IMG/VR virus record: IMGVR_UViG_3300032213_002832
Location: 1-64,000 of that record
DNA length: 64,000 bases
Strand: one strand, 5' to 3'
Origin: a virus
The notes under the pieces are model-generated. The model ran no database searches and was not told the DNA's origin. It saw nothing but the letters and a program-made list of their open reading frames with translations. Below are positions 1-64,000 of the stretch, piece after piece; positions within the stretch are counted from its first letter, which is position 1; every line of letters begins with the position of its first letter. The position numbers were made by a program, and so were the translations under genes.

Positions 1-76
1 AAAGGGTTCTTTAAAAAGCGCTGATTCATTTAGCCTTTCTGGTGATCCAGATATAGTTATTAAGGGTAATGAATAG
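1..76 (+). CDS. 3' end of upstream gene (partial; probably baseplate/tail region)
   Basis: Frame 2 is open from the window edge (KGSLKSADSFSLSGDPDIVIKGNE) to TAG at 74-76. Confidence 0.5.
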   Translation, partial: KGSLKSADSFSLSGDPDIVIKGNE

Positions 77-118
77 TTTTATTACTTATGCTATATAATT
101 ATAGTATTAGGAGAATAT

Positions 119-1108
119 ATGGCACAGGCTAGACCAGATGGCGGTAGCAGTAGTAATTCGGGACTTGAGAACGACATTTATAATGTTGAACCCAATCGTT
201 GGTACAAAGCATATCCATATGGCTTTGCTTTTTCTGGTGCTAAAACTAAGCAGGGAGATGCTGTAGAAGAGATATTTCTACTACCAATAGCTCCAAACAA
301 TATTAATACTACTACACATTTTGCTACCAATATAGTAACAACACTTTATGGAATCATAGAGGAACATTCTGAAGTAAGGTATTACGATATAACAATATCA
401 GGTAATACTGGCATTGCTCCTAAAAATGTTCTTCCAACTACATCAACACTCTCTGTTAAAAAAGACCCTTTTAACCAACCGCCACCAAATGAAGTGGATA
501 AGACTAAACCCTCTGTTGGTAGAATTTCTTTTAAACCTCAATCTGGTTTAGTTGGTTCTTTAGGCGGATTTTTACCGGAAGTTACTAACACAATTAATGC
601 GGCTGCCAATTTAGTAAAAAGTGTTACGACTAATGCTGACAGTATTAATGAAACCGGCATCACTCCTACACAGAGTGGTTATTATGCTTTTCATAATTTC
701 TATAAATTTCTACTTAGATATAAACAAGATGTTTCTGGTACCAATAGTAATTCAGGGTCATCTGGATTCTCTATTGAATTGCCAAAAATTGGTGGCGGCA
801 GCAATGGTAAAGGTAGTAAAATACGTGAAGTACATCCGCTTCAATTTTTAAACTATAAAGATAATATCAAATATGATGTGGTTCCAATTGCTTTTACACT
901 AACTAGATCAGCAGATAATCCACTTCTATATGTATATAACATAAAGTTAAGGGCTTTCAATTTACGCAATGCTACATCTAAGGTTGACTCAAATAACTTA
1001 TTAGCAGATTTAGGTCTAGGTGATATCAAAGGTTCTTTGTTCTCTAAGATGACTGGGGTTGTTGGTAAGGCTAGTACATTAATTAGTGGCTTAGGCGGTA
1101 TAAAGTAA
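119..1108 (+). CDS. Putative baseplate hub / tail-tube initiator-like virion protein
   Basis: 329 aa, SD AGGAG; first gene of the baseplate cluster; motifs LPIAPNNI, ITISGNTG, FTLTRSADNPLLYVYNI resemble myovirus tube-initiator folds. Confidence 0.5.
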   Translation: MAQARPDGGSSSNSGLENDIYNVEPNRWYKAYPYGFAFSGAKTKQGDAVEEIFLLPIAPNNINTTTHFATNIVTTLYGIIEEHSEVRYYDITISGNTGIAPKNVLPTTSTLSVKKDPFNQPPPNEVDKTKPSVGRISFKPQSGLVGSLGGFLPEVTNTINAAANLVKSVTTNADSINETGITPTQSGYYAFHNFYKFLLRYKQDVSGTNSNSGSSGFSIELPKIGGGSNGKGSKIREVHPLQFLNYKDNIKYDVVPIAFTLTRSADNPLLYVYNIKLRAFNLRNATSKVDSNNLLADLGLGDIKGSLFSKMTGVVGKASTLISGLGGIK

Positions 1109-2691
1109 TGTCATTAGTAGATAAAGCATTTAAAAATCTTGGCGACTTAAGGTTGTGGTACAACGATCAGGCTGGTACGGAACCAACTCTTGCTGATATG
1201 CAGGAGATAATTCCATTGCGTTGGGTTTACTTTCGTGATAACTGGGAATTTATCTTAAGCAAACTCCAAGACAAGATCCCAACATATGCTTATCCTGATT
1301 TATTAGATACTCAAATAAGTAAACTAAGTGAACTTATTCGTATTCAGCGCCACGATGCTAATAAGCGTGTAAATCCATTTTCAAGATCAAATATACTAAA
1401 TCAATACTATGCTGTATGGGAAAGCCTTAGCTTAACAGATATCCCTCTTACAAAAGAAGAGAATACAATAGCTAGTGATAAAATTTCTCGTATTCGTAGG
1501 TTTATAAAAACAGATTTCTTAGCTATACGAAAAAGCTTAGAAGATGGTAGAGATGAAATAGCGGATACTGTTGGATTATCAGATACTGACTATAATGCTA
1601 CTTTTCACCGTAGCTCAACACCTCAACTTAGGTCTGCTAGGATAAAAGATATTGTAGATATGCAGACTTTTCAGCAGGCTATAGTATCTGTGGATTACAT
1701 CTTATCCAACACTGCTTCGTTAAATACAACCAACGTTGATCCATTTGCCCTAGCAAGAGCTAATGCTAATAACCCAGATATTGATATTGTGACTGGATTA
1801 TCTGGACAACTAGTTCGTATGTATTATGGTGATAGCTTACAAGCTATTGCTGCTCGTTATTTAGGCGACGCGGATCGCTGGATTGAAATAGCTATTGCCA
1901 ATGGACTTCGACCTCCTTATATAGACGAGATCGGACAAGCTATACCACTAATATCTAATGGTGGTGGAAGTCAGATAAATATAGCAAAGCTTGATAATCT
2001 TGGTGCTAGTAATATTGATAAGATATATGTTAATCAAATTATATTCTTACAATCAAATACAATTAAATTTCCAGATCAGCGCGCCATACTCAGTATCAAA
2101 GAGATACCTATTTCTGGTGAACTAGTTATTGAACTTAGTGGTACACCTAATCTAGGCGATTATCAAACTGTCGATGGTGCTTATATTCGTGTATTCAAGC
2201 CAAACACAATTAATAGCAACTTTCTAATAATGCTTCCACAGCCAGAAGCTGTCCAGCAATCCTCTACAAAAGAGGTGCCATTCTTTTTAGCATCTAAAAG
2301 TGAAGATGAGAAAAGAGCTGGAGTAGATTTACTTCTTAATACCACCAATGATCTTTCTTTTACAGCATCGGGTGACTTCCAACTAAGCTATGGGCTAGCT
2401 AATGCTATGCAGGCCATGCAGATTAAGATGATGTCAGAAAAAGGTGTATCTTCACGGCACCCTGATTTTGGGTTACCCTCTGTAATAGGCACAAGAGTTG
2501 GCAACGTCGTCTCTGTAAAGGAGACTCTAGTTACGGGTATAAAAGATATGGTAAGCGCTGATAGTCGTTTTTCTAGAATAGAAGTTTTAGATGTATCGGT
2601 TAGTCAAGGTTCTGCTATAATTTCATTAGTAGTTAGATTGGCTGGTTCTGGTTCTCTGTTGCCGATTAATTTTACAGTTAATATTAGCTAA
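1108..2691 (+). CDS. Baseplate wedge protein with LysM-like domain and C-terminal gp25-like domain
   Basis: GDSLQAIAARYLGDADRWIEIAIANGL (LysM/gpX-like); C-terminal EKG...HPDFGL...DSRFSRIE (gp25/W-like); directly upstream of baseplate J. Confidence 0.7.
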   Translation: MSLVDKAFKNLGDLRLWYNDQAGTEPTLADMQEIIPLRWVYFRDNWEFILSKLQDKIPTYAYPDLLDTQISKLSELIRIQRHDANKRVNPFSRSNILNQYYAVWESLSLTDIPLTKEENTIASDKISRIRRFIKTDFLAIRKSLEDGRDEIADTVGLSDTDYNATFHRSSTPQLRSARIKDIVDMQTFQQAIVSVDYILSNTASLNTTNVDPFALARANANNPDIDIVTGLSGQLVRMYYGDSLQAIAARYLGDADRWIEIAIANGLRPPYIDEIGQAIPLISNGGGSQINIAKLDNLGASNIDKIYVNQIIFLQSNTIKFPDQRAILSIKEIPISGELVIELSGTPNLGDYQTVDGAYIRVFKPNTINSNFLIMLPQPEAVQQSSTKEVPFFLASKSEDEKRAGVDLLLNTTNDLSFTASGDFQLSYGLANAMQAMQIKMMSEKGVSSRHPDFGLPSVIGTRVGNVVSVKETLVTGIKDMVSADSRFSRIEVLDVSVSQGSAIISLVVRLAGSGSLLPINFTVNIS

Positions 2692-2704
2692 TGGCGGTAT
2701 ATAA

Positions 2705-5700
2705 ATGTCAATAGATATAAGAAGTTACAACCAAATATTGGGTGAAATGGTTCGTAAGATTATCGCGGACACTCCACTAAATGACTTAAATACAGGGTCT
2801 GTACTTCTGTCTCTTCTTGAAGCCGCTGCTCAGAATGACTTCGAAAACAACGCTTCAATACTTAGCGTTCTTGAGTTATTGAATATTGATGCTACTAGAA
2901 ATAATGACCTAGACGCAAGAGGTGCTGATTTTGGCTTAGTTAGAACTCCAGCTCAAAGAAGTACTGGCTTCATCACTATTCAAGACATCAGCATCTCAAA
3001 GCGAAGTACTGGCTTATATCAAGTTAAGGCTCCACCAATTGCTAGCTCTACAACTATTTATGTAAATGACGCGTCAAACTGGTCATTAACTGGCAACTTA
3101 TTTATTGGTCGTGGCACAAACAGCTTTGAAGGTCCAATTCCGTATACTAATATCGTCAATAACGGTTCATTTTTTACTATTACACTTGGTTCCGCTTTAC
3201 AAAAAGATCATTTGATATCAGATGTTGTTGTAGACGCACAAGGAACAACAGATAGGTTGATCGCAGCTGGTACGTCAGTATTCATACCCGCAAATAATCA
3301 GAACCCTATCATTGAATTTAGAACACTTAGGGATGCTGTTATTCCTGCTGGTGAAGATACAGTATCTGGTGTAAGTATTGTTTCACTACTTGCTGGCTCT
3401 AACAACAATGCCGGCATTAACACAATTACAAACTTTACAACTATACCTTTCACAGGTGCTGTTGCTTTCAACACTTCTGCTTTAAGTGATGGCAGGGATG
3501 TTGAGACTGATGAGAATTTCCGTGAACGTATTAAGTCATACTCTACTACCTTAGCAAGAGGTACAGCAGACGCCATACTCTCCTCTATCATCGGCGTCTC
3601 TGACTCTGATGACGGTAAGCAAGTAGCTTCTGCTTCTATTACTGAGCCTCCTCATCTTGGAGATCCATCTATTCTCTATGTGGATGATGGTAGTGGTTTT
3701 GAACCGTCATTTGAAGGTCAAAGTGTTGATATTTTACTTAGTGAGGCTTCTGGTAATGAGGAGTTCTTACAGCTTGCTAACTATCCGCTTCCACGTCCGC
3801 AAGTGATCTGTACAGCAGAGAGTCCATATGAACTAACAGATGGTATGACTTTGAGCGTTTTAGTTGATGGCGTAGAAGAAGCTATAACTTTTAGCACAAG
3901 TCAATTCTTAAATATTTCAGCAGCGACAATCTCTGAAGTTATTGTTGCTATTAATGATCAATCACAAAGCTTTAAAGCAACTTTTACAGATACATCTAGT
4001 AAGATACTTCTTTTTCCAGTGAATCATGCGACTGAACTAATTCAAGTCTCGCCATTGCGTCCTACGGATGATCCACTACTATTTGCTAACACTATATTAA
4101 AGTTTCCAAATAACGAATATTCATATATCAGGTTATATCAAAATAACACATTGCTTAATGAAGAACAAAAATCAGCTTCATTACTAACTACTGTATTTTC
4201 TTCTTGGAATATAACAGCTAATGGTAATCTAGTTATATCTGTTGATGGTACACCTCCACAAGATCGTGGCTTTGATACTACTGATTTCGGCGGTACTCCT
4301 TTTGCTTCATTAACACTAAGTGATTGGGTTGATGCTTTTAATGCCAAATATGCTGGAATTACAGCAACCGCTACTTCTAGTGGTAGAATGCAGATTGTTT
4401 CGAATAAAGATGGTAGCTCATCTGCTTTGTCTGTTGAGGGTGGAACATATTTTGATAAACTATTTAGTAGTCAAGCCACTAGTTCACTTGGACAAAACTC
4501 TGATTTTCAATTAAATCGCCAAACTGGTAATATTCGAATACTCACAGATATTGCTGTTGGTGATACCATTACAGCTGGAACAGATGATGCTAAAGGCAAC
4601 TTCACATCTACAGAGACAATCACTGGAAACTACAACGTTTCATCTGACTCTAATACTCGCCCTGCTGAAATTGTATTAGTAGCAGATGCTAAGCATGTTA
4701 CTCCAAGATATGGAGTAGGTCTTGCTATCGGTCACACTATTACAATAACGGACCAAGGCAGCAATGTAATGAGACTCATGTCTGATTCTTTGTCGTCATT
4801 TGATGCCGCACAACCGCATGACTTTATTTATATAGTTAATCGCAGCTCTGGACTATGGGTTAATACAGCCAATACTGGTTTGTATAAAGTGATAGCTAAA
4901 GGTGAACATACTACAGCTAGCACCAACTCGTATATCGAAGTAAAGAATGTTAATATTGTTCCTGGAGTACACACTGTTTTAGCTGCTGAAGATATTCAGA
5001 TATTCAAGTCTGATGCGTATGTCCAACTTTGGAAAGGTACATCTACAGCTACTCCTCCTTCAGCAACTATTCAGAATATTGTAGATACCATAAATAGTAA
5101 CTTAATAAATGTACGTGCTTCTATTTTCAAAACAGATGCTATCAAAATCACTTCTACCACAGAGGACTCTGGTAGTATTGCTTTACCGATATCTGTTGGT
5201 AATGCGACTCTCTTATTCGAGAGTCAGCAAGCAGAAAAAGTAGGAAACCCTTCACATATTGCTAATAGGGTTTCAAGTAAAGATGCTGTTTCATTCTTCA
5301 AGATTACAGAGCCAACAAATGAAGATGCTGATGGCGTAAGTGGAAAAACAGTTTGGTTAGATCGTGTTACATATTCTGATCAAAGCGGAGTATTAACATC
5401 TAATGCCGTACCTGGTGTTGAAGGTGTAGACACATATAGTGAAGAGCTACAATCAACCAATAGCTTAGATCCTGCTGTTGTAGATTATGATGATTATATT
5501 AACAACCTTGATGGAAACAACAAGGGACAGTATCGATCAATACGAGATAAAATTACTGGCGATAAAATAGGTACACAACATGCGCTTCCGCGTACTGTAA
5601 TGGATTATAGTAGTGGTGATCGCTTCAATTTAATGAGACCAGTTTCAGTGAATTCTGAAGATAGTGTCGTACTAATTTTAGATCAAGATGCTGTGTCTAA

Positions 5701-8700
5701 AACTATTGATATTAAGATGTCAAGAACAGGTCGCGTAAGCAACCTTCCTCCTTTAACCAACCAGTCATTTTCGGCTGATGATGCTGATAATGAACCGGGT
5801 ATTACGTTTAATAGTTTACCTGTTTGGGGAAAAACGGCTAATAAGACAGAGTTTAAGGATTACGCTGTATGGTTCCGTTCTAGAAACTGGTATGTATCCG
5901 GTGGAGCTACTAGCGGCGGTGGAGCTATAATCTTACGAGCTAGAGAGTACGGTCCACATGGAGATAATCAGCGTTTCCGTATAGAGTATCCAACTTTTCC
6001 TAATCAAGCAAATACTATATCTCACAATTCAACTCCAGATTACGCATTAAGTACATATACTTTTGGTTCTGGTGTATTAAAAGCTACCGGTATCACTGCT
6101 GGCGATACCATTGCTGTAACCTCGCTTGGCGGTGATGATTACAGGCTAACCTTCTCTAATCCTAGCACCGATCTATCTACAGTTGTTGCTGATGATATTA
6201 TTAGTATGTTAAACGATTCGGGTGTTAGTACTTCTAATAGGGGTCAATACAGTATTAAGGCTGTCGACAACTTATTAAAGCATGTTGATATATATAATCC
6301 GAATGGGGCAGTAACTGGCGCCGGTTCACCTGAAATTACAGATATTACAACTATTGCCGATGTTGTTGGAACAAAAACGTCTAGTACGATATCAAGTATT
6401 ACAGCTTCTGCTGCTTTAAATGGTAAGTGGTTTAGACTTACAGATTCTGCTGGAACAGTAGCGGTTTACTACACTACCGGATCAATCCCTACTCCTGGGT
6501 CTTTAGGCGTAAACAGAATCATACCAGTCACAATAGCTGGTACAGAACTTGCTGCGGCAACAGCTGCTTTAACGGCAGCTTATATCGACGCAGATCCGGA
6601 GTTTACAGCTACTGCTATAACAACAACCGTTACAGCAATTAATGCCAACAATGGTGCTTTTGCTATCTCTACAGATGGAACCACTGCTACTGGCTTCTCA
6701 TTTGCTGGCACACTTGGCACGAGTGATGTAAGCGTAGATGGTAAGTATTTTATATTACAAGATGCTGCGGGTAGCGTGGCGTTTTGGTATGATGTTAGTG
6801 GTGTTACTTCAGAACCATTGCACGGTGCGGATAGAGCAGTACGTATCGGAACAGTTTTAGCTGGTGATAGTGCGAATACTATCGCTACTAAAACAGCTGT
6901 TATAATAGCGGGTGATGGCGCATATGCTTCTGCCACAGTTTTAGCAAACGTTATTACAGCCACAGATATAGCCAATGGTGGAAGACCAACAGCTACTGCT
7001 GGTACATCTGGTTTTACAGTGGGTCAGGATACAGCAGGTGTTAATGCGGGACCTGAAGTAATAAATATTGCTACATCCATAATGATATTCTCTTTAATCA
7101 ATACTGCTGTTGCTGATATTGTTACAAAAATAAATGATGATAGTGAAGTATTATATGCTGCTACTATTAGCGGAACCAATCCTATTACAAAAGCCACTAG
7201 AGATGAAGAGTATACTCCAGCTGGTCCTAGTGATTATAGTGTATCGTTATCCTTCGGACACGATCCAGATCCTCTAAGTTTAGAGAATGGATACGTTAAG
7301 CTATATGACGGTATTAATTGGGTTCGTCAGTTTGAAAATACACAGCCTAACTTCTCTTTAAAAACAGCAATGAAATTACAGGGAGTCGCACCTACAGCTT
7401 ATTCAATGCACAATACTCCTAATCATGACAGTGCGGATTTAGGTGAGTTGTTTAAACTTGTTCCGATTACATTAAACAATGTTAATCACCACTTTACACA
7501 AAAAGCTTTATCACAATTACCAATTGTATCTAATGTAGATATATCAAGTGCTATTAGAAAAGTACAGATTAAATCTAAAGAATTAGGTTCTGCTGGATCA
7601 GTTGAAGTTGTTGGTGGAAACGCAAACAATATTGAGCTCTCTGTCGCAGGTGAAGCTCAGGTTTCTGCTGGTGCTACTAAAGATTTACTTGAAGTCAGGA
7701 CAGCAGCATTTCCAGTTACATTGACGAAGGGCGATTATGTAGAGGTATCTAATACACAATCTGCGCCTAGGGCTTCTAAGCTTAAAGCTGGTGACTCAAT
7801 AGACGTGTTTAAAGGTGTTGGTAGCAACACTGAATATCGCTGGAACTATAAAGATACTCAACTTGGTGAGTATGTTAGGTTTACAATTGCTGATACTTCG
7901 GCTACTTACAATCGTCCATCTGGAACTGTTTGGCGCTGGACTCACAATGATGGTGGCTCATATTTTCAAATAGTTGCTACAGCTAATGGTTTACCATCAG
8001 TAGCAATAAATAATGAAATTGCTGCAGGTGGAACGAACACTGTGAATCTAAAAAATGATTCAATAGCACCTGGCTCTGTTTCAACCAAGCAAGCATTTAA
8101 TCTAACAGTTGCGGGTGTACCAACTCAAGCAGATTACTTCACATTTGAAAGTGCGAGTGGTGTAACGTTTGCTGTATGGTTTGATATCAACAACGTTGGG
8201 ACTGTACCAACTGGAGCAACATATGTTGCGGCCACAAACAAGATAGAAGTCAATATATTAAGTACTGATACAGAAGACCAAATCGTGTCTGCTTTATCAA
8301 TAGCATTATTAGGCTCAGCAGCTTTCTTAGCGCACTTCTCTGGTTCTCAAACTCAAGGCGCAAATCTTGATGATGTTGAGATTGGTGATTTATTATGCGC
8401 ATATGGGACATTCGCTTCTGGTTGGAGTAGTGGCAATAAAGCTAAAGCTAATGGCGATACCAATATTGCTGGCTTACCTATCATAAATAAGAATGTCACA
8501 TCACGGTATATCGATGTCGTCAATCCTGATGGCGTTGCTATGACCAACCAAGCTATTGGTGCTGGAAATGTTAGCATTGCGCCTACTCCATTTATTAAGT
8601 GGAATCTTAAACACTCTGCTAAAACTGATATTGTTAAAATCACGGTTCTAGCTGGTACAGCCACTACTACAACAAGTGTACCGCACGGTTTAAAAGAAGG

Positions 8701-10183
8701 TGATACGTTTGTACTCACTGATAATGCTGTCGTACCAACCACTAGTATAGTACTTACAGTTCCAGATGCTTTATCATTCACCTTTGCCACAGGAACAGCA
8801 AATGGTGACTACTTTAAAGGTTTGGTTATCAGAAGTGGTAGAGTAGTTACTCGCTACGCGATTGAATCAATTGGTTTCAATAATCTCTTTAAGCTTCGTT
8901 TGATTGACGGTGATGCTGCTGGTTTTATTGACTGTGGCGCTGCTGTAGATGACCTACTCTCTATATCTGGTGAAACCTTTAATAGTAGTAACTCTGGAGT
9001 ATTCCGTATATTGGGTCTAACGAATGATTCGATAATATTTGAAAACGAAATAGCAACAGAACAATTAGATACAATCGTACCTTTCAATAACTTGGCACTA
9101 AGTGCTACTTGGGTATCAAACTCAAATAGCATAACTGGCGCTGCTGGTGTATTTAAGAATCTAAATATCGGTGACTGGGTTAAGAAGAAAGAAGATCCAG
9201 AAACTCTATATCGTCAGGTGATTGCTAAGAATACCGGTTCATTCGACACTGCTACAATTATCACTCTTGGCGGAAACTATCAGGGCACCACTTCAGTATC
9301 TGTTGGTGTATCCTTTGATCAGAATTCAGATGTTGGTAAAGGGTGTTATCTTCAGGGTATTAATGATATTCAGATATACGAAGGTGACTCTGTTAGGATA
9401 GATGACACGTTGTTCGTTGATAATATATCTAATACTAACTGGTTTAACTCAGTAAATGCTGGGACATTCAAGATTACGCAGATTGGTAGTACAACAGATT
9501 GTAGACCTTTTGTAAGAGTTGATAACTCAGCTGGTTTAACTCAAACCAATCGCTTAATATCAGTGAGCCCTATAGGTTATTTTATAATCGAAGGTATTAG
9601 TAACACTTATAAGAGTATACGTAGAGTAGAGCATACCACTATAGATGGCAGCAATGCTAATAGACGCCAAATATTCTTAACTCCTGCTACGAGAGCATAT
9701 AAAGTATCTCAGACCAACGGTTCTAAAATAGTACCAATTGGTAAACTAGGATATTCAGTAGATATCACTACTGGTATAGATGGTTATAGCTACTATACTG
9801 GGTTGATGAGAACTGTACAGAGAATCATAGATGGTTTTGAACCAGACGCTATCACATATCCTGGACGTAGAGCAATTGGTGGCGTTATAGAAACATTGCC
9901 TCCACTAATCAAGCGTATCACTATGAGTCTACAAGTTACAACTAACGAAGGTGTAAATCTTAATGACGTAACAAATGATATTAAGTCTGCTATAATAAAC
10001 TATGTAAATCAACTTGGTGTTAGTGGTGATGTTATTCTTGCGGAAGTAGTAGTTAGGGTTATGGGCATCATTGGTGTTGAAGCTGTTACGGTTAGTTCAC
10101 CGTTAGCTACAACAGAGGGTAGAATACCTGTCTCTGATAATGAACGTGCGTATATTCAGCCGGAAAATATAAGTGTAGCTTAA
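2705..10183 (+). CDS. Giant baseplate J-like (gp6/gp47-type) wedge protein with about 2000 aa of inserted beta-rich domains
   Basis: N-terminal LDARGADFGLVRTPAQRSTG and DGRDVETDENFRERIK...LARGT are baseplate-J signatures; C-terminal IINYVNQLGVSGDVILAEVV is a J C-terminal signature. Confidence 0.8.
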   Translation: MSIDIRSYNQILGEMVRKIIADTPLNDLNTGSVLLSLLEAAAQNDFENNASILSVLELLNIDATRNNDLDARGADFGLVRTPAQRSTGFITIQDISISKRSTGLYQVKAPPIASSTTIYVNDASNWSLTGNLFIGRGTNSFEGPIPYTNIVNNGSFFTITLGSALQKDHLISDVVVDAQGTTDRLIAAGTSVFIPANNQNPIIEFRTLRDAVIPAGEDTVSGVSIVSLLAGSNNNAGINTITNFTTIPFTGAVAFNTSALSDGRDVETDENFRERIKSYSTTLARGTADAILSSIIGVSDSDDGKQVASASITEPPHLGDPSILYVDDGSGFEPSFEGQSVDILLSEASGNEEFLQLANYPLPRPQVICTAESPYELTDGMTLSVLVDGVEEAITFSTSQFLNISAATISEVIVAINDQSQSFKATFTDTSSKILLFPVNHATELIQVSPLRPTDDPLLFANTILKFPNNEYSYIRLYQNNTLLNEEQKSASLLTTVFSSWNITANGNLVISVDGTPPQDRGFDTTDFGGTPFASLTLSDWVDAFNAKYAGITATATSSGRMQIVSNKDGSSSALSVEGGTYFDKLFSSQATSSLGQNSDFQLNRQTGNIRILTDIAVGDTITAGTDDAKGNFTSTETITGNYNVSSDSNTRPAEIVLVADAKHVTPRYGVGLAIGHTITITDQGSNVMRLMSDSLSSFDAAQPHDFIYIVNRSSGLWVNTANTGLYKVIAKGEHTTASTNSYIEVKNVNIVPGVHTVLAAEDIQIFKSDAYVQLWKGTSTATPPSATIQNIVDTINSNLINVRASIFKTDAIKITSTTEDSGSIALPISVGNATLLFESQQAEKVGNPSHIANRVSSKDAVSFFKITEPTNEDADGVSGKTVWLDRVTYSDQSGVLTSNAVPGVEGVDTYSEELQSTNSLDPAVVDYDDYINNLDGNNKGQYRSIRDKITGDKIGTQHALPRTVMDYSSGDRFNLMRPVSVNSEDSVVLILDQDAVSKTIDIKMSRTGRVSNLPPLTNQSFSADDADNEPGITFNSLPVWGKTANKTEFKDYAVWFRSRNWYVSGGATSGGGAIILRAREYGPHGDNQRFRIEYPTFPNQANTISHNSTPDYALSTYTFGSGVLKATGITAGDTIAVTSLGGDDYRLTFSNPSTDLSTVVADDIISMLNDSGVSTSNRGQYSIKAVDNLLKHVDIYNPNGAVTGAGSPEITDITTIADVVGTKTSSTISSITASAALNGKWFRLTDSAGTVAVYYTTGSIPTPGSLGVNRIIPVTIAGTELAAATAALTAAYIDADPEFTATAITTTVTAINANNGAFAISTDGTTATGFSFAGTLGTSDVSVDGKYFILQDAAGSVAFWYDVSGVTSEPLHGADRAVRIGTVLAGDSANTIATKTAVIIAGDGAYASATVLANVITATDIANGGRPTATAGTSGFTVGQDTAGVNAGPEVINIATSIMIFSLINTAVADIVTKINDDSEVLYAATISGTNPITKATRDEEYTPAGPSDYSVSLSFGHDPDPLSLENGYVKLYDGINWVRQFENTQPNFSLKTAMKLQGVAPTAYSMHNTPNHDSADLGELFKLVPITLNNVNHHFTQKALSQLPIVSNVDISSAIRKVQIKSKELGSAGSVEVVGGNANNIELSVAGEAQVSAGATKDLLEVRTAAFPVTLTKGDYVEVSNTQSAPRASKLKAGDSIDVFKGVGSNTEYRWNYKDTQLGEYVRFTIADTSATYNRPSGTVWRWTHNDGGSYFQIVATANGLPSVAINNEIAAGGTNTVNLKNDSIAPGSVSTKQAFNLTVAGVPTQADYFTFESASGVTFAVWFDINNVGTVPTGATYVAATNKIEVNILSTDTEDQIVSALSIALLGSAAFLAHFSGSQTQGANLDDVEIGDLLCAYGTFASGWSSGNKAKANGDTNIAGLPIINKNVTSRYIDVVNPDGVAMTNQAIGAGNVSIAPTPFIKWNLKHSAKTDIVKITVLAGTATTTTSVPHGLKEGDTFVLTDNAVVPTTSIVLTVPDALSFTFATGTANGDYFKGLVIRSGRVVTRYAIESIGFNNLFKLRLIDGDAAGFIDCGAAVDDLLSISGETFNSSNSGVFRILGLTNDSIIFENEIATEQLDTIVPFNNLALSATWVSNSNSITGAAGVFKNLNIGDWVKKKEDPETLYRQVIAKNTGSFDTATIITLGGNYQGTTSVSVGVSFDQNSDVGKGCYLQGINDIQIYEGDSVRIDDTLFVDNISNTNWFNSVNAGTFKITQIGSTTDCRPFVRVDNSAGLTQTNRLISVSPIGYFIIEGISNTYKSIRRVEHTTIDGSNANRRQIFLTPATRAYKVSQTNGSKIVPIGKLGYSVDITTGIDGYSYYTGLMRTVQRIIDGFEPDAITYPGRRAIGGVIETLPPLIKRITMSLQVTTNEGVNLNDVTNDIKSAIINYVNQLGVSGDVILAEVVVRVMGIIGVEAVTVSSPLATTEGRIPVSDNERAYIQPENISVA

Positions 10184-10199
10184 AGCTTTGGGGTCATAG

Positions 10200-12320
10200 A
10201 TGGCAAACAAAACAAAAGTAGACCGCATTCATGACGAGTTGCCACGCTATTTTAAAACTAAGCAGAATCCAAACTGGAAAGCACTCATAGAGACGCTTGG
10301 TGAATCAGATCAAAAGCTTGCTGACTTAACAGAGGAAGTTCGTAAGCAGTTCTTTATCAAAACAGCATCTCGACCATATATAGATAGGTTGGGTGCTAAC
10401 TATAAAGTATCTAGACCTAAGTATGTTGGAATGCAGGACAATGACTTCCGTAGGTATATACCAGTTTTGGCTTATCAGCCTAAGCAAGTAAAGCTTGTAA
10501 TGGATTTATTATTAGATATCTTCTTTTTTAAAGAGACCACTACATCCTTTACACAATCTATAGCATTTGATCCCTTTGTTCTAAAAGATGGTTGGGAACT
10601 AGAATATAAGGTTGATCAGATAAATCAAGAGCGCATAGTTTTTAAATCTGAAAACTTTACCAACATCTCTATAGCAACAGCTGATGAGGTTGTTGGTGCT
10701 ATTAACCGGCAAGCTCTTCATAGCTTTGCCATTGTTTTTGATGATCGTATTCAAAAGAAAAAGTTTATTCGCATATTCTCTAACACTGTAGGCGCCAAAG
10801 GTTCTATACAGATGGTTGGTGGACGAGCGAACATTGGCCTACAATTCAAGGGCTTTAATGAAGGTGCTGGTTCTAGTGTTGGAACTGCGTGGACGATCAC
10901 AAAGGTCGGCGATACCATGACATTCCAGCACACTGGCGGATCAACTCCTAACTTAAATCAAGTACAAGTAGGTGATATAGCTATAATTGACATCCCTGGA
11001 AATGTGGGCTCATTTGCTATAACCGATATTAACTTATCTACTAACTCTTTTACTTTTATAAACTTATTTGGTACAGCTGGAACACATACTCATACCTCTA
11101 ATACTGCTTTAAGATTTATTACTCCATTAAAGCTGGTAATATACAACAACGACTCACGCTCTGTAGTGTGGGAAGTATCCCCAGGACAGATAATAGTTGA
11201 GATGCCTGCTTCACCTCCTGTAGTAAAAAGAAGTTTGAAGGGATCTGGTCACTTAAACGGTTTCTCTGAAAGAGTTCAAAATAGATTAAGTGCTACAACT
11301 TTAGAAATCGCGAATGCTACAGATTGGCCTTTAAACGGTGGTCAGTTTGTTATTCAAGAGCTTAAAGAAATTAAGACTCATGTTCTCACTACTTCTGAAG
11401 ATATTGTCTTATCAAAAGACTTTAATACTCGATTTGATAAAAAGCAGATTTATCAGTATACTTCTAAGACTGGAAATATATTAAGTGGTATTACTCCAAA
11501 TCTTCCAGAAATTGCTCAGTTATTTGAAGCTAACATAGTTACAGCTACACGTGCCGGTACGACAGTTACAGTAGTCACAGCAACACCACATGGTTTTTTG
11601 GTTGGAGAAGGTGTTAAGGTTCAAAATACAGTTGGCGAAACTACCAAGAACGGTACTTTTGTAATAGAGTCAACACCCACTACAACTTCGTTCACATATT
11701 CTTCAATAGGCATTGCCGGTGTTAATACTGGCGGGGTAAGTAGAACAGAGAGAATTGGTATGTCAAATGATGGCAGTATCGCCCACCTAACTAGCGCACA
11801 GCTGGATACTGGTATTTTAGGTCCATATGAGTGGGATTTAGGGGCAGCATTTGTGATATCATCTCTGACTTCAACTATACAAGCAGAGATAAAAGCTGGT
11901 AATATAGTTAGGACTATGGAGATAGATTCTCCTAACAATATAGAAAATCAGGAGTCTTTTGCTATTTTTGACTTTGGTACTGAGTTCCAAGAAGGGCCAG
12001 TAAGAATACTTTATAAGCCCACCGCTAACTCTATACAACTTGATCCAGCTTATATATTTAAGCAAAATCATGAAATAGGTTCGAGTGTTACGATTATTCG
12101 CAAGCGTGGTGCTATAGTGATGAGTGGCTTAGGTAAAGAGTACAGTATGTATATCACTGATCCAAGTATAGCACGAGAGATTCTTCAAGATTTGATACGA
12201 CAAGTAAAATCAGTAGGTATATTCATAGAGTTTTTAATCAGGTACCCCCAACAAGTTTACGGGGTTTTGGATGTTTATAAAAGTGGTAGTACTACTTTAT
12301 ATCCTATAGGTCAGCAATAG
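10200..12320 (+). CDS. Baseplate wedge protein (gpI/gp7-like), extended
   Basis: TASRPYIDRLG...VSRP...DNDFRRYI motif; follows baseplate J; C-terminal QVKSVGIFIEF. Confidence 0.65.
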   Translation: MANKTKVDRIHDELPRYFKTKQNPNWKALIETLGESDQKLADLTEEVRKQFFIKTASRPYIDRLGANYKVSRPKYVGMQDNDFRRYIPVLAYQPKQVKLVMDLLLDIFFFKETTTSFTQSIAFDPFVLKDGWELEYKVDQINQERIVFKSENFTNISIATADEVVGAINRQALHSFAIVFDDRIQKKKFIRIFSNTVGAKGSIQMVGGRANIGLQFKGFNEGAGSSVGTAWTITKVGDTMTFQHTGGSTPNLNQVQVGDIAIIDIPGNVGSFAITDINLSTNSFTFINLFGTAGTHTHTSNTALRFITPLKLVIYNNDSRSVVWEVSPGQIIVEMPASPPVVKRSLKGSGHLNGFSERVQNRLSATTLEIANATDWPLNGGQFVIQELKEIKTHVLTTSEDIVLSKDFNTRFDKKQIYQYTSKTGNILSGITPNLPEIAQLFEANIVTATRAGTTVTVVTATPHGFLVGEGVKVQNTVGETTKNGTFVIESTPTTTSFTYSSIGIAGVNTGGVSRTERIGMSNDGSIAHLTSAQLDTGILGPYEWDLGAAFVISSLTSTIQAEIKAGNIVRTMEIDSPNNIENQESFAIFDFGTEFQEGPVRILYKPTANSIQLDPAYIFKQNHEIGSSVTIIRKRGAIVMSGLGKEYSMYITDPSIAREILQDLIRQVKSVGIFIEFLIRYPQQVYGVLDVYKSGSTTLYPIGQQ

Positions 12321-12342
12321 TCCTAAACCAACGGTTCACATA

Positions 12343-12349
12343 GTATAAT
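12343..12349 (+). promoter_or_regulatory. -10 box GTATAAT upstream of the long fibre gene
   Basis: Intergenic; no TTGACA-like element at canonical spacing. Confidence 0.5.
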
Positions 12350-12379
12350 TTAAGTATGGTAATGAATGGAGAATATTAG

Positions 12380-15300
12380 ATGAGTGTACTTGGAAGAATA
12401 CTCGTTGGTAGTGGACAAAGATTAGACTTAACTGATCTTTTATCGATAGATAGTTATGCGGCAGCTGACTTTAAATACCTTATCCAAAGCTTCATCGGAG
12501 CAAGCAAACCATATATCCTATATGGATTAGACGTTATTAATCCACAGGATGCTATTGGTACTGAAAATATTTCTATAAAAATCGCTGACTCAGTAGTTTA
12601 CTATCCTGGTTCACAGGCTGGTTCATTTTACTATGGCCTTAAAGAAGGCGATGTTAATGCGCAACCACTTATACCAGAACTTAGAAAAAATGCGACAAAC
12701 TTTGTTTATTTGACTTTTAGTACCTTTGATACAGCAAAAGATAGTAAAGCATTTTGGGATGCTGATCAGAATGGCGGTGCTGGTGGCGAATTCAGTCAAG
12801 ATGTTAATACTGAAACTGCTCTAAAAATTGAAGTAAACGTTTCCGTATCCACATTTCCAGAAAATACTATTCCAATCTGTAAGGTTGTAGTTGGTTCTTC
12901 TGTAATATCTTCTATTCAAGATTGTAGAGATCACTTCTTCAGACTTGGTACTGGTGGCATATCTCCTAATCCGTTTTCTACATATGATTTCCGAGATGAG
13001 CCAAACTCTACGTATGCTAGATTAGAACCACCTACTACAATGACCTCCGCATTAAATCCAAATCCTTTTAAAGGCGGTGATAAAAACATTCGCACCTTAA
13101 AAGAGTGGATGGATGTTGTAATGACTCGCATCAAAGAACTTGGCGGTACCTCATACTGGTACGAAGGTTCAGGCTCTGCGGGATCTAGTCCGAATGTTAA
13201 CAATATATTTCTTGATGCTCTTGGTAGCACTATTAAATCTAAAGGTGAATGGCAACATTCAAGTATTACTCCGGGAGAGGCTACTTGGACTGAGGACATA
13301 CACTATTATTCTTTGATTGATTCTCGTGACTTAATTATTAGAGCAACTACAATTAATTTACCTACTACTGATAAAGTAGCATGGATTGATATTAATCGTG
13401 GTGTTGATTTTAACGGCGTTTCTGCGCCAGCTGATTGGCAAAATGGCTTAAGTTATATAAATGGTGTAACTGGTACTTTTGCTAACCTATCTCAAGGTGA
13501 TTGGGTTAAGAAAACTGCTGATGCCAACTTATTGTTTTTAAGAGCAGAAGAGTTTTATGCTTCACCAGCACTCGCAGGCGGAACAACAACTCCGGCTCTA
13601 GCTCAATCTGTTAAATTAAGTGGAAACTATGCTGGCATAAGTGGCTCAGAAGTTGGTCAATATACTAAAGGTGAATATCTATTAACAGATATAAATGTAA
13701 CAGATAGAAATGATGCTGCGATTGATGCAGCCGGTGGTAATTTCTTCTGGTTAGCATATAGAAGTGATACATCATTAAGCTTAGCAAGTGCGGTAAGTAC
13801 CACTCTTTCTTTAAATATCACTGACCACGACGGTGAAGTAGCTACATGTACAACAGGTGCTGCTCACGGGTTGTTAGATAAAGATAGGATCACAATAGTT
13901 GGTGGCAGTTTTGCTGGCACATATGTAATTGAATATGAGAGCTCAACAGTATTTACAATTAGTAAAACTAGTGCTCCAATCGCTGATGATCTTGGTAGAG
14001 CAGCATACTATGGAATAGTTACAACTGCTGCTAGAAGTACTACTTATGGCTATGCTCTAGATTCCGCACAGCACGGTTTTAAATCTGGTGAGCAAATCAC
14101 TATCTCCAATGCTGCTCCTTGGAATGGTTCATATATAGTAAATTATCGTACAGCAACTTCTGTACAAGTACCTCTTGGAAGTGCTTTGACAGGTGTTGGT
14201 TCTACTCCAGGGGAAGTTGTAAGTCTTGCGCGCTTAAATGTAAGAACAGAATTTGGTACTGTTAAAGTAGTACAGGGTGAAACAGTAAATATTGGTGATA
14301 TGGATAGTGCTAACCTATTATCATACATTGGCATGGATTCATTAGCACAAACATATCCAGTATATAGTATCCCCAATAGTTATAATGCCTTAAATGGTGC
14401 TCACAACTACAACTCAATGATTGACGACGATTTAACTACACGCGTATCTAGACTCACTGCGATGATGGCAGATAGGGTTCAAGATCGTGGAACACAGATT
14501 GTTGGTCGTACCAATATCACCAGTGTAACAAGTGGCGCAAATCAAGAAATTAGCGCATTAGCTAACCTAACATTAAAAAGACCTGGTAGTTCAGATCAAA
14601 CTATTAATATGACTTCAGCTATTGCTCTTCCAGCTAATAGCGTGATTGTAATTAACATTGATCGAGATAGTGGCGTTGCTCTTACACCAGTTGTTGAGAG
14701 TTGGGGAAGTAGTTTCTTAATATCTGAAAATAAGATAATCTTATTCTATAGATTTAGTGATACAGCAGTATATACTTGGGATCACACTAAGATTGATCCA
14801 TCTGGGCATACAAACCTTCATAAACCAGAAGATGCGCAGAATAGAAATATTTGGGCATTTAATCCAGGTCAGGTAGTACTAAATACTACTAACGACATAT
14901 TGACATTAGATGTTAAGCAGGTATCAGAAGTAACGCGAGTTACAACTTTACCTTTTACTAGCATTGTTCAAAGCAGCTATTTTACATTTGAAGCGATTAG
15001 TTCTCTTGGTGTAATTACACAATATTATGTTTGGTACCAAAAGAACGGCATAGGAACAGATCCTGCGCTAGTTGGTTATACAGGTATTCTTGTAAATACA
15101 ACTACTGGACAAACAGCAGCACAAATTGCGACAAGTACTATTTCGGCAATAAACACAATTGCTGGTACATTAGTTACAGCAACAAACTATTCAGCCGATA
15201 CAGTTTTAATTACCAATGACTTTGTTGGCGCTGTTACAAGTGCGGCAGATGGTGTGTTGGCAACAACCTTCTTAATCAATATAGTAACCAAAGGTTTTAA

Positions 15301-17593
15301 TCCTGACATTGTAATAAACATCTCTGGATCTGCTGATGATAATACTATTGATGTAGATGCTATAAATACACTTGGAACTCTTGCTATACAAGATGGTGAA
15401 TCTGCTTGGATACGAATAAATAGATTTGGACCTAAAACATTCAATACTGTTGCTTTTGCTGATCTTCCAGATACAAATGTTGCTGGTAAGATTTACGTAA
15501 CCGACCATGCCGATATTCCAGTAGATCAAGATGTATTTGTTTTATGGTCACGTATTGGAAATAATATACTAGAAACACATTTTGGCAATCGTCCAGATGG
15601 TAATGTATATGATGAAACATATAATATTAGGACAGTATCGTCTGGAAACTACCAGATTGCTGGGCCGATTTCTGCTACTAGTGAGCTTTCATTACCTCTA
15701 GATAGTCGAGATGGTAGCACTGTTCAAGAGTATGTCGTTGGTTCTGGTCAACTTGAATTATATCTAAATGGTCAATACTTAATTAATGGTGTTGATTGGA
15801 GTGAAGTTGGTACAGCTGGTTCCCTCTCTCGTCGTATTGTAATTAACATTAATTTAGTAGTGGATGATGATTTAACATTCCGCTGTGATGCCCATGGCGC
15901 CGTATATTTTGCTGCGAGTGCTGGCGGTGGTGGTAGTTTACAAGATGCTTATGATAGCGGACGCTTCATAGCTGTTACAACTGGTCAACCAATTGAAATC
16001 ACAGGTACTCCAGGAACTAAATTATTGTCTGTTCAAGGTGATATGGAGGTTACTGGTGTAATTGACCCGGCTGGTATTACTTTTAGCCAAGAAATCTCAA
16101 ATCCTTTTGCCGCTCCAACCGATCATGGTTTGTGGAGAAATGGTTCAGATGAACTTATATATACGCCAGGTAGTAATCCAGATGTAAACATAAGTACGGA
16201 CTTTATTCGTCGTGATGGTTCACATACCATGTTGGCAGATTTAGATCTCAATAGTAATAAGATAACGAATTTAGTTGATCCAGTAGATCCACAAGATGCT
16301 GCTACTAGAAACTATATTGATGGTGAAGTTAATACAATCAATAGCGACTTTGTTCGTGTAGATGGCAGCAATGCCATGACCGCAGATCTTGATTTAGGTA
16401 GTAATCAGATCACCAATCTAGCTACTCCTACATTAGGTACTGATGCCGCTACAAAAGATTATGTTGATACTACTAAAGATAAAGTTACTGTATCATTAAC
16501 TAATACAACTGGTTCCACAATTTTAGCGGGCACAGTAGTATATATAAGTTCAGCAAATAATATTGCGGTTGCCGATGCTGACGCATTAGGTACTTCACTT
16601 GGTACAGTTGGTGTAGTGATATCAAATATAGCCAACACTGCTACAGGTTTCGTACAGGTTTCTGGTCGTGCTACTGTTCTTGGAACATTAACGCCAGGTA
16701 GTATTGCGTACCTATCATCTACGCCGGGTGAAGCTACAACTACTGCGCCATCTGCTACTGGTAAATCGTTAGTATCTCTTGGTATAGCATTAAGTGCGAC
16801 TGAAATTGATGTTAATGTAGAGTTTATTAAAGTTCTTGATAATCCATATGATGAAAGCTATACATTAGTTTCTGGTGCTCCAGGTAATAGTTATGAGTTA
16901 ACTGGTCCAATCACAGCTACCACCAATATAACTCTTCCAGTAGATAGTAGAAATGGTGGCGCAGCTAGAAGTTATGTAGTAGGATCTGGAATAATGCAGG
17001 TCTATTTGAATGGCGAGAAACTTCGTGTAGTTGATGATTGGTCAGAGGTTGGATCTTTTGGTTCATTAAGTACTTCAATTGTAATCAATCAAGATTTGGT
17101 TATTGGAGATTTACTAACCTTCATTATCCAACTAAATGGATCTACAGTTCTTGCTGGTGGCGGTGGTGGTGAAGCCAATACTGCTTCTAACGTTGGCTCT
17201 GGTGCTCAAGTATTCAAGCAAAAAGTAGGTTTAGATCTTCAGTTTAGATCGCTTATATCTACTTCTGGCTTATCTATAACACAAAACACAAACACTGTAG
17301 CAATAGCTACGGCACTAACGACTCGTGTTGTTAGCACGACTACAAGCGTGTTATCAACTGATGACTTATTATTAGTGGATACTTCTGGTGGTGCGGTTAC
17401 ATTAAATTTACCAGCTGCTTCTACAGTTCCAGGTAAGGTTTACTATGCTAAGAAAACTAGCGGTACCGCCAACAACATGATTATTGATCCTGATTCATCA
17501 GAAACAATTGATGGCTTAGCTACTAAAACAACCAACGTTCAATATGAAACCTTTACTTTCGTGAGTGATGGGTCGTCGTGGTGGATTCTTTAA
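12380..17593 (+). CDS. Long modular tail fibre / baseplate-attached structural protein
   Basis: 1737 aa, T/S/G-rich; internal duplications; DAATKDYVD stalk repeats; C-terminal [15 protein letters not shown]...ETIDG fibre domain. Confidence 0.7.
16198..16470 (+). repeat. Tandem ~45-aa fibre stalk repeat (two copies)
   Basis: [25 protein letters not shown]...DAATRNYID vs [25 protein letters not shown]...DAATKDYVD. Confidence 0.8.
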
Positions 17594-17607
17594 AATAGGA
17601 GGCTACT

Positions 17608-18054
17608 ATGTCATATAATCCGAATTTTGCTGGTTCATCTAGTGCTGCCGCAAGTCAGGCTATTAATACTACTGAGCTTAATAATACTGGTAGTTCTATT
17701 ACTAAATTAACACCAGTTCGTATTAATTCTAGTGGAAATATAGCTTTAATAGATGTTGCAGTTGAATCTGAAGCATTAGCAATAGCTGGCTTAACAGATT
17801 CTGATATAACTAATAGTAGTAGTGGAAATATAGTAAATTCAGGTAAAATTAAGAATATCACTACGACAGCTGTTTTTGGAGACATCTTGTTCTTGTCGAA
17901 AACTGGTGATATTACCAATATCAAACCGTCTATAGGGGTGGGTGGGTTTCTTGCTGGTGATTTTGTAGTGAAACTTGGGATAGTGGCTAAAAACGCCGAC
18001 GTTCCAACAGATAAAGACTTAATAGTACATATATCAATCGTGGGGCAATTATAA
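17608..18054 (+). CDS. Small structural protein (stand-alone cement/decoration-like domain)
   Basis: 148 aa, SD AGGAGG; homologous to domains inside the three neighbouring fibre proteins. Confidence 0.55.
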   Translation: MSYNPNFAGSSSAAASQAINTTELNNTGSSITKLTPVRINSSGNIALIDVAVESEALAIAGLTDSDITNSSSGNIVNSGKIKNITTTAVFGDILFLSKTGDITNIKPSIGVGGFLAGDFVVKLGIVAKNADVPTDKDLIVHISIVGQL

Positions 18055-18263
18055 TGAAGAGAAAAATCAACATAGATAAATTAGATAATAATCAACTTGA
18101 AACTGCTATAGAAAAGATATCTATAGAAATTAATAAAGAAGTTGATTATGCGTGCGAAAAAGCCAATAAGCTTTTAAATCGCTATGGGTTACAGTGTAAA
18201 ATGGCAGTTGTAATTGAAGCTTTAAAGAATGATGCCGAAGCCGGAATACATGATAAAATTTAG
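18054..18263 (+). CDS. Hypothetical protein (possible fibre chaperone)
   Basis: 69 aa, charged and helical; coupled to the previous stop (TAATG). Confidence 0.5.
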   Translation: MKRKINIDKLDNNQLETAIEKISIEINKEVDYACEKANKLLNRYGLQCKMAVVIEALKNDAEAGIHDKI

Positions 18264-18293
18264 CAGTAACTAATATTATTTTAAGGGATTTAT

Positions 18294-20477
18294 ATGGCTG
18301 ATGTATCAATTTTATCCAGGCTTGTCAACGGCGTACAACGCAACGTTGACTTATCAAGCAATACCATTGTCGTAAGTAGCATTAAAGTGGGTGGTTCTGG
18401 TGGAACTGTACTAACAAAGGCTATTCTTGATAGGTTGATTAGTCTACAGGACGGTAGTGATATTGGTGCTACTTATCACACTCATGATGGTCGTTATTTC
18501 ACTGAGACTGAACTTGGTGCTCAAACAAACGGTGCCTCTGGCGCAAGCTTAATTGGTATTGATGTTACACCTGCCTTCTCTAATTTTACCTCTGGTAACA
18601 ATGTACAGAGTGCTTTAGAAGGTATCGATTCCGCATTAGCTAGTGCTGGTGGCGGGTTGGTTAAAGTCTCTGCTGCTGATACAACTTCAGGTTATCTCGA
18701 TGCTTCACTTACAGCAGGTTCTGGTCTTAGTAAATCTATTACCAACCCTGGTGCTAACGAAGTTTTAGATTTAGCAGTTAATGTTGATGGTTCCTCTATC
18801 GAAATCAATGCCGATACGCTTCGTGTTAAAGCTTCTGGTATTACCTCTGCGATGCTTGCTGGCTCTATTGATGCTACAAAGATTGCTGATGGTAGTGTTA
18901 CCTCTACTGAATTCCAATACATTAATACATTATCAAGCAATGCGCAAGATCAACTTGATGCTAAAGTAGCAAAAGCTGGTTCTTCAATGACCTCTGCTGC
19001 TAATATCACATTCTCTGGTGGTGGTGAAGTTTTAGGCTTACCATCTACTCCGAGTGCTGCTGGTGCTGCTGCTTCTAAAGCGTATGTTGATGCTGTTGCT
19101 TTGGGTTTAGCTCCTAAAAAAGCAGTAAGAGTTGCTACATTAGTTACTGGCACACTCGCATCTAGTTTTGAAAATGGTGATGTAATCGACGGGATCACTC
19201 TTGTTACCGGTGACCGAATTCTTATTAAGGATCAGAGTACAGCTTCTCAGAATGGTATTTATACAGTTAATGCTTCCGGCGCTCCTACTAGAGCAACAGA
19301 TATGGATTCTCTTTCTCCTATTGATGAAGTCAATGGAGCATGGGTTCCAGTTCAATTAGGTACACAAGCTGGTCAAATCTTTGTTCAATATGGTGTTGTA
19401 TCAACAATTGGTACTGACGCTATAAATTTCGAATTCTATAATCCACTTGCTGCCCTTGTCGGCGGTGATATGATTACAAACTCGGGATCAACCTTCTCTG
19501 TTGATCTTGCTTCTACTTCTGGTCTTGAATCTACAAATGCTGGCAATGCTACTGGTCAATTGAGAGTTAAGCTTGAAGCATCTAACCCATCTCTAAAAAT
19601 TACCGGTTCAAATGAATTAGGCGCAAAATTAGATGGTTCTGGAGCGATTACTTCTGGTGCCTCAGGTCTTGCTGTTGGTGTAGATGGTTCGACTGTTGAA
19701 ATTAGTGCTAACGCCTTAAGAGTAAAAGATGCTGGTATTACATCTGCTAAATTAGCCGCAGCAGTTGCTGGAGCTGGTTTAACTGGTGGCGCTGGTTCAG
19801 CTCTAGCTGTTGGTGCCAACGCTGATTCTTCTATTACAGTTAATGCTGATGATATTCAAGTTAAAAGAGACTCCTCTGGAGCAATCTCTGTATCTGGCTC
19901 TGGTATCGCAGTTGCTACTGATGATGTAACAATTGAAAAATCTTCAAATGCGATAAGAGTTAAAGATTTAGGTATCTCCACAGCTAAACTTGCTGCTACC
20001 TCTGTAACGGCTGCTAAATTAGGCAGCGATGTTGCCGGTGCTGGACTTGCTGGTGGTAACGGTTCTGCCATCACAGTTTCATATGCCCCTAGTATTCAAG
20101 CAACTGGTGAAATTGCTGGTGAAGCATACTCTGCCACTACGCTATATGCTGTAAGATATGGCCAAAACGCAGAAACTGCGGGACGTTTATATAAAGCTGA
20201 TAACGATGCTACTTCAACTGATAATATGTATGTAATTGGCTTAGTACTAACAGTTGGTGCTTTATCAGCTGCTAACACAATGCCAGATGTTGTCAAAATG
20301 GGGCCAATGACTGTTACAGGACACGGCTTTACAGTTGGTAAGCCTGTTTATTTAGGTGCTTCTGGAGCACTTACAAGCACAGCTCCTACAACCTCTAACT
20401 TAGCAGTAGTGAGAGTTGGTATGGTTAAAAGTGCTAATATTATTGATGTTAATGTTCAAGTTGTTGGTGTAAACTAA
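18294..20477 (+). CDS. Tail or head fibre protein
   Basis: 727 aa, A/G/S-rich; repeated VDGSSIEI..LRVK..GITSAKLA units; GDRILIKDQSTASQNGIY domain typical of phage fibres. Confidence 0.7.
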   Translation: MADVSILSRLVNGVQRNVDLSSNTIVVSSIKVGGSGGTVLTKAILDRLISLQDGSDIGATYHTHDGRYFTETELGAQTNGASGASLIGIDVTPAFSNFTSGNNVQSALEGIDSALASAGGGLVKVSAADTTSGYLDASLTAGSGLSKSITNPGANEVLDLAVNVDGSSIEINADTLRVKASGITSAMLAGSIDATKIADGSVTSTEFQYINTLSSNAQDQLDAKVAKAGSSMTSAANITFSGGGEVLGLPSTPSAAGAAASKAYVDAVALGLAPKKAVRVATLVTGTLASSFENGDVIDGITLVTGDRILIKDQSTASQNGIYTVNASGAPTRATDMDSLSPIDEVNGAWVPVQLGTQAGQIFVQYGVVSTIGTDAINFEFYNPLAALVGGDMITNSGSTFSVDLASTSGLESTNAGNATGQLRVKLEASNPSLKITGSNELGAKLDGSGAITSGASGLAVGVDGSTVEISANALRVKDAGITSAKLAAAVAGAGLTGGAGSALAVGANADSSITVNADDIQVKRDSSGAISVSGSGIAVATDDVTIEKSSNAIRVKDLGISTAKLAATSVTAAKLGSDVAGAGLAGGNGSAITVSYAPSIQATGEIAGEAYSATTLYAVRYGQNAETAGRLYKADNDATSTDNMYVIGLVLTVGALSAANTMPDVVKMGPMTVTGHGFTVGKPVYLGASGALTSTAPTTSNLAVVRVGMVKSANIIDVNVQVVGVN

Positions 20478-20488
20478 GGGTGTAATTA

Positions 20489-20788
20489 ATGGCTAAGTTC
20501 TTACAAATCATAAATGGTATACCTCGGATGATAACAGAGACTGTTGCTGTTACCATTTATGATCAAACAACTACATTAGTCGCTGGAGTAACAACTGGAG
20601 TAGCTGTAACTTTACCAGCGTCTGGAACTTATACAAGTGAAGAACTTGAGGTTAGGCTAAATGGTGTTAAAATGGATTCAGGTATTGATTACAACTTTGT
20701 TGGATCACCACCTCGAACTCAAGTTACTTTTACTTTTGATTTAGTTATTGGTGATCAGTTAAACTTTAGAGTAGACAGACCGGCATAA
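20489..20788 (+). CDS. Small structural protein (stand-alone Ig-like LNG domain)
   Basis: LEVRLNGVKMDSGIDY...FDLVIGDQLNFR matches two domains in the 1737-aa protein. Confidence 0.6.
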   Translation: MAKFLQIINGIPRMITETVAVTIYDQTTTLVAGVTTGVAVTLPASGTYTSEELEVRLNGVKMDSGIDYNFVGSPPRTQVTFTFDLVIGDQLNFRVDRPA

Positions 20789-20802
20789 ATAGGAGAATTT
20801 AG

Positions 20803-23800
20803 ATGGCGACAAAACTCGATGCCAGGCAGGTAATATCTAGAGATGTTCTAGATCAGATTGCTGCCACTGGAGCAGAACTAGATAATATATTACGTTCAAT
20901 AAATAGTAATGATACCGCTCCGTTATCACTTTCGGTTGCTGGTACAAACCGCATAGTAAATATTGGTTCGATTTTCGTTACCAATCCAGAAACAAATAAA
21001 AACAAAACAATACCAACAATAAGCAATGTACTTCCAGCTTTCACAAGTGGAACAGTCACTGCTCCTGCTACTGGTTCTGGTACGATCACGGTATCCGCTG
21101 GAACTTCTTTAGTAATTGCGATGACATCAAGTCAGTTTTTGAAAATTGGTATTAATATAGATAACCTTGGAAATATCTCACTTACAGCTGGAACCGCTGG
21201 AGCTTCATTAGCTGCGGCTACAGCACCTGCCGCTGTCGCGAATACTTTCAGCCCTGGTTACGTAGTTCTTAGAACCGATGGTTCCAATAACATGGCTAAT
21301 ATACTAAGTTCTGATTTGTATCAGTATGTTGGTGGTGGTGGTGGTGGAAGTGGTAGTAGCAGTTCAACAGAGATTGTTCAAGCTAACACATTTAGTGTTG
21401 GTAATTTAGTTTATTTAAATGGTTCAACATATACTTTAGCTAGAGCTGATTCAGCCAACACCGCTTCAGTGGTTGGCATGGTCTCTGTAGCAAGTAGTAC
21501 TCGCTTTACAATAGTGACTTCTGGTTTAGTGACTGGACTTACTGGATTAACAGTTGGCGCTGATTACTTCTTAGATGGTGTAACAGCTGGTTTAGCCACT
21601 ACTGCTGATCCTACAACAATAGGGTACGTTTCAGCTCCAATTGGTATTGCTGCTAGCGCAACTTCTATGTATATCGCAATTAAGCGTGGTGTGGTCGTTG
21701 GAACTTCCAACGTATTCAATAATATAACATTAGCAAACAATGCGGCTACTACTATTCAAAATATCTCTAGTTTCGCAAATGGTGAAGGTGGGATATTAAC
21801 CGGTACGATTAAGATAGATGCGACTACTGACTATACTTTCGGATTTGAAATTTCATTTACAAAAGATACGGCAGGAGTAATTAACCACTCTGCGCGATAT
21901 TTTGCTGGTGACATCCCTACTTTAGCACTGTTTAGTGTTGGAGTATCTGGTCAAAATATTCAAATTACGTTAGGTTCTCATACTGGATTTGTTGCTGCTA
22001 GTGCTAGATTCCAATTATCAGCGAGTGCGGTAAGCCCAGTATTGACAACAGTTTCCGGATCTGGAGTCAATGAACTTCCTCAAAAGAATTACTTAAAAGA
22101 CTATTATGATGCTAGTGGAACTCTTCCGTCAGTATCCACATTAGCTTCTACAACATCAAACCTTGTATCACTAACAGCTTTCTATGCGGATTCAACTTCT
22201 GGAGCATCTGCGTTAACAATTAATGCTTCTACTCTATTAAGAGGGTCTGCCAACTATTTAACTGCTACAGGCACTTCAAATGCTACTGGTGCTAGATTTG
22301 TTCAGTTTCCAGCCTTTGCTTTAGAGGGAACAGATTTAGGTAAGCCTATCTCTATCTCTTTTGATGTGACTGGCGTGACTACAGATGGAAACTGGGATGC
22401 AGTAATCGTTAGATATAACTCTTCAGGGGTGTATCAGAATACGCTATCAATCGCGGGTAACGTGTCTAGTGCTTCAGCTTTTCCAAGTGCAAAACTCCCT
22501 ACTGGTACTACAACTTTCAACGGCTTCTTTGTTCCTGACAGCACAACAGCGAGTGATATTTATGCTTTACGTTTAAGATCACTAGCTAACACGGTACAGA
22601 TTAGAGTCGATACCCTCTTCGTGGGCCCTCAGCCGATTAGAGTGGGGAATGCTAGGACCGGTAGACAGAGCTATACCCCTACTGGCCCATATACCGGCAC
22701 AACTACCTATACAGGCTTTTGGAGTAGAGATAATGAAGACATCCTATTAGACATTGATATTGAATTTTCAGGTGCTCCGACTGGAACCAATGCACTCTTC
22801 ACTTACGCTCAGTTATTAAATGGTTTGGGATTAACTGTTGACACAACTAAATTGCCAAATCTTGCCTTATCCTCCCCACCATGTGGAACGTGGTCGATAA
22901 ACGATTCTGGTACAGCAATATATAACGGTGCCGCAACTTTAAATGGTGCCAATGGTCAAGTAGAATTATATTCGGCAGCAGGGGTATTAGTTACTAAAAC
23001 AGCACCACTTACAATTGGTGCGGGCGATAATATGAGTATGTCCATTCGCCTCCCTATCACCGGCTGGTCATCCAACGTAACCATGGCAGATCGGAGCGTT
23101 GAAGAATACTCCTTTAACACCTCTACAACGGATACTAACGACACTACAGCTTTTGGTTATGGAATTTCGGGTAATACCTTCCCAGGCACTTTAACTACGG
23201 CTAAAACTAAACGGGTAAGATTTACAACACCTATTCAACCGACAGATATTCTAATCGTCGAAAAGAAATACTCAGGCGATTCATACTGGACGCCGATGAT
23301 AACAGAATCGGACTCAACAGCCGGGTCTCAGGTTATTTCAACTTTTTCTGCTTCAAGTGAGGTAGGCTTTGGCCAACTTAGAATAGTAAATAGTACTGAT
23401 GTTGATGTGGTATTTAGGCGATATAGAACAGGTACAACCGACTGGACTACGGCCCTGGGATCTTGGCGAGTCCGTAAAGTCTCAGGCGGCGCACAAGTTG
23501 GCTATCCAATCTCATCAGCTAACATAGTCGGTAGGGTCGATGGCAATGCACCTGCAACGGGGATGGTTGGACAATTATTAACTGAGACTACAACAGCCAA
23601 TGGTGGAACAAATACTGTAACTAATAATACACAAACAAATATTCGAGTTTTAAGTTTACCGGCTGGAGTCTGGGATGTCGTTGGATATGGTAGCGTAGTT
23701 ACTTTACCTACTGGTCCTATTAGACAGATTTTGGGTTTAAGTACGATCTCAGCTACAAATGGAACTCAAGCCATTGATAGACTTGATTACCCATACCCTG

Positions 23801-23952
23801 CCACATTAACAGGTAGTTTTGGAACATCTACTCCGATAGTTCGTTTTAATTTGTCAAGCACTACTACCATTTATCTAGTAGCATATTCAAGTGGTACATC
23901 TGGTAGTACCACTTTTGATGGCGGTTCAATTCGAGCAACTAGAATAGCATAA
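20803..23952 (+). CDS. Tail fibre / receptor-binding protein
   Basis: 1049 aa, Gly/Ser linkers between beta-rich modules; C-terminal LPAGVWDV...IRATRIA domain. Confidence 0.65.
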   Translation: MATKLDARQVISRDVLDQIAATGAELDNILRSINSNDTAPLSLSVAGTNRIVNIGSIFVTNPETNKNKTIPTISNVLPAFTSGTVTAPATGSGTITVSAGTSLVIAMTSSQFLKIGINIDNLGNISLTAGTAGASLAAATAPAAVANTFSPGYVVLRTDGSNNMANILSSDLYQYVGGGGGGSGSSSSTEIVQANTFSVGNLVYLNGSTYTLARADSANTASVVGMVSVASSTRFTIVTSGLVTGLTGLTVGADYFLDGVTAGLATTADPTTIGYVSAPIGIAASATSMYIAIKRGVVVGTSNVFNNITLANNAATTIQNISSFANGEGGILTGTIKIDATTDYTFGFEISFTKDTAGVINHSARYFAGDIPTLALFSVGVSGQNIQITLGSHTGFVAASARFQLSASAVSPVLTTVSGSGVNELPQKNYLKDYYDASGTLPSVSTLASTTSNLVSLTAFYADSTSGASALTINASTLLRGSANYLTATGTSNATGARFVQFPAFALEGTDLGKPISISFDVTGVTTDGNWDAVIVRYNSSGVYQNTLSIAGNVSSASAFPSAKLPTGTTTFNGFFVPDSTTASDIYALRLRSLANTVQIRVDTLFVGPQPIRVGNARTGRQSYTPTGPYTGTTTYTGFWSRDNEDILLDIDIEFSGAPTGTNALFTYAQLLNGLGLTVDTTKLPNLALSSPPCGTWSINDSGTAIYNGAATLNGANGQVELYSAAGVLVTKTAPLTIGAGDNMSMSIRLPITGWSSNVTMADRSVEEYSFNTSTTDTNDTTAFGYGISGNTFPGTLTTAKTKRVRFTTPIQPTDILIVEKKYSGDSYWTPMITESDSTAGSQVISTFSASSEVGFGQLRIVNSTDVDVVFRRYRTGTTDWTTALGSWRVRKVSGGAQVGYPISSANIVGRVDGNAPATGMVGQLLTETTTANGGTNTVTNNTQTNIRVLSLPAGVWDVVGYGSVVTLPTGPIRQILGLSTISATNGTQAIDRLDYPYPATLTGSFGTSTPIVRFNLSSTTTIYLVAYSSGTSGSTTFDGGSIRATRIA

Positions 23953-23963
23953 AAGGAAACAAT

Positions 23964-25100
23964 ATGGCTTCTTCAATTTCATTACCAAGTTTTGCGGCAA
24001 AAACGTCAAACATACTAAACCCAGATGGCACTTCTATTGACCAAAGCTTTGCGCCAATCAATGGTGGCATGTTTAGAAACCGTATTATCAATGGGGATAT
24101 GCGAATAGATCAGAGAAATTCAGGCGCAGCCGTAACGGTAAACACTGCCGGTGCTTTTTACGCCACGGATCGCTTCAGGCTTTCAGGTAAGGTTGCTGAT
24201 GGTGTTTTTACTGGACAAAGAGTTGCTGATGCCCCAACCGATTTTACCAACTCATTAAAAGTTACAGTTACAACTGCTGATGCTTCACTTGGAACGTCAG
24301 ATAGCTATTATGCTGTTCAGTTTATTGAAGGGAATCATGTTGCGGATTTTGGTTTTGGTGCGTCCACGGCTAAAACAGTAACACTTTCTTTCTGGGTTAA
24401 GTCTTCTTTAACAGGGACATTTGGTGGTGCTTTATCAAATTCAGCAGTAACAAGATCTCTAGCCTTTTCTTACTCGATACCTGTGGCAAATACTTGGACT
24501 AAAATTACAATGTCTTTAGCTGGTGATACCACAGGTACTTGGCTTATAGATGAAGGTATCGGTCTACGAATTTATTGGGGACTTGGTGTCGGCACAAGTT
24601 TAAGTGGAACTGTTGGAACGTGGTCTGCTTCACAGCTCATCTCTGCTACAAGTGCGGTTTCTGTTATTGGGACAAACGCGGCCACTTGGCAGATAACCGG
24701 TGTTCAAATTGAGGCAGGTTCTTCTGCGACAACATTTGAAATCAGACCATATGCGTTAGAAGAAACTTTGTGTCGTCGATATTATTATCATTTAACAAAT
24801 GCTGGAACTCCTCCTGTAGGAAATTCTGCTAACTATTTGACTACACGTGTTTTTGGTAACTGGGTTCTACCTGTTGCTATGAGAGGTGCTCCGGTTATAT
24901 TAACAAGTGGTACCAACTCTATACAACTTTTTTGTGGTGGCACTACTGCTGCAAGTACAGCCATAGCAGCTGGACCAGTATCAAGAAATACTATTGAACT
25001 CTCTGTAGACCATGCTGGCGGTGCTCCATTATCTACAGTTGGAAATGCTTCATTTATGCGTGTTCAAAACGGATATATAGCAGCAGACGCAGAATACTAA
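23964..25100 (+). CDS. Receptor-binding / carbohydrate-binding fibre protein
   Basis: FRNRIINGDMRIDQR...TLSFWVKS...ITGVQIEAGSSATTFE...LCRRYY is a common phage fibre-tip CBM-like pattern. Confidence 0.65.
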   Translation: MASSISLPSFAAKTSNILNPDGTSIDQSFAPINGGMFRNRIINGDMRIDQRNSGAAVTVNTAGAFYATDRFRLSGKVADGVFTGQRVADAPTDFTNSLKVTVTTADASLGTSDSYYAVQFIEGNHVADFGFGASTAKTVTLSFWVKSSLTGTFGGALSNSAVTRSLAFSYSIPVANTWTKITMSLAGDTTGTWLIDEGIGLRIYWGLGVGTSLSGTVGTWSASQLISATSAVSVIGTNAATWQITGVQIEAGSSATTFEIRPYALEETLCRRYYYHLTNAGTPPVGNSANYLTTRVFGNWVLPVAMRGAPVILTSGTNSIQLFCGGTTAASTAIAAGPVSRNTIELSVDHAGGAPLSTVGNASFMRVQNGYIAADAEY

Positions 25101-25117
25101 TCTAAAAAGGAAACACA

Positions 25118-25561
25118 ATGGCGATTAAAGCGATAAATACATTAGGCGCAGATGGTATAGCAATACCTACGGGGTATGCCGGTGAAGAATTAACACAATC
25201 TCAAACAACATCTGTAAACTTTGGCACTACTGGAACCTACTTTGACGCTTGTAGCGTGACATTAACTCCAGGTATATGGGATATTACCGGATCAGCATAC
25301 TGCGGATCTGCTGGAGCTACTGTTACAGCTATGGAGGGATTTATTGGAACTGCTTCTGGCAATAATAACACAGGTCGTCTTTTTTATGCTAACGCATTTG
25401 GTATTTTCTTGCCAAACGCCTCAATGAATGGTAGCGGGTGTGTATCAGGGTACAGGGTAGTTGTAACTTCTACTACAACATATTATTTGAAACTAACAGC
25501 CAACTATTCTGCCGGTACGCCTCAATACTACGCAAAAATAAGAGCTGTGAGAATTTTATAA
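25118..25561 (+). CDS. Small fibre-tip module, paralogue of the C-terminus of 20803..23952
   Basis: DGIAIPTGYAGE, LTPGIWDI, STTTYYL and KIRAVRIL align with DGNAPATGMVGQ, LPAGVWDV, STTTIYL and SIRATRIA. Confidence 0.65.
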   Translation: MAIKAINTLGADGIAIPTGYAGEELTQSQTTSVNFGTTGTYFDACSVTLTPGIWDITGSAYCGSAGATVTAMEGFIGTASGNNNTGRLFYANAFGIFLPNASMNGSGCVSGYRVVVTSTTTYYLKLTANYSAGTPQYYAKIRAVRIL

Positions 25562-25570
25562 TTCATAAAA

Positions 25571-25912
25571 ATGATTAAACTTATAACCCACATATCAGAT
25601 GTTGTTAAAGGCAAAGCCTCACTTTTTAGACCAAGATCTTCTAAGTGGCCAGCCCTAAGGAAGTCTTTTCTAGAATCTCACCCAGAATGTGCGGCGTGTG
25701 GCTCTAAGGAAGATTTAGAAGTCCATCACGTCAAAAGCTTTCATCTTAATCCAGACTTGGAACTAGATCCAAAGAATCTCATAACTCTTTGCGATAAGCC
25801 GGGGCCAGACAATCACCATATGCGGGTGGGACATCTAAATAATTGGCGGTTAGAAAACCCAAATGTAATTACTGACGCAAGAAAAATTAGAAATTCATTA
25901 AAAGATGTCTAA
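25571..25912 (+). CDS. Small HNH endonuclease
   Basis: CAACG...LEVHHV...NLITLC...HH motif. Confidence 0.8.
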   Translation: MIKLITHISDVVKGKASLFRPRSSKWPALRKSFLESHPECAACGSKEDLEVHHVKSFHLNPDLELDPKNLITLCDKPGPDNHHMRVGHLNNWRLENPNVITDARKIRNSLKDV

Positions 25913-26699
25913 ACAATTAGAAACTTATAAAAAACTAGCACCACGAGGTTGGTATCACTCTAACAAATGTGATGCCATTCTTTTTGACGCATTAAGACAT
26001 GTTGCTCTTAACGAGCAATTCGATATTGAAAGAGCTAACAACAATGGGATGTGGCTTAGACGACCTAAAGAGTGTGGTGATTGTGGAGCAACAACTTCAC
26101 GAGATATGTTAATTGGTATTCTAACTTATATTAACCATTTTAAAAGAGCAGATTTAGCCCAAGAACTTTGGGATTATGGTGTTAAACATCTTTGGAAGAT
26201 GGGTATAGAAACTGAACACCCAAATACAAGAGTTTGGGCTACACCAAATATCATCTTCACATTAGCAGCAATTAAGAACAAACTCACTGGTTCTAAAAAT
26301 ATTCTAGGGTATTTACCAATATATCCTTTATCTACAGCAGAAGGATATCCAAGTCATTTAACAGCTTTGTTGATAGACCTTAGAGGTAATGTTAAAGGTA
26401 GTATTAATTTCTATGAGAAGAGTGTTTTAAGAAAACTCGCTGACAAAAATCCTAACAACCCTCTTATTTTAGCATTGTGCTATAAGTGGTTGGGTAATAT
26501 TGCTTACAAAGCTTTAGCTATGAAGATAGTTGAGAGAATTTGGCCAAGTGATCGATTAGCCAATACAACTGATTGGGATGAAGAGTGGTATACACAGAGA
26601 GCTGAAGGTGATAAAAACCTTAAGCCAGATTTAGCTACACCTCTTAAAGATCACTGTGGTGGAGATTTACTTTACGTTTACCACGTTTTAAACTCATAA
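25905..26699 (+). CDS. Hypothetical protein (helical, Trp-rich)
   Basis: 264-aa ORF overlapping the HNH stop; no family recognised. Confidence 0.55.
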   Translation: MSKQLETYKKLAPRGWYHSNKCDAILFDALRHVALNEQFDIERANNNGMWLRRPKECGDCGATTSRDMLIGILTYINHFKRADLAQELWDYGVKHLWKMGIETEHPNTRVWATPNIIFTLAAIKNKLTGSKNILGYLPIYPLSTAEGYPSHLTALLIDLRGNVKGSINFYEKSVLRKLADKNPNNPLILALCYKWLGNIAYKALAMKIVERIWPSDRLANTTDWDEEWYTQRAEGDKNLKPDLATPLKDHCGGDLLYVYHVLNS

Positions 26700-26908
26700 A
26701 AATCTTTAATAAGCTTTTTAGCACCATTACTATATATTCGAGTAATAATAGATAATCTATTAGCAGACATCTCAGCTTTTTTATAACGTGAAATCATTTC
26801 ATACATTTCAAGAGTTTTTTCTTTAGTGGGTTCTTTTTCCCACCTTGCGTGATAGCCTTTTAGAAGACCAAAAGCAAGTCCTAATGGTAAATCATCATCT
26901 AATTTCAT
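26678..26908 (-). CDS. Hypothetical protein
   Basis: Last gene of the leftward operon, ATGA-coupled. Confidence 0.5.
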   Translation of the reverse strand: MKLDDDLPLGLAFGLLKGYHARWEKEPTKEKTLEMYEMISRYKKAEMSANRLSIITRIYSNGAKKLIKDFYEFKTW

Positions 26909-27111
26909 AATTTATCCCTAAATTTTCTATATTCTGCCAAATTCTTATAAGCTATATCAATATCTAGAACTCCATAAGGTATGAGTATCTCTATAGTGAA
27001 ACACTTATGCTTGTGTTTTTTATTATGGAAATACCAGTTAATACCAAGTTTGGCATTAAAATCATGAAAACTATCCTCATACTTATAATATCTAACAAAA
27101 ATCATACTCAC
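26905..27111 (-). CDS. Hypothetical protein
   Basis: 68 aa, tightly packed in the operon, AGGAG SD. Confidence 0.5.
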   Translation of the reverse strand: MSMIFVRYYKYEDSFHDFNAKLGINWYFHNKKHKHKCFTIEILIPYGVLDIDIAYKNLAEYRKFRDKL

Positions 27112-27115
27112 TCTC

Positions 27116-27979
27116 CTAAAGTAATTTTGGTCTAATTCTGGTAATTGGTTCTGGTATTAAACCCGTAATACTAAAATCTGTAGCAATATAATTAGGTACA
27201 CCTGGATAATGGATACTAGAATGAGTGTTATTGTGTGGACCAGAGTAGTTATATTCTAAATATGGCGTATGACGGTGGTGTAAATCTACGTCATAATCTT
27301 TGATAATATTCGCAACTTCTAAATGACTAGATTCATTGTAGATATGACAATCACCGCCAATCCACTGATATGTGCCAACTTCTCTACCAGAGTGATAGGC
27401 CAAGAATGTAAGTAGTGACCAATGTTGTATTAGGTTGTGTGGTAATCCTAGGAGTACATCGCACGATCTTTGGTATTGGACCATGTGAACCTTATTAAAA
27501 CCGTCAACAAAGAATTGAACAAAAGACATATGACATGTACTTGGTGTTGCTGGGTTATCATTGTATTCTGTTATTTTGGCCATATTTTCTGGATCCCAAA
27601 CCGTTAAGCACAACCTTCTAGAAAAGGGGTTATTTTTTAGCCCGTCGAGAAGATATTTAATCTGATCAAAGGCTACAGAATCTCCTCTTAATTGTTCGGG
27701 ATAGCCGCCGAAATAATGTCCAGTGGGATTTAGTTGTCCAGCCCACCAATCTTTTAAATCATCAGGACATTTAACGTTGCCGCTCATGAACCACTCCATC
27801 TCTTTCATAGCCTTCTTAGCTGCAGTAGGCCTTAGAGTTACTAATGGTAGAGAGTCGAACACCATTATATTCTGTGTAAAGTTTCGAAATACCCCGTGAT
27901 TGCGTGTAATAATATTATCACCAAATGTAAGTATTTTAGTGATTAAACTCTGATATTGTTTATCTGCGTCAGTACTCAT
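27116..27979 (-). CDS. thyA: Thymidylate synthase
   Basis: PFSRR, catalytic PSTCH, YQRSCDVLLGLPHN, GDCHIY. Confidence 0.93.
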   Translation of the reverse strand: MSTDADKQYQSLITKILTFGDNIITRNHGVFRNFTQNIMVFDSLPLVTLRPTAAKKAMKEMEWFMSGNVKCPDDLKDWWAGQLNPTGHYFGGYPEQLRGDSVAFDQIKYLLDGLKNNPFSRRLCLTVWDPENMAKITEYNDNPATPSTCHMSFVQFFVDGFNKVHMVQYQRSCDVLLGLPHNLIQHWSLLTFLAYHSGREVGTYQWIGGDCHIYNESSHLEVANIIKDYDVDLHHRHTPYLEYNYSGPHNNTHSSIHYPGVPNYIATDFSITGLIPEPITRIRPKLL

Positions 27980-28266
27980 TTATCACCCCTTTCATCTACC
28001 CAAACCTCCCAATCTGCCATTAATTCCGCAAAGGCATATTTGTATACCTCTGCTTTATCATCTTCATTCAACATTGTACCGTCATTACAAACATTAGAGA
28101 TATTGATTATATAATGATCTAATTCCAAAGCTGGAATACCCCTATTACCGTCAGCATCTTCACCGTATGTTGTTTTATAATAGGTAAGCTCTATCTCAAC
28201 TTCGACAGATTTATCCTCTATACCGTAAGAGATGACAAGATTTTTATTTAAAGTATTTGATCTCAT
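27976..28266 (-). CDS. Hypothetical protein
   Basis: 96 aa, acidic, YGEDADGNRG motif; coupled to thyA. Confidence 0.55.
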   Translation of the reverse strand: MRSNTLNKNLVISYGIEDKSVEVEIELTYYKTTYGEDADGNRGIPALELDHYIINISNVCNDGTMLNEDDKAEVYKYAFAELMADWEVWVDERGDK

Positions 28267-28276
28267 ATAGTCTCCG

Positions 28277-28690
28277 TTAATTAAAATAACCTTCTAAAAA
28301 CAAGTGACCTATATCTACAGTTTCTTCTCTAGGCTTTTTTGTCTTATTAACGTAATCATCACCCCAAGTAACAACTACACTATCAACCTGAAGATCTCGC
28401 CATGTATCATCAATATTTTCATTATTATTCCAGACAATAGAGATATGGGCATCTGTATCAAGCATACAGATATTATTATTTAACTTAGTAGCCGCATCAT
28501 CTAGCATAGTATTGAAATCTACAAACGTTTCACTATTCTTAATTGCGATATCCATATCTTTTACAAAATCAGCAACAGTATTATATATGTTTTGCTGACG
28601 TTCAATCTTATTACGCATATAGCGAATCTTATCTTGCTTTGCTTTTATAAGTTTACGTATATTATCGCGCGCTTCAGACATCTTTAACAC
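28277..28690 (-). CDS. Hypothetical protein
   Basis: 137 aa; overlaps the primase stop. Confidence 0.55.
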   Translation of the reverse strand: MLKMSEARDNIRKLIKAKQDKIRYMRNKIERQQNIYNTVADFVKDMDIAIKNSETFVDFNTMLDDAATKLNNNICMLDTDAHISIVWNNNENIDDTWRDLQVDSVVVTWGDDYVNKTKKPREETVDIGHLFLEGYFN

Positions 28691-29564
28691 TCTTTAAAAA
28701 GAATTTAACTAAACCATCTTTACCTTCTGAACGTAGAATATCATTCCAGTCTACAGAATCATCCTCTGTTAAAGCATAATGAGTAATAGCATCGGCATTC
28801 TTAAGTTTAGCCAACATTGACATGCCTGCCTCATCAGAATCTGACGCACATATTATACGAAACCCTTGATCTTTAAGGTCTTTAATCATCTCAATATGGT
28901 GTTGAGAAACGCCAGATCCAGATAGAGCAATTGCTTTAAAAGGATTGTTTAGTACGCCATCATACTTTTCATTGAATGCCTGTTGTAAACTAATAGCATT
29001 AAACGCACCTTCACAAACTATCACTGCTTTAATCTTGGTTCTAAAAGGAACCTGATTCCACCCATAAGCTAATAGGCCTAGTCTGGTACCTGGCATTGTA
29101 TCTATTTTTCTTTCGTTATCATCTTCATCTATCCAAGGAGTAATGAAACGTATTTGTGCTCCACAGAATGTGCCATCATAATAGTAGGGAAACACTATAC
29201 CTTTACGTTGAGTATCATAATACATTCCGTCATCTGGATCTATTCCGCGAGACTTAATATATTCAACACCTAGTTTTGCTTGAGAATCATATAGTGGTAT
29301 GAAGTTTCTTGGCCAATTCATCTTCTGAACTTCATTATTTTTAGCTTCTTGAAAATCAAAATCATTCTTCAAGAACTCAGATAGTGTTAATCCAGCTAAT
29401 GCGCAATATTGATATATAGAGTAACCACGTTGACACTTACCAACACAGTAAACCCATATATCGCCCGAGTCAGCGTCGGAGTGCCAATGTAAACACGCAT
29501 TTTTGCGGCCTCCCTTACAAATTAAGCAATGTTTGGTAGATATTAAGTCTGTATCGTTAGTCAT
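28674..29564 (-). CDS. DNA primase (Zn finger + TOPRIM)
   Basis: CLIC...H...C..C Zn finger; VCEGAFNAISL and SDSDEAG TOPRIM motifs; start moved to ATG at 29564 (SD AAGGAG). Confidence 0.88.
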   Translation of the reverse strand: MTNDTDLISTKHCLICKGGRKNACLHWHSDADSGDIWVYCVGKCQRGYSIYQYCALAGLTLSEFLKNDFDFQEAKNNEVQKMNWPRNFIPLYDSQAKLGVEYIKSRGIDPDDGMYYDTQRKGIVFPYYYDGTFCGAQIRFITPWIDEDDNERKIDTMPGTRLGLLAYGWNQVPFRTKIKAVIVCEGAFNAISLQQAFNEKYDGVLNNPFKAIALSGSGVSQHHIEMIKDLKDQGFRIICASDSDEAGMSMLAKLKNADAITHYALTEDDSVDWNDILRSEGKDGLVKFFLKSVKDV

Positions 29565-30225
29565 AACGTGCTCCTTTACTGACATTATCTTTGCCCCACA
29601 AAGGTTGTAAATTGCTATAATGACATGCTTGTTTTAATTGCTCTATATCTGTTAAATCAAATAAAATTAAAGGTTTTATATGATCTATATGCCATTTTCC
29701 ATAGTTATCCCAGGACATATTATCTGTAAACTTAGATTCTAAGTGTAGAACTAAATCATCCAGTGAACATCCCAAATACTCAGGTAAAGAGCAGGACTTA
29801 TTCTTTACAGCGATCCAGATACGTGTTCTAATTCTTGCCGCAATTTTAGCGGATATATTGCTATCTAAATATAACTTATGACTTCTGTTTATTTTATCTT
29901 TATTGTTTTGATAGTATTTTTGTTTTTTAATTCTTATTTCTTCTTTATTAACCTCTATATTAGCTTTTATTTTATCTTTGTTATTACTGTAATAATCTTT
30001 TTTATATTCTTTAGTTTTATCTAATAGAATTTGTTTGTTTTCTTTAAAATACTCTTTCGCATAAGTTTTTAACTTATCAGTATTATTTCTATAATAAGCA
30101 ACCATTTTTGTAGCTTCTTTATCACGATTATTTTCATACCATTGTTTCTTGTAGCATTTTTTACAGTATCCCTTTACTAATTTAATGGAGGGATTATTAC
30201 AGGATATACAAGTGGGATTAGTCAT
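29557..30225 (-). mobile_element. Free-standing HNH homing endonuclease gene between helicase and primase
   Basis: WHIDHIKP...HYSNLQPLW..DN..KG; K/Y-rich helical N-terminal repeats; start at 30225 (SD GAGGA). Confidence 0.85.
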
Positions 30226-31240
30226 CAGTTTCCTCTTTAGAGGCTTCACCGTCTATTAGATTTTTAAGATCACTAATCTTTTCATTTCTCAATTTCTGTA
30301 ATGCTTCTTCAGATATGTTAACATATCTGCCTTTATCAAAGGCACAGGCAATTCTTTGTCCGGCTAATCCGAACCTGTCCTTAACTATCACGAAGTCTGA
30401 TGTTTTCTCTTCGAAGTTAGGGATTACTTCGAGTACTACAGTGCTGGTTTCGTATATATCAGCGCAATGTTTTATTCTATTATCTAGATCTTTATTGTTA
30501 CGCTTACCTAATGAGTGTAGCTGTGCGAACACCACTACTGGAATCTCTGCGCGTTTAATAAACTGACCTAGCCATATACGGAAGTCGTTAAGGACTTCAT
30601 AAGAGCCTGCGTCTGGTCTATCTATTGATTTTTTGATAAGCTGATAGTAATCCAACATTACACAACTATAATCGCTATTCATCACAGAGGACAGAAGTGC
30701 CTTAACACCTTCAACTGTTGCTGTGGCATTCTCTATGGTTTTTGTAGAGAAATTAACATCAGCTACTTTAACACATTGCGCAATCTGTGGTATTAGTTTG
30801 ACGCACTCTTTCTGTCTTGAAGAAGGCATTAAACCTTTCTTGTATTCATTGAAATTAGCACCAAGGTGTAAACATGCTATGCGCATATATACATCTTCTT
30901 TAGATTCTTCGTTAGTGATAACTAAACTCTTCTTACCTTCACGCCAAAGTGGATAAGAGACGTTCGCAGCAATTGTTGATTTACCGTTACCAGAATAACC
31001 GCATATAAGATATAGGTTCTCTTTTGTAAATGGTACAGCAGCTGTGATAGTACTATTGATAAAGGTAATTCGTTCTTTTAACATAGCATTGTATCGTGCT
31101 ATGTTTTTAAACATCTGTACGACATCATCTTTATTGCCAAGATCATTTATCTCGTCATATGAGATATCTATCTTTGTGGGTTCTTTTTGAGCGCCTTGTA
31201 AAATACGGCTAATTTTATCTGGAGCTATTTTCGCCATCAT
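30218..31240 (-). CDS. Replicative SF4 (DnaB-like) helicase, ATPase domain
   Basis: Walker A GYSGNGKST; VMLDYYQLI; VVFAQL; IVKDRFG. Confidence 0.85.
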   Translation of the reverse strand: MMAKIAPDKISRILQGAQKEPTKIDISYDEINDLGNKDDVVQMFKNIARYNAMLKERITFINSTITAAVPFTKENLYLICGYSGNGKSTIAANVSYPLWREGKKSLVITNEESKEDVYMRIACLHLGANFNEYKKGLMPSSRQKECVKLIPQIAQCVKVADVNFSTKTIENATATVEGVKALLSSVMNSDYSCVMLDYYQLIKKSIDRPDAGSYEVLNDFRIWLGQFIKRAEIPVVVFAQLHSLGKRNNKDLDNRIKHCADIYETSTVVLEVIPNFEEKTSDFVIVKDRFGLAGQRIACAFDKGRYVNISEEALQKLRNEKISDLKNLIDGEASKEETDD

Positions 31241-31754
31241 TGTCCCCTAAAATGTCTTCCAATGAAATAGAATTCTCATGCTCATTTTGTTTATACAAAT
31301 GTTCGATAGCAGATAGGTCTAATAGCGGGAATGATTTTGCGTGGTTTCTTTGTAAAGAATACTCATTCTTAGACATACCTCTTGGTAACTGGATCTTCTC
31401 CTTCTCTTCCTCAGCAGAAACTAATGGATAGACATCATAAAATGCCTGAACAGCTTTATCATGAATCAACTGTTTCCAACCTTCAAAAAACTCAGATTCT
31501 GTTTGAATCTTATTAGCAGGAGAACTCTTATATGTTCGCTGAACTATAAATCTATCTGGAAGATGTTTAGATACTGCCGGTTTTACTAGACCATATGCTA
31601 TATCATGTGGAATAAAATGTTTACTCAGTTCAAAGAATAAATCATTAAAATTACTATATATATTGTCTTTATCACGAGGCCTACTGTGTAGATTACTAAA
31701 CCACTTCTCAAAGATTTTGTCAGCACCCTTTGAATCAGGTGAAATCTTCGACAT
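31215..31754 (-). CDS. Hypothetical protein upstream of helicase (possible loader or origin-binding protein)
   Basis: 179 aa; the function guess is from position only. Confidence 0.5.
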   Translation of the reverse strand: MSKISPDSKGADKIFEKWFSNLHSRPRDKDNIYSNFNDLFFELSKHFIPHDIAYGLVKPAVSKHLPDRFIVQRTYKSSPANKIQTESEFFEGWKQLIHDKAVQAFYDVYPLVSAEEEKEKIQLPRGMSKNEYSLQRNHAKSFPLLDLSAIEHLYKQNEHENSISLEDILGDNDGENSSR

Positions 31755-31950
31755 CAGAGGCCTCCTGACTTACTGAATCGATGATCTCATTGGTCTTTAG
31801 GTTTGTAATACGTATTTTAGCACTATTGTGCTCGCGATCGATATGTAAGAGTTCTATCTTATATTCACCATTAATAAAGAACGATCTTCTGGCACCTAAC
31901 CACCAAACTAAACTACTTTTCAATTTGCCAACGTAATTCTCACTCTTCAT
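31735..31950 (-). CDS. Small protein with a CsrA/RsmA-like beta-strand pattern
   Basis: SLVWWLGARRSFFINGEYKIELLHIDREHNSAKIRI follows the hydrophobic pattern of CsrA beta1-beta4; SD GGAGG. Confidence 0.45.
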   Translation of the reverse strand: MKSENYVGKLKSSLVWWLGARRSFFINGEYKIELLHIDREHNSAKIRITNLKTNEIIDSVSQEASDVEDFT

Positions 31951-31963
31951 TTTGCCTCCAAAA

Positions 31964-32007
31964 CGGTATAATTATTAATATAAATTCGTATCGGTTTTTT
32001 TATACCG
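31964..32007. promoter_or_regulatory. Face-to-face promoter pair at the divergence point
   Basis: CGGTATAA(T) at 31964-31972 on + and its inverted copy TTATACCG at 32000-32007. Confidence 0.55.
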
Positions 32008-32026
32008 AAACACAAATGGACACGAT

Positions 32027-33400
32027 GTGGATATTGAAATTAAAAATAATGAGATAATAATAAAAAATTATACTCTAGATTTTTCTAGTAAGTTAAATGA
32101 GCTATTATCTTATAAAGATAAGTCAAAAGAGTACCAGATTAGAAAAATGAGTAAGAACCCGTTTTCGCGTGGCTCTGATCACTATAAGAAACTACTAGAA
32201 AGTCAAGAAGGTACCTTAGTTAATGAGCAAAGCGGTGTCATAACTATACCATCTGGTTTTTCATATCTGTTTAAAGATGAAAAATATATTGACAATAGAA
32301 AAGATACCGGTAAATCGGTTGTATTTCCATGGAAGTTAAAACCTCATGATATGAGGGATTATCAACTTGAAGCTGTAAATCTAATGTCCAATAACTATCG
32401 TGGACTTATTAACTTTGCTACTGGCTTAGGCAAAACACTAACGGCTGTATATGCTGTACGAGCAATTGGTAGGCGAGCACTAATATTATGTCCAAGTAAA
32501 GCTATTGCTGATAATTTCCATAGTGAACTATGCTCTGCGTTTGGTGACCATTGCGTCGGGTACTTTGGTGGTGGTAAGAAACAAGTTAAAGATATAACAG
32601 TTGGAATCGTTCAATCTGTTGTCAATTCAATTGATACATTTACAAAACATGATCTTGGATTGGTTATATTTGACGAAGTTCATCACTTAGCTGCTGATAC
32701 TTTCTTCTCTATTGCTTCTGGACTAATTGGGGTAGGTAGAATGTTTGGTCTCACTGCGACTGACTTTAGATCAGATGGTAAAGATATTATGATTCAGGGC
32801 GGAGTCGGTGAAGTCTTAATCAAAAGAGATATTGTATGGGGCATATCAAACAATTGGCTCGCATATCCTAATATTGTAATTAGAGATGTAAAAACAACTG
32901 GCCGCGACTATCCTGATGATAAGTTAAAGAACTATAAAGCACATGTACTCAACTCTAGTGAAATGAATAATAGAATTATTCAAGATATTCAGAAATGTTT
33001 AGCAGCTAATAAGTCAGTATTATGTTTAGTAGACCAAAAAGAACATGGTAGAGTTTTAGCAGATGCCCTAGGATTGCCCTTGGCAACAGGGGATGACAAG
33101 AATTCTAAGGTATATATTCAGCAACTGAATGATGGAAGTGTCCCAGGATTGATCGGAACCAGCTCCCTTATTGGTGAGGGATGTGATACTAAGAATGTTG
33201 ATGTATTGGTGTTAGCTAATTTTGTTGCTAACAAAGGGTCACTATGGCAGAATCTTGGGCGTGGATTGAGAAGGCAAGGTATTAAAACACAAGTTTTAGT
33301 ATTAGATTACAAACCAACTGGCTCTAAAATGCTAACACGCCATGCTAATCAGCGCCTAAAACTGTATAAGGCTATTACAAATAATATTAAGGAGGTTTAA
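32027..33400 (+). CDS. SF2 DNA helicase (UvsW-like)
   Basis: MRDYQ, ATGLGKT, DEVHH, GLTAT, QNLGRGLR. Confidence 0.9.
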   Translation: MDIEIKNNEIIIKNYTLDFSSKLNELLSYKDKSKEYQIRKMSKNPFSRGSDHYKKLLESQEGTLVNEQSGVITIPSGFSYLFKDEKYIDNRKDTGKSVVFPWKLKPHDMRDYQLEAVNLMSNNYRGLINFATGLGKTLTAVYAVRAIGRRALILCPSKAIADNFHSELCSAFGDHCVGYFGGGKKQVKDITVGIVQSVVNSIDTFTKHDLGLVIFDEVHHLAADTFFSIASGLIGVGRMFGLTATDFRSDGKDIMIQGGVGEVLIKRDIVWGISNNWLAYPNIVIRDVKTTGRDYPDDKLKNYKAHVLNSSEMNNRIIQDIQKCLAANKSVLCLVDQKEHGRVLADALGLPLATGDDKNSKVYIQQLNDGSVPGLIGTSSLIGEGCDTKNVDVLVLANFVANKGSLWQNLGRGLRRQGIKTQVLVLDYKPTGSKMLTRHANQRLKLYKAITNNIKEV

Positions 33401-33690
33401 TGTTCAACATAGATAGAGAAGAGTTAAAGAATAAAATAAACGACAGTATCAATAGTCATTACGCACAAAATATCACTGAGCATATCTATATATCTGGTAG
33501 CGGCTCTAACAGTCATGAATTGGCTGATGGTTTTAATAATATTATTAGAGGTTTAGACGCACGCATCCAAAATCAGATAAAGCAAGCTTTTGAAATACAT
33601 ACAAAAACAATGCTAAGAGATGTTATGTCTGATCTAATAGATAGTTTATATACTGCTGATGACTTTGAAAAAGATCTAGAGCTAAAGTAG
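33400..33690 (+). CDS. Hypothetical protein
   Basis: 96 aa, SD AAGGAGG, TAATG-coupled. Confidence 0.6.
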   Translation: MFNIDREELKNKINDSINSHYAQNITEHIYISGSGSNSHELADGFNNIIRGLDARIQNQIKQAFEIHTKTMLRDVMSDLIDSLYTADDFEKDLELK

Positions 33691-33692
33691 GT

Positions 33693-33719
33693 TATAATAG
33701 CTTTAGGAGAGCTATTATA
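33693..33719 (+). promoter_or_regulatory. -10 box overlapping an RBS-sequestering hairpin of the endolysin gene
   Basis: TATAATAGCT-ttaggag-AGCTATTATA is a perfect 10-bp inverted repeat around the SD that reaches the A of ATG. Confidence 0.75.
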
Positions 33720-34258
33720 TGAAAATAAACAATGCCGGACTTGAATTAATCAAAGATTTTGAAGGCCTATCACTAGTACCATATCCAGATCCTGGAACTA
33801 AAGCTGCCCCATATACCATAGGTATTGGTGCTACTTTTTATCAAGATGGTCGAAAAGTCACTATGGCAGATGCTCCTATTACTGAAGCTCAAGCTATTGC
33901 CCTCCTACAATTCCACCTCACTAAATTTGAACAATCTATAACACAACTTGTTAAAGTACCACTATCTTCTAATCAATTCTCCGCCCTTGTATCTTTTGCT
34001 TATAATTGCGGAACTGGCAATCTTCAAAGTAGTACTCTACTTAAAAAGCTTAACGCATCAGATTATGCTGGAGCAGCTGACGAATTCCTTAAGTGGGACA
34101 AAGCCAATAAGATAGTTATGGCAGGTCTTACTCGTAGACGCAAAGCTGAAAGAGAGCTTTTCTTAAAGTCAGAAACAGCTAAAAACAGCTTATTGCCAGA
34201 TGGTCCAAGCGAGCAAGAAATGAATGAGATTTTAAAGAATCTAGAGAATGGTATCTAA
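33719..34258 (+). CDS. Endolysin (GH24 / phage lysozyme)
   Basis: LIKDFEG...YPD...TIGIG, QFSALVSFAYNCG, STLLKKLN, GLTRRRKAERELF. Confidence 0.93.
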   Translation: MKINNAGLELIKDFEGLSLVPYPDPGTKAAPYTIGIGATFYQDGRKVTMADAPITEAQAIALLQFHLTKFEQSITQLVKVPLSSNQFSALVSFAYNCGTGNLQSSTLLKKLNASDYAGAADEFLKWDKANKIVMAGLTRRRKAERELFLKSETAKNSLLPDGPSEQEMNEILKNLENGI

Positions 34259-34724
34259 CAAAAACTACATAGACAGTTCATCTACAACTGTTGTTTATAA
34301 AGGTTGGCTATCAATCTCTCGTCCTGAAAGAAATAAAGACACTACCGTTATCTTATCTAAAAACAAATTCTTCTACCGCCCTAAGAATCATGTATTAACA
34401 GAGTCTATTTACTTTGATGTATATGAGTATGGTCGTTATGTTAATGTGAGGTTGTGGGCCAATAAGAAACAGAAAAATATAGGTATATGCCTTAATGATT
34501 CGTGGATGGGTAGGCTTAATGTTAAATATCAAGAAATAAGTAATATAAATCAATACCTATATTCACGACAGTTTCTAGATATCAATGAATTCAACCTATT
34601 AGACCATTTAACCAAATTTAATGGTCAATATTGTGTTATAGAGATCACTTATAATAAAAGTGAGTTTGACATGATATCTCATGAAGCTGAACTTATTCTA
34701 CTAACAAATGAGATTACAGAGTAG
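34248..34724 (+). CDS. Hypothetical protein
   Basis: 158-aa ORF overlapping the endolysin stop. Confidence 0.5.
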   Translation: MVSNKNYIDSSSTTVVYKGWLSISRPERNKDTTVILSKNKFFYRPKNHVLTESIYFDVYEYGRYVNVRLWANKKQKNIGICLNDSWMGRLNVKYQEISNINQYLYSRQFLDINEFNLLDHLTKFNGQYCVIEITYNKSEFDMISHEAELILLTNEITE

Positions 34725-34727
34725 AAT
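34721..34727 (+). promoter_or_regulatory. -10 box GTAGAAT, 6 nt before the sigma ATG (leaderless candidate)
   Basis: No SD upstream of 34734; the spacing puts the TSS on the ATG. Confidence 0.55.
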
Positions 34728-34733
34728 AGTCAC

Positions 34734-35420
34734 ATGAGTGATATTGACATACTAAAACTATATATGAAACAAGCCTGTAAGACACCACTACTTACTTATG
34801 CCCAAGAAGTTCAATTGGCTAAGGAGATAGTGGAGGGTAATATGAGGTCGCGTGAAAAGCTTATACACGCTAATCTACGCCTAGTGATCTCTATAGCCAA
34901 AGCTTATAGTAATCGTGGAATGGCTCTTGAGGATTTGATTCAAGAGGGTAATTTGGGTTTGATTAAAGCCATAGAGAAATTCGAATATCAGCGTGGTTAT
35001 AAGTTTTCGACTTATGCTACTTGGTGGATTCGCCAAGCAGTGACAAGATCTATCGCCGACAAAAATAGATTGATTAGATTACCTGTACACATGGTTGAGA
35101 CCTACAATAAAGTATCTAAAGTAGTTAGCTTATTCGTAACTGAGTTTGGTAGAAGTCCAACTCATAAAGAAATAGCTGAGAAGTCTGGGCTTTCGGTCGA
35201 AAAAGTTAACGATGTAATCAATTACGGTGCCCCTCTCGCAAGTATTGATGATATTTTGATGGAAGATTCTGACGTAAGATTTAGTGATATATTATCTGAC
35301 AATAACTCACCTATATCCTCCTTTATGGAAGACTCTATGAATACTGTTGTCTTTTCATCTCTAAAAGAATTATCTAGCCGTGAAGAAAAAATATTAAGAT
35401 TAAGGTTTGGTATAAAATAA
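34734..35420 (+). CDS. RpoD-like sigma-70 factor with regions 1.2-2-3-4.1 and no region 4.2
   Basis: [48 protein letters not shown]; ends [16 protein letters not shown]-stop. Confidence 0.92.
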
Positions 35421-35443
35421 ACAATATTAATTTCATTGGGTTA

Positions 35444-35671
35444 GTGATGAAAACTTTAATTTTATTGGGCGAAAATAGAACATATTTAGGTTATAAAATC
35501 TTCTCTACTGAAGAGAAACTTGATTTATTCATAGATAAAATCCATCCACTAATGATGGCCAACATTCTTGGCGAACTTCCATTAAAACAGAGACTTGAGA
35601 TAGTTAAAGATGACTATTTCCCCTATGCAGGGTTAGTATTTGATTTCGAAGTTATAGAATTACCTTCCTGA
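35444..35671 (+). CDS. Hypothetical protein
   Basis: 75-aa ORF after sigma; no HTH. Confidence 0.45.
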   Translation: MMKTLILLGENRTYLGYKIFSTEEKLDLFIDKIHPLMMANILGELPLKQRLEIVKDDYFPYAGLVFDFEVIELPS

Positions 35672-35701
35672 AAAATTCACAAAAACCTCTCTATACCTTA
35701 C

Positions 35702-35820
35702 ATAAATGCACTTTAGTGCATTTATAACATTACACACGCATGCGTGTGTAAGAAGAGTAGTGTAACTTAGTGTGAGAAATCTAGAAGAGTAGTCTAGTAT
35801 AGTATAGAATAGTATTGTAG
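35702..35820. repeat. Intergenic cluster of palindromes and direct repeats
   Basis: ATAAATGCACT-tt-AGTGCATTTAT (35702-35725); perfect 22-bp palindrome TTACACACGCATGCGTGTGTAA (35730-35751); AGAAGAGTAGT twice (35751, 35783); TAGTA-like pentamer run. Confidence 0.85.
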
Positions 35821-35923
35821 GTTGTTGTTAGATTCATTGTACCCGCGACGAAGCACTTTTTTAGTAAAAAATAAAAATAAATATTTTATGTATAATGCAC
35901 TCATTAATGTTATGGAGATTTTA

Positions 35924-36433
35924 ATGGCTAAAAAAGATTATAAAATTGAAGTTGAATTACTAGAAGGCGGTAAGTTACCAACTAAAGCAAACTCTACTGA
36001 CGCAGGGTTCGACGTATTTGCCACAGAAGACTTGATAATTTTTCCAGGTCAAGTTATTAAAACACCGCTTAATATTCGTATGAAGCTTCCAGCTGGATCT
36101 TGGGCTCGCATTGAAACAAAGAGCGGGCTAGGTTCTAAAGGCATGCTAGTATATGCTGGAGTTGTGGATGAAGGATACCGTGGTATTCCACATGTGATCG
36201 CAACCAACTTAAACTGGAACTTAGAGTGGGCACTTCAGACAAATGGTGGATTTACACCAATAGAGGGAACTGGTGCTAAAGCAATATTACCAATAATTAT
36301 TAAAAAAGGTGAAAAGCTTGCGCAGATCACTATGAATGAGCATTCTAACAAATACTTTATGGTACAAGTTGATAAAGTTGATACAGATACAGCTAGAGCA
36401 ACTGGAGGATTTGGGTCCACTGGTAAAACATAG
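35924..36433 (+). CDS. dut: Trimeric dUTPase
   Basis: DAGFDV, KSGL, GVVDEGYRG, KGEKLAQ, RATGGFGSTG; start moved to 35924 (SD GGAG, GTATAAT at 35890-35896). Confidence 0.93.
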   Translation: MAKKDYKIEVELLEGGKLPTKANSTDAGFDVFATEDLIIFPGQVIKTPLNIRMKLPAGSWARIETKSGLGSKGMLVYAGVVDEGYRGIPHVIATNLNWNLEWALQTNGGFTPIEGTGAKAILPIIIKKGEKLAQITMNEHSNKYFMVQVDKVDTDTARATGGFGSTGKT

Positions 36434-36474
36434 GTAAGTGTAGTATAATGCTCACATGTATCCAGGAGGAATGT

Positions 36475-37167
36475 GTGGGCAATAATTTAGATAAGCTTTT
36501 TACTTCAAATATACGAATCTCAAATCTTAATCCCTTCCATTCAGACGCTGTCTGGCCTGCCGGAATCGAAATATGTATCACTCGAGTACCAATACGTAAA
36601 CGAGATGGTTATGATGATGCGATGATTCAAGAATTAGCTTTAAAATTAAAAAATAATATGGTTAAAAATGGAATAGTATTTCTAATATGCTATGCGCCAG
36701 TTGAAGCTAAATTTAGACCTTTTCAGGTTGCTAAGTTTATGACTGATGCTGGTTTTAATCATATTGATAATATTGTAATTCAAAAAACCTGGTATCCAGG
36801 TAAACGATCGGAAATTAACTTAGTCAACTCTCACGAATACGTTATGTACTTTTGTAACGGTGATGTATGGAGTCTAGACCGACTCCCAATCAGACAGTAC
36901 TTAGGTACTGATCCCGAAATATCATGTCCTGGAAACACGTGGAAGGTCCAAACAGGTTCACTCGATGAATCAATACCTCCAGATTTAGCCGAATTATTGC
37001 TTCGCATGACTGACTCACTTCCAGGATCTATAGTTTTTGACCCATTTTTAGGAACAAGTTCCACTCTCCTAGCTTCTCTTAAACTTGGCCATTCTTTCTT
37101 TGGATTTGAATCAGATCCAAAAAGAATAAAAAAATATGAAAAAATAGTAGAGGAGTTTAATAAATGA
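36475..37167 (+). CDS. N4/N6 DNA methyltransferase-like protein (beta class) with degenerate catalytic motif
   Basis: VFDPFLGTSSTLLASLKLGHSFFGFE (motif I), NSHEYVMYF, PGNTW; motif IV position reads ITRVPI; GTG start after AGGAGG. Confidence 0.7.
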   Translation: MGNNLDKLFTSNIRISNLNPFHSDAVWPAGIEICITRVPIRKRDGYDDAMIQELALKLKNNMVKNGIVFLICYAPVEAKFRPFQVAKFMTDAGFNHIDNIVIQKTWYPGKRSEINLVNSHEYVMYFCNGDVWSLDRLPIRQYLGTDPEISCPGNTWKVQTGSLDESIPPDLAELLLRMTDSLPGSIVFDPFLGTSSTLLASLKLGHSFFGFESDPKRIKKYEKIVEEFNK

Positions 37168-37709
37168 TAAAAACATGTATTAAATGTGAAAATCAAATTG
37201 GCAATAAAAATAGTAGTGGCAAGTGTAGAAAGTGTTATAAAACAGACTACGAGAAAAAATACTGTATAAACAGGTATAAAACTGACAATTCTTTCGCACA
37301 AAAACAAATTATTCGTGCTCTTAATTATTACGAAGATAATAAAAAAAGTGTTCTTGAATATAGGGCTAAGTATCGTTTTGTAAGAGAAAAAACAGATATT
37401 TCTTTTAAATTAGCTAATTCTTTACGAACCAGATTAACTCATGCGGTTAGAAATAACCAAAAAGTTGGTTCAGCTGTAAAAGATTTGGGTTGTTCTGTAG
37501 ATGAACTTAAATCATATTTGTCTTCTAAATTTACAGATAATATGACTTGGGAAAACTATGGCAAATGGCATATTGACCACATAAAGCCACTAAGTAGTTT
37601 TGATCTGGCAAATAGAGATGAATTGTTAAAAGCTTGTCACTATACTAACTTACAACCTCTTTGGGCTGAAGATAACTTAAAAAAGGGAGCAAAAGATGTC
37701 ATTTCATAA
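37164..37709 (+). mobile_element. Free-standing HNH homing endonuclease gene upstream of the chaperonin
   Basis: MTWENYGKWHIDHIKP...ACHYTNLQPLWAEDNLKKG; paralogue of 29557..30225. Confidence 0.85.
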
Positions 37710-39411
37710 AACAAAAAGTAAACAAATAATTGCGGATAAGACTCAAATACGTGATCTTGTTCATAAGACTATGGGTGACATGGCAGCAATCATTGGCTCT
37801 ACACTAGGACCCGGTGGTTCTCCTGTACTAATTGAGCGAGATGGTTTGTCACCTCTTGTAAGTAAAGATGGAGTCACTGTAGCTAAAAATATTGGAGTTA
37901 CAGATGCTGCGGCCAACACTATCATCGAGGCTGCTAAAGAGATATGTTTAAATACAGCTAAAGAAGCGGGTGACGGAACAACTACGGCTATCGTACTAGC
38001 TGATGCTCTAGTTAGAGAAGGACAAAAGTTTCTATCTACAAGACCTAAATATAATCCGCAACGAATGATTAATGAACTTAATGAAGCATACTCAAAAATC
38101 GTATTGCCATACTTAGAAAAAGTAGCCACAAAAGTTGATAAAGAAGAACAATTAAAATTTGTAGCCACAATCTCTGCTAACGGCGATAAAAACATTGCTG
38201 AAGTTGTAGTTAAGGCAGTAATGGATGCGGGAGATGATGGTACTGTTCTTATTAACGAAAGCCAAGGTGGTAAAACCTACGTTGAAATAAGTGAAGGCTA
38301 TATTGTAACTACTGGTCTAAAAGACCTAGGCCAAATCGGTCCTGCTTTTATTAACGATAAGGCAAATCAACAAGTAAAAATGGATCAAGGTGTTGTTGTT
38401 CTATATGATGGAACAATGAATGATCTTAAGGTTCCAGGACTAATTCAAGCGGCGGTTGCTGATGAAGGTGGCTTTTCAGATGGAACACCTATCATTGTGT
38501 TTGCTCATGGTTTTGCGGATAGCGTTCTAGATAAATTCGCTAAAACAACCAAAGGCGGGCTAACAGTAGTACCAATCAAAACCCCAAGATCAGGACTACC
38601 TAATGGAGCCTCTATGTTTCTAGAGGATATGTCCGTGTATACCGGCGCAAAAGTATATAACCCAAGCAATGTTGAAGAACTTAACGAAGATGGTTTAGGT
38701 GATTTCGAAAATGCTACAGTAAACCTATACGAATCGTTTATATCTGCCACTCCTGATCCAGATGCTGTTAACTCACGAGTACTAGAACTTAAAGCTATTT
38801 CAGATGCCGCAATGGGAGAATTAGATCGATCATTCTTAAGAGCAGCAATAGCTAAATTGACAGGTGGTGTATCTACCATTCACGTAGGTGGATCTTCTGA
38901 TCTTGAAATACGAGAGAAGAAAGCCCGTGTTGAAGATGCTGTAGAAGCTGTTCGCTCAGCTATAGCCGAAGGTATAGTAGCTGGTGGATGCGCATCACAC
39001 CTAACATTATCCCTTATCCTAAAAACTCACGAAGAAAGAACAGAAGCCTGGTCTATTCTTGCTGACGCACTATTTGCTCCATTTAAACTATTATTAAAGA
39101 ACTGTGGTGAGGATTTTGATGATGTTTGGTCTAAATATGGAGTTAATGTTCTAGTTGCTTCTAAGGGAAGCTATAAGTTACCAGAACAGGTGTTTGACGC
39201 CAATCTACATGAAATGGTAGATCCGTTAAAAACCGGAATCATCGAACCTGCTAAAGTTGTTAGAGTTAGTATTGGCAACGCGCTCTCTGTAGCTTCTCTT
39301 TTGACAACGTTAGGTGGAATTGTGGTTGTTCCGCGGGATATAAGTATGGAAGGCCAAGCTGAGTTAGCACAACAAGCTTTCAAATCTATGATGGAGACAG
39401 TAAATGATTGA
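37696..39411 (+). CDS. groEL: Phage chaperonin GroEL-like
   Basis: STLGPGG, KDGVTVAK, GDGTTTA, ATISANGD, EKKARVEDA, EGIVAGG, GIIEP. Confidence 0.93.
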   Translation: MSFHKTKSKQIIADKTQIRDLVHKTMGDMAAIIGSTLGPGGSPVLIERDGLSPLVSKDGVTVAKNIGVTDAAANTIIEAAKEICLNTAKEAGDGTTTAIVLADALVREGQKFLSTRPKYNPQRMINELNEAYSKIVLPYLEKVATKVDKEEQLKFVATISANGDKNIAEVVVKAVMDAGDDGTVLINESQGGKTYVEISEGYIVTTGLKDLGQIGPAFINDKANQQVKMDQGVVVLYDGTMNDLKVPGLIQAAVADEGGFSDGTPIIVFAHGFADSVLDKFAKTTKGGLTVVPIKTPRSGLPNGASMFLEDMSVYTGAKVYNPSNVEELNEDGLGDFENATVNLYESFISATPDPDAVNSRVLELKAISDAAMGELDRSFLRAAIAKLTGGVSTIHVGGSSDLEIREKKARVEDAVEAVRSAIAEGIVAGGCASHLTLSLILKTHEERTEAWSILADALFAPFKLLLKNCGEDFDDVWSKYGVNVLVASKGSYKLPEQVFDANLHEMVDPLKTGIIEPAKVVRVSIGNALSVASLLTTLGGIVVVPRDISMEGQAELAQQAFKSMMETVND

Positions 39412-40153
39412 GAAATTAAAGACACTATGGCAGTATGATTGGTTTAAGATTACTTTTTCACTTCTAATTGGAGGTGTAATTGGTGTAGTTTTTTACCCAA
39501 CCAAAACCACTATTGAACGTGAAACGCTTAAGTTAAAAGAAACTTATGAGTTAAAGATTAGTGAGCTACAAAAAACTCATATAGAAGAAGTTGCTAAACT
39601 TAATGAAAAAGTCGTATCTGAAGAGACTACTCGTAAAACAATTGAATCAGAGACCTCTAAGAAACTAGAACTTCTTACTCAAGAGAATAGAAGTTTGAAA
39701 CAATCTAGTAAGAAACAAAAGTTTAAACTAGTTAAACCAGATGGGACAATTATCGAAAAAGAAATGGAGCAATCTAATTCTGAAGAAGTTTCAAGTGTAG
39801 TTACTTCTATTAAAGAAGAGTTTAATGAAAAAGTTAAATCCATTGAAGATAAATGGAAGAAGGTTCATCAAGAGCGTATCGTTGAACTCAAAAAGAAATT
39901 CGATCAAGATATTGAAAAAACAAAGAGTGAGCAAAAGGTAGTTGAAAAGATAGTGGAAAAAGAAAAGATCGTAGAAATTAACAAGAAGAAACTAAGACCA
40001 GAATTAGGTGTTAGTTATAATAAAGACAAAGTCACATTAGGTTATTTCCACCTATCTTATCCTATAAGTGGACCTATCTTTATCGGTGGTGGTGTAAGTG
40101 GCAATCAAACAAGAGTTGGTGAAATTCAACTAGGATTAGGATTAGAACTTTAA
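39404..40153 (+). CDS. Membrane-anchored coiled-coil protein with C-terminal amphipathic beta-strands (spanin-like candidate)
   Basis: N-terminal TM ITFSLLIGGVIGVVFY; long K/E coiled coil; C-terminus ...IFIGGGVSG...IQLGLGLEL. Confidence 0.55.
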   Translation: MIEKLKTLWQYDWFKITFSLLIGGVIGVVFYPTKTTIERETLKLKETYELKISELQKTHIEEVAKLNEKVVSEETTRKTIESETSKKLELLTQENRSLKQSSKKQKFKLVKPDGTIIEKEMEQSNSEEVSSVVTSIKEEFNEKVKSIEDKWKKVHQERIVELKKKFDQDIEKTKSEQKVVEKIVEKEKIVEINKKKLRPELGVSYNKDKVTLGYFHLSYPISGPIFIGGGVSGNQTRVGEIQLGLGLEL

Positions 40154-40154
40154 T

Positions 40155-40514
40155 ATGCCAAAGTATAGTTTTAAATGTGAAAAATGTAGTTTATTACACC
40201 AAATGTATGTACCTATTTTAGTTCAACATGTCGAGTGTAAGGCATGTGGTGGTACAATGCATAGGCAGATGCCAACTCTTAACGGTCCCGCAAATGTACG
40301 TGAGGTTGTAGATAAAAATACAGGTATAACCTGGGGTGATGATCAAAAACAAATGATTCAAGATAGAAAAGATGAGTATTATTGGACAGTAGAAGTACCA
40401 AGATTTGTTGCTTCTGGTACTTATAGTCTTGAAACTATGTTAGAGAATTCGTGGATTCAAGTTGATGATGCTGGAAAAATCCATGTAAATAATAAACCTC
40501 CAAATAAGAGATAA
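40155..40514 (+). CDS. FmdB-like zinc-ribbon protein
   Basis: MPKYSFKCEKC...ECKACGG. Confidence 0.7.
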   Translation: MPKYSFKCEKCSLLHQMYVPILVQHVECKACGGTMHRQMPTLNGPANVREVVDKNTGITWGDDQKQMIQDRKDEYYWTVEVPRFVASGTYSLETMLENSWIQVDDAGKIHVNNKPPNKR

Positions 40515-40516
40515 AT

Positions 40517-42229
40517 ATGAGAGTGAAGGAATTAGAGGTTGAGAACATACTAAGTATCGGACAACTCTCTATCTCCTTCCAAGACTCTGGTCTAGTCTTA
40601 CTAGATGGTTGGAATCATGACGACAACTCTCATAACGGTGCTGGTAAGTCCTCTATCTTTAATGCTTTAGCATTTGCTATATACAATAAGCTTCCAAGAA
40701 AAATAACAGCCTCTGAGATTGTTCGTAGAGGATGTAAGACTGGTTTTGCTCGTGTTGTTTTAAATATAGGAAAAGACGAGTTAGATATTAAGCGTAGTAG
40801 ACCGAATGGTCTAGTTGTTCTTAAGAACAATATCCCTTGCCCTGAAATATCTCAAGAACAATTAGAAAAACTAATCAACCTAACATATGACCAATTTCTA
40901 ATATGTATGTATTCTTCTCAAGTTGAATCAGTAAAGCTACTAACACTTAATGACGGATCTAAAAAGGACTTCTTTTTACGTCTACTTAATTTAGAGGATT
41001 TCGCTGAAAGAAAGAAGCATATAGATGCTCTAATAAAAACTAAAAATACTGAATTATCAGAATTACGCTTATCTCTTGGTAAGGTAGAGGCAAAAATATC
41101 AGCATATAGCGAAAATCTAGTTGATATCGATAGCGTTATTAATAAGATTAAAGAACTTGATTCTAGCGAATTAATTTTGGAATTAGAATCTTTATCAAAA
41201 ATTCAAAAACCAGACATATCTAAGTTTGATCTATTGGAGTCCAATCTAAATAAGAAATTAAGAGATATAGCGATTGCTGAGAGTGGTATACGAAACCATA
41301 ATTCTCTATTAAAGAAGTTAAAGCATGATATGGCTCATATGCGACCTGAGGGTGTTGTGTGTCCACATTGTGATCAGTATTTTATAGTTGATAATGATGG
41401 TGCTGTAACTGAAAATCAATTACAGTTAGAGCATGATAAATGTGTTGATGAAATTGCCACGTTATCTCAAGATGTTTTAGAAAAAGATAAGATTGAAAAT
41501 AACTTACTAAAACTAAAGAATAAAAAATCAGAACTGCTATCTGAATACAGCGATGCCTCTATAAGAAAATCAGAACTCAATAATCTAATAGATAGACGTT
41601 CACACCAAATATCCTCATTAAATGAGAAACTAGAAAAGCAAGCAGAAGCCCTAAGCAAGATAGAAGATGCTAAAAAATTAGTGGAAGCCCTCTCTAATAA
41701 GATGTCTCAACTAAATACAGACATATTAGTATATGAAGCAGTGTCGTCAGCACTTTCACCTACTGGTGCTCCAGCATATGTTGTAGATTCAATTATCGAC
41801 AGGTTTAATGAGAAGGTATCTCAATACGTATCATTGGTTTGGCCAAATGCTACATATATGCTACAGTCTTATAAAGAAAATAAAACCGGTGATGTTAAGG
41901 CTAAATTCAGTGATAAACTGATGATACAGGGAGTCGAAAGCTCAATAGGAAGCCTGTCTGGTGGTGAGTTGCGCTGTCTATCTCTCGCTGTAGATTTTGC
42001 TATTATTGACGTGGTTGAATCAGTATTCGGCATATCTATTAACCCAATAGTGCTTGATGAAGGATTTGAAGCTTTAGACTCTTTGAATAGAGAGCGTGTA
42101 ATCGAGGTCTTAGAGACAATCTCTGCTGATAGGCAGATCTATGTAATAGATCACGCTACAGAAGCCAAATCTATGTTCTCATCCATCATTAAGATAGAAA
42201 AGAAGAACGGCATATCCTCAATTGTCTGA
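40517..42229 (+). CDS. SbcC/Rad50/gp46-like recombination ATPase
   Basis: NGAGKSS Walker A; CPHC zinc hook; LSGGE signature; VLDEGF; IDH. Confidence 0.92.
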   Translation: MRVKELEVENILSIGQLSISFQDSGLVLLDGWNHDDNSHNGAGKSSIFNALAFAIYNKLPRKITASEIVRRGCKTGFARVVLNIGKDELDIKRSRPNGLVVLKNNIPCPEISQEQLEKLINLTYDQFLICMYSSQVESVKLLTLNDGSKKDFFLRLLNLEDFAERKKHIDALIKTKNTELSELRLSLGKVEAKISAYSENLVDIDSVINKIKELDSSELILELESLSKIQKPDISKFDLLESNLNKKLRDIAIAESGIRNHNSLLKKLKHDMAHMRPEGVVCPHCDQYFIVDNDGAVTENQLQLEHDKCVDEIATLSQDVLEKDKIENNLLKLKNKKSELLSEYSDASIRKSELNNLIDRRSHQISSLNEKLEKQAEALSKIEDAKKLVEALSNKMSQLNTDILVYEAVSSALSPTGAPAYVVDSIIDRFNEKVSQYVSLVWPNATYMLQSYKENKTGDVKAKFSDKLMIQGVESSIGSLSGGELRCLSLAVDFAIIDVVESVFGISINPIVLDEGFEALDSLNRERVIEVLETISADRQIYVIDHATEAKSMFSSIIKIEKKNGISSIV

Positions 42230-42241
42230 TACTATAGATAT

Positions 42242-42517
42242 ATGAATGATTTAATATCCAAACTAACAGAACTAAACAAAGCTCTTAAAACAGCTAATGT
42301 TTTACCATCCCCTAAGCTACCTAAGGCACCTACGGCCCCTAAAGTCGGTGATATTCCAGAGGTACCTAAGCAACCGACTTTAACACCTACGTCTCAAAAA
42401 GACCCAATGAAACAAGCCCAACAAGTCCAAGATCCGAGTACAAAGATCCAAGCTGTTAAAATGGCTAAAGAAAAGATTAAATTATCTAAAAATGGACAAT
42501 GGACATTAGAATCATAG
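42242..42517 (+). CDS. Small Pro/Lys-rich protein, candidate internal head protein
   Basis: ELNKA cleavage-like motif; C-terminal KLSKNGQW; leaderless behind TGATACTAT (42227-42235). Confidence 0.55.
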   Translation: MNDLISKLTELNKALKTANVLPSPKLPKAPTAPKVGDIPEVPKQPTLTPTSQKDPMKQAQQVQDPSTKIQAVKMAKEKIKLSKNGQWTLES

Positions 42518-42531
42518 GGTAGAATTGCCCT

Positions 42532-43839
42532 ATGAAAAAGAAGACTAAAAATACTTTCGATAGTTTAAAGAAAGCTAGAAACAAATCTGGAGTTTTACTA
42601 CCAGATTCTGAATCAATGTCTTCAATAATTGGTTCTCTAAAAAGAACGTTTTCAAGATCGCCAATGGTTAGAGACTTCTTAAGTAAGTACAGAAGAGAAC
42701 AAGAATGGTTTAAAAAAGACAATACTAAAGCTAAAAAACCTAAGGTTTTTTATAAGTGCTTTAAATGTCAACAAGAATTTAACTCTAATAATGTTCAGGT
42801 AGATCACATTGAGCCTGTTGTACCAGTTAATATACCAGCCAAACACTTATCTATGAATACATTGATTGATCGTCTTTTTTGTGATGAAAGTAATCTACAA
42901 ATATTATGTAAAGAACACCATAACGAGAAAAGCAAATTAGAAAATGAATTGCGAAAAGAATGGGTTTCAAAAGTTAAATTTATAGTTTATCAAACTACAA
43001 ATAAAATTAATTATAAGAAATATATAGGTATTCACAAGTGTCAAGACTATGATGACGGATATATGGGGAGTGGTACGGCTTTTAAAGCTGCTCTTAGTAA
43101 ATATGGTAAGTCTAATTTTTATAGACATATATTATTTGTTTACGATAACGCAGAAGACGCTCTTAATAAAGAAAGAGAACTAGTTAATGATGATATAGTA
43201 AATTCTGATGAGTACTATAATCTAATAAATGGAGGATTATATAATAAAGATCATAGAGATGCCGACTCTAAAATAGAAATTATATGTCATGAAACTAAAG
43301 AGGTGTTTGAATCTATAACTTCTGCCGCTGGGGCAATAAGTATTAGTATTAGTAGTATTTGTAAAGTACTTGATAATCCAAATGAAACTGCTAAGAATCT
43401 ACATTTTTTTAATTTATTGTCATATAACCCTAACACTATAGTTTCCTATCCCAAAAACGGTAAAAGTATTATCCACTTAAATTCAAATACAGAATATGAC
43501 TCCATCGAAAAAGCTGCTACAGCACTATCATTAAATTACAAAAGTTTAAGAAATGCCTTAATAGAAGAAAATGAAGATGAAGTTTTTGAGTTAAAAGATC
43601 ATTTTTTCTTATATAAAGAAGATTATGTGCCTGATAAACAATATTTTAAAACTATAAAAAAAGTTAAGTGTATTCAATTAGATAAGACTTTCGACACACT
43701 CTCAGAAGCAGCCACCTTCTTAAAGCATAAAAACCCTATACATGGTGGTATAGCTATAGGTAAATCCATTATAAAAGAAACGAAAGCATATGGCTATAAC
43801 TGGCAATGGATAGTAGAAAAACTTCCAATTAGGCAATAA
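42532..43839 (+). CDS. HNH + GIY-YIG (Seg-like) + NUMOD1 repeats fusion endonuclease
   Basis: CFKC...QVDHIEP...NLQILCKEHH; IVYQTTNKINYKKYIG...YMGSG; three F/YxSIxxAA repeats. Confidence 0.8.
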   Translation: MKKKTKNTFDSLKKARNKSGVLLPDSESMSSIIGSLKRTFSRSPMVRDFLSKYRREQEWFKKDNTKAKKPKVFYKCFKCQQEFNSNNVQVDHIEPVVPVNIPAKHLSMNTLIDRLFCDESNLQILCKEHHNEKSKLENELRKEWVSKVKFIVYQTTNKINYKKYIGIHKCQDYDDGYMGSGTAFKAALSKYGKSNFYRHILFVYDNAEDALNKERELVNDDIVNSDEYYNLINGGLYNKDHRDADSKIEIICHETKEVFESITSAAGAISISISSICKVLDNPNETAKNLHFFNLLSYNPNTIVSYPKNGKSIIHLNSNTEYDSIEKAATALSLNYKSLRNALIEENEDEVFELKDHFFLYKEDYVPDKQYFKTIKKVKCIQLDKTFDTLSEAATFLKHKNPIHGGIAIGKSIIKETKAYGYNWQWIVEKLPIRQ

Positions 43840-43914
43840 AATATCAAAATATATTTAAAAAGCAATATAAAATAATTTCGTATAATCATTTTGATAATTT
43901 TATAAGGAGATATC

Positions 43915-44199
43915 ATGTCTGTAGATTTAGGTAAAGCAAAGAAAATATTAAGCAAAGCGTTTCTTGATACCAACAGTTCAGTTACAGAGGCTCAAGCTAA
44001 TAGCATGGTTGTAAAATCTGAAATGACTATTAAAGAAATCAGAGAAGAAATGAATGCTAACGAAAGCCTTGCTGCTGCTCAGCAAATTGTTGCAGATCTT
44101 AAAAAGAGTTACAAAAGTGCAATTGAGTATGAAGAAGCTAAGATCCAGTTTTTATTAACAAAGATTGAAGAACTACAGCAAAGTATTGTAACTAAATAA
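43915..44199 (+). CDS. Hypothetical coiled-coil protein
   Basis: SD AAGGAG; GTATAAT at 43880-43886. Confidence 0.6.
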   Translation: MSVDLGKAKKILSKAFLDTNSSVTEAQANSMVVKSEMTIKEIREEMNANESLAAAQQIVADLKKSYKSAIEYEEAKIQFLLTKIEELQQSIVTK

Positions 44200-44256
44200 G
44201 TGTTTGACTTAAAAGTGGTGATATAATGTACTATCCAAACTCCCGGAGATTACATT

Positions 44257-44589
44257 ATGTCACTTAGAACTACATATACTGGTGCACTTGATACCAAACT
44301 TGCAGAAGCAAGGGCCGCTGGCAATACATTTATAGTTACAACCAACACCGTAGCAATAGACACAGGATTGGCTACAGCTGCTGGTAGAGGACAGAAGAAA
44401 TTCACTCTAACCTACCCAGTTTCCTACCAACCATCAGATCTAAGATTACTAGGCCCTCTATGGGAAGCTTTTAAAACCGGTGTAATACAAGGTTTAGCCT
44501 CACAAGACATTATGGGTAATGAGGTCACTGTTAAACTCAATACTGCTGATACTGTAACTACCTCTGTTGATCTAGTTTTCGCATTCTAA
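44257..44589 (+). CDS. Hypothetical protein in its own transcription unit (possible virion protein)
   Basis: TGATATAAT at 44219-44227 upstream and a terminator downstream; T/A/G-rich composition. Confidence 0.6.
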   Translation: MSLRTTYTGALDTKLAEARAAGNTFIVTTNTVAIDTGLATAAGRGQKKFTLTYPVSYQPSDLRLLGPLWEAFKTGVIQGLASQDIMGNEVTVKLNTADTVTTSVDLVFAF

Positions 44590-44613
44590 AATATAAATAT
44601 AAACAATAATTTT

Positions 44614-44640
44614 AGGCGCCATTTGGCGCCTTTATTATTT
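44614..44640 (+). terminator. Rho-independent terminator
   Basis: AGGCGCCA-tt-TGGCGCCT followed by a T-rich tail. Confidence 0.75.
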
Positions 44641-44679
44641 GTAAAAATGTACAATCTAAACACATAAACGGAGATTTTA

Positions 44680-47600
44680 ATGTCGAACTTCTTGTGGATT
44701 GACTCAGAAACAACTGGACTTTACCCAGAAAAAAATGATATAGTACAATTAGCATGTATACCAGTTATTCTTGGTAAAGAACAAAAGGCATTTAATCAAT
44801 TTTGTAAACCAGTAAATTGGGATAAGATTGATGCTATTGCAGTTAGTGTACATGGTATCACTGTTGATAGAATGCATACCTTTCAAGAACCTGAGGCTAT
44901 GCTTGATAGTTTTATTGCGTATTTGAGATCATTTAATACAAAATTCGTAATTGCCGGATACAATGTCAATTTCGACAAGCGCTTTCTAAGCTCATTCTTT
45001 ACCCGTAATGGTAAAGCATCTGAATTCTTTGAATTGTTTGAAATTCAAGTTCATGATACATATACTAGAGCTCAAAAAGTAAGAAGTCTACTTAAGACTG
45101 AAAATCTAAAATTAGCTACACTTTCAAAGCATTTCAATATTGAAATCAATGCTCACGAAGCGATGTCAGATATTGAGGCTACTATTAAGGTAGATAAAGA
45201 GATTGGTAGTTTATTAGGTGAAGAGAAAATAGTTGAAGAAATAGTAGAAGTTTATAAAGAAATTCAGCTAAACACCAAGTTTAAAGAACCAGCACAATTA
45301 CATTTACATTCTATGTATGGCATGGCTGAATCTGTACCTTCAGTCGAAGAGTGGATCCAATGGTGTAAAGATACAAAAACACCAGGATTTAGCATAGTAG
45401 ACCATGGTCCTGCTATCGCTACATATCATATGATAAACGAGAAAGACCCAGACGTAGTTGGTATTCCTGGTGTTGGAATATACATGTACGAAGATAAGAA
45501 CCCAGACTTATTGTTTCCAATGAACGTTTGGGCTACTAATACTGATGGCTATTTTAATCTAATGAAACTAGCCTCATTAGGATATGAAGAACAGGTTGTT
45601 ATAGATAAAGTTACTTATCCAAAATTGAAAGTAGAAACTGTTAATCAATATAAGGCAGGTTTAGCTTTTGGTGTTGCCGATGTATATGGTCCAATAGGTC
45701 AAGCTATATTAGACGGTAATAATGCCGAGGCGGTCAGTAGATTTGACGTATATTTGAATAATTTCAAAGACCAGATGTATATAGAATTTAATCCAGTATC
45801 AATTAAAGAGACTTTCTCTACAAAGAACGGTTTTCAGAAGATAAAGAAAAATAAGCTTATTATAAATGGCGATTTGAATATGGCATATAACTTATTCTTA
45901 TCTCAAATGGTTGACAAGTACCAATTACGTTGCGTACCGGTTAGTGGAGCTCACTTTATAGCCCCAGGCGATAAGCTTATACAAGAATGTATATCCCGTA
46001 ACTCATTTGAGAGTGGCAAAAGCTATACAGAGTCATATCACGCAAAAACTGCAGAGCAATTATATAAAGAACTTAAGCACCAATTAAAAGATTGGTTGAC
46101 AGAGGATATGTTTAAGGATTGGATTGATAATACTCATAGCATTATGGAAACAGCTAAAACAATTGAAGTTAAATTCGATTATCATATGCCAAAGATCGAA
46201 ATTCCAGCTAATATAGCAGCACAGACCAGTGATTATAATGAACAAACCAGATTGTTAGCTATAGCCTTAGCTAAAGCTCATAATAGATGGAGTGACGATC
46301 CAATATACGTTGAGAGATTCAATAAAGAATTAGATGTAATCATGAATAATGAAGCAACTAATTTCTTACCATATTTTTTACTATATGAAGATATATGTAC
46401 CTATGCTAGATCTATCGGCATTTTACAGAATATAGGTCGTGGATCAGCAGGCGGATGCTTATTATCCTACTATCTCAAAATTATCCACATAGATCCTATT
46501 AAGGCAAAACTACCATTCGAAAGATTCTTGTCTCATGCTCGTATTAGAGCAAAATCGTTTCCAGATATTGACTGTGACTTTGGTGATAGAACAAAAATAC
46601 TTGCATACTTAGAAGAGAAGTACAAGACAGGTTTTGCTCAAATTGGTACGCTTCTAAAAATGAAAACCAAGTATGCTATTAAAGATGCTATGTGGGCTCT
46701 TTATGGTAGAAATCGTGAAGATTTTGAAATCAAACAACTATGTGAATTAATACCAGATTCTCCCCAAGGTGTAGATGAGTATGACTTTATTTACGGCTTT
46801 ACCGATAAAGAAGGAACCGTACACCCTGGTGTAGTCGAGCTTTTTCCAGATATAGCTGCATTTTTCCAACAATATCCTCAGGTTGAACAGATGGTTAAGC
46901 GTCTAATTGGTATCCCTAGAGGTTGGGGTAGACATGCCTCTGCATTCGTTGTCTCAACTATTGACCTATCTGCTACTAGATTACCAACAATGCACACCTT
47001 GGATGCCAATACTGGTCAAATGATAAGAGTAACACAGTACGAAGCACATATGGTAGAAAAGTGTGGTCTAGTAAAAGCAGACATACTTGGTGTTGTTACC
47101 ATTAACATGGTTTCTGATTGTATAGAACTTGTAAAACAAAGATATGGCATAGATTACCTAAAAGAAGATAAGGGTGTATCTTTCATATACAGGTTGCCAG
47201 AAGATAAGAACGTATATGTAGATTTTAGAAATAAGAAAACGGATTCATCATTCCAGTTCAACTCATCTATTATTAAATCTGTAATCTATGATTTTGATCC
47301 AAAAACAAAAGAACAGCTTTCAATTATGACAGCCCTTATGAGACCAGGTTCAATGGATGTGCAGATGGATGTAGACGCTGTTAGTGGAAAAATAGATGAC
47401 CCTGAAGCAAAAACTATGTCAGCTGCTAATTTCTATATCTCAGTTAGAAAAGGCTCCTCAGATCCTTACTATATTCATAAAGATCTTGAACCTATCTTAA
47501 ATGAAACTTATGGGGTTATCGTATACCAAGAACAAGTTATGTCAATTCTAGTCGCAATCTGTGGATATACCTTAGAAGAAACAGATACTATTAGAAGTGC

Positions 47601-48735
47601 TATTGCTAAAAAGAAGCACGACGTTATGATGGCTTGTTTTACTAGGGTTAGAGAGAACTGTGCTAAACGAAACTGGTCACCAAAGCAAGCGGATGCATTA
47701 TGTGATCAGATTATGGCATTCTCAAGATACTCTTTCAACAGGTCTCACTCCAGATGTTATGCCGAACTAGGCTATATAACTATGTTCCTAAAGCACCATC
47801 ACCCACTAGAGTGGTGGACTTCTGTACTAAACAATACAGACAAAGAAGAAAAACTACGCCCCTATGTTGCGCTGTTGGGCCCAATAATTAGACCACCCTC
47901 TTTATCGATACCTACAGAAAAATTTGCAATTATCGGTAACACTATTGTAGCCCCATTGTCTGTAGTTAAAAAAGTAGGCCCATCGTCTGTGCGTGAGCTA
48001 GTTACAAAAGGTCCATTTAATAGTTTAAGTGACTATATAACAAAAGTAGCACATAATAAAGTAAATATCGGACATTTCATTGCCCTTATTAATGCAAGAG
48101 CTGCAGATTCATTAATGGACAGCACTTTACCCTATATAGATGCTAGAAAACAACTAATAATGGATTATGTTGCATTACGCAAACTAAAGCGAGATATTAC
48201 AGAATTTGATAGTATCACTGCAATAGATGTCTTTTTATTAGAGCGTGAATACAATAAATGTTTTAATAAAACACTAGTAGAAGATGAGTCATTACAGGGG
48301 ATGATTCAAGAAGCAATGCCAATGATAGTGAAAACTCATAGAACTGGCATACCTCTATATTATGGTAGGGATATACCTATTATTTCTGGCTATAAGATGG
48401 CAGATGGTTTGGCTAAAAAACAATATGATAAAGAAGTTGCTATGATTCTTTTATTTCAAGATTCTTTACATAAAAGCGGCAAATCAAAGAAAAACAATAA
48501 AGAGTATAATTTCGTTAAGGTAAATCTATCCGATGGAAACAATATTATTGAATGTACTTGGTGGGATAAGAAGAGAGCACTAAATTGGCCCAAAAATAGT
48601 ATCGTGTTTGTTAAGGGTACATTACAAGAGGGCTGGAAAGGCTCTGTCCAATTAACAGTAAAAGAAATGGAGAAAATCATCGATGTCAAGATTCTTAGTA
48701 GTGAAGACAGCACCAGAAAATCTGCAAGAGCATGA
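44680..48735 (+). CDS. dnaE: DNA polymerase III alpha (DnaE) with N-terminal DEDDh 3'-5' exonuclease
   Basis: IDSETTG/GYNVNFD/AHEAMSD exonuclease motifs; PHP HLHS; GRGSAGG, FERFL, FPDIDCDF, RHASA, KADILG, YQEQVM, YSFNRSHS; C-terminal OB fold. Confidence 0.93.
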   Translation: MSNFLWIDSETTGLYPEKNDIVQLACIPVILGKEQKAFNQFCKPVNWDKIDAIAVSVHGITVDRMHTFQEPEAMLDSFIAYLRSFNTKFVIAGYNVNFDKRFLSSFFTRNGKASEFFELFEIQVHDTYTRAQKVRSLLKTENLKLATLSKHFNIEINAHEAMSDIEATIKVDKEIGSLLGEEKIVEEIVEVYKEIQLNTKFKEPAQLHLHSMYGMAESVPSVEEWIQWCKDTKTPGFSIVDHGPAIATYHMINEKDPDVVGIPGVGIYMYEDKNPDLLFPMNVWATNTDGYFNLMKLASLGYEEQVVIDKVTYPKLKVETVNQYKAGLAFGVADVYGPIGQAILDGNNAEAVSRFDVYLNNFKDQMYIEFNPVSIKETFSTKNGFQKIKKNKLIINGDLNMAYNLFLSQMVDKYQLRCVPVSGAHFIAPGDKLIQECISRNSFESGKSYTESYHAKTAEQLYKELKHQLKDWLTEDMFKDWIDNTHSIMETAKTIEVKFDYHMPKIEIPANIAAQTSDYNEQTRLLAIALAKAHNRWSDDPIYVERFNKELDVIMNNEATNFLPYFLLYEDICTYARSIGILQNIGRGSAGGCLLSYYLKIIHIDPIKAKLPFERFLSHARIRAKSFPDIDCDFGDRTKILAYLEEKYKTGFAQIGTLLKMKTKYAIKDAMWALYGRNREDFEIKQLCELIPDSPQGVDEYDFIYGFTDKEGTVHPGVVELFPDIAAFFQQYPQVEQMVKRLIGIPRGWGRHASAFVVSTIDLSATRLPTMHTLDANTGQMIRVTQYEAHMVEKCGLVKADILGVVTINMVSDCIELVKQRYGIDYLKEDKGVSFIYRLPEDKNVYVDFRNKKTDSSFQFNSSIIKSVIYDFDPKTKEQLSIMTALMRPGSMDVQMDVDAVSGKIDDPEAKTMSAANFYISVRKGSSDPYYIHKDLEPILNETYGVIVYQEQVMSILVAICGYTLEETDTIRSAIAKKKHDVMMACFTRVRENCAKRNWSPKQADALCDQIMAFSRYSFNRSHSRCYAELGYITMFLKHHHPLEWWTSVLNNTDKEEKLRPYVALLGPIIRPPSLSIPTEKFAIIGNTIVAPLSVVKKVGPSSVRELVTKGPFNSLSDYITKVAHNKVNIGHFIALINARAADSLMDSTLPYIDARKQLIMDYVALRKLKRDITEFDSITAIDVFLLEREYNKCFNKTLVEDESLQGMIQEAMPMIVKTHRTGIPLYYGRDIPIISGYKMADGLAKKQYDKEVAMILLFQDSLHKSGKSKKNNKEYNFVKVNLSDGNNIIECTWWDKKRALNWPKNSIVFVKGTLQEGWKGSVQLTVKEMEKIIDVKILSSEDSTRKSARA

Positions 48736-49210
48736 ATTTGTAATAGGTAAACCTGATTTTTATGAACAAATTAGTAAAAGCAAAACAAAGAAACCAAAAT
48801 CTTCTCAAATGACAGTTAACTACTTGCGTGAAGTAATTGCATCGGTAGGGCAAAAGTATATGGGTGAAGATTTTGATGCTTTACTTAGTATCAATGTTAG
48901 TAAATTTATTGGAGTACCATGTAGTACAGATAAGGAAGTCCACGATGTTCTTATTAAAGCATTTGACGAGCAGTGCCCAAAGATCCTATCATCTTATGTA
49001 CAACATTGCTTTAAACAGCGTCCTTCTAGAACAAATGTCATTTACTATACTTGGAACCCTAAGTATGCTACTAAATTAGCAGAGTATGGGTGGGAGCAAG
49101 TAAGCCAAAAAGATCTAGAAGATGAACGATCTGGTAAGCAGAAGAAGGTGGTTGGCAAACCTGCAATTACTGCTGAGCAAGCCGCTTCTTTAGATGTAAA
49201 TAATAAATAA
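48683..49210 (+). CDS. Hypothetical protein
   Basis: 175 aa overlapping the dnaE 3' end; SD GGAG. Confidence 0.55.
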   Translation: MSRFLVVKTAPENLQEHEFVIGKPDFYEQISKSKTKKPKSSQMTVNYLREVIASVGQKYMGEDFDALLSINVSKFIGVPCSTDKEVHDVLIKAFDEQCPKILSSYVQHCFKQRPSRTNVIYYTWNPKYATKLAEYGWEQVSQKDLEDERSGKQKKVVGKPAITAEQAASLDVNNK

Positions 49211-49282
49211 CCTTTTTAATATAAAAATTGGTATAAAAATATCGTAAATCAACAAATGTCAATTATGACAAAGGAGTAAACA

Positions 49283-50326
49283 ATGGCTAAAATAACGATT
49301 AACATGGATTCTTTAAAATCTGGCCGTGACTATGTACGTCACAAGATTAAAGATGGCTCTAATATCTATAGGATATTGCCACCTCACGGTGATGCCTCTG
49401 TACATAATAACTACCCATACCGCAGATGGAGCACAGTGTGGTTACACGATCCAAAAGCTAATAAAAGACTTCCATTCGCCACTCCACTAATGGATGGCAA
49501 AGATTGTCCTATTAAAGAATATGGTGATGCTCTAACTGCGCGTATTGAACAAATCAAGAACAAACTTGCGTCAGAGGGTCATTCTGAGTCAGAGATTAAG
49601 ACTGAACTTGAAGGATTACGTCAAATACAGTGGAGTCTTAAAGTAAACTATACTTATGCGTATAATGCTTGTGACCAAGCTGGTACAGTCGGTATTCTAG
49701 AATTAAAACCAACAGCACACAAATCAATGAAAAAGATGATGAATTTATTCATTACAGAGAATAGCCAAGATCCAACAACACTCGGTGCCTCTTCTGATGA
49801 GTATGGTGTTTGGTTCAATATTCTAAAAGAAGGTCAGAAAAAAGATACAGAATATAGCGTAGCATTCCATCAGACTAAAGAGAAGCGAGATGGAAAATTG
49901 ATTAAAATTGATGATACCTCACCATTGCCAGACAATGTTATTGAGAACTACGATAGTCTAGCATATGATCTAAATGCCATCTATACACGTAGATCATATA
50001 ATGAACTAAAAGCGATTCTAATCGCCAACCTTGCTATGATAGCAAATGATGTTCCTGAAGCAATATTGCCGGGATACGAGAGCAGTGAAAAACCTACACT
50101 AGTTGCACCTGTTAGATCATTACCAACACAGAAAACCTCTGCCCCTGCTGCTAAGGTTGCGCTAAATCTACGTGATGAAGATGATGACGAAGATGACGGG
50201 ATTCCATTTAGCGGATCAACAAAAAGAGCACCAGTTCCAGTATCTGTCCCAACAAGAAGAGCGGCAGCTAAGTTTGAAGATGATGATGAACTAAATAGAC
50301 TTACAAATGAAATCTTAGGAGACTAA
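49283..50326 (+). CDS. Single-stranded DNA-binding protein (gp32-like)
   Basis: KDGSNIYRILPP, DCPI, DTEYSV and an acidic C-terminal tail; sits in the SSB-UvsY-RecA cluster. Confidence 0.7.
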   Translation: MAKITINMDSLKSGRDYVRHKIKDGSNIYRILPPHGDASVHNNYPYRRWSTVWLHDPKANKRLPFATPLMDGKDCPIKEYGDALTARIEQIKNKLASEGHSESEIKTELEGLRQIQWSLKVNYTYAYNACDQAGTVGILELKPTAHKSMKKMMNLFITENSQDPTTLGASSDEYGVWFNILKEGQKKDTEYSVAFHQTKEKRDGKLIKIDDTSPLPDNVIENYDSLAYDLNAIYTRRSYNELKAILIANLAMIANDVPEAILPGYESSEKPTLVAPVRSLPTQKTSAPAAKVALNLRDEDDDEDDGIPFSGSTKRAPVPVSVPTRRAAAKFEDDDELNRLTNEILGD

Positions 50327-50327
50327 G

Positions 50328-50801
50328 ATGTCTCAAGACCTCGTTAAGGTTGAGGAGGGACTACGGTCTCTCCGTCTTGATCGACTTGCCGAGTTTACAA
50401 AAAAGATCGAAGATATTTCTAAAGGGTTCAACACTATGTTGGCCCCTGTTTATCTACGAGATTTTATTATGGCATACGATTTCACAAACACAATGCTGGC
50501 ATCAGCTATGAGAATGCATGGGATTGCTGATTCTGCTCTTCGCACTGCTGAAGCAGTAGCATACTTTGAAAATGCACCAGAGTATCTAAAATCTAAAGAT
50601 GTAAAAGATAGCGATGCAGCTAGAAAAAGATATGTACCAATGGATCCAGCAGTTCAACAAGCAGATAAGATTAAAGCACAGGCTGAGGCTATGGTTGTAT
50701 TTTTAAAGAATAAACTACAAGCATTCCGTTTAGCACATGATGATACAAAGAAAATAGCTTATGCTAATGAAAACAATGACTCGCCTTATGAAGGCATGTA
50801 A
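50328..50801 (+). CDS. UvsY-like recombination mediator
   Basis: Helical 157 aa with SDAARKRYV..DP pattern; lies between SSB and RecA. Confidence 0.5.
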   Translation: MSQDLVKVEEGLRSLRLDRLAEFTKKIEDISKGFNTMLAPVYLRDFIMAYDFTNTMLASAMRMHGIADSALRTAEAVAYFENAPEYLKSKDVKDSDAARKRYVPMDPAVQQADKIKAQAEAMVVFLKNKLQAFRLAHDDTKKIAYANENNDSPYEGM

Positions 50802-50822
50802 GATATAAAATAAGGAATAAGT

Positions 50823-51953
50823 ATGAGTAAAGATAAATGGATGTCCAAATTAGTAGAGGATTTTGGTATTATTGCTAGTCAACTTAATACAAAACTTCCA
50901 CCTGTCATACCCACGCGATCACCATCATTAAACTATGCTACAGGAATAGGCGGATTTCAGCCAGGTAAAATACTTATCCCATATGGACCTGAATCATCAG
51001 GTAAGTCGCTTTTAGCCATGATGGCAATTGCTGATTATCAGAAAATGGATCCAGAAGCTATATTTATATGGTTTGATGCTGAATTCTCATTCAATCTACC
51101 ACTATTTAAAAAGATTGGTGGAAATGCTGAAAAATTGATTATTAGAAGATCAAATGATCCACTACTAATATTCGATTATATTGGCAAAGATCTGCTCGCC
51201 ATGCTACAAGATGGCGCTCCTGTAAGAGGAATTGTCATCGACTCCATAAAGGCTATTAGATACCCTAAAGAAACAAATATGAAGCAAACCACCGATCAAA
51301 AAATGGGTGGAACTGGAGCTAGCTATTTACCGTCAGCTTTAAAATTGATAATACCAATCATTGCTGAATATAATCTATTAACATTCTTAATACAACAAGT
51401 TACAATGGAAATCGATCCAATGAAAGCACTGCGTAATCCGTATGTGATAACAGAGGGTAGAGCTCTTAAACATGCTGGCGATTTGATGTTAGAGATTGTC
51501 AAACTAGATACAAAAAATGGTGTTTTAGAAGATGGAAAAACAATCTCTGGTGCTGCTCAGCAAACAGGCCATGTTGTTAGGGTGAAGGTTAAGAAGAACC
51601 GCCTTGGTGTTCCAGCACGTATGGCTCAATTTACATACAGCTACGATCATGGCATTATTAATACAGGTGATGAGATATTCGATTTAGCTAAATCACTAAA
51701 TGTAGTCTACCATCCTGTTAATCCTTCTACCGGTAAAGAAAACAACATGATGTGGCAATTCGCTAACTATCCTCCTATTCGTGGTGAAGATGCTATGCGT
51801 AAATTTGTTTTAGAATCTAAGAGGATTCAAGAGGAAATCATGGAAGCATGTAACCAGTGTAAAAGTGATAACATTAGTTTTGATGCTGATGGCATGGTTA
51901 TAGATACAGATTCTATTGATCTTGATGTTGGCGTTCCAGAGTTGGATGAATGA
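50823..51953 (+). CDS. recA: RecA/UvsX-like recombinase
   Basis: YGPESSGKS, FDAEF, IVIDSI, EGRALKH, VKVKKNR. Confidence 0.92.
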   Translation: MSKDKWMSKLVEDFGIIASQLNTKLPPVIPTRSPSLNYATGIGGFQPGKILIPYGPESSGKSLLAMMAIADYQKMDPEAIFIWFDAEFSFNLPLFKKIGGNAEKLIIRRSNDPLLIFDYIGKDLLAMLQDGAPVRGIVIDSIKAIRYPKETNMKQTTDQKMGGTGASYLPSALKLIIPIIAEYNLLTFLIQQVTMEIDPMKALRNPYVITEGRALKHAGDLMLEIVKLDTKNGVLEDGKTISGAAQQTGHVVRVKVKKNRLGVPARMAQFTYSYDHGIINTGDEIFDLAKSLNVVYHPVNPSTGKENNMMWQFANYPPIRGEDAMRKFVLESKRIQEEIMEACNQCKSDNISFDADGMVIDTDSIDLDVGVPELDE

Positions 51954-52327
51954 GTAAGATTAATGAAATCGCGGATAAGGTGGACGAGATCGCCAGCTTT
52001 TATCCCAATCTAGATTTCAGCTACATCTTAGTAGCACCGAAACTATTTAGTAATATGCTTATTGCATTAAATGCATCACCATGGTATCACCAACATAAAT
52101 CTCCTACTGGTGTTGCGTTTGAGAATATCGTGTTACAAACACGTCATGGTGAACTATATGTTAAACCGGAAATAGATTTGGAAGAGGATGATTTGGTTTT
52201 GATGGATAAATCCGGCAATAGATACTCATATAAGCACTTCTTTGTTAATATGCTGGCGGAAAAAATCCTACTAGAGGAGAATGATAATGAAGATATTACT
52301 CATTGGAGATCCTCACCTACAATTTAG
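51950..52327 (+). CDS. Hypothetical protein
   Basis: ATGA-coupled to recA. Confidence 0.5.
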   Translation: MSKINEIADKVDEIASFYPNLDFSYILVAPKLFSNMLIALNASPWYHQHKSPTGVAFENIVLQTRHGELYVKPEIDLEEDDLVLMDKSGNRYSYKHFFVNMLAEKILLEENDNEDITHWRSSPTI

Positions 52328-53294
52328 CAGGTTTGATACTGCTAAAAAGTTTTTAAGATGGATTGATGAAGTTGTAACTAAACATAAGCCAGACTTAGTT
52401 ATTAACTTAGGCGACACGTTTCATGATCATGGTGTATTGAGATCTGAGATAGTATCAGAATTTAATAGTCATGTTAAAAGAGTAACAGAAAAAGTACCAT
52501 ATATGTATGTGTTGGGCAATCATGATATGGCGAAGCCACGAGATGCTACATATCATGCTCTTCAAGCATTTAAAGATGTTTATGAAGATTTTACAGTAGT
52601 AGATTCTATCTCTCATAGAGAAGATTTAGGTATTACGTTTGTGCCTTTTCAAGCAAATGATCGAGATTTCCCAACTCAGACATTACCAATTTGTATAGCA
52701 CACCAGACATTCGCCGGATGTGATTTTGGTGGCTATAGACCAGATGATGGCCTTGATCCAGATAAGATATCCGCAGATATTATAATAAGTGGACATATCC
52801 ATAAGAAGCAAGCATTCGGTAAAGTCTTCTATCCAGGTAGTCCATACTCTCAAAGCATGAGGGATATCGGGCAGATTAAGGGATTATCGCTATTTGATAC
52901 AGAAACATATAAGACGCAATTCATCCAATGCCCACTACCGTCCTGGCAAAGTCTTGAAGTAGTGGTGTCCGATATTAAGTCAACAATATCTCATATATCC
53001 AATTCCGTAAATGAAACTGATAATTGGGTTGTAGTTTTTACAGGCCCACGTAAAGAGATTGCTGCTATTTTTGAATCTAAAGATTGGAAAAAACTATGTG
53101 AAAAACATAGGATTTCTACCCGTACTAAGTACGTTGATTCAGATCGGGTAGAAAGGATTAAGATTAAGGCTCATACGGTAACTGACGTAGTTGAAGAGTA
53201 TGTTGATAAGGTCTATTCTGGTGGAATAGATAAGGCATTAATAAAGAAGACAATGCGACAACTATTTGATAATTATGACAAAAATAATGTTTAA
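52281..53294 (+). CDS. SbcD/Mre11/gp47-like metallophosphoesterase nuclease
   Basis: IGDPH, LGDTFH, LGNHD, AHQ, SGHIH, YPGSP. Confidence 0.9.
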   Translation: MIMKILLIGDPHLQFSRFDTAKKFLRWIDEVVTKHKPDLVINLGDTFHDHGVLRSEIVSEFNSHVKRVTEKVPYMYVLGNHDMAKPRDATYHALQAFKDVYEDFTVVDSISHREDLGITFVPFQANDRDFPTQTLPICIAHQTFAGCDFGGYRPDDGLDPDKISADIIISGHIHKKQAFGKVFYPGSPYSQSMRDIGQIKGLSLFDTETYKTQFIQCPLPSWQSLEVVVSDIKSTISHISNSVNETDNWVVVFTGPRKEIAAIFESKDWKKLCEKHRISTRTKYVDSDRVERIKIKAHTVTDVVEEYVDKVYSGGIDKALIKKTMRQLFDNYDKNNV

Positions 53295-53330
53295 GTATGT
53301 ATATCTGATATTATAACATAGGTAAGAGAT

Positions 53331-53783
53331 ATGACTCGTCCAGTAGAAGAAATCTTAGATCAGCACCGATGGCTCATGAATAATGGGCTAATAAACGATC
53401 TTCATAAGGATACTTTATACCTATACGGTACTTTAGTACACAAAGACGTCCAGGCAGTTGAACTAAGTATAGATGTGGAAAGCAAATCATTGTCCTATAT
53501 AATATATGTAGGCACAAGTTTGTATAAAAGCTATATGACTTACCAAGAATTGCGTACAACTACTACTGTGTTTGGACTTCTAAGATTAAAGTTTCTGCTT
53601 AAGAGAATGGGAAATCTAAATTTTATGGCAATTCTAAACAGTTTTGTAAAGGACTATTGTGGTCCAAATTGGAAAGTGGCATTAGAAATCAAGGATTTTA
53701 AATATTATGAGGACGGTTTTAAGGGGATTAACGACGGATCAGAAGATGATCCACGAGCTAATCCTAATCTTAACAAAGAATGA
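53331..53783 (+). CDS. Hypothetical protein
   Basis: 150 aa; TGATATTAT at 53306-53314 upstream. Confidence 0.55.
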   Translation: MTRPVEEILDQHRWLMNNGLINDLHKDTLYLYGTLVHKDVQAVELSIDVESKSLSYIIYVGTSLYKSYMTYQELRTTTTVFGLLRLKFLLKRMGNLNFMAILNSFVKDYCGPNWKVALEIKDFKYYEDGFKGINDGSEDDPRANPNLNKE

Positions 53784-54153
53784 GGACCTACAACAAGACC
53801 TCTGGCTCTCCTACCTCTGCGGAGAAATAGATTCAACTTTCTCCAATAAATTAAGACAGTTATCCCTATCTCAAAAAATACAACAAACAGCCTCACACAA
53901 CTTTCAAGATATAATCAACTTAAATATTCCACAAGATCAACTAGACGAACTATCAGAGCTACAGTGCTTAATTTTGTTTATGACTATATTAGGTTATAGT
54001 TTAAAACAGGTTAGAGAGTATAATAGTGTAAGTCAGGTTGCTATCAATAAAGAGATGGCTACTCTATCTAAACATGCATTGTGGGTACAGTATGGGTCTA
54101 AAGAGATATCTAAATCCAGATCAAAGATTCGGATTAACAGAACAAGAGATTAA
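53707..54153 (+). CDS. Degenerate ECF-sigma-like / late transcriptional regulator (start possibly 53746)
   Basis: NEDLQQDLWLSYL resembles sigma region 2; LDELSELQCLILFMTILGYSLKQV...VSQVAINK resembles region 4; directly upstream of the terminase genes. Confidence 0.45.
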   Translation: MRTVLRGLTTDQKMIHELILILTKNEDLQQDLWLSYLCGEIDSTFSNKLRQLSLSQKIQQTASHNFQDIINLNIPQDQLDELSELQCLILFMTILGYSLKQVREYNSVSQVAINKEMATLSKHALWVQYGSKEISKSRSKIRINRTRD

Positions 54154-54715
54154 GGTCTCTGAGAAATATTTAAGACGCTATAAAACAGCTGGAGCTATTG
54201 GCGAATCTGAATCAAGCAAGCTATATGAGCTACTCATGATAGGTTACTCTTTTAGTGACATCCATAACCAATACCCACAATATCCTATGGGTCAAATTAT
54301 ACTAACAGCTGCACTTCGTGGTTGGTGTAAAGACAGAGATAAAATGATGGGAACCCTGCGTGATCGAATTCAGGCTAGGGCAGCAAAGAGTATTATTGAG
54401 CAAGTAGATTTTCTTACGTCCATGCTCTCTGTAGCTAATGTACAACATTTAGACGCTATGCGTAAATATATATTAGATCCAGTAAATAATCCATTACCTA
54501 AATTACTCATTAGCGATATTAAGGAATACAAAGAGGTTGCTGAAACTCTAAATAAGTTAATATCTGGTACATCTTCTGGTGGAAAAAAGAGCACAATGAT
54601 GGATGCTGTATCCGCACAAGCATCCACTAGTAAAATAGAAAAAACAGCTAATAAACCACAGGGTAAAGTTTTAGATATTAGACAACTAGATATGGCTAAT
54701 GAAGATGACGAATAA
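54092..54715 (+). CDS. Putative terminase small subunit
   Basis: Helical, HTH-like N-terminal half; overlaps the TerL start; start moved to ATG 54092. Confidence 0.55.
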   Translation: MGLKRYLNPDQRFGLTEQEIKVSEKYLRRYKTAGAIGESESSKLYELLMIGYSFSDIHNQYPQYPMGQIILTAALRGWCKDRDKMMGTLRDRIQARAAKSIIEQVDFLTSMLSVANVQHLDAMRKYILDPVNNPLPKLLISDIKEYKEVAETLNKLISGTSSGGKKSTMMDAVSAQASTSKIEKTANKPQGKVLDIRQLDMANEDDE

Positions 54716-56705
54716 GAAACCTAAAAAGGCTAAGACACAAAAAGTAGAGACTGTTAAGCATAAGGTAAATATTTTAAAAACACTCACTATAGAACAGCGC
54801 ACTGAGTTGTTTTTTCGCATTTGTAAGACAAGAGCAGAACTAAAAGCCTGGATTAGGTTGTTCTTGGGTCTGGATATGCCAGATACCACTGTTTCTCGAT
54901 ATGCAGATACAAATCCATTGGATATCATATGGCTTATATATGAAATATGTGTACTTGAGAAAAATCCAGACAATATAGAAGAATTATTATGCGTAGCTGG
55001 AAGGGGTAGTGGAAAAACCTTGGCTGTAGCTATAGCCGAATTTATATTATTATTCCATGATCAAAGAGATGTTGCTCACGTAGGGGCAATTCTTTCACAA
55101 GCTAAGCGATGTTATCAGTATCAGCAGGGCTTCATGCTTAGCGAAAGAGTTAAGCCAATATTAAGCCAATCAATCGACGGTTTTCCTGTCATGGAAAAAA
55201 CAACACAAGAAAAAAGCTCATTTAATGTTAGAGATAGAAAAACAGGCGAACTAGTTAAGATAGACCTAGAAGTATTACCTTGTACACTTAAGTCGGTAAA
55301 CGGTTTTCACGGCGCATTTGTATCCGTAGATGAGATTGATACGGTTCAAGGCGAAGGCGTGAGAGCATTCCAAGATATTTCCGGTATGCTGGATTCCAAG
55401 AGAGGTCGCAAGTCTCTCCGTGTTGGTATATCGACAAGGAAAACACGAAATGGGTTGATGAATCAGCAAATTGAGGATGCTGATGCTCAGGGTAGAACTG
55501 TTAAAAAATGGACAGTTTTAGAGTTCAGTGAACGTTGTCCAGATGAAAGATCTGGAACTACACCTACAGTTGGCTATTATCTACAAGATTCTATGGAAGT
55601 AATCTCTGAAGAATTGTGGCTTAAGAAAGACCCTAAAAAGCAAGAAGAATATAGCAGACAAGAGTTTGCTGGGGAAGGATGTTTAAAATGTCCGATGGCA
55701 GCATTGTGTCTATCTGACGCAAAGAAACAGACGTCTAAATCTCCTATGTTAAAACCAATCTCTGACGCAATTAAGAAAACTAGAGAAAACGGAGCAGATT
55801 GGGCAATATCACAGCTTTATAACTTAAAACCCTCTGTTGAAGGTATCGTATATAAAGAATTTGATGAAAAGGAACATGTTAAAGACTGGAACCAAATGTG
55901 GTTCGTACTTACAAACCAAGAATTTCCTGGTGAGTGTACCCATGATATCTTCGTCAAAAAATGCCATAGTATGGGATTATCTTGTTATGCTGGCATTGAC
56001 TGGGGATGGTCTAACCCTAGTACTGTAGTTTACTTTTTTGTAGATAAAAGAGAAAACATATATGTGGTACGTTGCGAAGGTAGGACGTACACTAATAACC
56101 CAACATGGGCACAGATTATAAAGAGCAAATGGCAACATATGTATCGATGCCAGCTTTATCTACCTGACTTAGCAAACCCCGGCGATGCTCAGACTATGAG
56201 ATTCGAGGGGTTACCATGTCCATCTGAACAACTTAAAGATACCCCTGGTGGTATACAAGTTATTAAAAAATGGCTAAAAAGCTTAGCTTCAATAAATACA
56301 AAGATATTCTTTGCAAAAGAAACATGCGGACCAATAATCACCGAGTTCGGTCTATACCACTTTAAAACAGATGCTGCTGGTAAGATCACTGATGACGTAG
56401 AGAAAGAGCATGATCACTGGTTGGATGCGCTCAGATACGCAATGTACCATTTATTTGGTAAGAGTTCAGCAATTGTTGGTGATGATGACTTTGACATTAA
56501 GAGTTCAGCTTTCGATAGAAATGGAACCTACTCCAGAATGCCCTCTCCTGAAGAATTTGCTTTGTCAAAGAATATCAAAATAAACCCAGACATAACTCAA
56601 GATAAGAGTAAATTAGGGCAAATTGGTACTAAACATGATCTAGATAATGATGGCAATGACGATGATGGGATAGGTGGTAATGGAAGTTTCTTGTGGTCAA
56701 TATAG
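54699..56705 (+). CDS. terL: Terminase large subunit
   Basis: AGRGSGKT, VSVDEID, GIST, GIDWGWSNP, DHWLDALRY. Confidence 0.92.
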   Translation: MKMTNKKPKKAKTQKVETVKHKVNILKTLTIEQRTELFFRICKTRAELKAWIRLFLGLDMPDTTVSRYADTNPLDIIWLIYEICVLEKNPDNIEELLCVAGRGSGKTLAVAIAEFILLFHDQRDVAHVGAILSQAKRCYQYQQGFMLSERVKPILSQSIDGFPVMEKTTQEKSSFNVRDRKTGELVKIDLEVLPCTLKSVNGFHGAFVSVDEIDTVQGEGVRAFQDISGMLDSKRGRKSLRVGISTRKTRNGLMNQQIEDADAQGRTVKKWTVLEFSERCPDERSGTTPTVGYYLQDSMEVISEELWLKKDPKKQEEYSRQEFAGEGCLKCPMAALCLSDAKKQTSKSPMLKPISDAIKKTRENGADWAISQLYNLKPSVEGIVYKEFDEKEHVKDWNQMWFVLTNQEFPGECTHDIFVKKCHSMGLSCYAGIDWGWSNPSTVVYFFVDKRENIYVVRCEGRTYTNNPTWAQIIKSKWQHMYRCQLYLPDLANPGDAQTMRFEGLPCPSEQLKDTPGGIQVIKKWLKSLASINTKIFFAKETCGPIITEFGLYHFKTDAAGKITDDVEKEHDHWLDALRYAMYHLFGKSSAIVGDDDFDIKSSAFDRNGTYSRMPSPEEFALSKNIKINPDITQDKSKLGQIGTKHDLDNDGNDDDGIGGNGSFLWSI

Positions 56706-56811
56706 ATAATAAAGTCGTATTTACATATACTTGGTATAAGAATAGTGCTATATGTTGCGATAGTATGATAATAAGATATAATTAATATAAAGAACGTACT
56801 GGAGGCATTTA

Positions 56812-58749
56812 ATGGGCTTTTTTGATGATCTAACTAAAGGTATTAAAGGCGCCTTATTAAACGATATTAATGAGTTATCTAAAGGCGATGGCAACAAAGT
56901 CATTGATAAGCCACAACAACTACCCGAAAACGAAGGTTCAATAGGTCAAAAGGCTATAATTGACGATCCCTTCTTTGACCAAGTACAGCAACATTTTATT
57001 TTCAGAAACAAAGTATCTCGCATATCTAATAAAACCCTAAAAAGTGTCTCTATGAGAGATTGGGTCGTATCTGCAGCTATACAAGCTAGATGTGACACAA
57101 TGCTGCGATTTGCTCGTCCTCAGCACAAAATGTTTGAGATGGGTTTTAAAATACGCAAGAAAAATCATACAGAAGATCTATCGGTAGAAGATCGTGCCAT
57201 GATTGACAATCTACAAGATTTCATCTATCATTGCGGACGTAAAGATAATGTCCCTCCTGGCGATGAAATGAATTTTGGTGAATTTTTAAAACTATGTACT
57301 CGTGATGCTTTAACATTTGGTCACGTTGCTATTGAAAAAGTACTAACTCGTAAAGGTAGTCTTCATCGTTTTAGACCAGTACCATCAGAAGCTGTATACA
57401 ATATCAACTCTAAAACTAGTAAAGACATTATAGCTAAAGAGATTACAAATGCACGAAAAACTTATAAAATTAAGCAAAACTCTGCAAATACTAATAATTC
57501 AGCTGAATCAGTACAACAATATAATGAACCACCAATAGATTACTACAAATATGTTCAAATGTCGTATGATGAGCGCGTTTTAGCGGCATTCGGTAATGAG
57601 GATATGATATTTAAGCTATTTAATCCACAGAATTTTGCAGATTCTATGGGGTATTGCTATTCACCACTTGAATTAGCTATTATCAATGTTACTAATCACT
57701 TAAATGTCGAAAACTATAACTCTAACTTCTTTACCCATGGATATGCAGCAAGAGGCATCCTACATTTAAAAGGTGCTGTTACTCAATCCCAACTTGCCTC
57801 ATTCCGTCGTCAATTTTACAATTCTATATCTGGTACACAGAATGCTTGGCGAACACCAATTATTGCTGGTATAGATGAAGTTGATTGGGTACCAATGTCT
57901 GGATCTGCCAAAGAGATGGAGTATCTAAACTACAACAACCACGTTATACGTGCTATCTGTACTCAATTCCAAATCGACCCAGTAGAACTAGGCCTAGATT
58001 ACCTAATAAGCGGTACAGGTCGTTCTTCATCACAGCAAGCTAATAATGAATACAAGATCAACTACTCCCGCGAACGTGGTTTGATCCCTATTCTAATGTT
58101 GTTTGAAGACATGATGAATGCTAATGTCTTACCAGCTATCGACCCTGAGATAGCTAAAAAGTTTGAGTTTAAGTTTACTGGTATTGATGAAGAATCTGCT
58201 CAAACAAATGTTGCTTTACAGCAAGCTCAAATGACCGTATTCTCCACAATGAATGATCTTCTTAGAGGCGAAGGCAAAGAACCAATTAAGCATGAAGTGG
58301 CGAACCTACCACTTAACCAAACCTTCTGGGCCTTAGTAGAAAAGAATATGACACGCGGAGAGATTCGTGCAACATTCTTTGGAGATAAGGGTGCAGATAA
58401 GAGAAGAGAGTTACAATATTTACCAGCTGATCCCGCATTTCTTAGCTGGCAACAGCTACTATTAACCATAGACAGTCAGAAGAAACAAGCTGAAGCGCAA
58501 CAACAGCAAGCTGAACAAGAAGCACAACAAGCTGCTCATGATCAAAAAATGGCTGAAGCTAAACATAATCGCGAACAAGAGATGCATGATTTGCAAATAG
58601 ATGATCATAAGAATCGTCAAGCTCATGCAGCAGCAGGCGGTCTTTCATTAAAAGATGCAGCTAAACAATTTGGAGCTGGATCTAAAGCTATAAATATTGA
58701 TGGACAATCAACATCAAATCCAATAAACTCGGACTTAGCAGATACATAG
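56812..58749 (+). CDS. Portal protein
   Basis: Follows TerL; GYCYSPLE, YNSNFFTHG..ARGIL, NAWRTPI, KEMEY, FQIDPVELG pattern of SPO1/Twort-like portals. Confidence 0.88.
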   Translation: MGFFDDLTKGIKGALLNDINELSKGDGNKVIDKPQQLPENEGSIGQKAIIDDPFFDQVQQHFIFRNKVSRISNKTLKSVSMRDWVVSAAIQARCDTMLRFARPQHKMFEMGFKIRKKNHTEDLSVEDRAMIDNLQDFIYHCGRKDNVPPGDEMNFGEFLKLCTRDALTFGHVAIEKVLTRKGSLHRFRPVPSEAVYNINSKTSKDIIAKEITNARKTYKIKQNSANTNNSAESVQQYNEPPIDYYKYVQMSYDERVLAAFGNEDMIFKLFNPQNFADSMGYCYSPLELAIINVTNHLNVENYNSNFFTHGYAARGILHLKGAVTQSQLASFRRQFYNSISGTQNAWRTPIIAGIDEVDWVPMSGSAKEMEYLNYNNHVIRAICTQFQIDPVELGLDYLISGTGRSSSQQANNEYKINYSRERGLIPILMLFEDMMNANVLPAIDPEIAKKFEFKFTGIDEESAQTNVALQQAQMTVFSTMNDLLRGEGKEPIKHEVANLPLNQTFWALVEKNMTRGEIRATFFGDKGADKRRELQYLPADPAFLSWQQLLLTIDSQKKQAEAQQQQAEQEAQQAAHDQKMAEAKHNREQEMHDLQIDDHKNRQAHAAAGGLSLKDAAKQFGAGSKAINIDGQSTSNPINSDLADT

Positions 58750-58770
58750 TTTTTAGTATAATATTAATAT

Positions 58771-58812
58771 ATAACGTGTATAGACATAATTAGTTTATGC
58801 ACGTTATTTTAT
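58771..58812 (+). terminator. 15-bp hairpin (two G-U pairs) with T-rich tail after the portal gene
   Basis: ATAACGTGTATAGAC-ataatta-GTTTATGCACGTTAT. Confidence 0.6.
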
Positions 58813-58882
58813 ACACTTATTTTATTTCATGATGTGTATAATTATTGAGAATAATCTGTCTTAAAGATAAGAGGTGCTAGTA

Positions 58883-59809
58883 ATGGCGTGGGTTATATGC
58901 GAAGGTTTAGATAGAGTTGGCAAGAGCACAGTTGCCGAACTGTATAAGCGACAAGGATTTCAGGTAATCCACATGTCGGCACCTAATAAGAAATATAAAC
59001 AACCAGGATACTCTGGACCATCATATTTAGATGAAATACTAGATATGTTAATGGAACATGACGGTAAAGACGTATTCTGGGATAGAAGTTGGTATGGCGA
59101 ATCTTCTATATGGCCTCATGTCTATGGTAGAGAGCCAGCGCTTTCAGAAGACGAATTAGAAATTCTTCAAGAATATGAAGAGCGAAATGAAGCTCTTAAA
59201 ATTCTAATGACTGACCCTAATACAGAAGCACATTGGAAACGATGCGTTGAAAACAACGAGCCATTGACACACCCGCAATTTCGTTTAGCCAATAGTCTGT
59301 ACGCAAAACTTGCACATAAGTATAACTTTGTGCCAAAACAATTGAGTGACTTTAACCATGACATTAGTAAACCTAAAGCAAAAAATGATGAACAAATTAG
59401 TAATGTTGATTCTGAAGTATCAGAAAACACAAAAACTAACAATACTAGAAAAGACATCGTTACTAGCAATATTAGCATCGTTGCGAATACTAAACCTATT
59501 CATGAAAAAAACTCCGGTCTTGAAAGACTCGAAAAAGCTAACGCAATTTCAGCAATCCTCAGCAAGCGCCTTATTAAACAAAGAGGCGATGCGTTCGACG
59601 AACTCGAAGGAGAAGTTACCGACTTCCTTAAGGGACGATTGGAAGAACTTTTAGGTGCTAAAAAGGCTTCTACTCCCTCATTTGCAGAAGAAGAGATTGA
59701 AATACTCAAGGTATTCTGTAAACGTTTAATGGAAAAAGAAAAAGAATCGCAAAGTGTACAGACAAATGTAAGTAAAACCTCTATTAATAGACAACCAATC
59801 AGGAGATAG
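58883..59809 (+). CDS. Thymidylate/dNMP kinase-like protein with C-terminal extension
   Basis: ICEGLDRVGKST P-loop; WDRSWYGE; start moved to ATG 58883 (SD GAGG). Confidence 0.8.
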   Translation: MAWVICEGLDRVGKSTVAELYKRQGFQVIHMSAPNKKYKQPGYSGPSYLDEILDMLMEHDGKDVFWDRSWYGESSIWPHVYGREPALSEDELEILQEYEERNEALKILMTDPNTEAHWKRCVENNEPLTHPQFRLANSLYAKLAHKYNFVPKQLSDFNHDISKPKAKNDEQISNVDSEVSENTKTNNTRKDIVTSNISIVANTKPIHEKNSGLERLEKANAISAILSKRLIKQRGDAFDELEGEVTDFLKGRLEELLGAKKASTPSFAEEEIEILKVFCKRLMEKEKESQSVQTNVSKTSINRQPIRR

Positions 59810-59810
59810 T

Positions 59811-60380
59811 ATGACTAAGCGTTTCAATAAGACTAAGGGTGAGCGTTTTCAACAAGCAGAAACCGGAGTTAGCCAATTACAAATGGCCACAAGAGTCACC
59901 CAAATGCTCCTAAAGCAAATGGGCGAATCTATAACTTCAATGTCTAGAGATTTTAATGAACTAACTGCTCGTCAGCGCGATCTGCAATATAAAGTCTTAG
60001 CAATTCAAGAGCTTTCTGGTTTAACTGAAGACCATGTTACTAAACGCGCAGAGTCATTGCAGATTAAGGATTTTGAAGAGACCTCTGCTAAAGAAGATCT
60101 TGCCGTAGGCGCAACGGATGTAGCGGAAGTTGCTGACGATTCTGTTGTAATTTTGACATCTAAACTAGCTTCTGGCGGAGGTATTCTTAGAACTAGATTA
60201 AACGTATCAGAGATTGGATTTCCACAATTTAAACAAGACCTTTTAGGTAAAAAAGTAAATGATACTTTTGATGCAGATATTAACGGAACTACACATAGTA
60301 TAACTGTTCTTGGTATTAAAAAGTTACCAGCAAAGGTAGAAAATGTTGAAGGACAAGAACAACCAACCTCAATCAACTAA
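59811..60380 (+). CDS. Coiled-coil protein with GreA/GreB C-terminal-like (FKBP-like) domain
   Basis: N-terminal heptads; C-terminal DLLGKKVNDTFDADINGTTHSITVLGIK resembles GreA LLGKxxGDxV...xIxxI. Confidence 0.5.
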   Translation: MTKRFNKTKGERFQQAETGVSQLQMATRVTQMLLKQMGESITSMSRDFNELTARQRDLQYKVLAIQELSGLTEDHVTKRAESLQIKDFEETSAKEDLAVGATDVAEVADDSVVILTSKLASGGGILRTRLNVSEIGFPQFKQDLLGKKVNDTFDADINGTTHSITVLGIKKLPAKVENVEGQEQPTSIN

Positions 60381-60783
60381 GAAGATTGATTCTAGATGCC
60401 CTCGCCAGCTAGAGTGTTTACCAGATACCTGGTGCGCCCTAGCGGTCCAGCGTTTAAAAGCGCTAAGACATGCTGGCAGAGAACTCTCGGAAGAAGAAGA
60501 GGCAAAACTCCCAGGTTGCCCCTACGCTACCAATCATCAACTAGCTAATTACTGCTTTTTCAAACTAGTCGAAGAATTCCTTCCAGAAGGAAGAAGTTTC
60601 TCTGATATGGAAATAGCTCATTTTCTAAATATATCTACCGATACTGTTAAGAAGGTTGAGAAAAAGGCTATTCAGCGTATTAAGAATTCGCCAGTATTCA
60701 GAGAAATAATAGATATGCATGATGGTGATCAGATTATGGAAGAAACCACTGATTTTAGAGAATCTGACCATACTAAAGAGTAG
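60343..60783 (+). CDS. Cys-rich protein with a sigma-70 region-4.2-like HTH
   Basis: Five Cys in the N-terminal half; SFSDMEIAHFLNISTDTVKKVEKKAIQRIK aligns with RpoD TLEEVGxxFxVTRERIRQIExKALxKLR. Confidence 0.65.
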   Translation: MLKDKNNQPQSTKKIDSRCPRQLECLPDTWCALAVQRLKALRHAGRELSEEEEAKLPGCPYATNHQLANYCFFKLVEEFLPEGRSFSDMEIAHFLNISTDTVKKVEKKAIQRIKNSPVFREIIDMHDGDQIMEETTDFRESDHTKE

Positions 60784-60853
60784 CTTACACAATTAAGCAC
60801 CATTCCTGTTAAAATAAGAGGTAGAATTACTATATCTCTTAAACAGGTAGTTA

Positions 60854-62041
60854 ATGTCTAATAAGAAACAACTAGAGTTCGACTGCATCGCCGGATCCCA
60901 AGTTAGGGATACACAAGGCGAGATGCTTGACGTTGCCGGTGCTGATATATCTCATTTAGAACAAGGGCTTGGTCTTTGGAATGATAATCACGGTGCTGGG
61001 TACTTTAATACATTGGGTCGTATAACTTCAGCAAAGAAGATCTTTAAAGCTGAAGATTGTGAAAATGATCGACAGAGATATTACTGGGAAAAAGTAAAAA
61101 GCCCATACATATATGCTCGTGGCTATATGTTTGATGACGACCATCCAAACGCTAAAGCAGCGGCAGCCATATTAAGAAACATACATAATACTGATAGTCC
61201 ACTAAAGTTAAAAGCCTCTGTTGAAGGGGGTGTGATTGCTCGTGGTATTAATGATAGTAGCCTCTTAGCAAGAACCAAAATAACCAAAGTAGCCATTACA
61301 TTCACTCCTGCCAACAATGCCACCCTAGTTGAACCACTTAATCTAGATAAATCAAGTACTTGGGAACAAGACGAGATATTGATCAAATCAGTAATGCACC
61401 TTGCGAAAACAGATATCCCATCTTTTAGGCATATTACGCGATATGCCTCTGCAGAAAAGATTATAGATAATTTTAATAAAATTCGCAATATCGCTAAAGA
61501 GGCTGGCTTGAAAACACAACTACCCGAATATACTACTGATACTTTGATTCGCGAAGCAGTGTTAGAAAAAGTAACTGGTAACATTAATAAAATCAATGAC
61601 TTAATAAAAGGCAAGATTATACCAGGTACGACTGAAGATGTATTTCCAAAAACAATAGGCGCAATGAAGTTAGATGGTGACGATGTTGCTACTATGAGAC
61701 ATCATCAGCAACTACATCAAGCAGCCGCACTAAAAGATCCTACACATTCTGGTCGACTATATCATCAGGGGCAAATCAAAGAAATAGATGACCACATAGC
61801 TAAACTAAATAAAGCCCTGACTGCTGGCTATGGCGGAGCAGGTTCTCCCACTTCTATGACTGGCGGCTCTGTAATTCAATCAGAAGCATTGGATGATGGT
61901 AGGGGGAATGGTCTTAAGTATATAACATGTAACAACTGTGGTAAAGAACAAGTCTACATGAAGCACCAGGTTAAGTGTAGGTCCTGCAACCAGCATTACC
62001 CTATGTCTACACTATACGGTGTAATGGTTAAGAATAAGTAA
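60854..62041 (+). CDS. Prohead protease with C-terminal capsid-N-arm-like segment and Zn ribbon
   Basis: RDTQGE, NDNH, KASVEG, KVAITFTPANNAT (HK97/herpes-type serine protease); CNNC...CRSC. Confidence 0.85.
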   Translation: MSNKKQLEFDCIAGSQVRDTQGEMLDVAGADISHLEQGLGLWNDNHGAGYFNTLGRITSAKKIFKAEDCENDRQRYYWEKVKSPYIYARGYMFDDDHPNAKAAAAILRNIHNTDSPLKLKASVEGGVIARGINDSSLLARTKITKVAITFTPANNATLVEPLNLDKSSTWEQDEILIKSVMHLAKTDIPSFRHITRYASAEKIIDNFNKIRNIAKEAGLKTQLPEYTTDTLIREAVLEKVTGNINKINDLIKGKIIPGTTEDVFPKTIGAMKLDGDDVATMRHHQQLHQAAALKDPTHSGRLYHQGQIKEIDDHIAKLNKALTAGYGGAGSPTSMTGGSVIQSEALDDGRGNGLKYITCNNCGKEQVYMKHQVKCRSCNQHYPMSTLYGVMVKNK

Positions 62042-62073
62042 TTATAATTACTACATTAATTTTATAAAATACA

Positions 62074-62118
62074 ATGCACATATCTCCCACAATAATGAGG
62101 TATGTGCATAATTTTGTT
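62074..62118 (+). terminator. 13-bp hairpin with T-rich tail after the protease gene
   Basis: ATGCACATATCTC-ccacaataat-GAGGTATGTGCAT followed by AATTTTGTT. Confidence 0.55.
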
Positions 62119-62191
62119 TAACTAAGCCCATGTGATATAAAGGTAATTGCATTACGCAGTTTTGCAATATTAAAATATAGGAGAAAACAAA

Positions 62192-62599
62192 ATGGCGAAC
62201 AAAGAAGCGATGCTAGACAAGATTGCTCGCAATCTGAAGCAAAGAGGACTCGCGGAATCAGTAGTGGTTCGGGGTGCAACAAGTGTTTCTGTCACTAAAA
62301 CTGGTGGCGATGTGTTAACAATTTCTTATGTAGACAAGTCAGTTCAATCACCAATGGGTGGTGTAAGTGCTAGTGCTGCACCTTATCTAGGAATCGGCAT
62401 TGCTGCTCCTGGTTCACTTAAAGTTAAAGGCGCTGCTGCTGAAACTACTATTGCTGCAATCGTTGATACGACTGAAGCTCTACAAGTTTTGGCTGTACTA
62501 AGTGGTTTTGGAAATGATGTGATTATTGAATCTGGAGCTTCAACTGCTGAGCTTGCTCGTATTGCTGGAACTTCTGATCTACTAGGTATGGGAATGTAA
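62192..62599 (+). CDS. Head-module protein of unknown function (possible decoration protein)
   Basis: 135 aa, A/G/S-rich, SD AGGAG; lies between protease and scaffold. Confidence 0.55.
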   Translation: MANKEAMLDKIARNLKQRGLAESVVVRGATSVSVTKTGGDVLTISYVDKSVQSPMGGVSASAAPYLGIGIAAPGSLKVKGAAAETTIAAIVDTTEALQVLAVLSGFGNDVIIESGASTAELARIAGTSDLLGMGM

Positions 62600-62659
62600 T
62601 CTAGTTTGGGTATAAGTAAATAGGTTACGAAAACCCTAAACTATAGGAAAGGAATACAG

Positions 62660-63331
62660 ATGAATGAGGAACTAATGAAATCCCTCACTTCCTTGATTGA
62701 CGAGTCCCTAGCGGAACTTGAGATCATGAAAAAGTCTGATCGTTTTTCTGCTACTGAGATCAAACTAGATGGACCGGGTACAGGAATTGCTGGCAAAGAT
62801 CCACAAGGTAGTCTTGGTAAAGACGAAGATAAAGACGAAGACGACGACGAAGATGAAGATGAAGAAGAAAAAGACGAAGACAAAAAACCAGAAATGGAAA
62901 AAGCTGAGTCTAAAAAAGAAGACAAAGACGAAGACAAAAAAGAAGACAAAGACGAAGATAAGAAAAAAGATATGGATGATATGAAGAAGTCGCTTGACGA
63001 GCAGTCAACACTACTTAAATCCTATGTTGATTCTAAATTTGCTAGCTTCGAGACCCAATTAGATAAGATCGCAAAACTTGTCTCTGATATTGCTGATGCA
63101 CCAGTAGCTCCAAAGAGTGTAAGCTATAAAAACATAGCTCCTCTTAAAAAGTCTGCAGGTTCACACGATGAAGAAGGCGAAAATGAGCCACTAACTAAGG
63201 GCCAAATTGTTGATAAGCTTTTTGATCTTAAGAAGTCGGGAACACGCGTAGATAGTGCAGATATAGCAAGCGCAGAATTGGCGAGTGGCCATGATCTTGC
63301 GAAAATCGCTAACAAATACAACATCAAATAA
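62660..63331 (+). CDS. Putative capsid scaffold protein
   Basis: Highly charged, with KDED low-complexity tract and many LxKS motifs; directly upstream of the MCP. Confidence 0.65.
   Translation: MNEELMKSLTSLIDESLAELEIMKKSDRFSATEIKLDGPGTGIAGKDPQGSLGKDEDKDEDDDEDEDEEEKDEDKKPEMEKAESKKEDKDEDKKEDKDEDKKKDMDDMKKSLDEQSTLLKSYVDSKFASFETQLDKIAKLVSDIADAPVAPKSVSYKNIAPLKKSAGSHDEEGENEPLTKGQIVDKLFDLKKSGTRVDSADIASAELASGHDLAKIANKYNIK
62820..62970 (+). repeat. Low-complexity coding tandem repeat (AAAGACGAAGAC-like; KDEDKKE)
   Basis: Visible purine-rich repeats inside the scaffold gene. Confidence 0.8.
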
Positions 63332-63343
63332 GGAGTAACATCG

Positions 63344-64000
63344 ATGTTCAATGATTCAGTTAACAACATTATGCAAGGTATCGAACAGGGTATTCTTACT
63401 CCTGATGAAGTAGAAAACCTGCAAAAAGCTATATCCGCGGGTTACGGATATGCTGGAAAACCAACCGACCTAACATACGGCGGAGTTATCCAAACAGAAT
63501 CGCTAGAAACAACTCTTAAGAGTGTTACTTTCGATATGAAAAACCTAAAAATGTGGCCAGCAATTTCAATGGATAAAGCCACTAACTTGTTCGAGCAATA
63601 CAATCGCTTAACAAGCTACGGTTCTGATTCCGCACCTTACCTAGCAGAAGGTGGAGCTCCTCAAGAAGAAGATAGCTCTTATATCCGTGATGGACAAAGG
63701 ATCGTGTTCTTTGGTACAAGACGTAAAGTTTCTCACCAAATGACATTGATCAAGACTACTGTTGGTGATGTAGTCGCTCAGCAAGCTAAAGAAGGAACAA
63801 TGCACCTTCTTAAGAATGTTGAAAGAGAACTATACTGGGGACAAGCACACTTTGCTAACGCATTGGGCGCTCACACCGGTGAAAACTCTGCTATTCCTGC
63901 AGATTCTATCGCAATGAGCGGATTGCTACAGCAGTTACTTAAGGGTGACTCTGATGAGCAACATCGTTCAGGTGATTTCGAAGGATACGGTTCATTCGAA
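63344..64000 (+). CDS. Major capsid protein (partial; runs off the window)
   Basis: Not in the ORF track because it has no stop; SD AAGGAG; MFNDSV...LQKAISAGYG...IQTESLE...EQYNRLTSYG...EGG resembles SPO1/Twort-type MCPs; follows the scaffold. Confidence 0.85.
   Translation, partial: MFNDSVNNIMQGIEQGILTPDEVENLQKAISAGYGYAGKPTDLTYGGVIQTESLETTLKSVTFDMKNLKMWPAISMDKATNLFEQYNRLTSYGSDSAPYLAEGGAPQEEDSSYIRDGQRIVFFGTRRKVSHQMTLIKTTVGDVVAQQAKEGTMHLLKNVERELYWGQAHFANALGAHTGENSAIPADSIAMSGLLQQLLKGDSDEQHRSGDFEGYGSFE

Follow-up and report, generated by a model that had tools for sequence, protein, structure and literature searches.

A phage sigma factor of the sigma-70 family that ends at the 4.1/4.2 boundary, and a candidate two-polypeptide arrangement

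Region 4.2 is the textbook reader of the -35 element, and many regulators of phages and hosts act on it, among them AsiA, Rsd, class II activators and WhiB-like proteins. A phage sigma gene that ends just before this region raises the question of how its product could work: is it the remains of a broken gene, does it compete for the host polymerase, does it serve promoters having a -10 element only, or does another protein provide the missing part? We have followed up such a gene in an uncultured, large tailed phage from freshwater. The window that was analysed (64,000 nucleotides) covers the opening 64 kb of a virus record of 167,515 bp, which is complete, has direct terminal repeats and shows a G+C content of 36.8% over the whole genome. 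A previous interpretation made from the letters alone, hereafter the sequence-only reading, had taken the gene for a functional phage sigma limited to -10-only promoters.

The sigma gene, its end and its surroundings

The gene lies at 34734..35420 on the + strand, stop codon included, and runs from an ATG to a TAA, encoding 228 amino acids. Its identification as a sigma-70-family gene without region 4.2 comes from Pfam, phrog_351, homologues and structure alignments. All the motifs (20 residues) and the LRLRFGIK end that had been described for this ORF were found in it, and the likeness of regions 1.2, 2, 3 and 4.1 to a primary sigma was borne out by Pfam and by alignments to SigA/RpoD. Region 1.2 (34746..34841, residues 5-36) matches Sigma70_r1_2 (PF00140) at 30.9 bits against a cut-off of 22 and is recovered by alignment as well; region 1.1 is missing ahead of it by both methods. 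Region 2 (34860..35069, residues 43-112; PF04542, 81.2-83.9 bits, cut-off 24) holds a -10-reading stretch of 11 residues in invariant columns, and it is followed by region 3 (35097..35306, residues 122-191; PF04539, 39.9 bits, cut-off 25.3). Just N-terminal of region 3, residues 117-122 form the invariant P-V-H-M-x-E, the motif through which primary sigmas contact the extended -10.

The protein finishes with a region 4.1 helix of 16 residues (35361..35417), assigned through PF04545, conserved residues and alignments, and its end coincides with the 4.1/4.2 boundary. The region 4 model (PF04545) is covered at positions 2-22 of 50 only, at 13.5 bits and under the cut-off of 24.1, and no complete region 4 with a 4.2 helix-turn-helix (HTH) is found in the protein; a full-length control sigma (L017) scores 64.4 bits with the same model. 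By phmmer against solved structures, residues 37-227 correspond to residues 373-565 of E. coli sigma-70 and residues 5-227 to SigA chains, every one of these alignments stops at RFG(I/L), and the terminal RFGIK falls at about residue 566 of E. coli sigma-70. The best PHROG is phrog_351, the general sigma factor family, matched over profile positions 477-690 of 928. It had also been claimed that no HTH follows the gene. This holds for the adjacent sequence, where the region-4 model finds nothing beside the sigma gene (Pfam, PHROG), yet it does not hold further off, as an ORF 25 kb downstream (60343-60783) carries a sigma-4.2-like HTH.

A nonsense mutation, a frameshift, an assembly artefact or a continuation of the gene across an intron could each leave such an end, and what speaks for these explanations is only the missing domain itself. 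A search of 5.8 billion proteins returned a block of proteins of 228-237 amino acids, from 94% down to 50% identity and none with a Pfam region 4; directly after them, the ranking continues with full-length SigA/RpoD of bacteria at about 50% identity. When 32 cluster representatives of these sigmas (228-237 amino acids, 94-50% identity), which come from many samples, were aligned, 32/32 ended 0-3 residues past RFG(I/L), a point after which full-length SigA has 44-71 more residues including the 4.2 HTH (TLEEVG..VTRERIRQIE). Five IMG/VR relatives at 75-83% identity stop at the same codon as the window sigma, and all three stop codons are used at the end point: TAA in the window and in L121, TGA in L006-L010 and TAG in L124/L125. 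Moreover, among the relatives at 75-83% identity synonymous sites are saturated (pS 0.71-0.86) while pN is 0.09-0.15, giving an omega of about 0.05-0.07 where computable. Except inside full-length genes, no 4.2-coding sequence occurs within 3 kb of 84 sigma loci, and the only 4.2-like ORF of this phage lies 25 kb away, with a separate start codon and an N-terminal domain of 75 residues. A broken gene or an assembly artefact is thus hardly credible. The two expectations of the sequence-only reading, a conserved stop position and a dN/dS below 1, were confirmed, and its own refuting case, in which close homologues would be full length and the stop an error or a recent nonsense mutation, is refuted by this conservation. 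The gene is intact, conserved and under selection, its end point is conserved and its -10-reading residues are intact; the conserved end and the strong purifying selection support the view that it would be a functional phage sigma gene.

Invariant positions of the alignment include F91-Q101, which read the -10 element, and P117, V118, H119, M120 and E122, of which H119 and E122 are the residues that read the TG motif; in the remaining 4.1 helix L213, R216, E218 and K219 are invariant as well. Judging from these comparisons, the 228-aa sigma is a member of an old phage lineage of sigmas that appear to lack 4.2 by long-standing design. The proposed derivation from a host-type primary sigma is not sustained, since the gene is part of an old phage clade, whose identity to bacterial SigA is about 50%, and does not represent a recent host capture. 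One member at 50% identity (L121) has its sigma in an unrelated gene neighbourhood. Among the 150 nearest representatives clustered at 50% identity, only three others start at region 1.2 and end with the query (P0022, P0158, P0241).

Megablast with the sigma locus found nothing among 50,697 phage records, and tblastn of the 228-aa sigma among phage records gave only full-length or distant sigmas, the best being the full-length rpoD (359 aa) of Microcystis phage MaAM05. The full-text literature, whose coverage leaves most subscription journals outside, yielded no account of a sigma-70-type factor that naturally lacks 4.2 or of a 4.1/4.2 split, and a survey of phage sigma factors (PMC9429907) contains neither the term "region 4" nor "truncat".

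Around the sigma gene, the window encodes baseplate and fibre proteins, the large terminase, portal and head protease, and also a DnaE-type polymerase, SbcCD-like and UvsX-like proteins, a GroEL-like chaperonin, a dUTPase and a DNA methylase. The gene stands in a + strand row (helicase, 96-aa ORF, lysozyme, 158-aa ORF, sigma, 75-aa ORF), and its neighbours are replication and nucleotide-metabolism genes. In relatives at 64-83% sigma identity the order helicase, lysozyme, sigma, dUTPase, methylase, GroEL is kept. Two complete 176-kb phages, G002 and G003, have helicase, lysozyme, methylase, GroEL, portal and protease in common with this phage at 48-70% identity and are without an RpoD-like sigma; the sigma is thus an accessory gene of one sub-lineage, and the slot that it occupies between lysozyme and methylase is variable. 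A search of the 167.5-kb genome for a multisubunit or T7-type RNA polymerase detected none, as an Rpb2-type model gave an 11-bit match only and a T7-type model, run without a positive control, gave zero, so the sigma should load onto the host core enzyme.

Directly downstream, a 75-aa ORF of unknown function (35444..35671, + strand) gave no lead in Pfam, PHROG or the Atlas search (best score 0.83). In four relatives, L006-L009, an ATGA combines the start of this ORF with the sigma stop, and the ORF was found only in genomes carrying the 4.2-less sigma. Nonetheless, it is not beside the sigma in L010 (75% identity), P0025 (69%) and P0027 (64%), and with three sigma-bearing relatives lacking it, it is an accessory gene and is ruled out as an obligate sigma partner. 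In the gap after this ORF, two perfect inverted repeats can be read from the sequence at 35702..35751 (+ strand): a 10-bp stem with a TTTA loop (35702-35725) and a 22-nt palindrome (35730-35751), likely a putative transcript end or binding site.

The 228-aa protein could also act mainly by occupying the host core, displacing SigA and shutting off -35-dependent host promoters, with initiation being secondary or absent. The major core-binding regions (2.1-2.2, 3 and 4.1) are kept at about 50% identity to bacterial SigA, regions 1.1 and 4.2 are missing and the gene is set among replication and nucleotide-metabolism genes, all of which would suit such a competitor. However, in regions 2.3-2.4 and 3.0 the residues that read DNA do not vary despite saturated synonymous sites, which is unexpected if recognition is dispensable, and we regard a mainly competitive protein as improbable. 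A competitor role is in itself compatible with a sigma that initiates, whether alone or as half of a split factor.

Promoter motifs and the reading of a -10-only sigma

No hexamer is more enriched genome-wide in the oriented upstream regions than TATAAT, which has 40 copies against 6.4 expected from its genome-wide frequency, about 15 in composition-matched permutations and 20 for the reverse complement. Around these 40 boxes the information content at -30 to -37 does not exceed 0.13 bit, that is, there is no -35 signal, and only a purine at -13 stands out (G in 18/40, A in 16/40). One such gTATAAT box without a -35 element lies at 31966..31972 on the + strand, 60 nt before the helicase gene (32027), the first gene of the row that includes the sigma gene; other such boxes lie upstream of 56812 and 58874. 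The extended -10 consensus was rejected as an enriched promoter class, as TGnTATAAT occurs 7 times with 7.1 expected.

These boxes are what one would look for if the 228-aa protein worked with the host core and no substitute for 4.2, serving gTATAAT promoters and being blind to factors that target 4.2. The invariance of its -10 and TG-contact residues points in the same direction. Kumar et al. (1993, J Mol Biol 232:406) reportedly observed that E. coli sigma-70 still initiates at an extended -10 promoter when its -35-recognition region is removed; such laboratory truncations lack the same part and are the closest functional precedent, although they were engineered whereas the phage family is natural, conserved and selected. 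On the other hand, gTATAAT is also the top upstream motif in G002 and G003, again without an obvious -35 element and in genomes that have no RpoD-like sigma. This promoter type is therefore not tied to the 228-aa sigma: the -35-less boxes fit a sigma without a -35 reader, yet they do not single out this one. The lack of TGnTATAAT enrichment is a further point against a factor acting alone, and so is the strong conservation of the 4.1 helix although its usual packing partner is missing. A holoenzyme without sigma domain 4 is moreover reported to be ineffective at initiating de novo and to pause readily (PMC7948647). We thus keep a sigma that manages with no 4.2 substitute as a serious though minority possibility. 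The earlier proposal of a stand-alone -10-only factor finds partial support: TATAAT without a -35 element is indeed the main promoter type of the phage, but sigma-less relatives share these boxes; a restriction of the protein to -10-only promoters is not supported, given the boxes of G002 and G003 and the separate 4.2 protein of the sister clade that is presented below.

A second motif, AACCGAnnCGA, is present in 29 copies that are confined to the - strand, one of them at 141663 of the genome, and TATAAT-like hexamers peak 19 nt downstream of it. Among the relatives, G001, without an RpoD-like sigma, has 12 copies confined to one strand, the sigma-bearing G006 has 9, and G002 and G003 have zero. 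Its presence in G001 rules it out as an upstream element specific to the 228-aa sigma.

Free region 4.2 proteins in a second clade and the candidate partner p146

Many other IMG/VR sigmas, at 35-45% identity to the one studied here, are truncated too. Their proteins end 22-43 residues past RFGL in an acidic tail without a recognition helix, and they match the Pfam region 4 model at positions 1-18 only, or not at all. They form one clade, which we call clade B (SH-aLRT 98; 97/97 in a second tree, in which the tail-less sigma of G022 joins). The G022 sigma, 230 aa and ending in RFGIED, is encoded in a complete genome of 284 kb. Among phage records, tblastn of a clade B sigma found nothing above 37.5% identity. 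A tree test did not reject the grouping of all 4.2-less sigmas as one clade (AU p = 0.57), and a single old origin of all of them is possible on these trees.

In 5/6 of the clade B contigs searched, we have identified a separate ORF of 65-112 aa that matches region 4. The six contigs were G009-G012 (40-76% complete), the complete G022 and G013, a 23%-complete fragment in which no free 4.2 ORF was found. In G009-G012 and G022 the small ORFs cover region 4 from position 15/20 to 50 at 27.8-36.7 bits, over the Pfam cut-off of 24.1. Most of these proteins have four conserved Cys followed by a near-canonical 4.2 (TLQEIG..TRMRICQLEK), and that of G022 is the HTH alone in 65 aa. On PHROG 351, the truncated sigmas run from 477/500 to 690/691 and the small proteins start at 688-693 in 3/4 of those scanned and at 674 in the fourth, coordinates that are, as aligned to this profile, close to complementary. 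The sigma and 4.2-protein genes are 50-160 kb apart, sometimes on opposite strands, and have their own start codons; they encode separate proteins and are not exons. In five control phages with full-length sigmas, above-cut-off region-4 matches were confined to the long sigma ORFs, with weak, sub-threshold small region-4 ORFs present as well in 2/5; the co-occurrence count thus stands at six contigs and five controls. As clade B encodes the missing 4.2 HTH separately, a two-polypeptide sigma would be the preferred mechanism here as well, and the existence of this separate 4.2 protein also counts against a sigma that needs no such partner.

In the phage studied here, the sole candidate for a 4.2 module acting in trans is the 25-kb-distant ORF mentioned above, encoding a Cys-rich protein of 146 aa (p146; 60343..60783, + strand) between the portal and head-protease genes. 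Pfam region 4 and alignment place a sigma-4.2-like HTH at its C-terminus, and it is the only other match to the region-4 model in the genome. It covers region 4 positions 25-49 at 21-21.8 bits, just below the 24.1 cut-off, and the sigma has positions 2-22. The alignment of 22 family members shows four invariant Cys and then the HTH. A PHROG 351 match was not obtained for p146, and tblastn among phage records returned no match to it. Profile comparison of p146 with the 4.2 proteins of clade B aligned the HTH only (40 columns, probability 26%), and no protein of the clade B type was found in this genome at E up to 1, in a search in which the positive control was recovered.

Complex prediction with sigma residues 120-228 and p146 residues 14-125 gave a score of 0.58, against 0.00 for the best of three controls; this score is in a weak band, as scores of 0.60 or less were obtained by only 7/80 solved complexes and by both of the mismatched pairs that passed, the pass mark itself being reached by 58/80 solved complexes and 2/110 mismatched pairs. 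Between runs at least 61% of contacts agreed, and the pLDDT of the partner was at least 67. Perhaps this pass partly reflects a memory of solved structures of intact sigma-4. The AlphaFold2 model of p146 has a pLDDT of 74. A Foldseek search with it against the PDB gave nothing at E below 1, although sigma-4 chains are among its weak rows, and a wide search with the p146 fold in VIA was uninformative (best Z 3.7).

The distribution of p146 does not follow that of the sigma. Homologues occur in G001-G003, three complete relatives without an RpoD-like sigma, which implies a role of p146 that does not need the 228-aa sigma; the fragments of sigma-bearing relatives do not reach the position at which p146 is expected. 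This independent distribution, like the lack of a 4.2 protein of the clade B type, is in favour of a sigma that acts without a partner. In addition, the p146 gene overlaps its upstream gene within the row from portal to protease, an arrangement that does not suggest early supply. A further sigma-like domain comprising region 2 only is encoded in this phage as a protein of 134 aa (112116-112520 of the genome) and forms the C-terminal part of proteins of about 500 aa in G001-G003. Since these three phages carry both p146 and this domain, p146 may belong primarily with the region-2-only module. The pairing of the sigma with p146 in this phage can be held with moderate confidence at best.

A candidate split sigma among known ways of dividing promoter recognition

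Taken together, we consider the chances evenly balanced that the functional 4.2-less sigma is half of a two-polypeptide, or split, sigma cut at the 4.1/4.2 boundary, with p146 as its partner in this phage. The reasoning is by analogy with clade B, and on this ground a two-polypeptide sigma is no less likely than one without any -35 reader. In such an arrangement the 228-aa protein would bind the host core RNA polymerase, as regions 1.2 to 4.1, which are kept, would provide for core binding, -10 recognition, the TG contact and the sigma finger. Its unchanged regions 2.3-2.4 and 3.0 would recognise TATAAT-type -10 elements and open such promoters, which we infer to be the promoters that it serves. 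The protein itself would read no upstream element; by analogy with clade B, a separate protein, presumably the Cys-rich p146 in this phage, would take over this reading and probably the flap contact too. In PMC7948647, the flap contact is attributed to region 4.2 while region 4.1 lies in the RNA exit channel.

A wider arrangement can also be imagined, in which the 4.2-less sigma, the region-2-only mini-sigma (112116-112520) and p146 make up a modular sigma of three genes, combining in varied pairs on the host core to read different promoter classes, namely gTATAAT and AACCGAnnCGA. The 4.1/4.2 split would then be an old and widespread phage invention. We regard this wider arrangement as speculative and rather unlikely.

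The large piece of the proposed split sigma resembles the primary-type sigmas of groups 1-2 (RpoD/SigA, RpoS) in regions 1.2-4.1, with about 50% identity to Clostridia-type SigA and an identical -10-reading motif and region 3.0 His/Glu; unlike them, it is without regions 1.1 and 4.2. Split sigmas as such are already known, namely T4 gp55 with gp33, SPO1 gp34 with gp33, B. subtilis SigO-RsoA and Tn916 Sig7-Sig8 (bioRxiv 10.64898/2026.10.01.756105). The likeness to them would be that promoter recognition is divided over two polypeptides on one core, and cases from phages and mobile elements exist. However, in the known systems, which are far removed from primary sigmas, a region-2 protein is joined by a region-4 or flap-binding protein, whereas the large piece here is of primary type (regions 1.2-4.1) and is cut inside domain 4, between 4.1 and 4.2, and the small piece of clade B, unlike theirs, keeps a near-canonical 4.2 sequence. 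The parallel to T4 gp55 as a stand-alone factor, which the sequence-only reading had drawn, finds no support: gp55 is small, has region 2 only, is far from primary sigmas and acts with gp33 and the sliding clamp, while the 228-aa protein extends over regions 1.2-4.1, in which it is about 50% identical to SigA.

In the middle mode of T4, AsiA remodels region 4 of sigma-70 and MotA reads a box at -30 (reviewed in PMC2988021). The analogy is functional only, in that -35 reading by 4.2 is removed, -10 reading is kept and room is made for an upstream DNA reader. T4 disables the host region 4 by means of a protein, whereas the phage sigma described here is made without 4.2.

What appears to be new is the natural family of 4.2-less sigmas, with its second clade: primary-type factors under strong selection that have no region 4.2, with the missing HTH present in clade B as a separate small protein. 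If the two-polypeptide arrangement is true, it would extend the idea of split sigmas from pairs of region 2 and region 4 to a cut inside domain 4, and the laboratory result that sigma-70 works without 4.2 on some promoters would have a natural counterpart. The system is directly testable, as it consists of two or three small proteins, defined promoter classes and a complete 167.5-kb genome. It bears on how phages rewire the host RNA polymerase without encoding a polymerase of their own, and if the split is real, the upstream reader could be swapped or regulated, for example via the Cys cluster, independently of the -10 reader.

Surroundings of the sigma gene and other genes in the window

The sigma gene, which encodes the 228-aa sigma-70-family protein without region 4.2 (34734-35420, + strand), is followed by a 75-aa ORF at 35444-35671. 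In four relatives the sigma stop codon overlaps the start of this ORF in an ATGA, and in this phage 23 nt separate the two; here the apparent start codon of the 75-aa ORF is either a GTG or the ATG that follows it. Further downstream, two perfect inverted repeats lie side by side at 35702-35751, within a 150-nt gap preceding the dUTPase gene. They consist of a repeat with a 10-bp stem and a palindrome of 22 nt; no T run follows either of them. A phage-encoded GroEL-like chaperonin is found at 37696-39411 (phrog_5725, E 3.6e-100) and has conserved counterparts, 57-59% identical, in G002 and G003, two complete related phages lacking an RpoD-like sigma. A 435-aa ORF with matches to HNH and homing endonuclease families is located at 42532-43839, with an SbcC-like gene on one side and the DNA polymerase region on the other.

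The AACCGAnnCGA box

The AACCGAnnCGA box occurs 29 times in the whole genome, always on the - strand, its copies spanning positions 31986 to 144125; the copy inside the window lies at 31986-31996. A start codon usually comes 34-64 nt after the box, and TATAAT-like hexamers are most frequent 19 nt downstream of it. Copies restricted to a single strand were also detected in G001, a complete relative without an RpoD-like sigma (n = 12), and in the sigma-bearing G006 (n = 9), and the box is absent from G002 and G003. About six copies of a 14-nt motif, TGACACTGCTACGC, were observed, each just upstream of AACCGAnnCGA boxes, on the - strand along a row of small genes outside the window (genome positions about 129800-143200).

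Region 2-like and region 4.2-like proteins

Also outside the window, at genome positions 112116-112520 (L005:1372-1776), a 134-aa protein bears a weak likeness to sigma region 2. In G001, G003 and G005 the homologous sequence makes up the C-terminal part of larger proteins, about 500-600 aa long; the G001 protein scores 26.7 bits, above the Pfam cut-off for region 2. As for p146, the Cys-rich protein with a C-terminal 4.2-like HTH (60343-60783, + strand), many of its homologues (L095-L117) share a conserved C-terminal tail of acidic and aromatic residues, DDDYKIYR, which might be a docking motif; p146 of this phage has an acidic tail too, but a different one.

A sister clade of phage sigmas

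In the sister clade, phages whose sigma genes lack the 4.2 helix (L014, L036, L038, L052 and L012) also possess a 65-112 aa ORF distant from the sigma gene. This small ORF (L150-L153, L157-L174) combines four conserved Cys with a near-canonical 4.2 HTH (TLQEIG..TRMRICQLEK) and exceeds the Pfam cut-off for region 4. In the complete 284-kb genome G022, the sigma (L183) is 230 aa long and the small ORF, of 65 aa, is HTH-only. Genes of the sigma-70 type that are missing the 4.2 recognition helix are found across an entire clade of uncultured phages, most of them very large.

Follow-up and report, generated by a model that had tools for sequence, protein, structure and literature searches.

Holding the beta-flap and reading the -35 box are both tasks of sigma domain 4, which is regarded as a single folding unit. 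Two-subunit sigma factors distribute promoter recognition over two polypeptides, one on the region-2 side and one on the region-4 side, and several of them come from phages or mobile elements; T4 gp55 with gp33, SPO1 gp33/gp34, SigO-RsoA of B. subtilis and Sig7-Sig8 of Tn916 have been reviewed (bioRxiv 10.64898/2026.10.01.756105). In these respects they resemble a pair of phage proteins studied here, a truncated RpoD-like sigma factor (P0001) and a small protein with four conserved cysteines and a helix-turn-helix, HTH (P0002). The position of the cut is different: the known two-subunit sigmas are divided between sigma-2 and sigma-4, whereas the division between P0001 and P0002 lies inside domain 4, with 4.1 on one chain and 4.2 on the other. 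Unlike the known large subunits, P0001 is of the primary type and keeps regions 1.2 to 4.1. P0002 departs from the known systems by its Cys4 domain, and the two genes, situated 25 kb apart and known from sequence, show no clade-wide co-occurrence. A full-text search of the literature returned only splits between domains 2 and 4, with no split inside domain 4 and no proteins that combine Cys4 and 4.2.

Region 4.2 of the primary sigma factors RpoD and SigA (PF04545) is homologous to P0002 over the HTH and the C-terminal tail helix. In contrast to RpoD and SigA, the 4.2 of P0002 is free-standing, without regions 1 to 4.1, and a Cys4 domain precedes the HTH. WhiB-like (Wbl) iron-sulfur proteins, which bind region 4 of sigma-A, share with P0002 the small size, the four cysteines and the occurrence in phages, and their action at sigma region 4 has a putative parallel in P0002. 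Their cysteine motif is C-xn-C-x2-C-x5-C, whereas the spacing in P0002 is C-x11-C-x27-C-x11-C and one chain carries both the cysteine domain and the sigma-4.2 motif. P0002 has no Pfam Whib match; WhiB:sigma-4 entries are present among the weak Foldseek rows, matched via the sigma-4 chain. OrbS (PMC9023288), an ECF sigma factor, bears an on-board iron sensor rich in cysteines close to region 4.2. It resembles P0002 in having a cysteine-rich, metal-related element attached to sigma region 4, but it is a complete sigma factor that carries the cysteines as an extension.

Genome context and distribution of P0002

The whole stretch of DNA that was analysed, a window of 64 kb, is the start of a phage genome that is complete at 167.5 kb and bears direct terminal repeats; the GC content is 37 %. 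The gene of P0002 (60343..60783, plus strand) is an open reading frame for a Cys4 and sigma-4.2-like protein of 146 aa, and its translation is identical to the peptide quoted in the sequence-only reading that had drawn attention to the locus. It starts within the upstream gene, with an overlap of 38 nt. The locus is a head module. The large terminase gene terL (54699-56705) lies upstream of the portal gene (56812..58749, plus strand; PF04860 at 8.6e-25 and phrog_12), and the gene for the head maturation protease (60854..62041, plus strand; phrog_1028 at 3.4e-9) follows P0002; genes for the major head protein and for a scaffold-like protein also belong to the module. Three ORFs precede terL, and none of them was recognisable as a small terminase. 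The placing of P0002 between portal and protease had been described correctly, with the addition that two genes on the plus strand, encoding proteins of 311 aa (58874-59809) and 189 aa (59811-60380), separate it from the portal gene. Both stand directly before P0002, with synteny in 56/56 loci, and probably share one transcription unit with it.

The order terL, portal, 311-aa gene, 189-aa gene, P0002, protease and scaffold was kept in all 56 IMG/VR loci. Across these loci the identity of P0002 (48-78 %) was similar in range to that of the portal (54-85 %) and above that of its two upstream neighbours. Distant members with about 25-30 % identity still adjoin the portal and the protease or a MuF-like protein. 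Thus the fixed order of the locus, also in distant members, identifies P0002 as a core gene of the head module.

Homologs of P0002 form more than 230 clusters at 90 % identity and are 55-80 % identical; a library clustered at 50 % contained 197 representatives of the family. The isolated phages in INPHARED yielded no tblastn match to P0002 at E <= 0.01. Neither P0002 nor two distant members could be assigned to a PHROGs family, and no packaging or terminase small-subunit family of Pfam or PHROGs matched P0002. The P0002 superfamily is a large, uncharacterised phage family.

Homology of P0002 to sigma region 4.2

Residues 90-114 of P0002 (60610-60684) matched positions 25-49 of the 50 positions of Sigma70_r4 (PF04545) with E 2.4e-4 and 21.0 bits, a score just below the curated cut-off of 24.1 bits. 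Of 115 superfamily members, 27 matched the same model with E values of 0.01 or less, down to 1.9e-7, and any other Pfam family was matched by at most five of the 115. The affiliation of the HTH was confirmed when the superfamily profile was compared with the profile of SigA region 4 (probability 87.8 %, E 3.3e-6, residues 80-127), in which the alignment spans region 4.2 and the C-terminal tail of bacterial SigA. By BLASTP, residues 80-115 correspond to residues 312-347 of a full-length bacterial SigA of 359 aa (E 0.002). Pfam, hhalign and BLASTP together place the sigma region-4.2-like HTH with its C-terminal helix at residues ~85-127 (60595..60723, plus strand). According to Pfam, the helices of region 4.1 that would precede 4.2 are absent from the chain, and the Cys4 domain stands in their place. 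Sigma70_r2 did not match P0002, hence the protein is not a sigma factor alone.

The recognition helix, read from sequence, is STDTVKK in P0002 and TRERIRQ in RpoD; the difference, which the sequence-only reading had pointed out, includes the -35-contacting positions. Within the clade this helix is conserved, with S98, K104, E106 and K107 present in at least 90 %, and it is far less RpoD-like than the one in the sister family of mini-proteins treated below. Judged by these alignments, P0002 is a genuine derivative of sigma-4.2 fused to a Cys4 domain.

Cys4 domain and structure prediction

The N-terminus had been noted as Cys-rich, and four of its cysteines proved to be a family trait: C19, C31, C59 and C71 each recur in 121-132 of the 133 superfamily members aligned, among which C25 is not conserved. 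Cysteine conservation and the AlphaFold2 model delimit an N-terminal Cys4 domain at residues ~16-79 (60388..60579, plus strand), with C19 (codon at 60397), C31 (60433), C59 (60517) and C71 (60553) as candidate ligands in the pattern given above. The Cys4 domain may bind a metal. In one homolog of 504 aa a LAGLIDADG intein is located immediately past the third cysteine; inteins are mostly inserted at highly conserved, functionally critical sites.

Based on a diverse alignment, AlphaFold2 modelled P0002 with a mean pLDDT of 90.2 and with helices at residues 32-44, 50-54, 72-79, 88-95, 99-114 and 117-125. Foldseek searches of the PDB with either P0002 model gave no match at E <= 0.001, and the best Z scores in a wide VIA-align structure search were 3.4 and 2.7. 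Among solved structures, none was similar to the whole P0002 model and none matched the Cys4 domain significantly. The matches in the ESM Atlas were confined to the viral family of P0002 itself, in clusters whose automatic name is 'sigma-70 region 4 family protein'. A sequence-profile search of the PDB with P0002 had RpoD region 4 as best match, at an E value of 0.1.

The truncated sigma factor P0001

P0001 (34734..35420, plus strand) is an RpoD-like sigma factor of 228 aa in which Pfam recognised regions 1.2, 2, 3 and 4.1 only; its C-terminal end is the 4.1/4.2 junction. The approximately 30 clusters of the P0001 family (50-94 % identity) are all 228-237 aa long and without r4, all end at most three residues from the motif FG[IL], and L213, R216, E218 and K219 of the 4.1 helix are invariant. 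Sequence comparison within the family indicates that the truncation is functional and not decay. In IMG/VR, numerous further RpoD-like sigmas of phages have LRLRFGL as the end of the sigma part, to which an acidic tail of some 25 residues is attached. The two groups of truncated sigmas fall apart in a phylogenetic tree, but a single clade, with a single origin of the truncation, is not rejected by the AU test (p 0.378).

The C-terminal part of P0002 had been proposed to be the segment that P0001 lacks, and the homologies of the two proteins do abut. P0001 aligned with residues 88-312 of the SigA of 359 aa (50 % identity, BLASTP), and the alignment of P0002 begins at 312. In the whole 167.5-kb genome, the Sigma70_r4 model matched with positions 2-22 at the C-terminal end of P0001 and with positions 25-49 in P0002. 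There was no other match of region-4.2 type in the genome, the sole third match of the r4 model being the region-3 HTH of P0001. The two proteins jointly cover the regions of one sigma factor, without overlap in the r4 model.

Two other origins of a missing 4.2 were considered and rejected. A hidden exon, a frameshift or an intron past the stop codon of P0001 would have to lie in the following gap of 400 nt (35421-35821), which is occupied by an unrelated ORF of 75 aa without r4 match. For a split intein or trans-splicing, no Hint match was present at the end of P0001 or at the start of P0002, and the one intein found is located inside a homolog.

The sequence-only reading had named a lack of co-occurrence of the two genes as a refutation, and at the clade level such a lack was observed. 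P0002 homologs of 52-65 % identity, the closest at 65 %, occur in four relatives whose genomes are 91-100 % complete and which have neither an RpoD-like sigma nor a 4.1-like segment. Consequently, the function of P0002 cannot depend on P0001. Pfam scans for r2 and r4 in distant superfamily genomes were mixed, with a complete sigma of 224 aa in one and nothing detectable in another. The IMG/VR contigs bearing a sigma of the P0001 lineage are too short, or run in the wrong direction, for reading the co-occurrence with P0002. An ENA contig of 54.5 kb probably carries both genes, and no Cys4 + 4.2 ORF was present in a 13.5-kb locus, half of its contig, around a truncated sigma of 51 % identity.

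Sister mini-proteins of jumbo phages

A sister family of Cys4 + 4.2 proteins was found at 238 IMG/VR loci. On jumbo-phage contigs these mini-proteins of approximately 75-95 aa are separate ORFs at a distance of 50-140 kb from a truncated sigma factor. Their four cysteines are spaced C-x10-C-x4-C-x11-C, and the sigma motif is 37 % identical to SigA 4.2. The architecture is that of P0002, including the C-x11-C spacing of the third and fourth cysteine with the HTH thereafter; unlike P0002, they are only 75-95 aa in size and lack the 23 residues that P0002 has inserted from its second to its third cysteine. A comparison of the sister family with the P0002 superfamily by hhalign gave a probability of 92.5 % and an E value of 4.8e-7, with the second to fourth cysteines and the HTH in register. 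The profile of the close P0002 family did not reach into the sister genomes; the link came with the broader profile.

The partition of sigma domain 4 is repeated in the sister contigs, in which the r4 model matched with positions 1-18 at the end of the sigma and with positions ~18-50 in the mini-protein. Within phrog_351, positions 477-690 correspond to the sigma and positions 693-724 to the sister mini-protein. A mini-protein and a sigma ending after 4.1 were present in the same genome in 4/4 complete genomes and in 7/13 partial genomes or fragments (records G014-G017 and G040-G046, three doubly sampled contigs being counted once). The genes of the mini-proteins are located among replication genes, between a PhoH-like and a helicase gene, and thus outside the head module. 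This placing, as opposed to that of P0002 in the head module, was counted against a role of P0002 as a 4.2 in trans.

Predicted docking of P0001 on P0002

Complex prediction for P0001 residues 120-228 with P0002 residues 12-130 gave a score of 0.61, and the best of three controls 0.00. In the benchmark, 58 of 80 solved complexes and two of 110 mismatched pairs scored at least as high. The docking runs had at least 54 % of the contacts in common, with a partner pLDDT of at least 70. The predicted interface comprises residues 212-228 of P0001, that is, its 4.1 helix (35367-35417), and residues 72-80, 85-97 and 102-119 of P0002. The contacting residues 216/217, 220/221 and 223/224 of P0001 form one helical face and include hydrophobic residues which build the sigma-4 core in normal sigmas. 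Since sigma-4 structures have already been solved, passing the docking test may show likeness and not binding. In the AlphaFold2 model, the own helix 72-79 of P0002 occupies a possible place of the 4.1 helix. On the strength of the predicted complex, P0001 and P0002 may dock physically.

Promoter motifs

Two GTATAAT boxes (58756 and 58836; 58756..58842, plus strand) upstream of the three-gene unit are candidates for -10-only promoters, and a GTAGAAT box (60821..60827, plus strand) is situated between P0002 and the protease gene. GTA[TGC]AAT boxes were 4.7-fold enriched in intergenic DNA, and 24 of them are oriented toward gene starts. Upstream of these 24 there was no -35 box, with less than 0.3 bit anywhere from -45 to -1. 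As a -35 element is lacking at the GTATAAT boxes, a -35-reading role is not seen at these promoters. The GTA[TGC]AAT boxes are at the same places in relatives without P0001.

In the early region, the 14-mer TGACACTGCTACGC is exactly conserved and strand-biased, with 1-7 copies in 7/7 related genomes; the reversed control had 0. The distance from TGACACTGCTACGC to CCGAT boxes is variable, 6-34 nt, and the 14-mer is absent from the 64-kb window. CCGAT-type sites have no fixed upstream element.

Function of P0002

There is about an even chance, in our estimate, that P0002 is a trans-acting sigma-4.2 module for sigma factors without a 4.2 of their own. We infer that it associates with RNA polymerase and possibly reads DNA. 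P0002 would bind the RNA polymerase holoenzyme via a sigma that lacks region 4.2, in this phage P0001, the last helix of which (4.1) would pack on two helices of the P0002 HTH, so that a sigma-4-like domain would arise from two chains. Trans complementation of the truncated sigma was one of two models of the sequence-only reading. It is favoured by the abutting homology, the predicted docking and the sister co-occurrence; the accompanying image of two halves of one split gene was wrong for this lineage. A recent fission of one gene was rejected, P0002 being clade-wide and older in the clade than P0001, and this greater age makes it likelier that a truncated sigma, on arrival, recruited a module already present than that one gene was split. 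The clade would have had P0002 before the truncated sigma came, and P0002 would then have served as the missing part, a role parallel to the apparent role of the smaller homologs in jumbo phages. In the relatives without P0001, P0002 would have to act with another partner, possibly a mini sigma, or alone. A sigma factor without region 4.2 was active alone in vitro (PMC3173786), an observation counted against the trans-4.2 reading. So were the relatives without P0001, the lack of upstream information at the GTA[TGC]AAT boxes, the recognition helix less similar to RpoD than in the mini-proteins, and the position of helix 72-79 in P0002.

Not very probably, P0002 is instead a stand-alone, metal- or redox-sensing DNA-binding regulator in the head operon that has its own operator and is not a sigma part. 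It would be a late activator or a repressor of early promoters, with TGACACTGCTACGC as one candidate site. The status of P0002 as a clade-wide core gene with or without P0001 suits such a regulator, and so do the recognition helix conserved in the clade and the exact conservation and strand bias of the 14-mer in all seven related genomes. Gram-positive phages possess sigma-4-like late activators of the RinA/ArpU type beside their packaging genes, a further point for a regulator. The 14-mer has, however, the variable distance from the CCGAT boxes and is missing from the window, and a regulator would leave the exact complementarity to P0001 and the sister-family co-occurrence unexplained.

A different partner for P0002 is offered by a mini sigma of the clade. 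In the four relatives without RpoD-like sigma, a region-2-only sigma-like domain forms the C-terminal end of a head-module protein of 500 aa. The counterpart of this protein in the studied phage is divided, with one piece at 68.8 kb and the other at 112.1 kb of the genome, and the mini sigma is an ORF of 134 aa (genome positions 112116-112520) that ends shortly past region 2. That P0002 is the sigma-4 partner of this protein, in a two-piece sigma similar to T4 gp55/gp33 and possibly carried in the capsid, appears unlikely. Both genes were present in 5/5 clade genomes tested, both are tied to the head module, and the mini sigma, affiliated to sigma-factor families of PHROGs, has no region 4. 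Against the pairing speaks that CCGAT-type sites lack a fixed upstream element; furthermore, searches of genomes farther away that bear the P0002 superfamily did not reveal the mini sigma, which divergence may hide there.

The second model of the sequence-only reading, the blocking of host promoters, corresponds to P0002 as a putative sigma-4 mimic or appropriator, placed on the beta-flap or on the 4.1 helix of the host primary sigma and AsiA-like in effect. It would shut off -35-dependent host promoters and favour the -10-only promoters of the phage. These are -10-only clade-wide, with or without a phage sigma; the 4.1 helix of P0001, the predicted grip site of P0002, is nearly identical to the bacterial consensus, and the conservation of P0002, which is like that of the portal, fits a conserved host target. 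We nevertheless regard a mimic as very unlikely: late expression with the head module would be an odd timing for host shut-off, and the displacement of an intramolecular 4.2 requires a remodelling that no observation points to. A role of P0002 in head assembly or packaging, as a small-terminase-like or as an internal, ejected protein with an HTH that is merely DNA-binding, is most improbable, for although its place between the portal and the protease or MuF-like protein is invariant in very distant members and the ORFs upstream of terL include no recognisable small terminase, the HTH is specifically sigma-4.2-like down to the C-terminal tail helix, stands C-terminally and not N-terminally as in small terminases, and is without a match in the packaging families.

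Returning to P0002 as a 4.2 module in trans, a bolder and rather improbable form of it would be a 'sigma-4.2 cartridge' that is portable and depends on a metal, has its gene in the head module and may even enter the cell together with the capsid contents. Its target would be the 4.1 helix, universally conserved in sigma factors of the primary type: that of the truncated phage sigma and possibly, with displacement of 4.2, that of the host sigma. Two chains would then make up one sigma domain, and in the course of infection recognition of the -35 box could be swapped, blinded or made sensitive to redox state or metal.

Implications

Even if P0002 does not bind P0001, a sigma-4.2-derived, putative metal-binding protein that is fixed in a clade-wide head module needs explaining. 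If phages routinely build domain 4 from two chains, one of them with a Cys4 domain, this would be a new route to re-program bacterial RNA polymerase. It would also explain hundreds of 'truncated' phage sigma genes, which annotation pipelines may flag as broken, and would make a split-sigma pair of natural origin available to synthetic gene circuits. A function would thereby be given to a large phage family without annotation, represented by the clusters and representatives counted above and by the 56 IMG/VR loci.

Results and discussion

Sigma-like domains were encountered in further arrangements. In related phages, the C-terminal end of a head-module protein of 500-600 amino acids is a region-2-only sigma-like domain; in this phage, the domain is a separate ORF of 134 amino acids, located 43 kb from the remainder of the head-module protein (genome positions 112116-112520 and 68838-69650, respectively, both outside the window). 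Two metagenome proteins matched by the family profile of P0002, the Cys4 protein with a sigma-4.2-like helix-turn-helix, carry several sigma region-4 helix-turn-helix repeats in tandem: P0270 (647 aa) and P0340 (1915 aa). By Pfam, P0270 has seven Sigma70_r4 stretches; with the P0002 family profile, the number of matching stretches is seven in P0270 and 14 in P0340. The metagenome homolog P0243 is interrupted directly behind the third conserved cysteine ('LPGC|') by a LAGLIDADG intein. The distant, long superfamily members P0278, P0286, P0288 and P0291 (~200 aa) have an extra acidic stretch and share the conserved C-terminal motif 'LHR..K.DLYGLYSKK.L', which bears a possible resemblance to clamp-binding tails.

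Among the other genes of the window, a gene for 311 amino acids following the portal gene (58874-59809) was kept in all 56 related loci. Pfam and PHROG searches with this gene gave no match; it begins with a P-loop-like motif, 'GLDRVGKST', and on this motif the start appears similar to a nucleotide kinase. A giant ORF of 2492 amino acids spans positions 2705-10183, another of 1737 amino acids spans 12380-17593, and a chaperonin (Cpn60/TCP-1) gene is present at 37696-39411.

Outside the window, early-region spacers contain seven exact copies of the 14-mer TGACACTGCTACGC (genome positions 129846-143223, minus strand), and AACCGA[AT]TCGA boxes stand 6-34 nt downstream of its copies. The 14-mer is also found, one to six times and with a strand bias, in each of six genomes from relatives at a protein identity of only ~50-60%. 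A control search with the reversed pattern of the 14-mer yielded 0 hits.

GTATAAT boxes, the candidates for -10-only promoters, are situated in the window at 58756, 58836 and 60821. Relatives without the RpoD-like sigma keep GTATAAT boxes at the same intergenic places (matched in loci L008-L060). Thus, the GTATAAT promoter class does not depend on the RpoD-like sigma.
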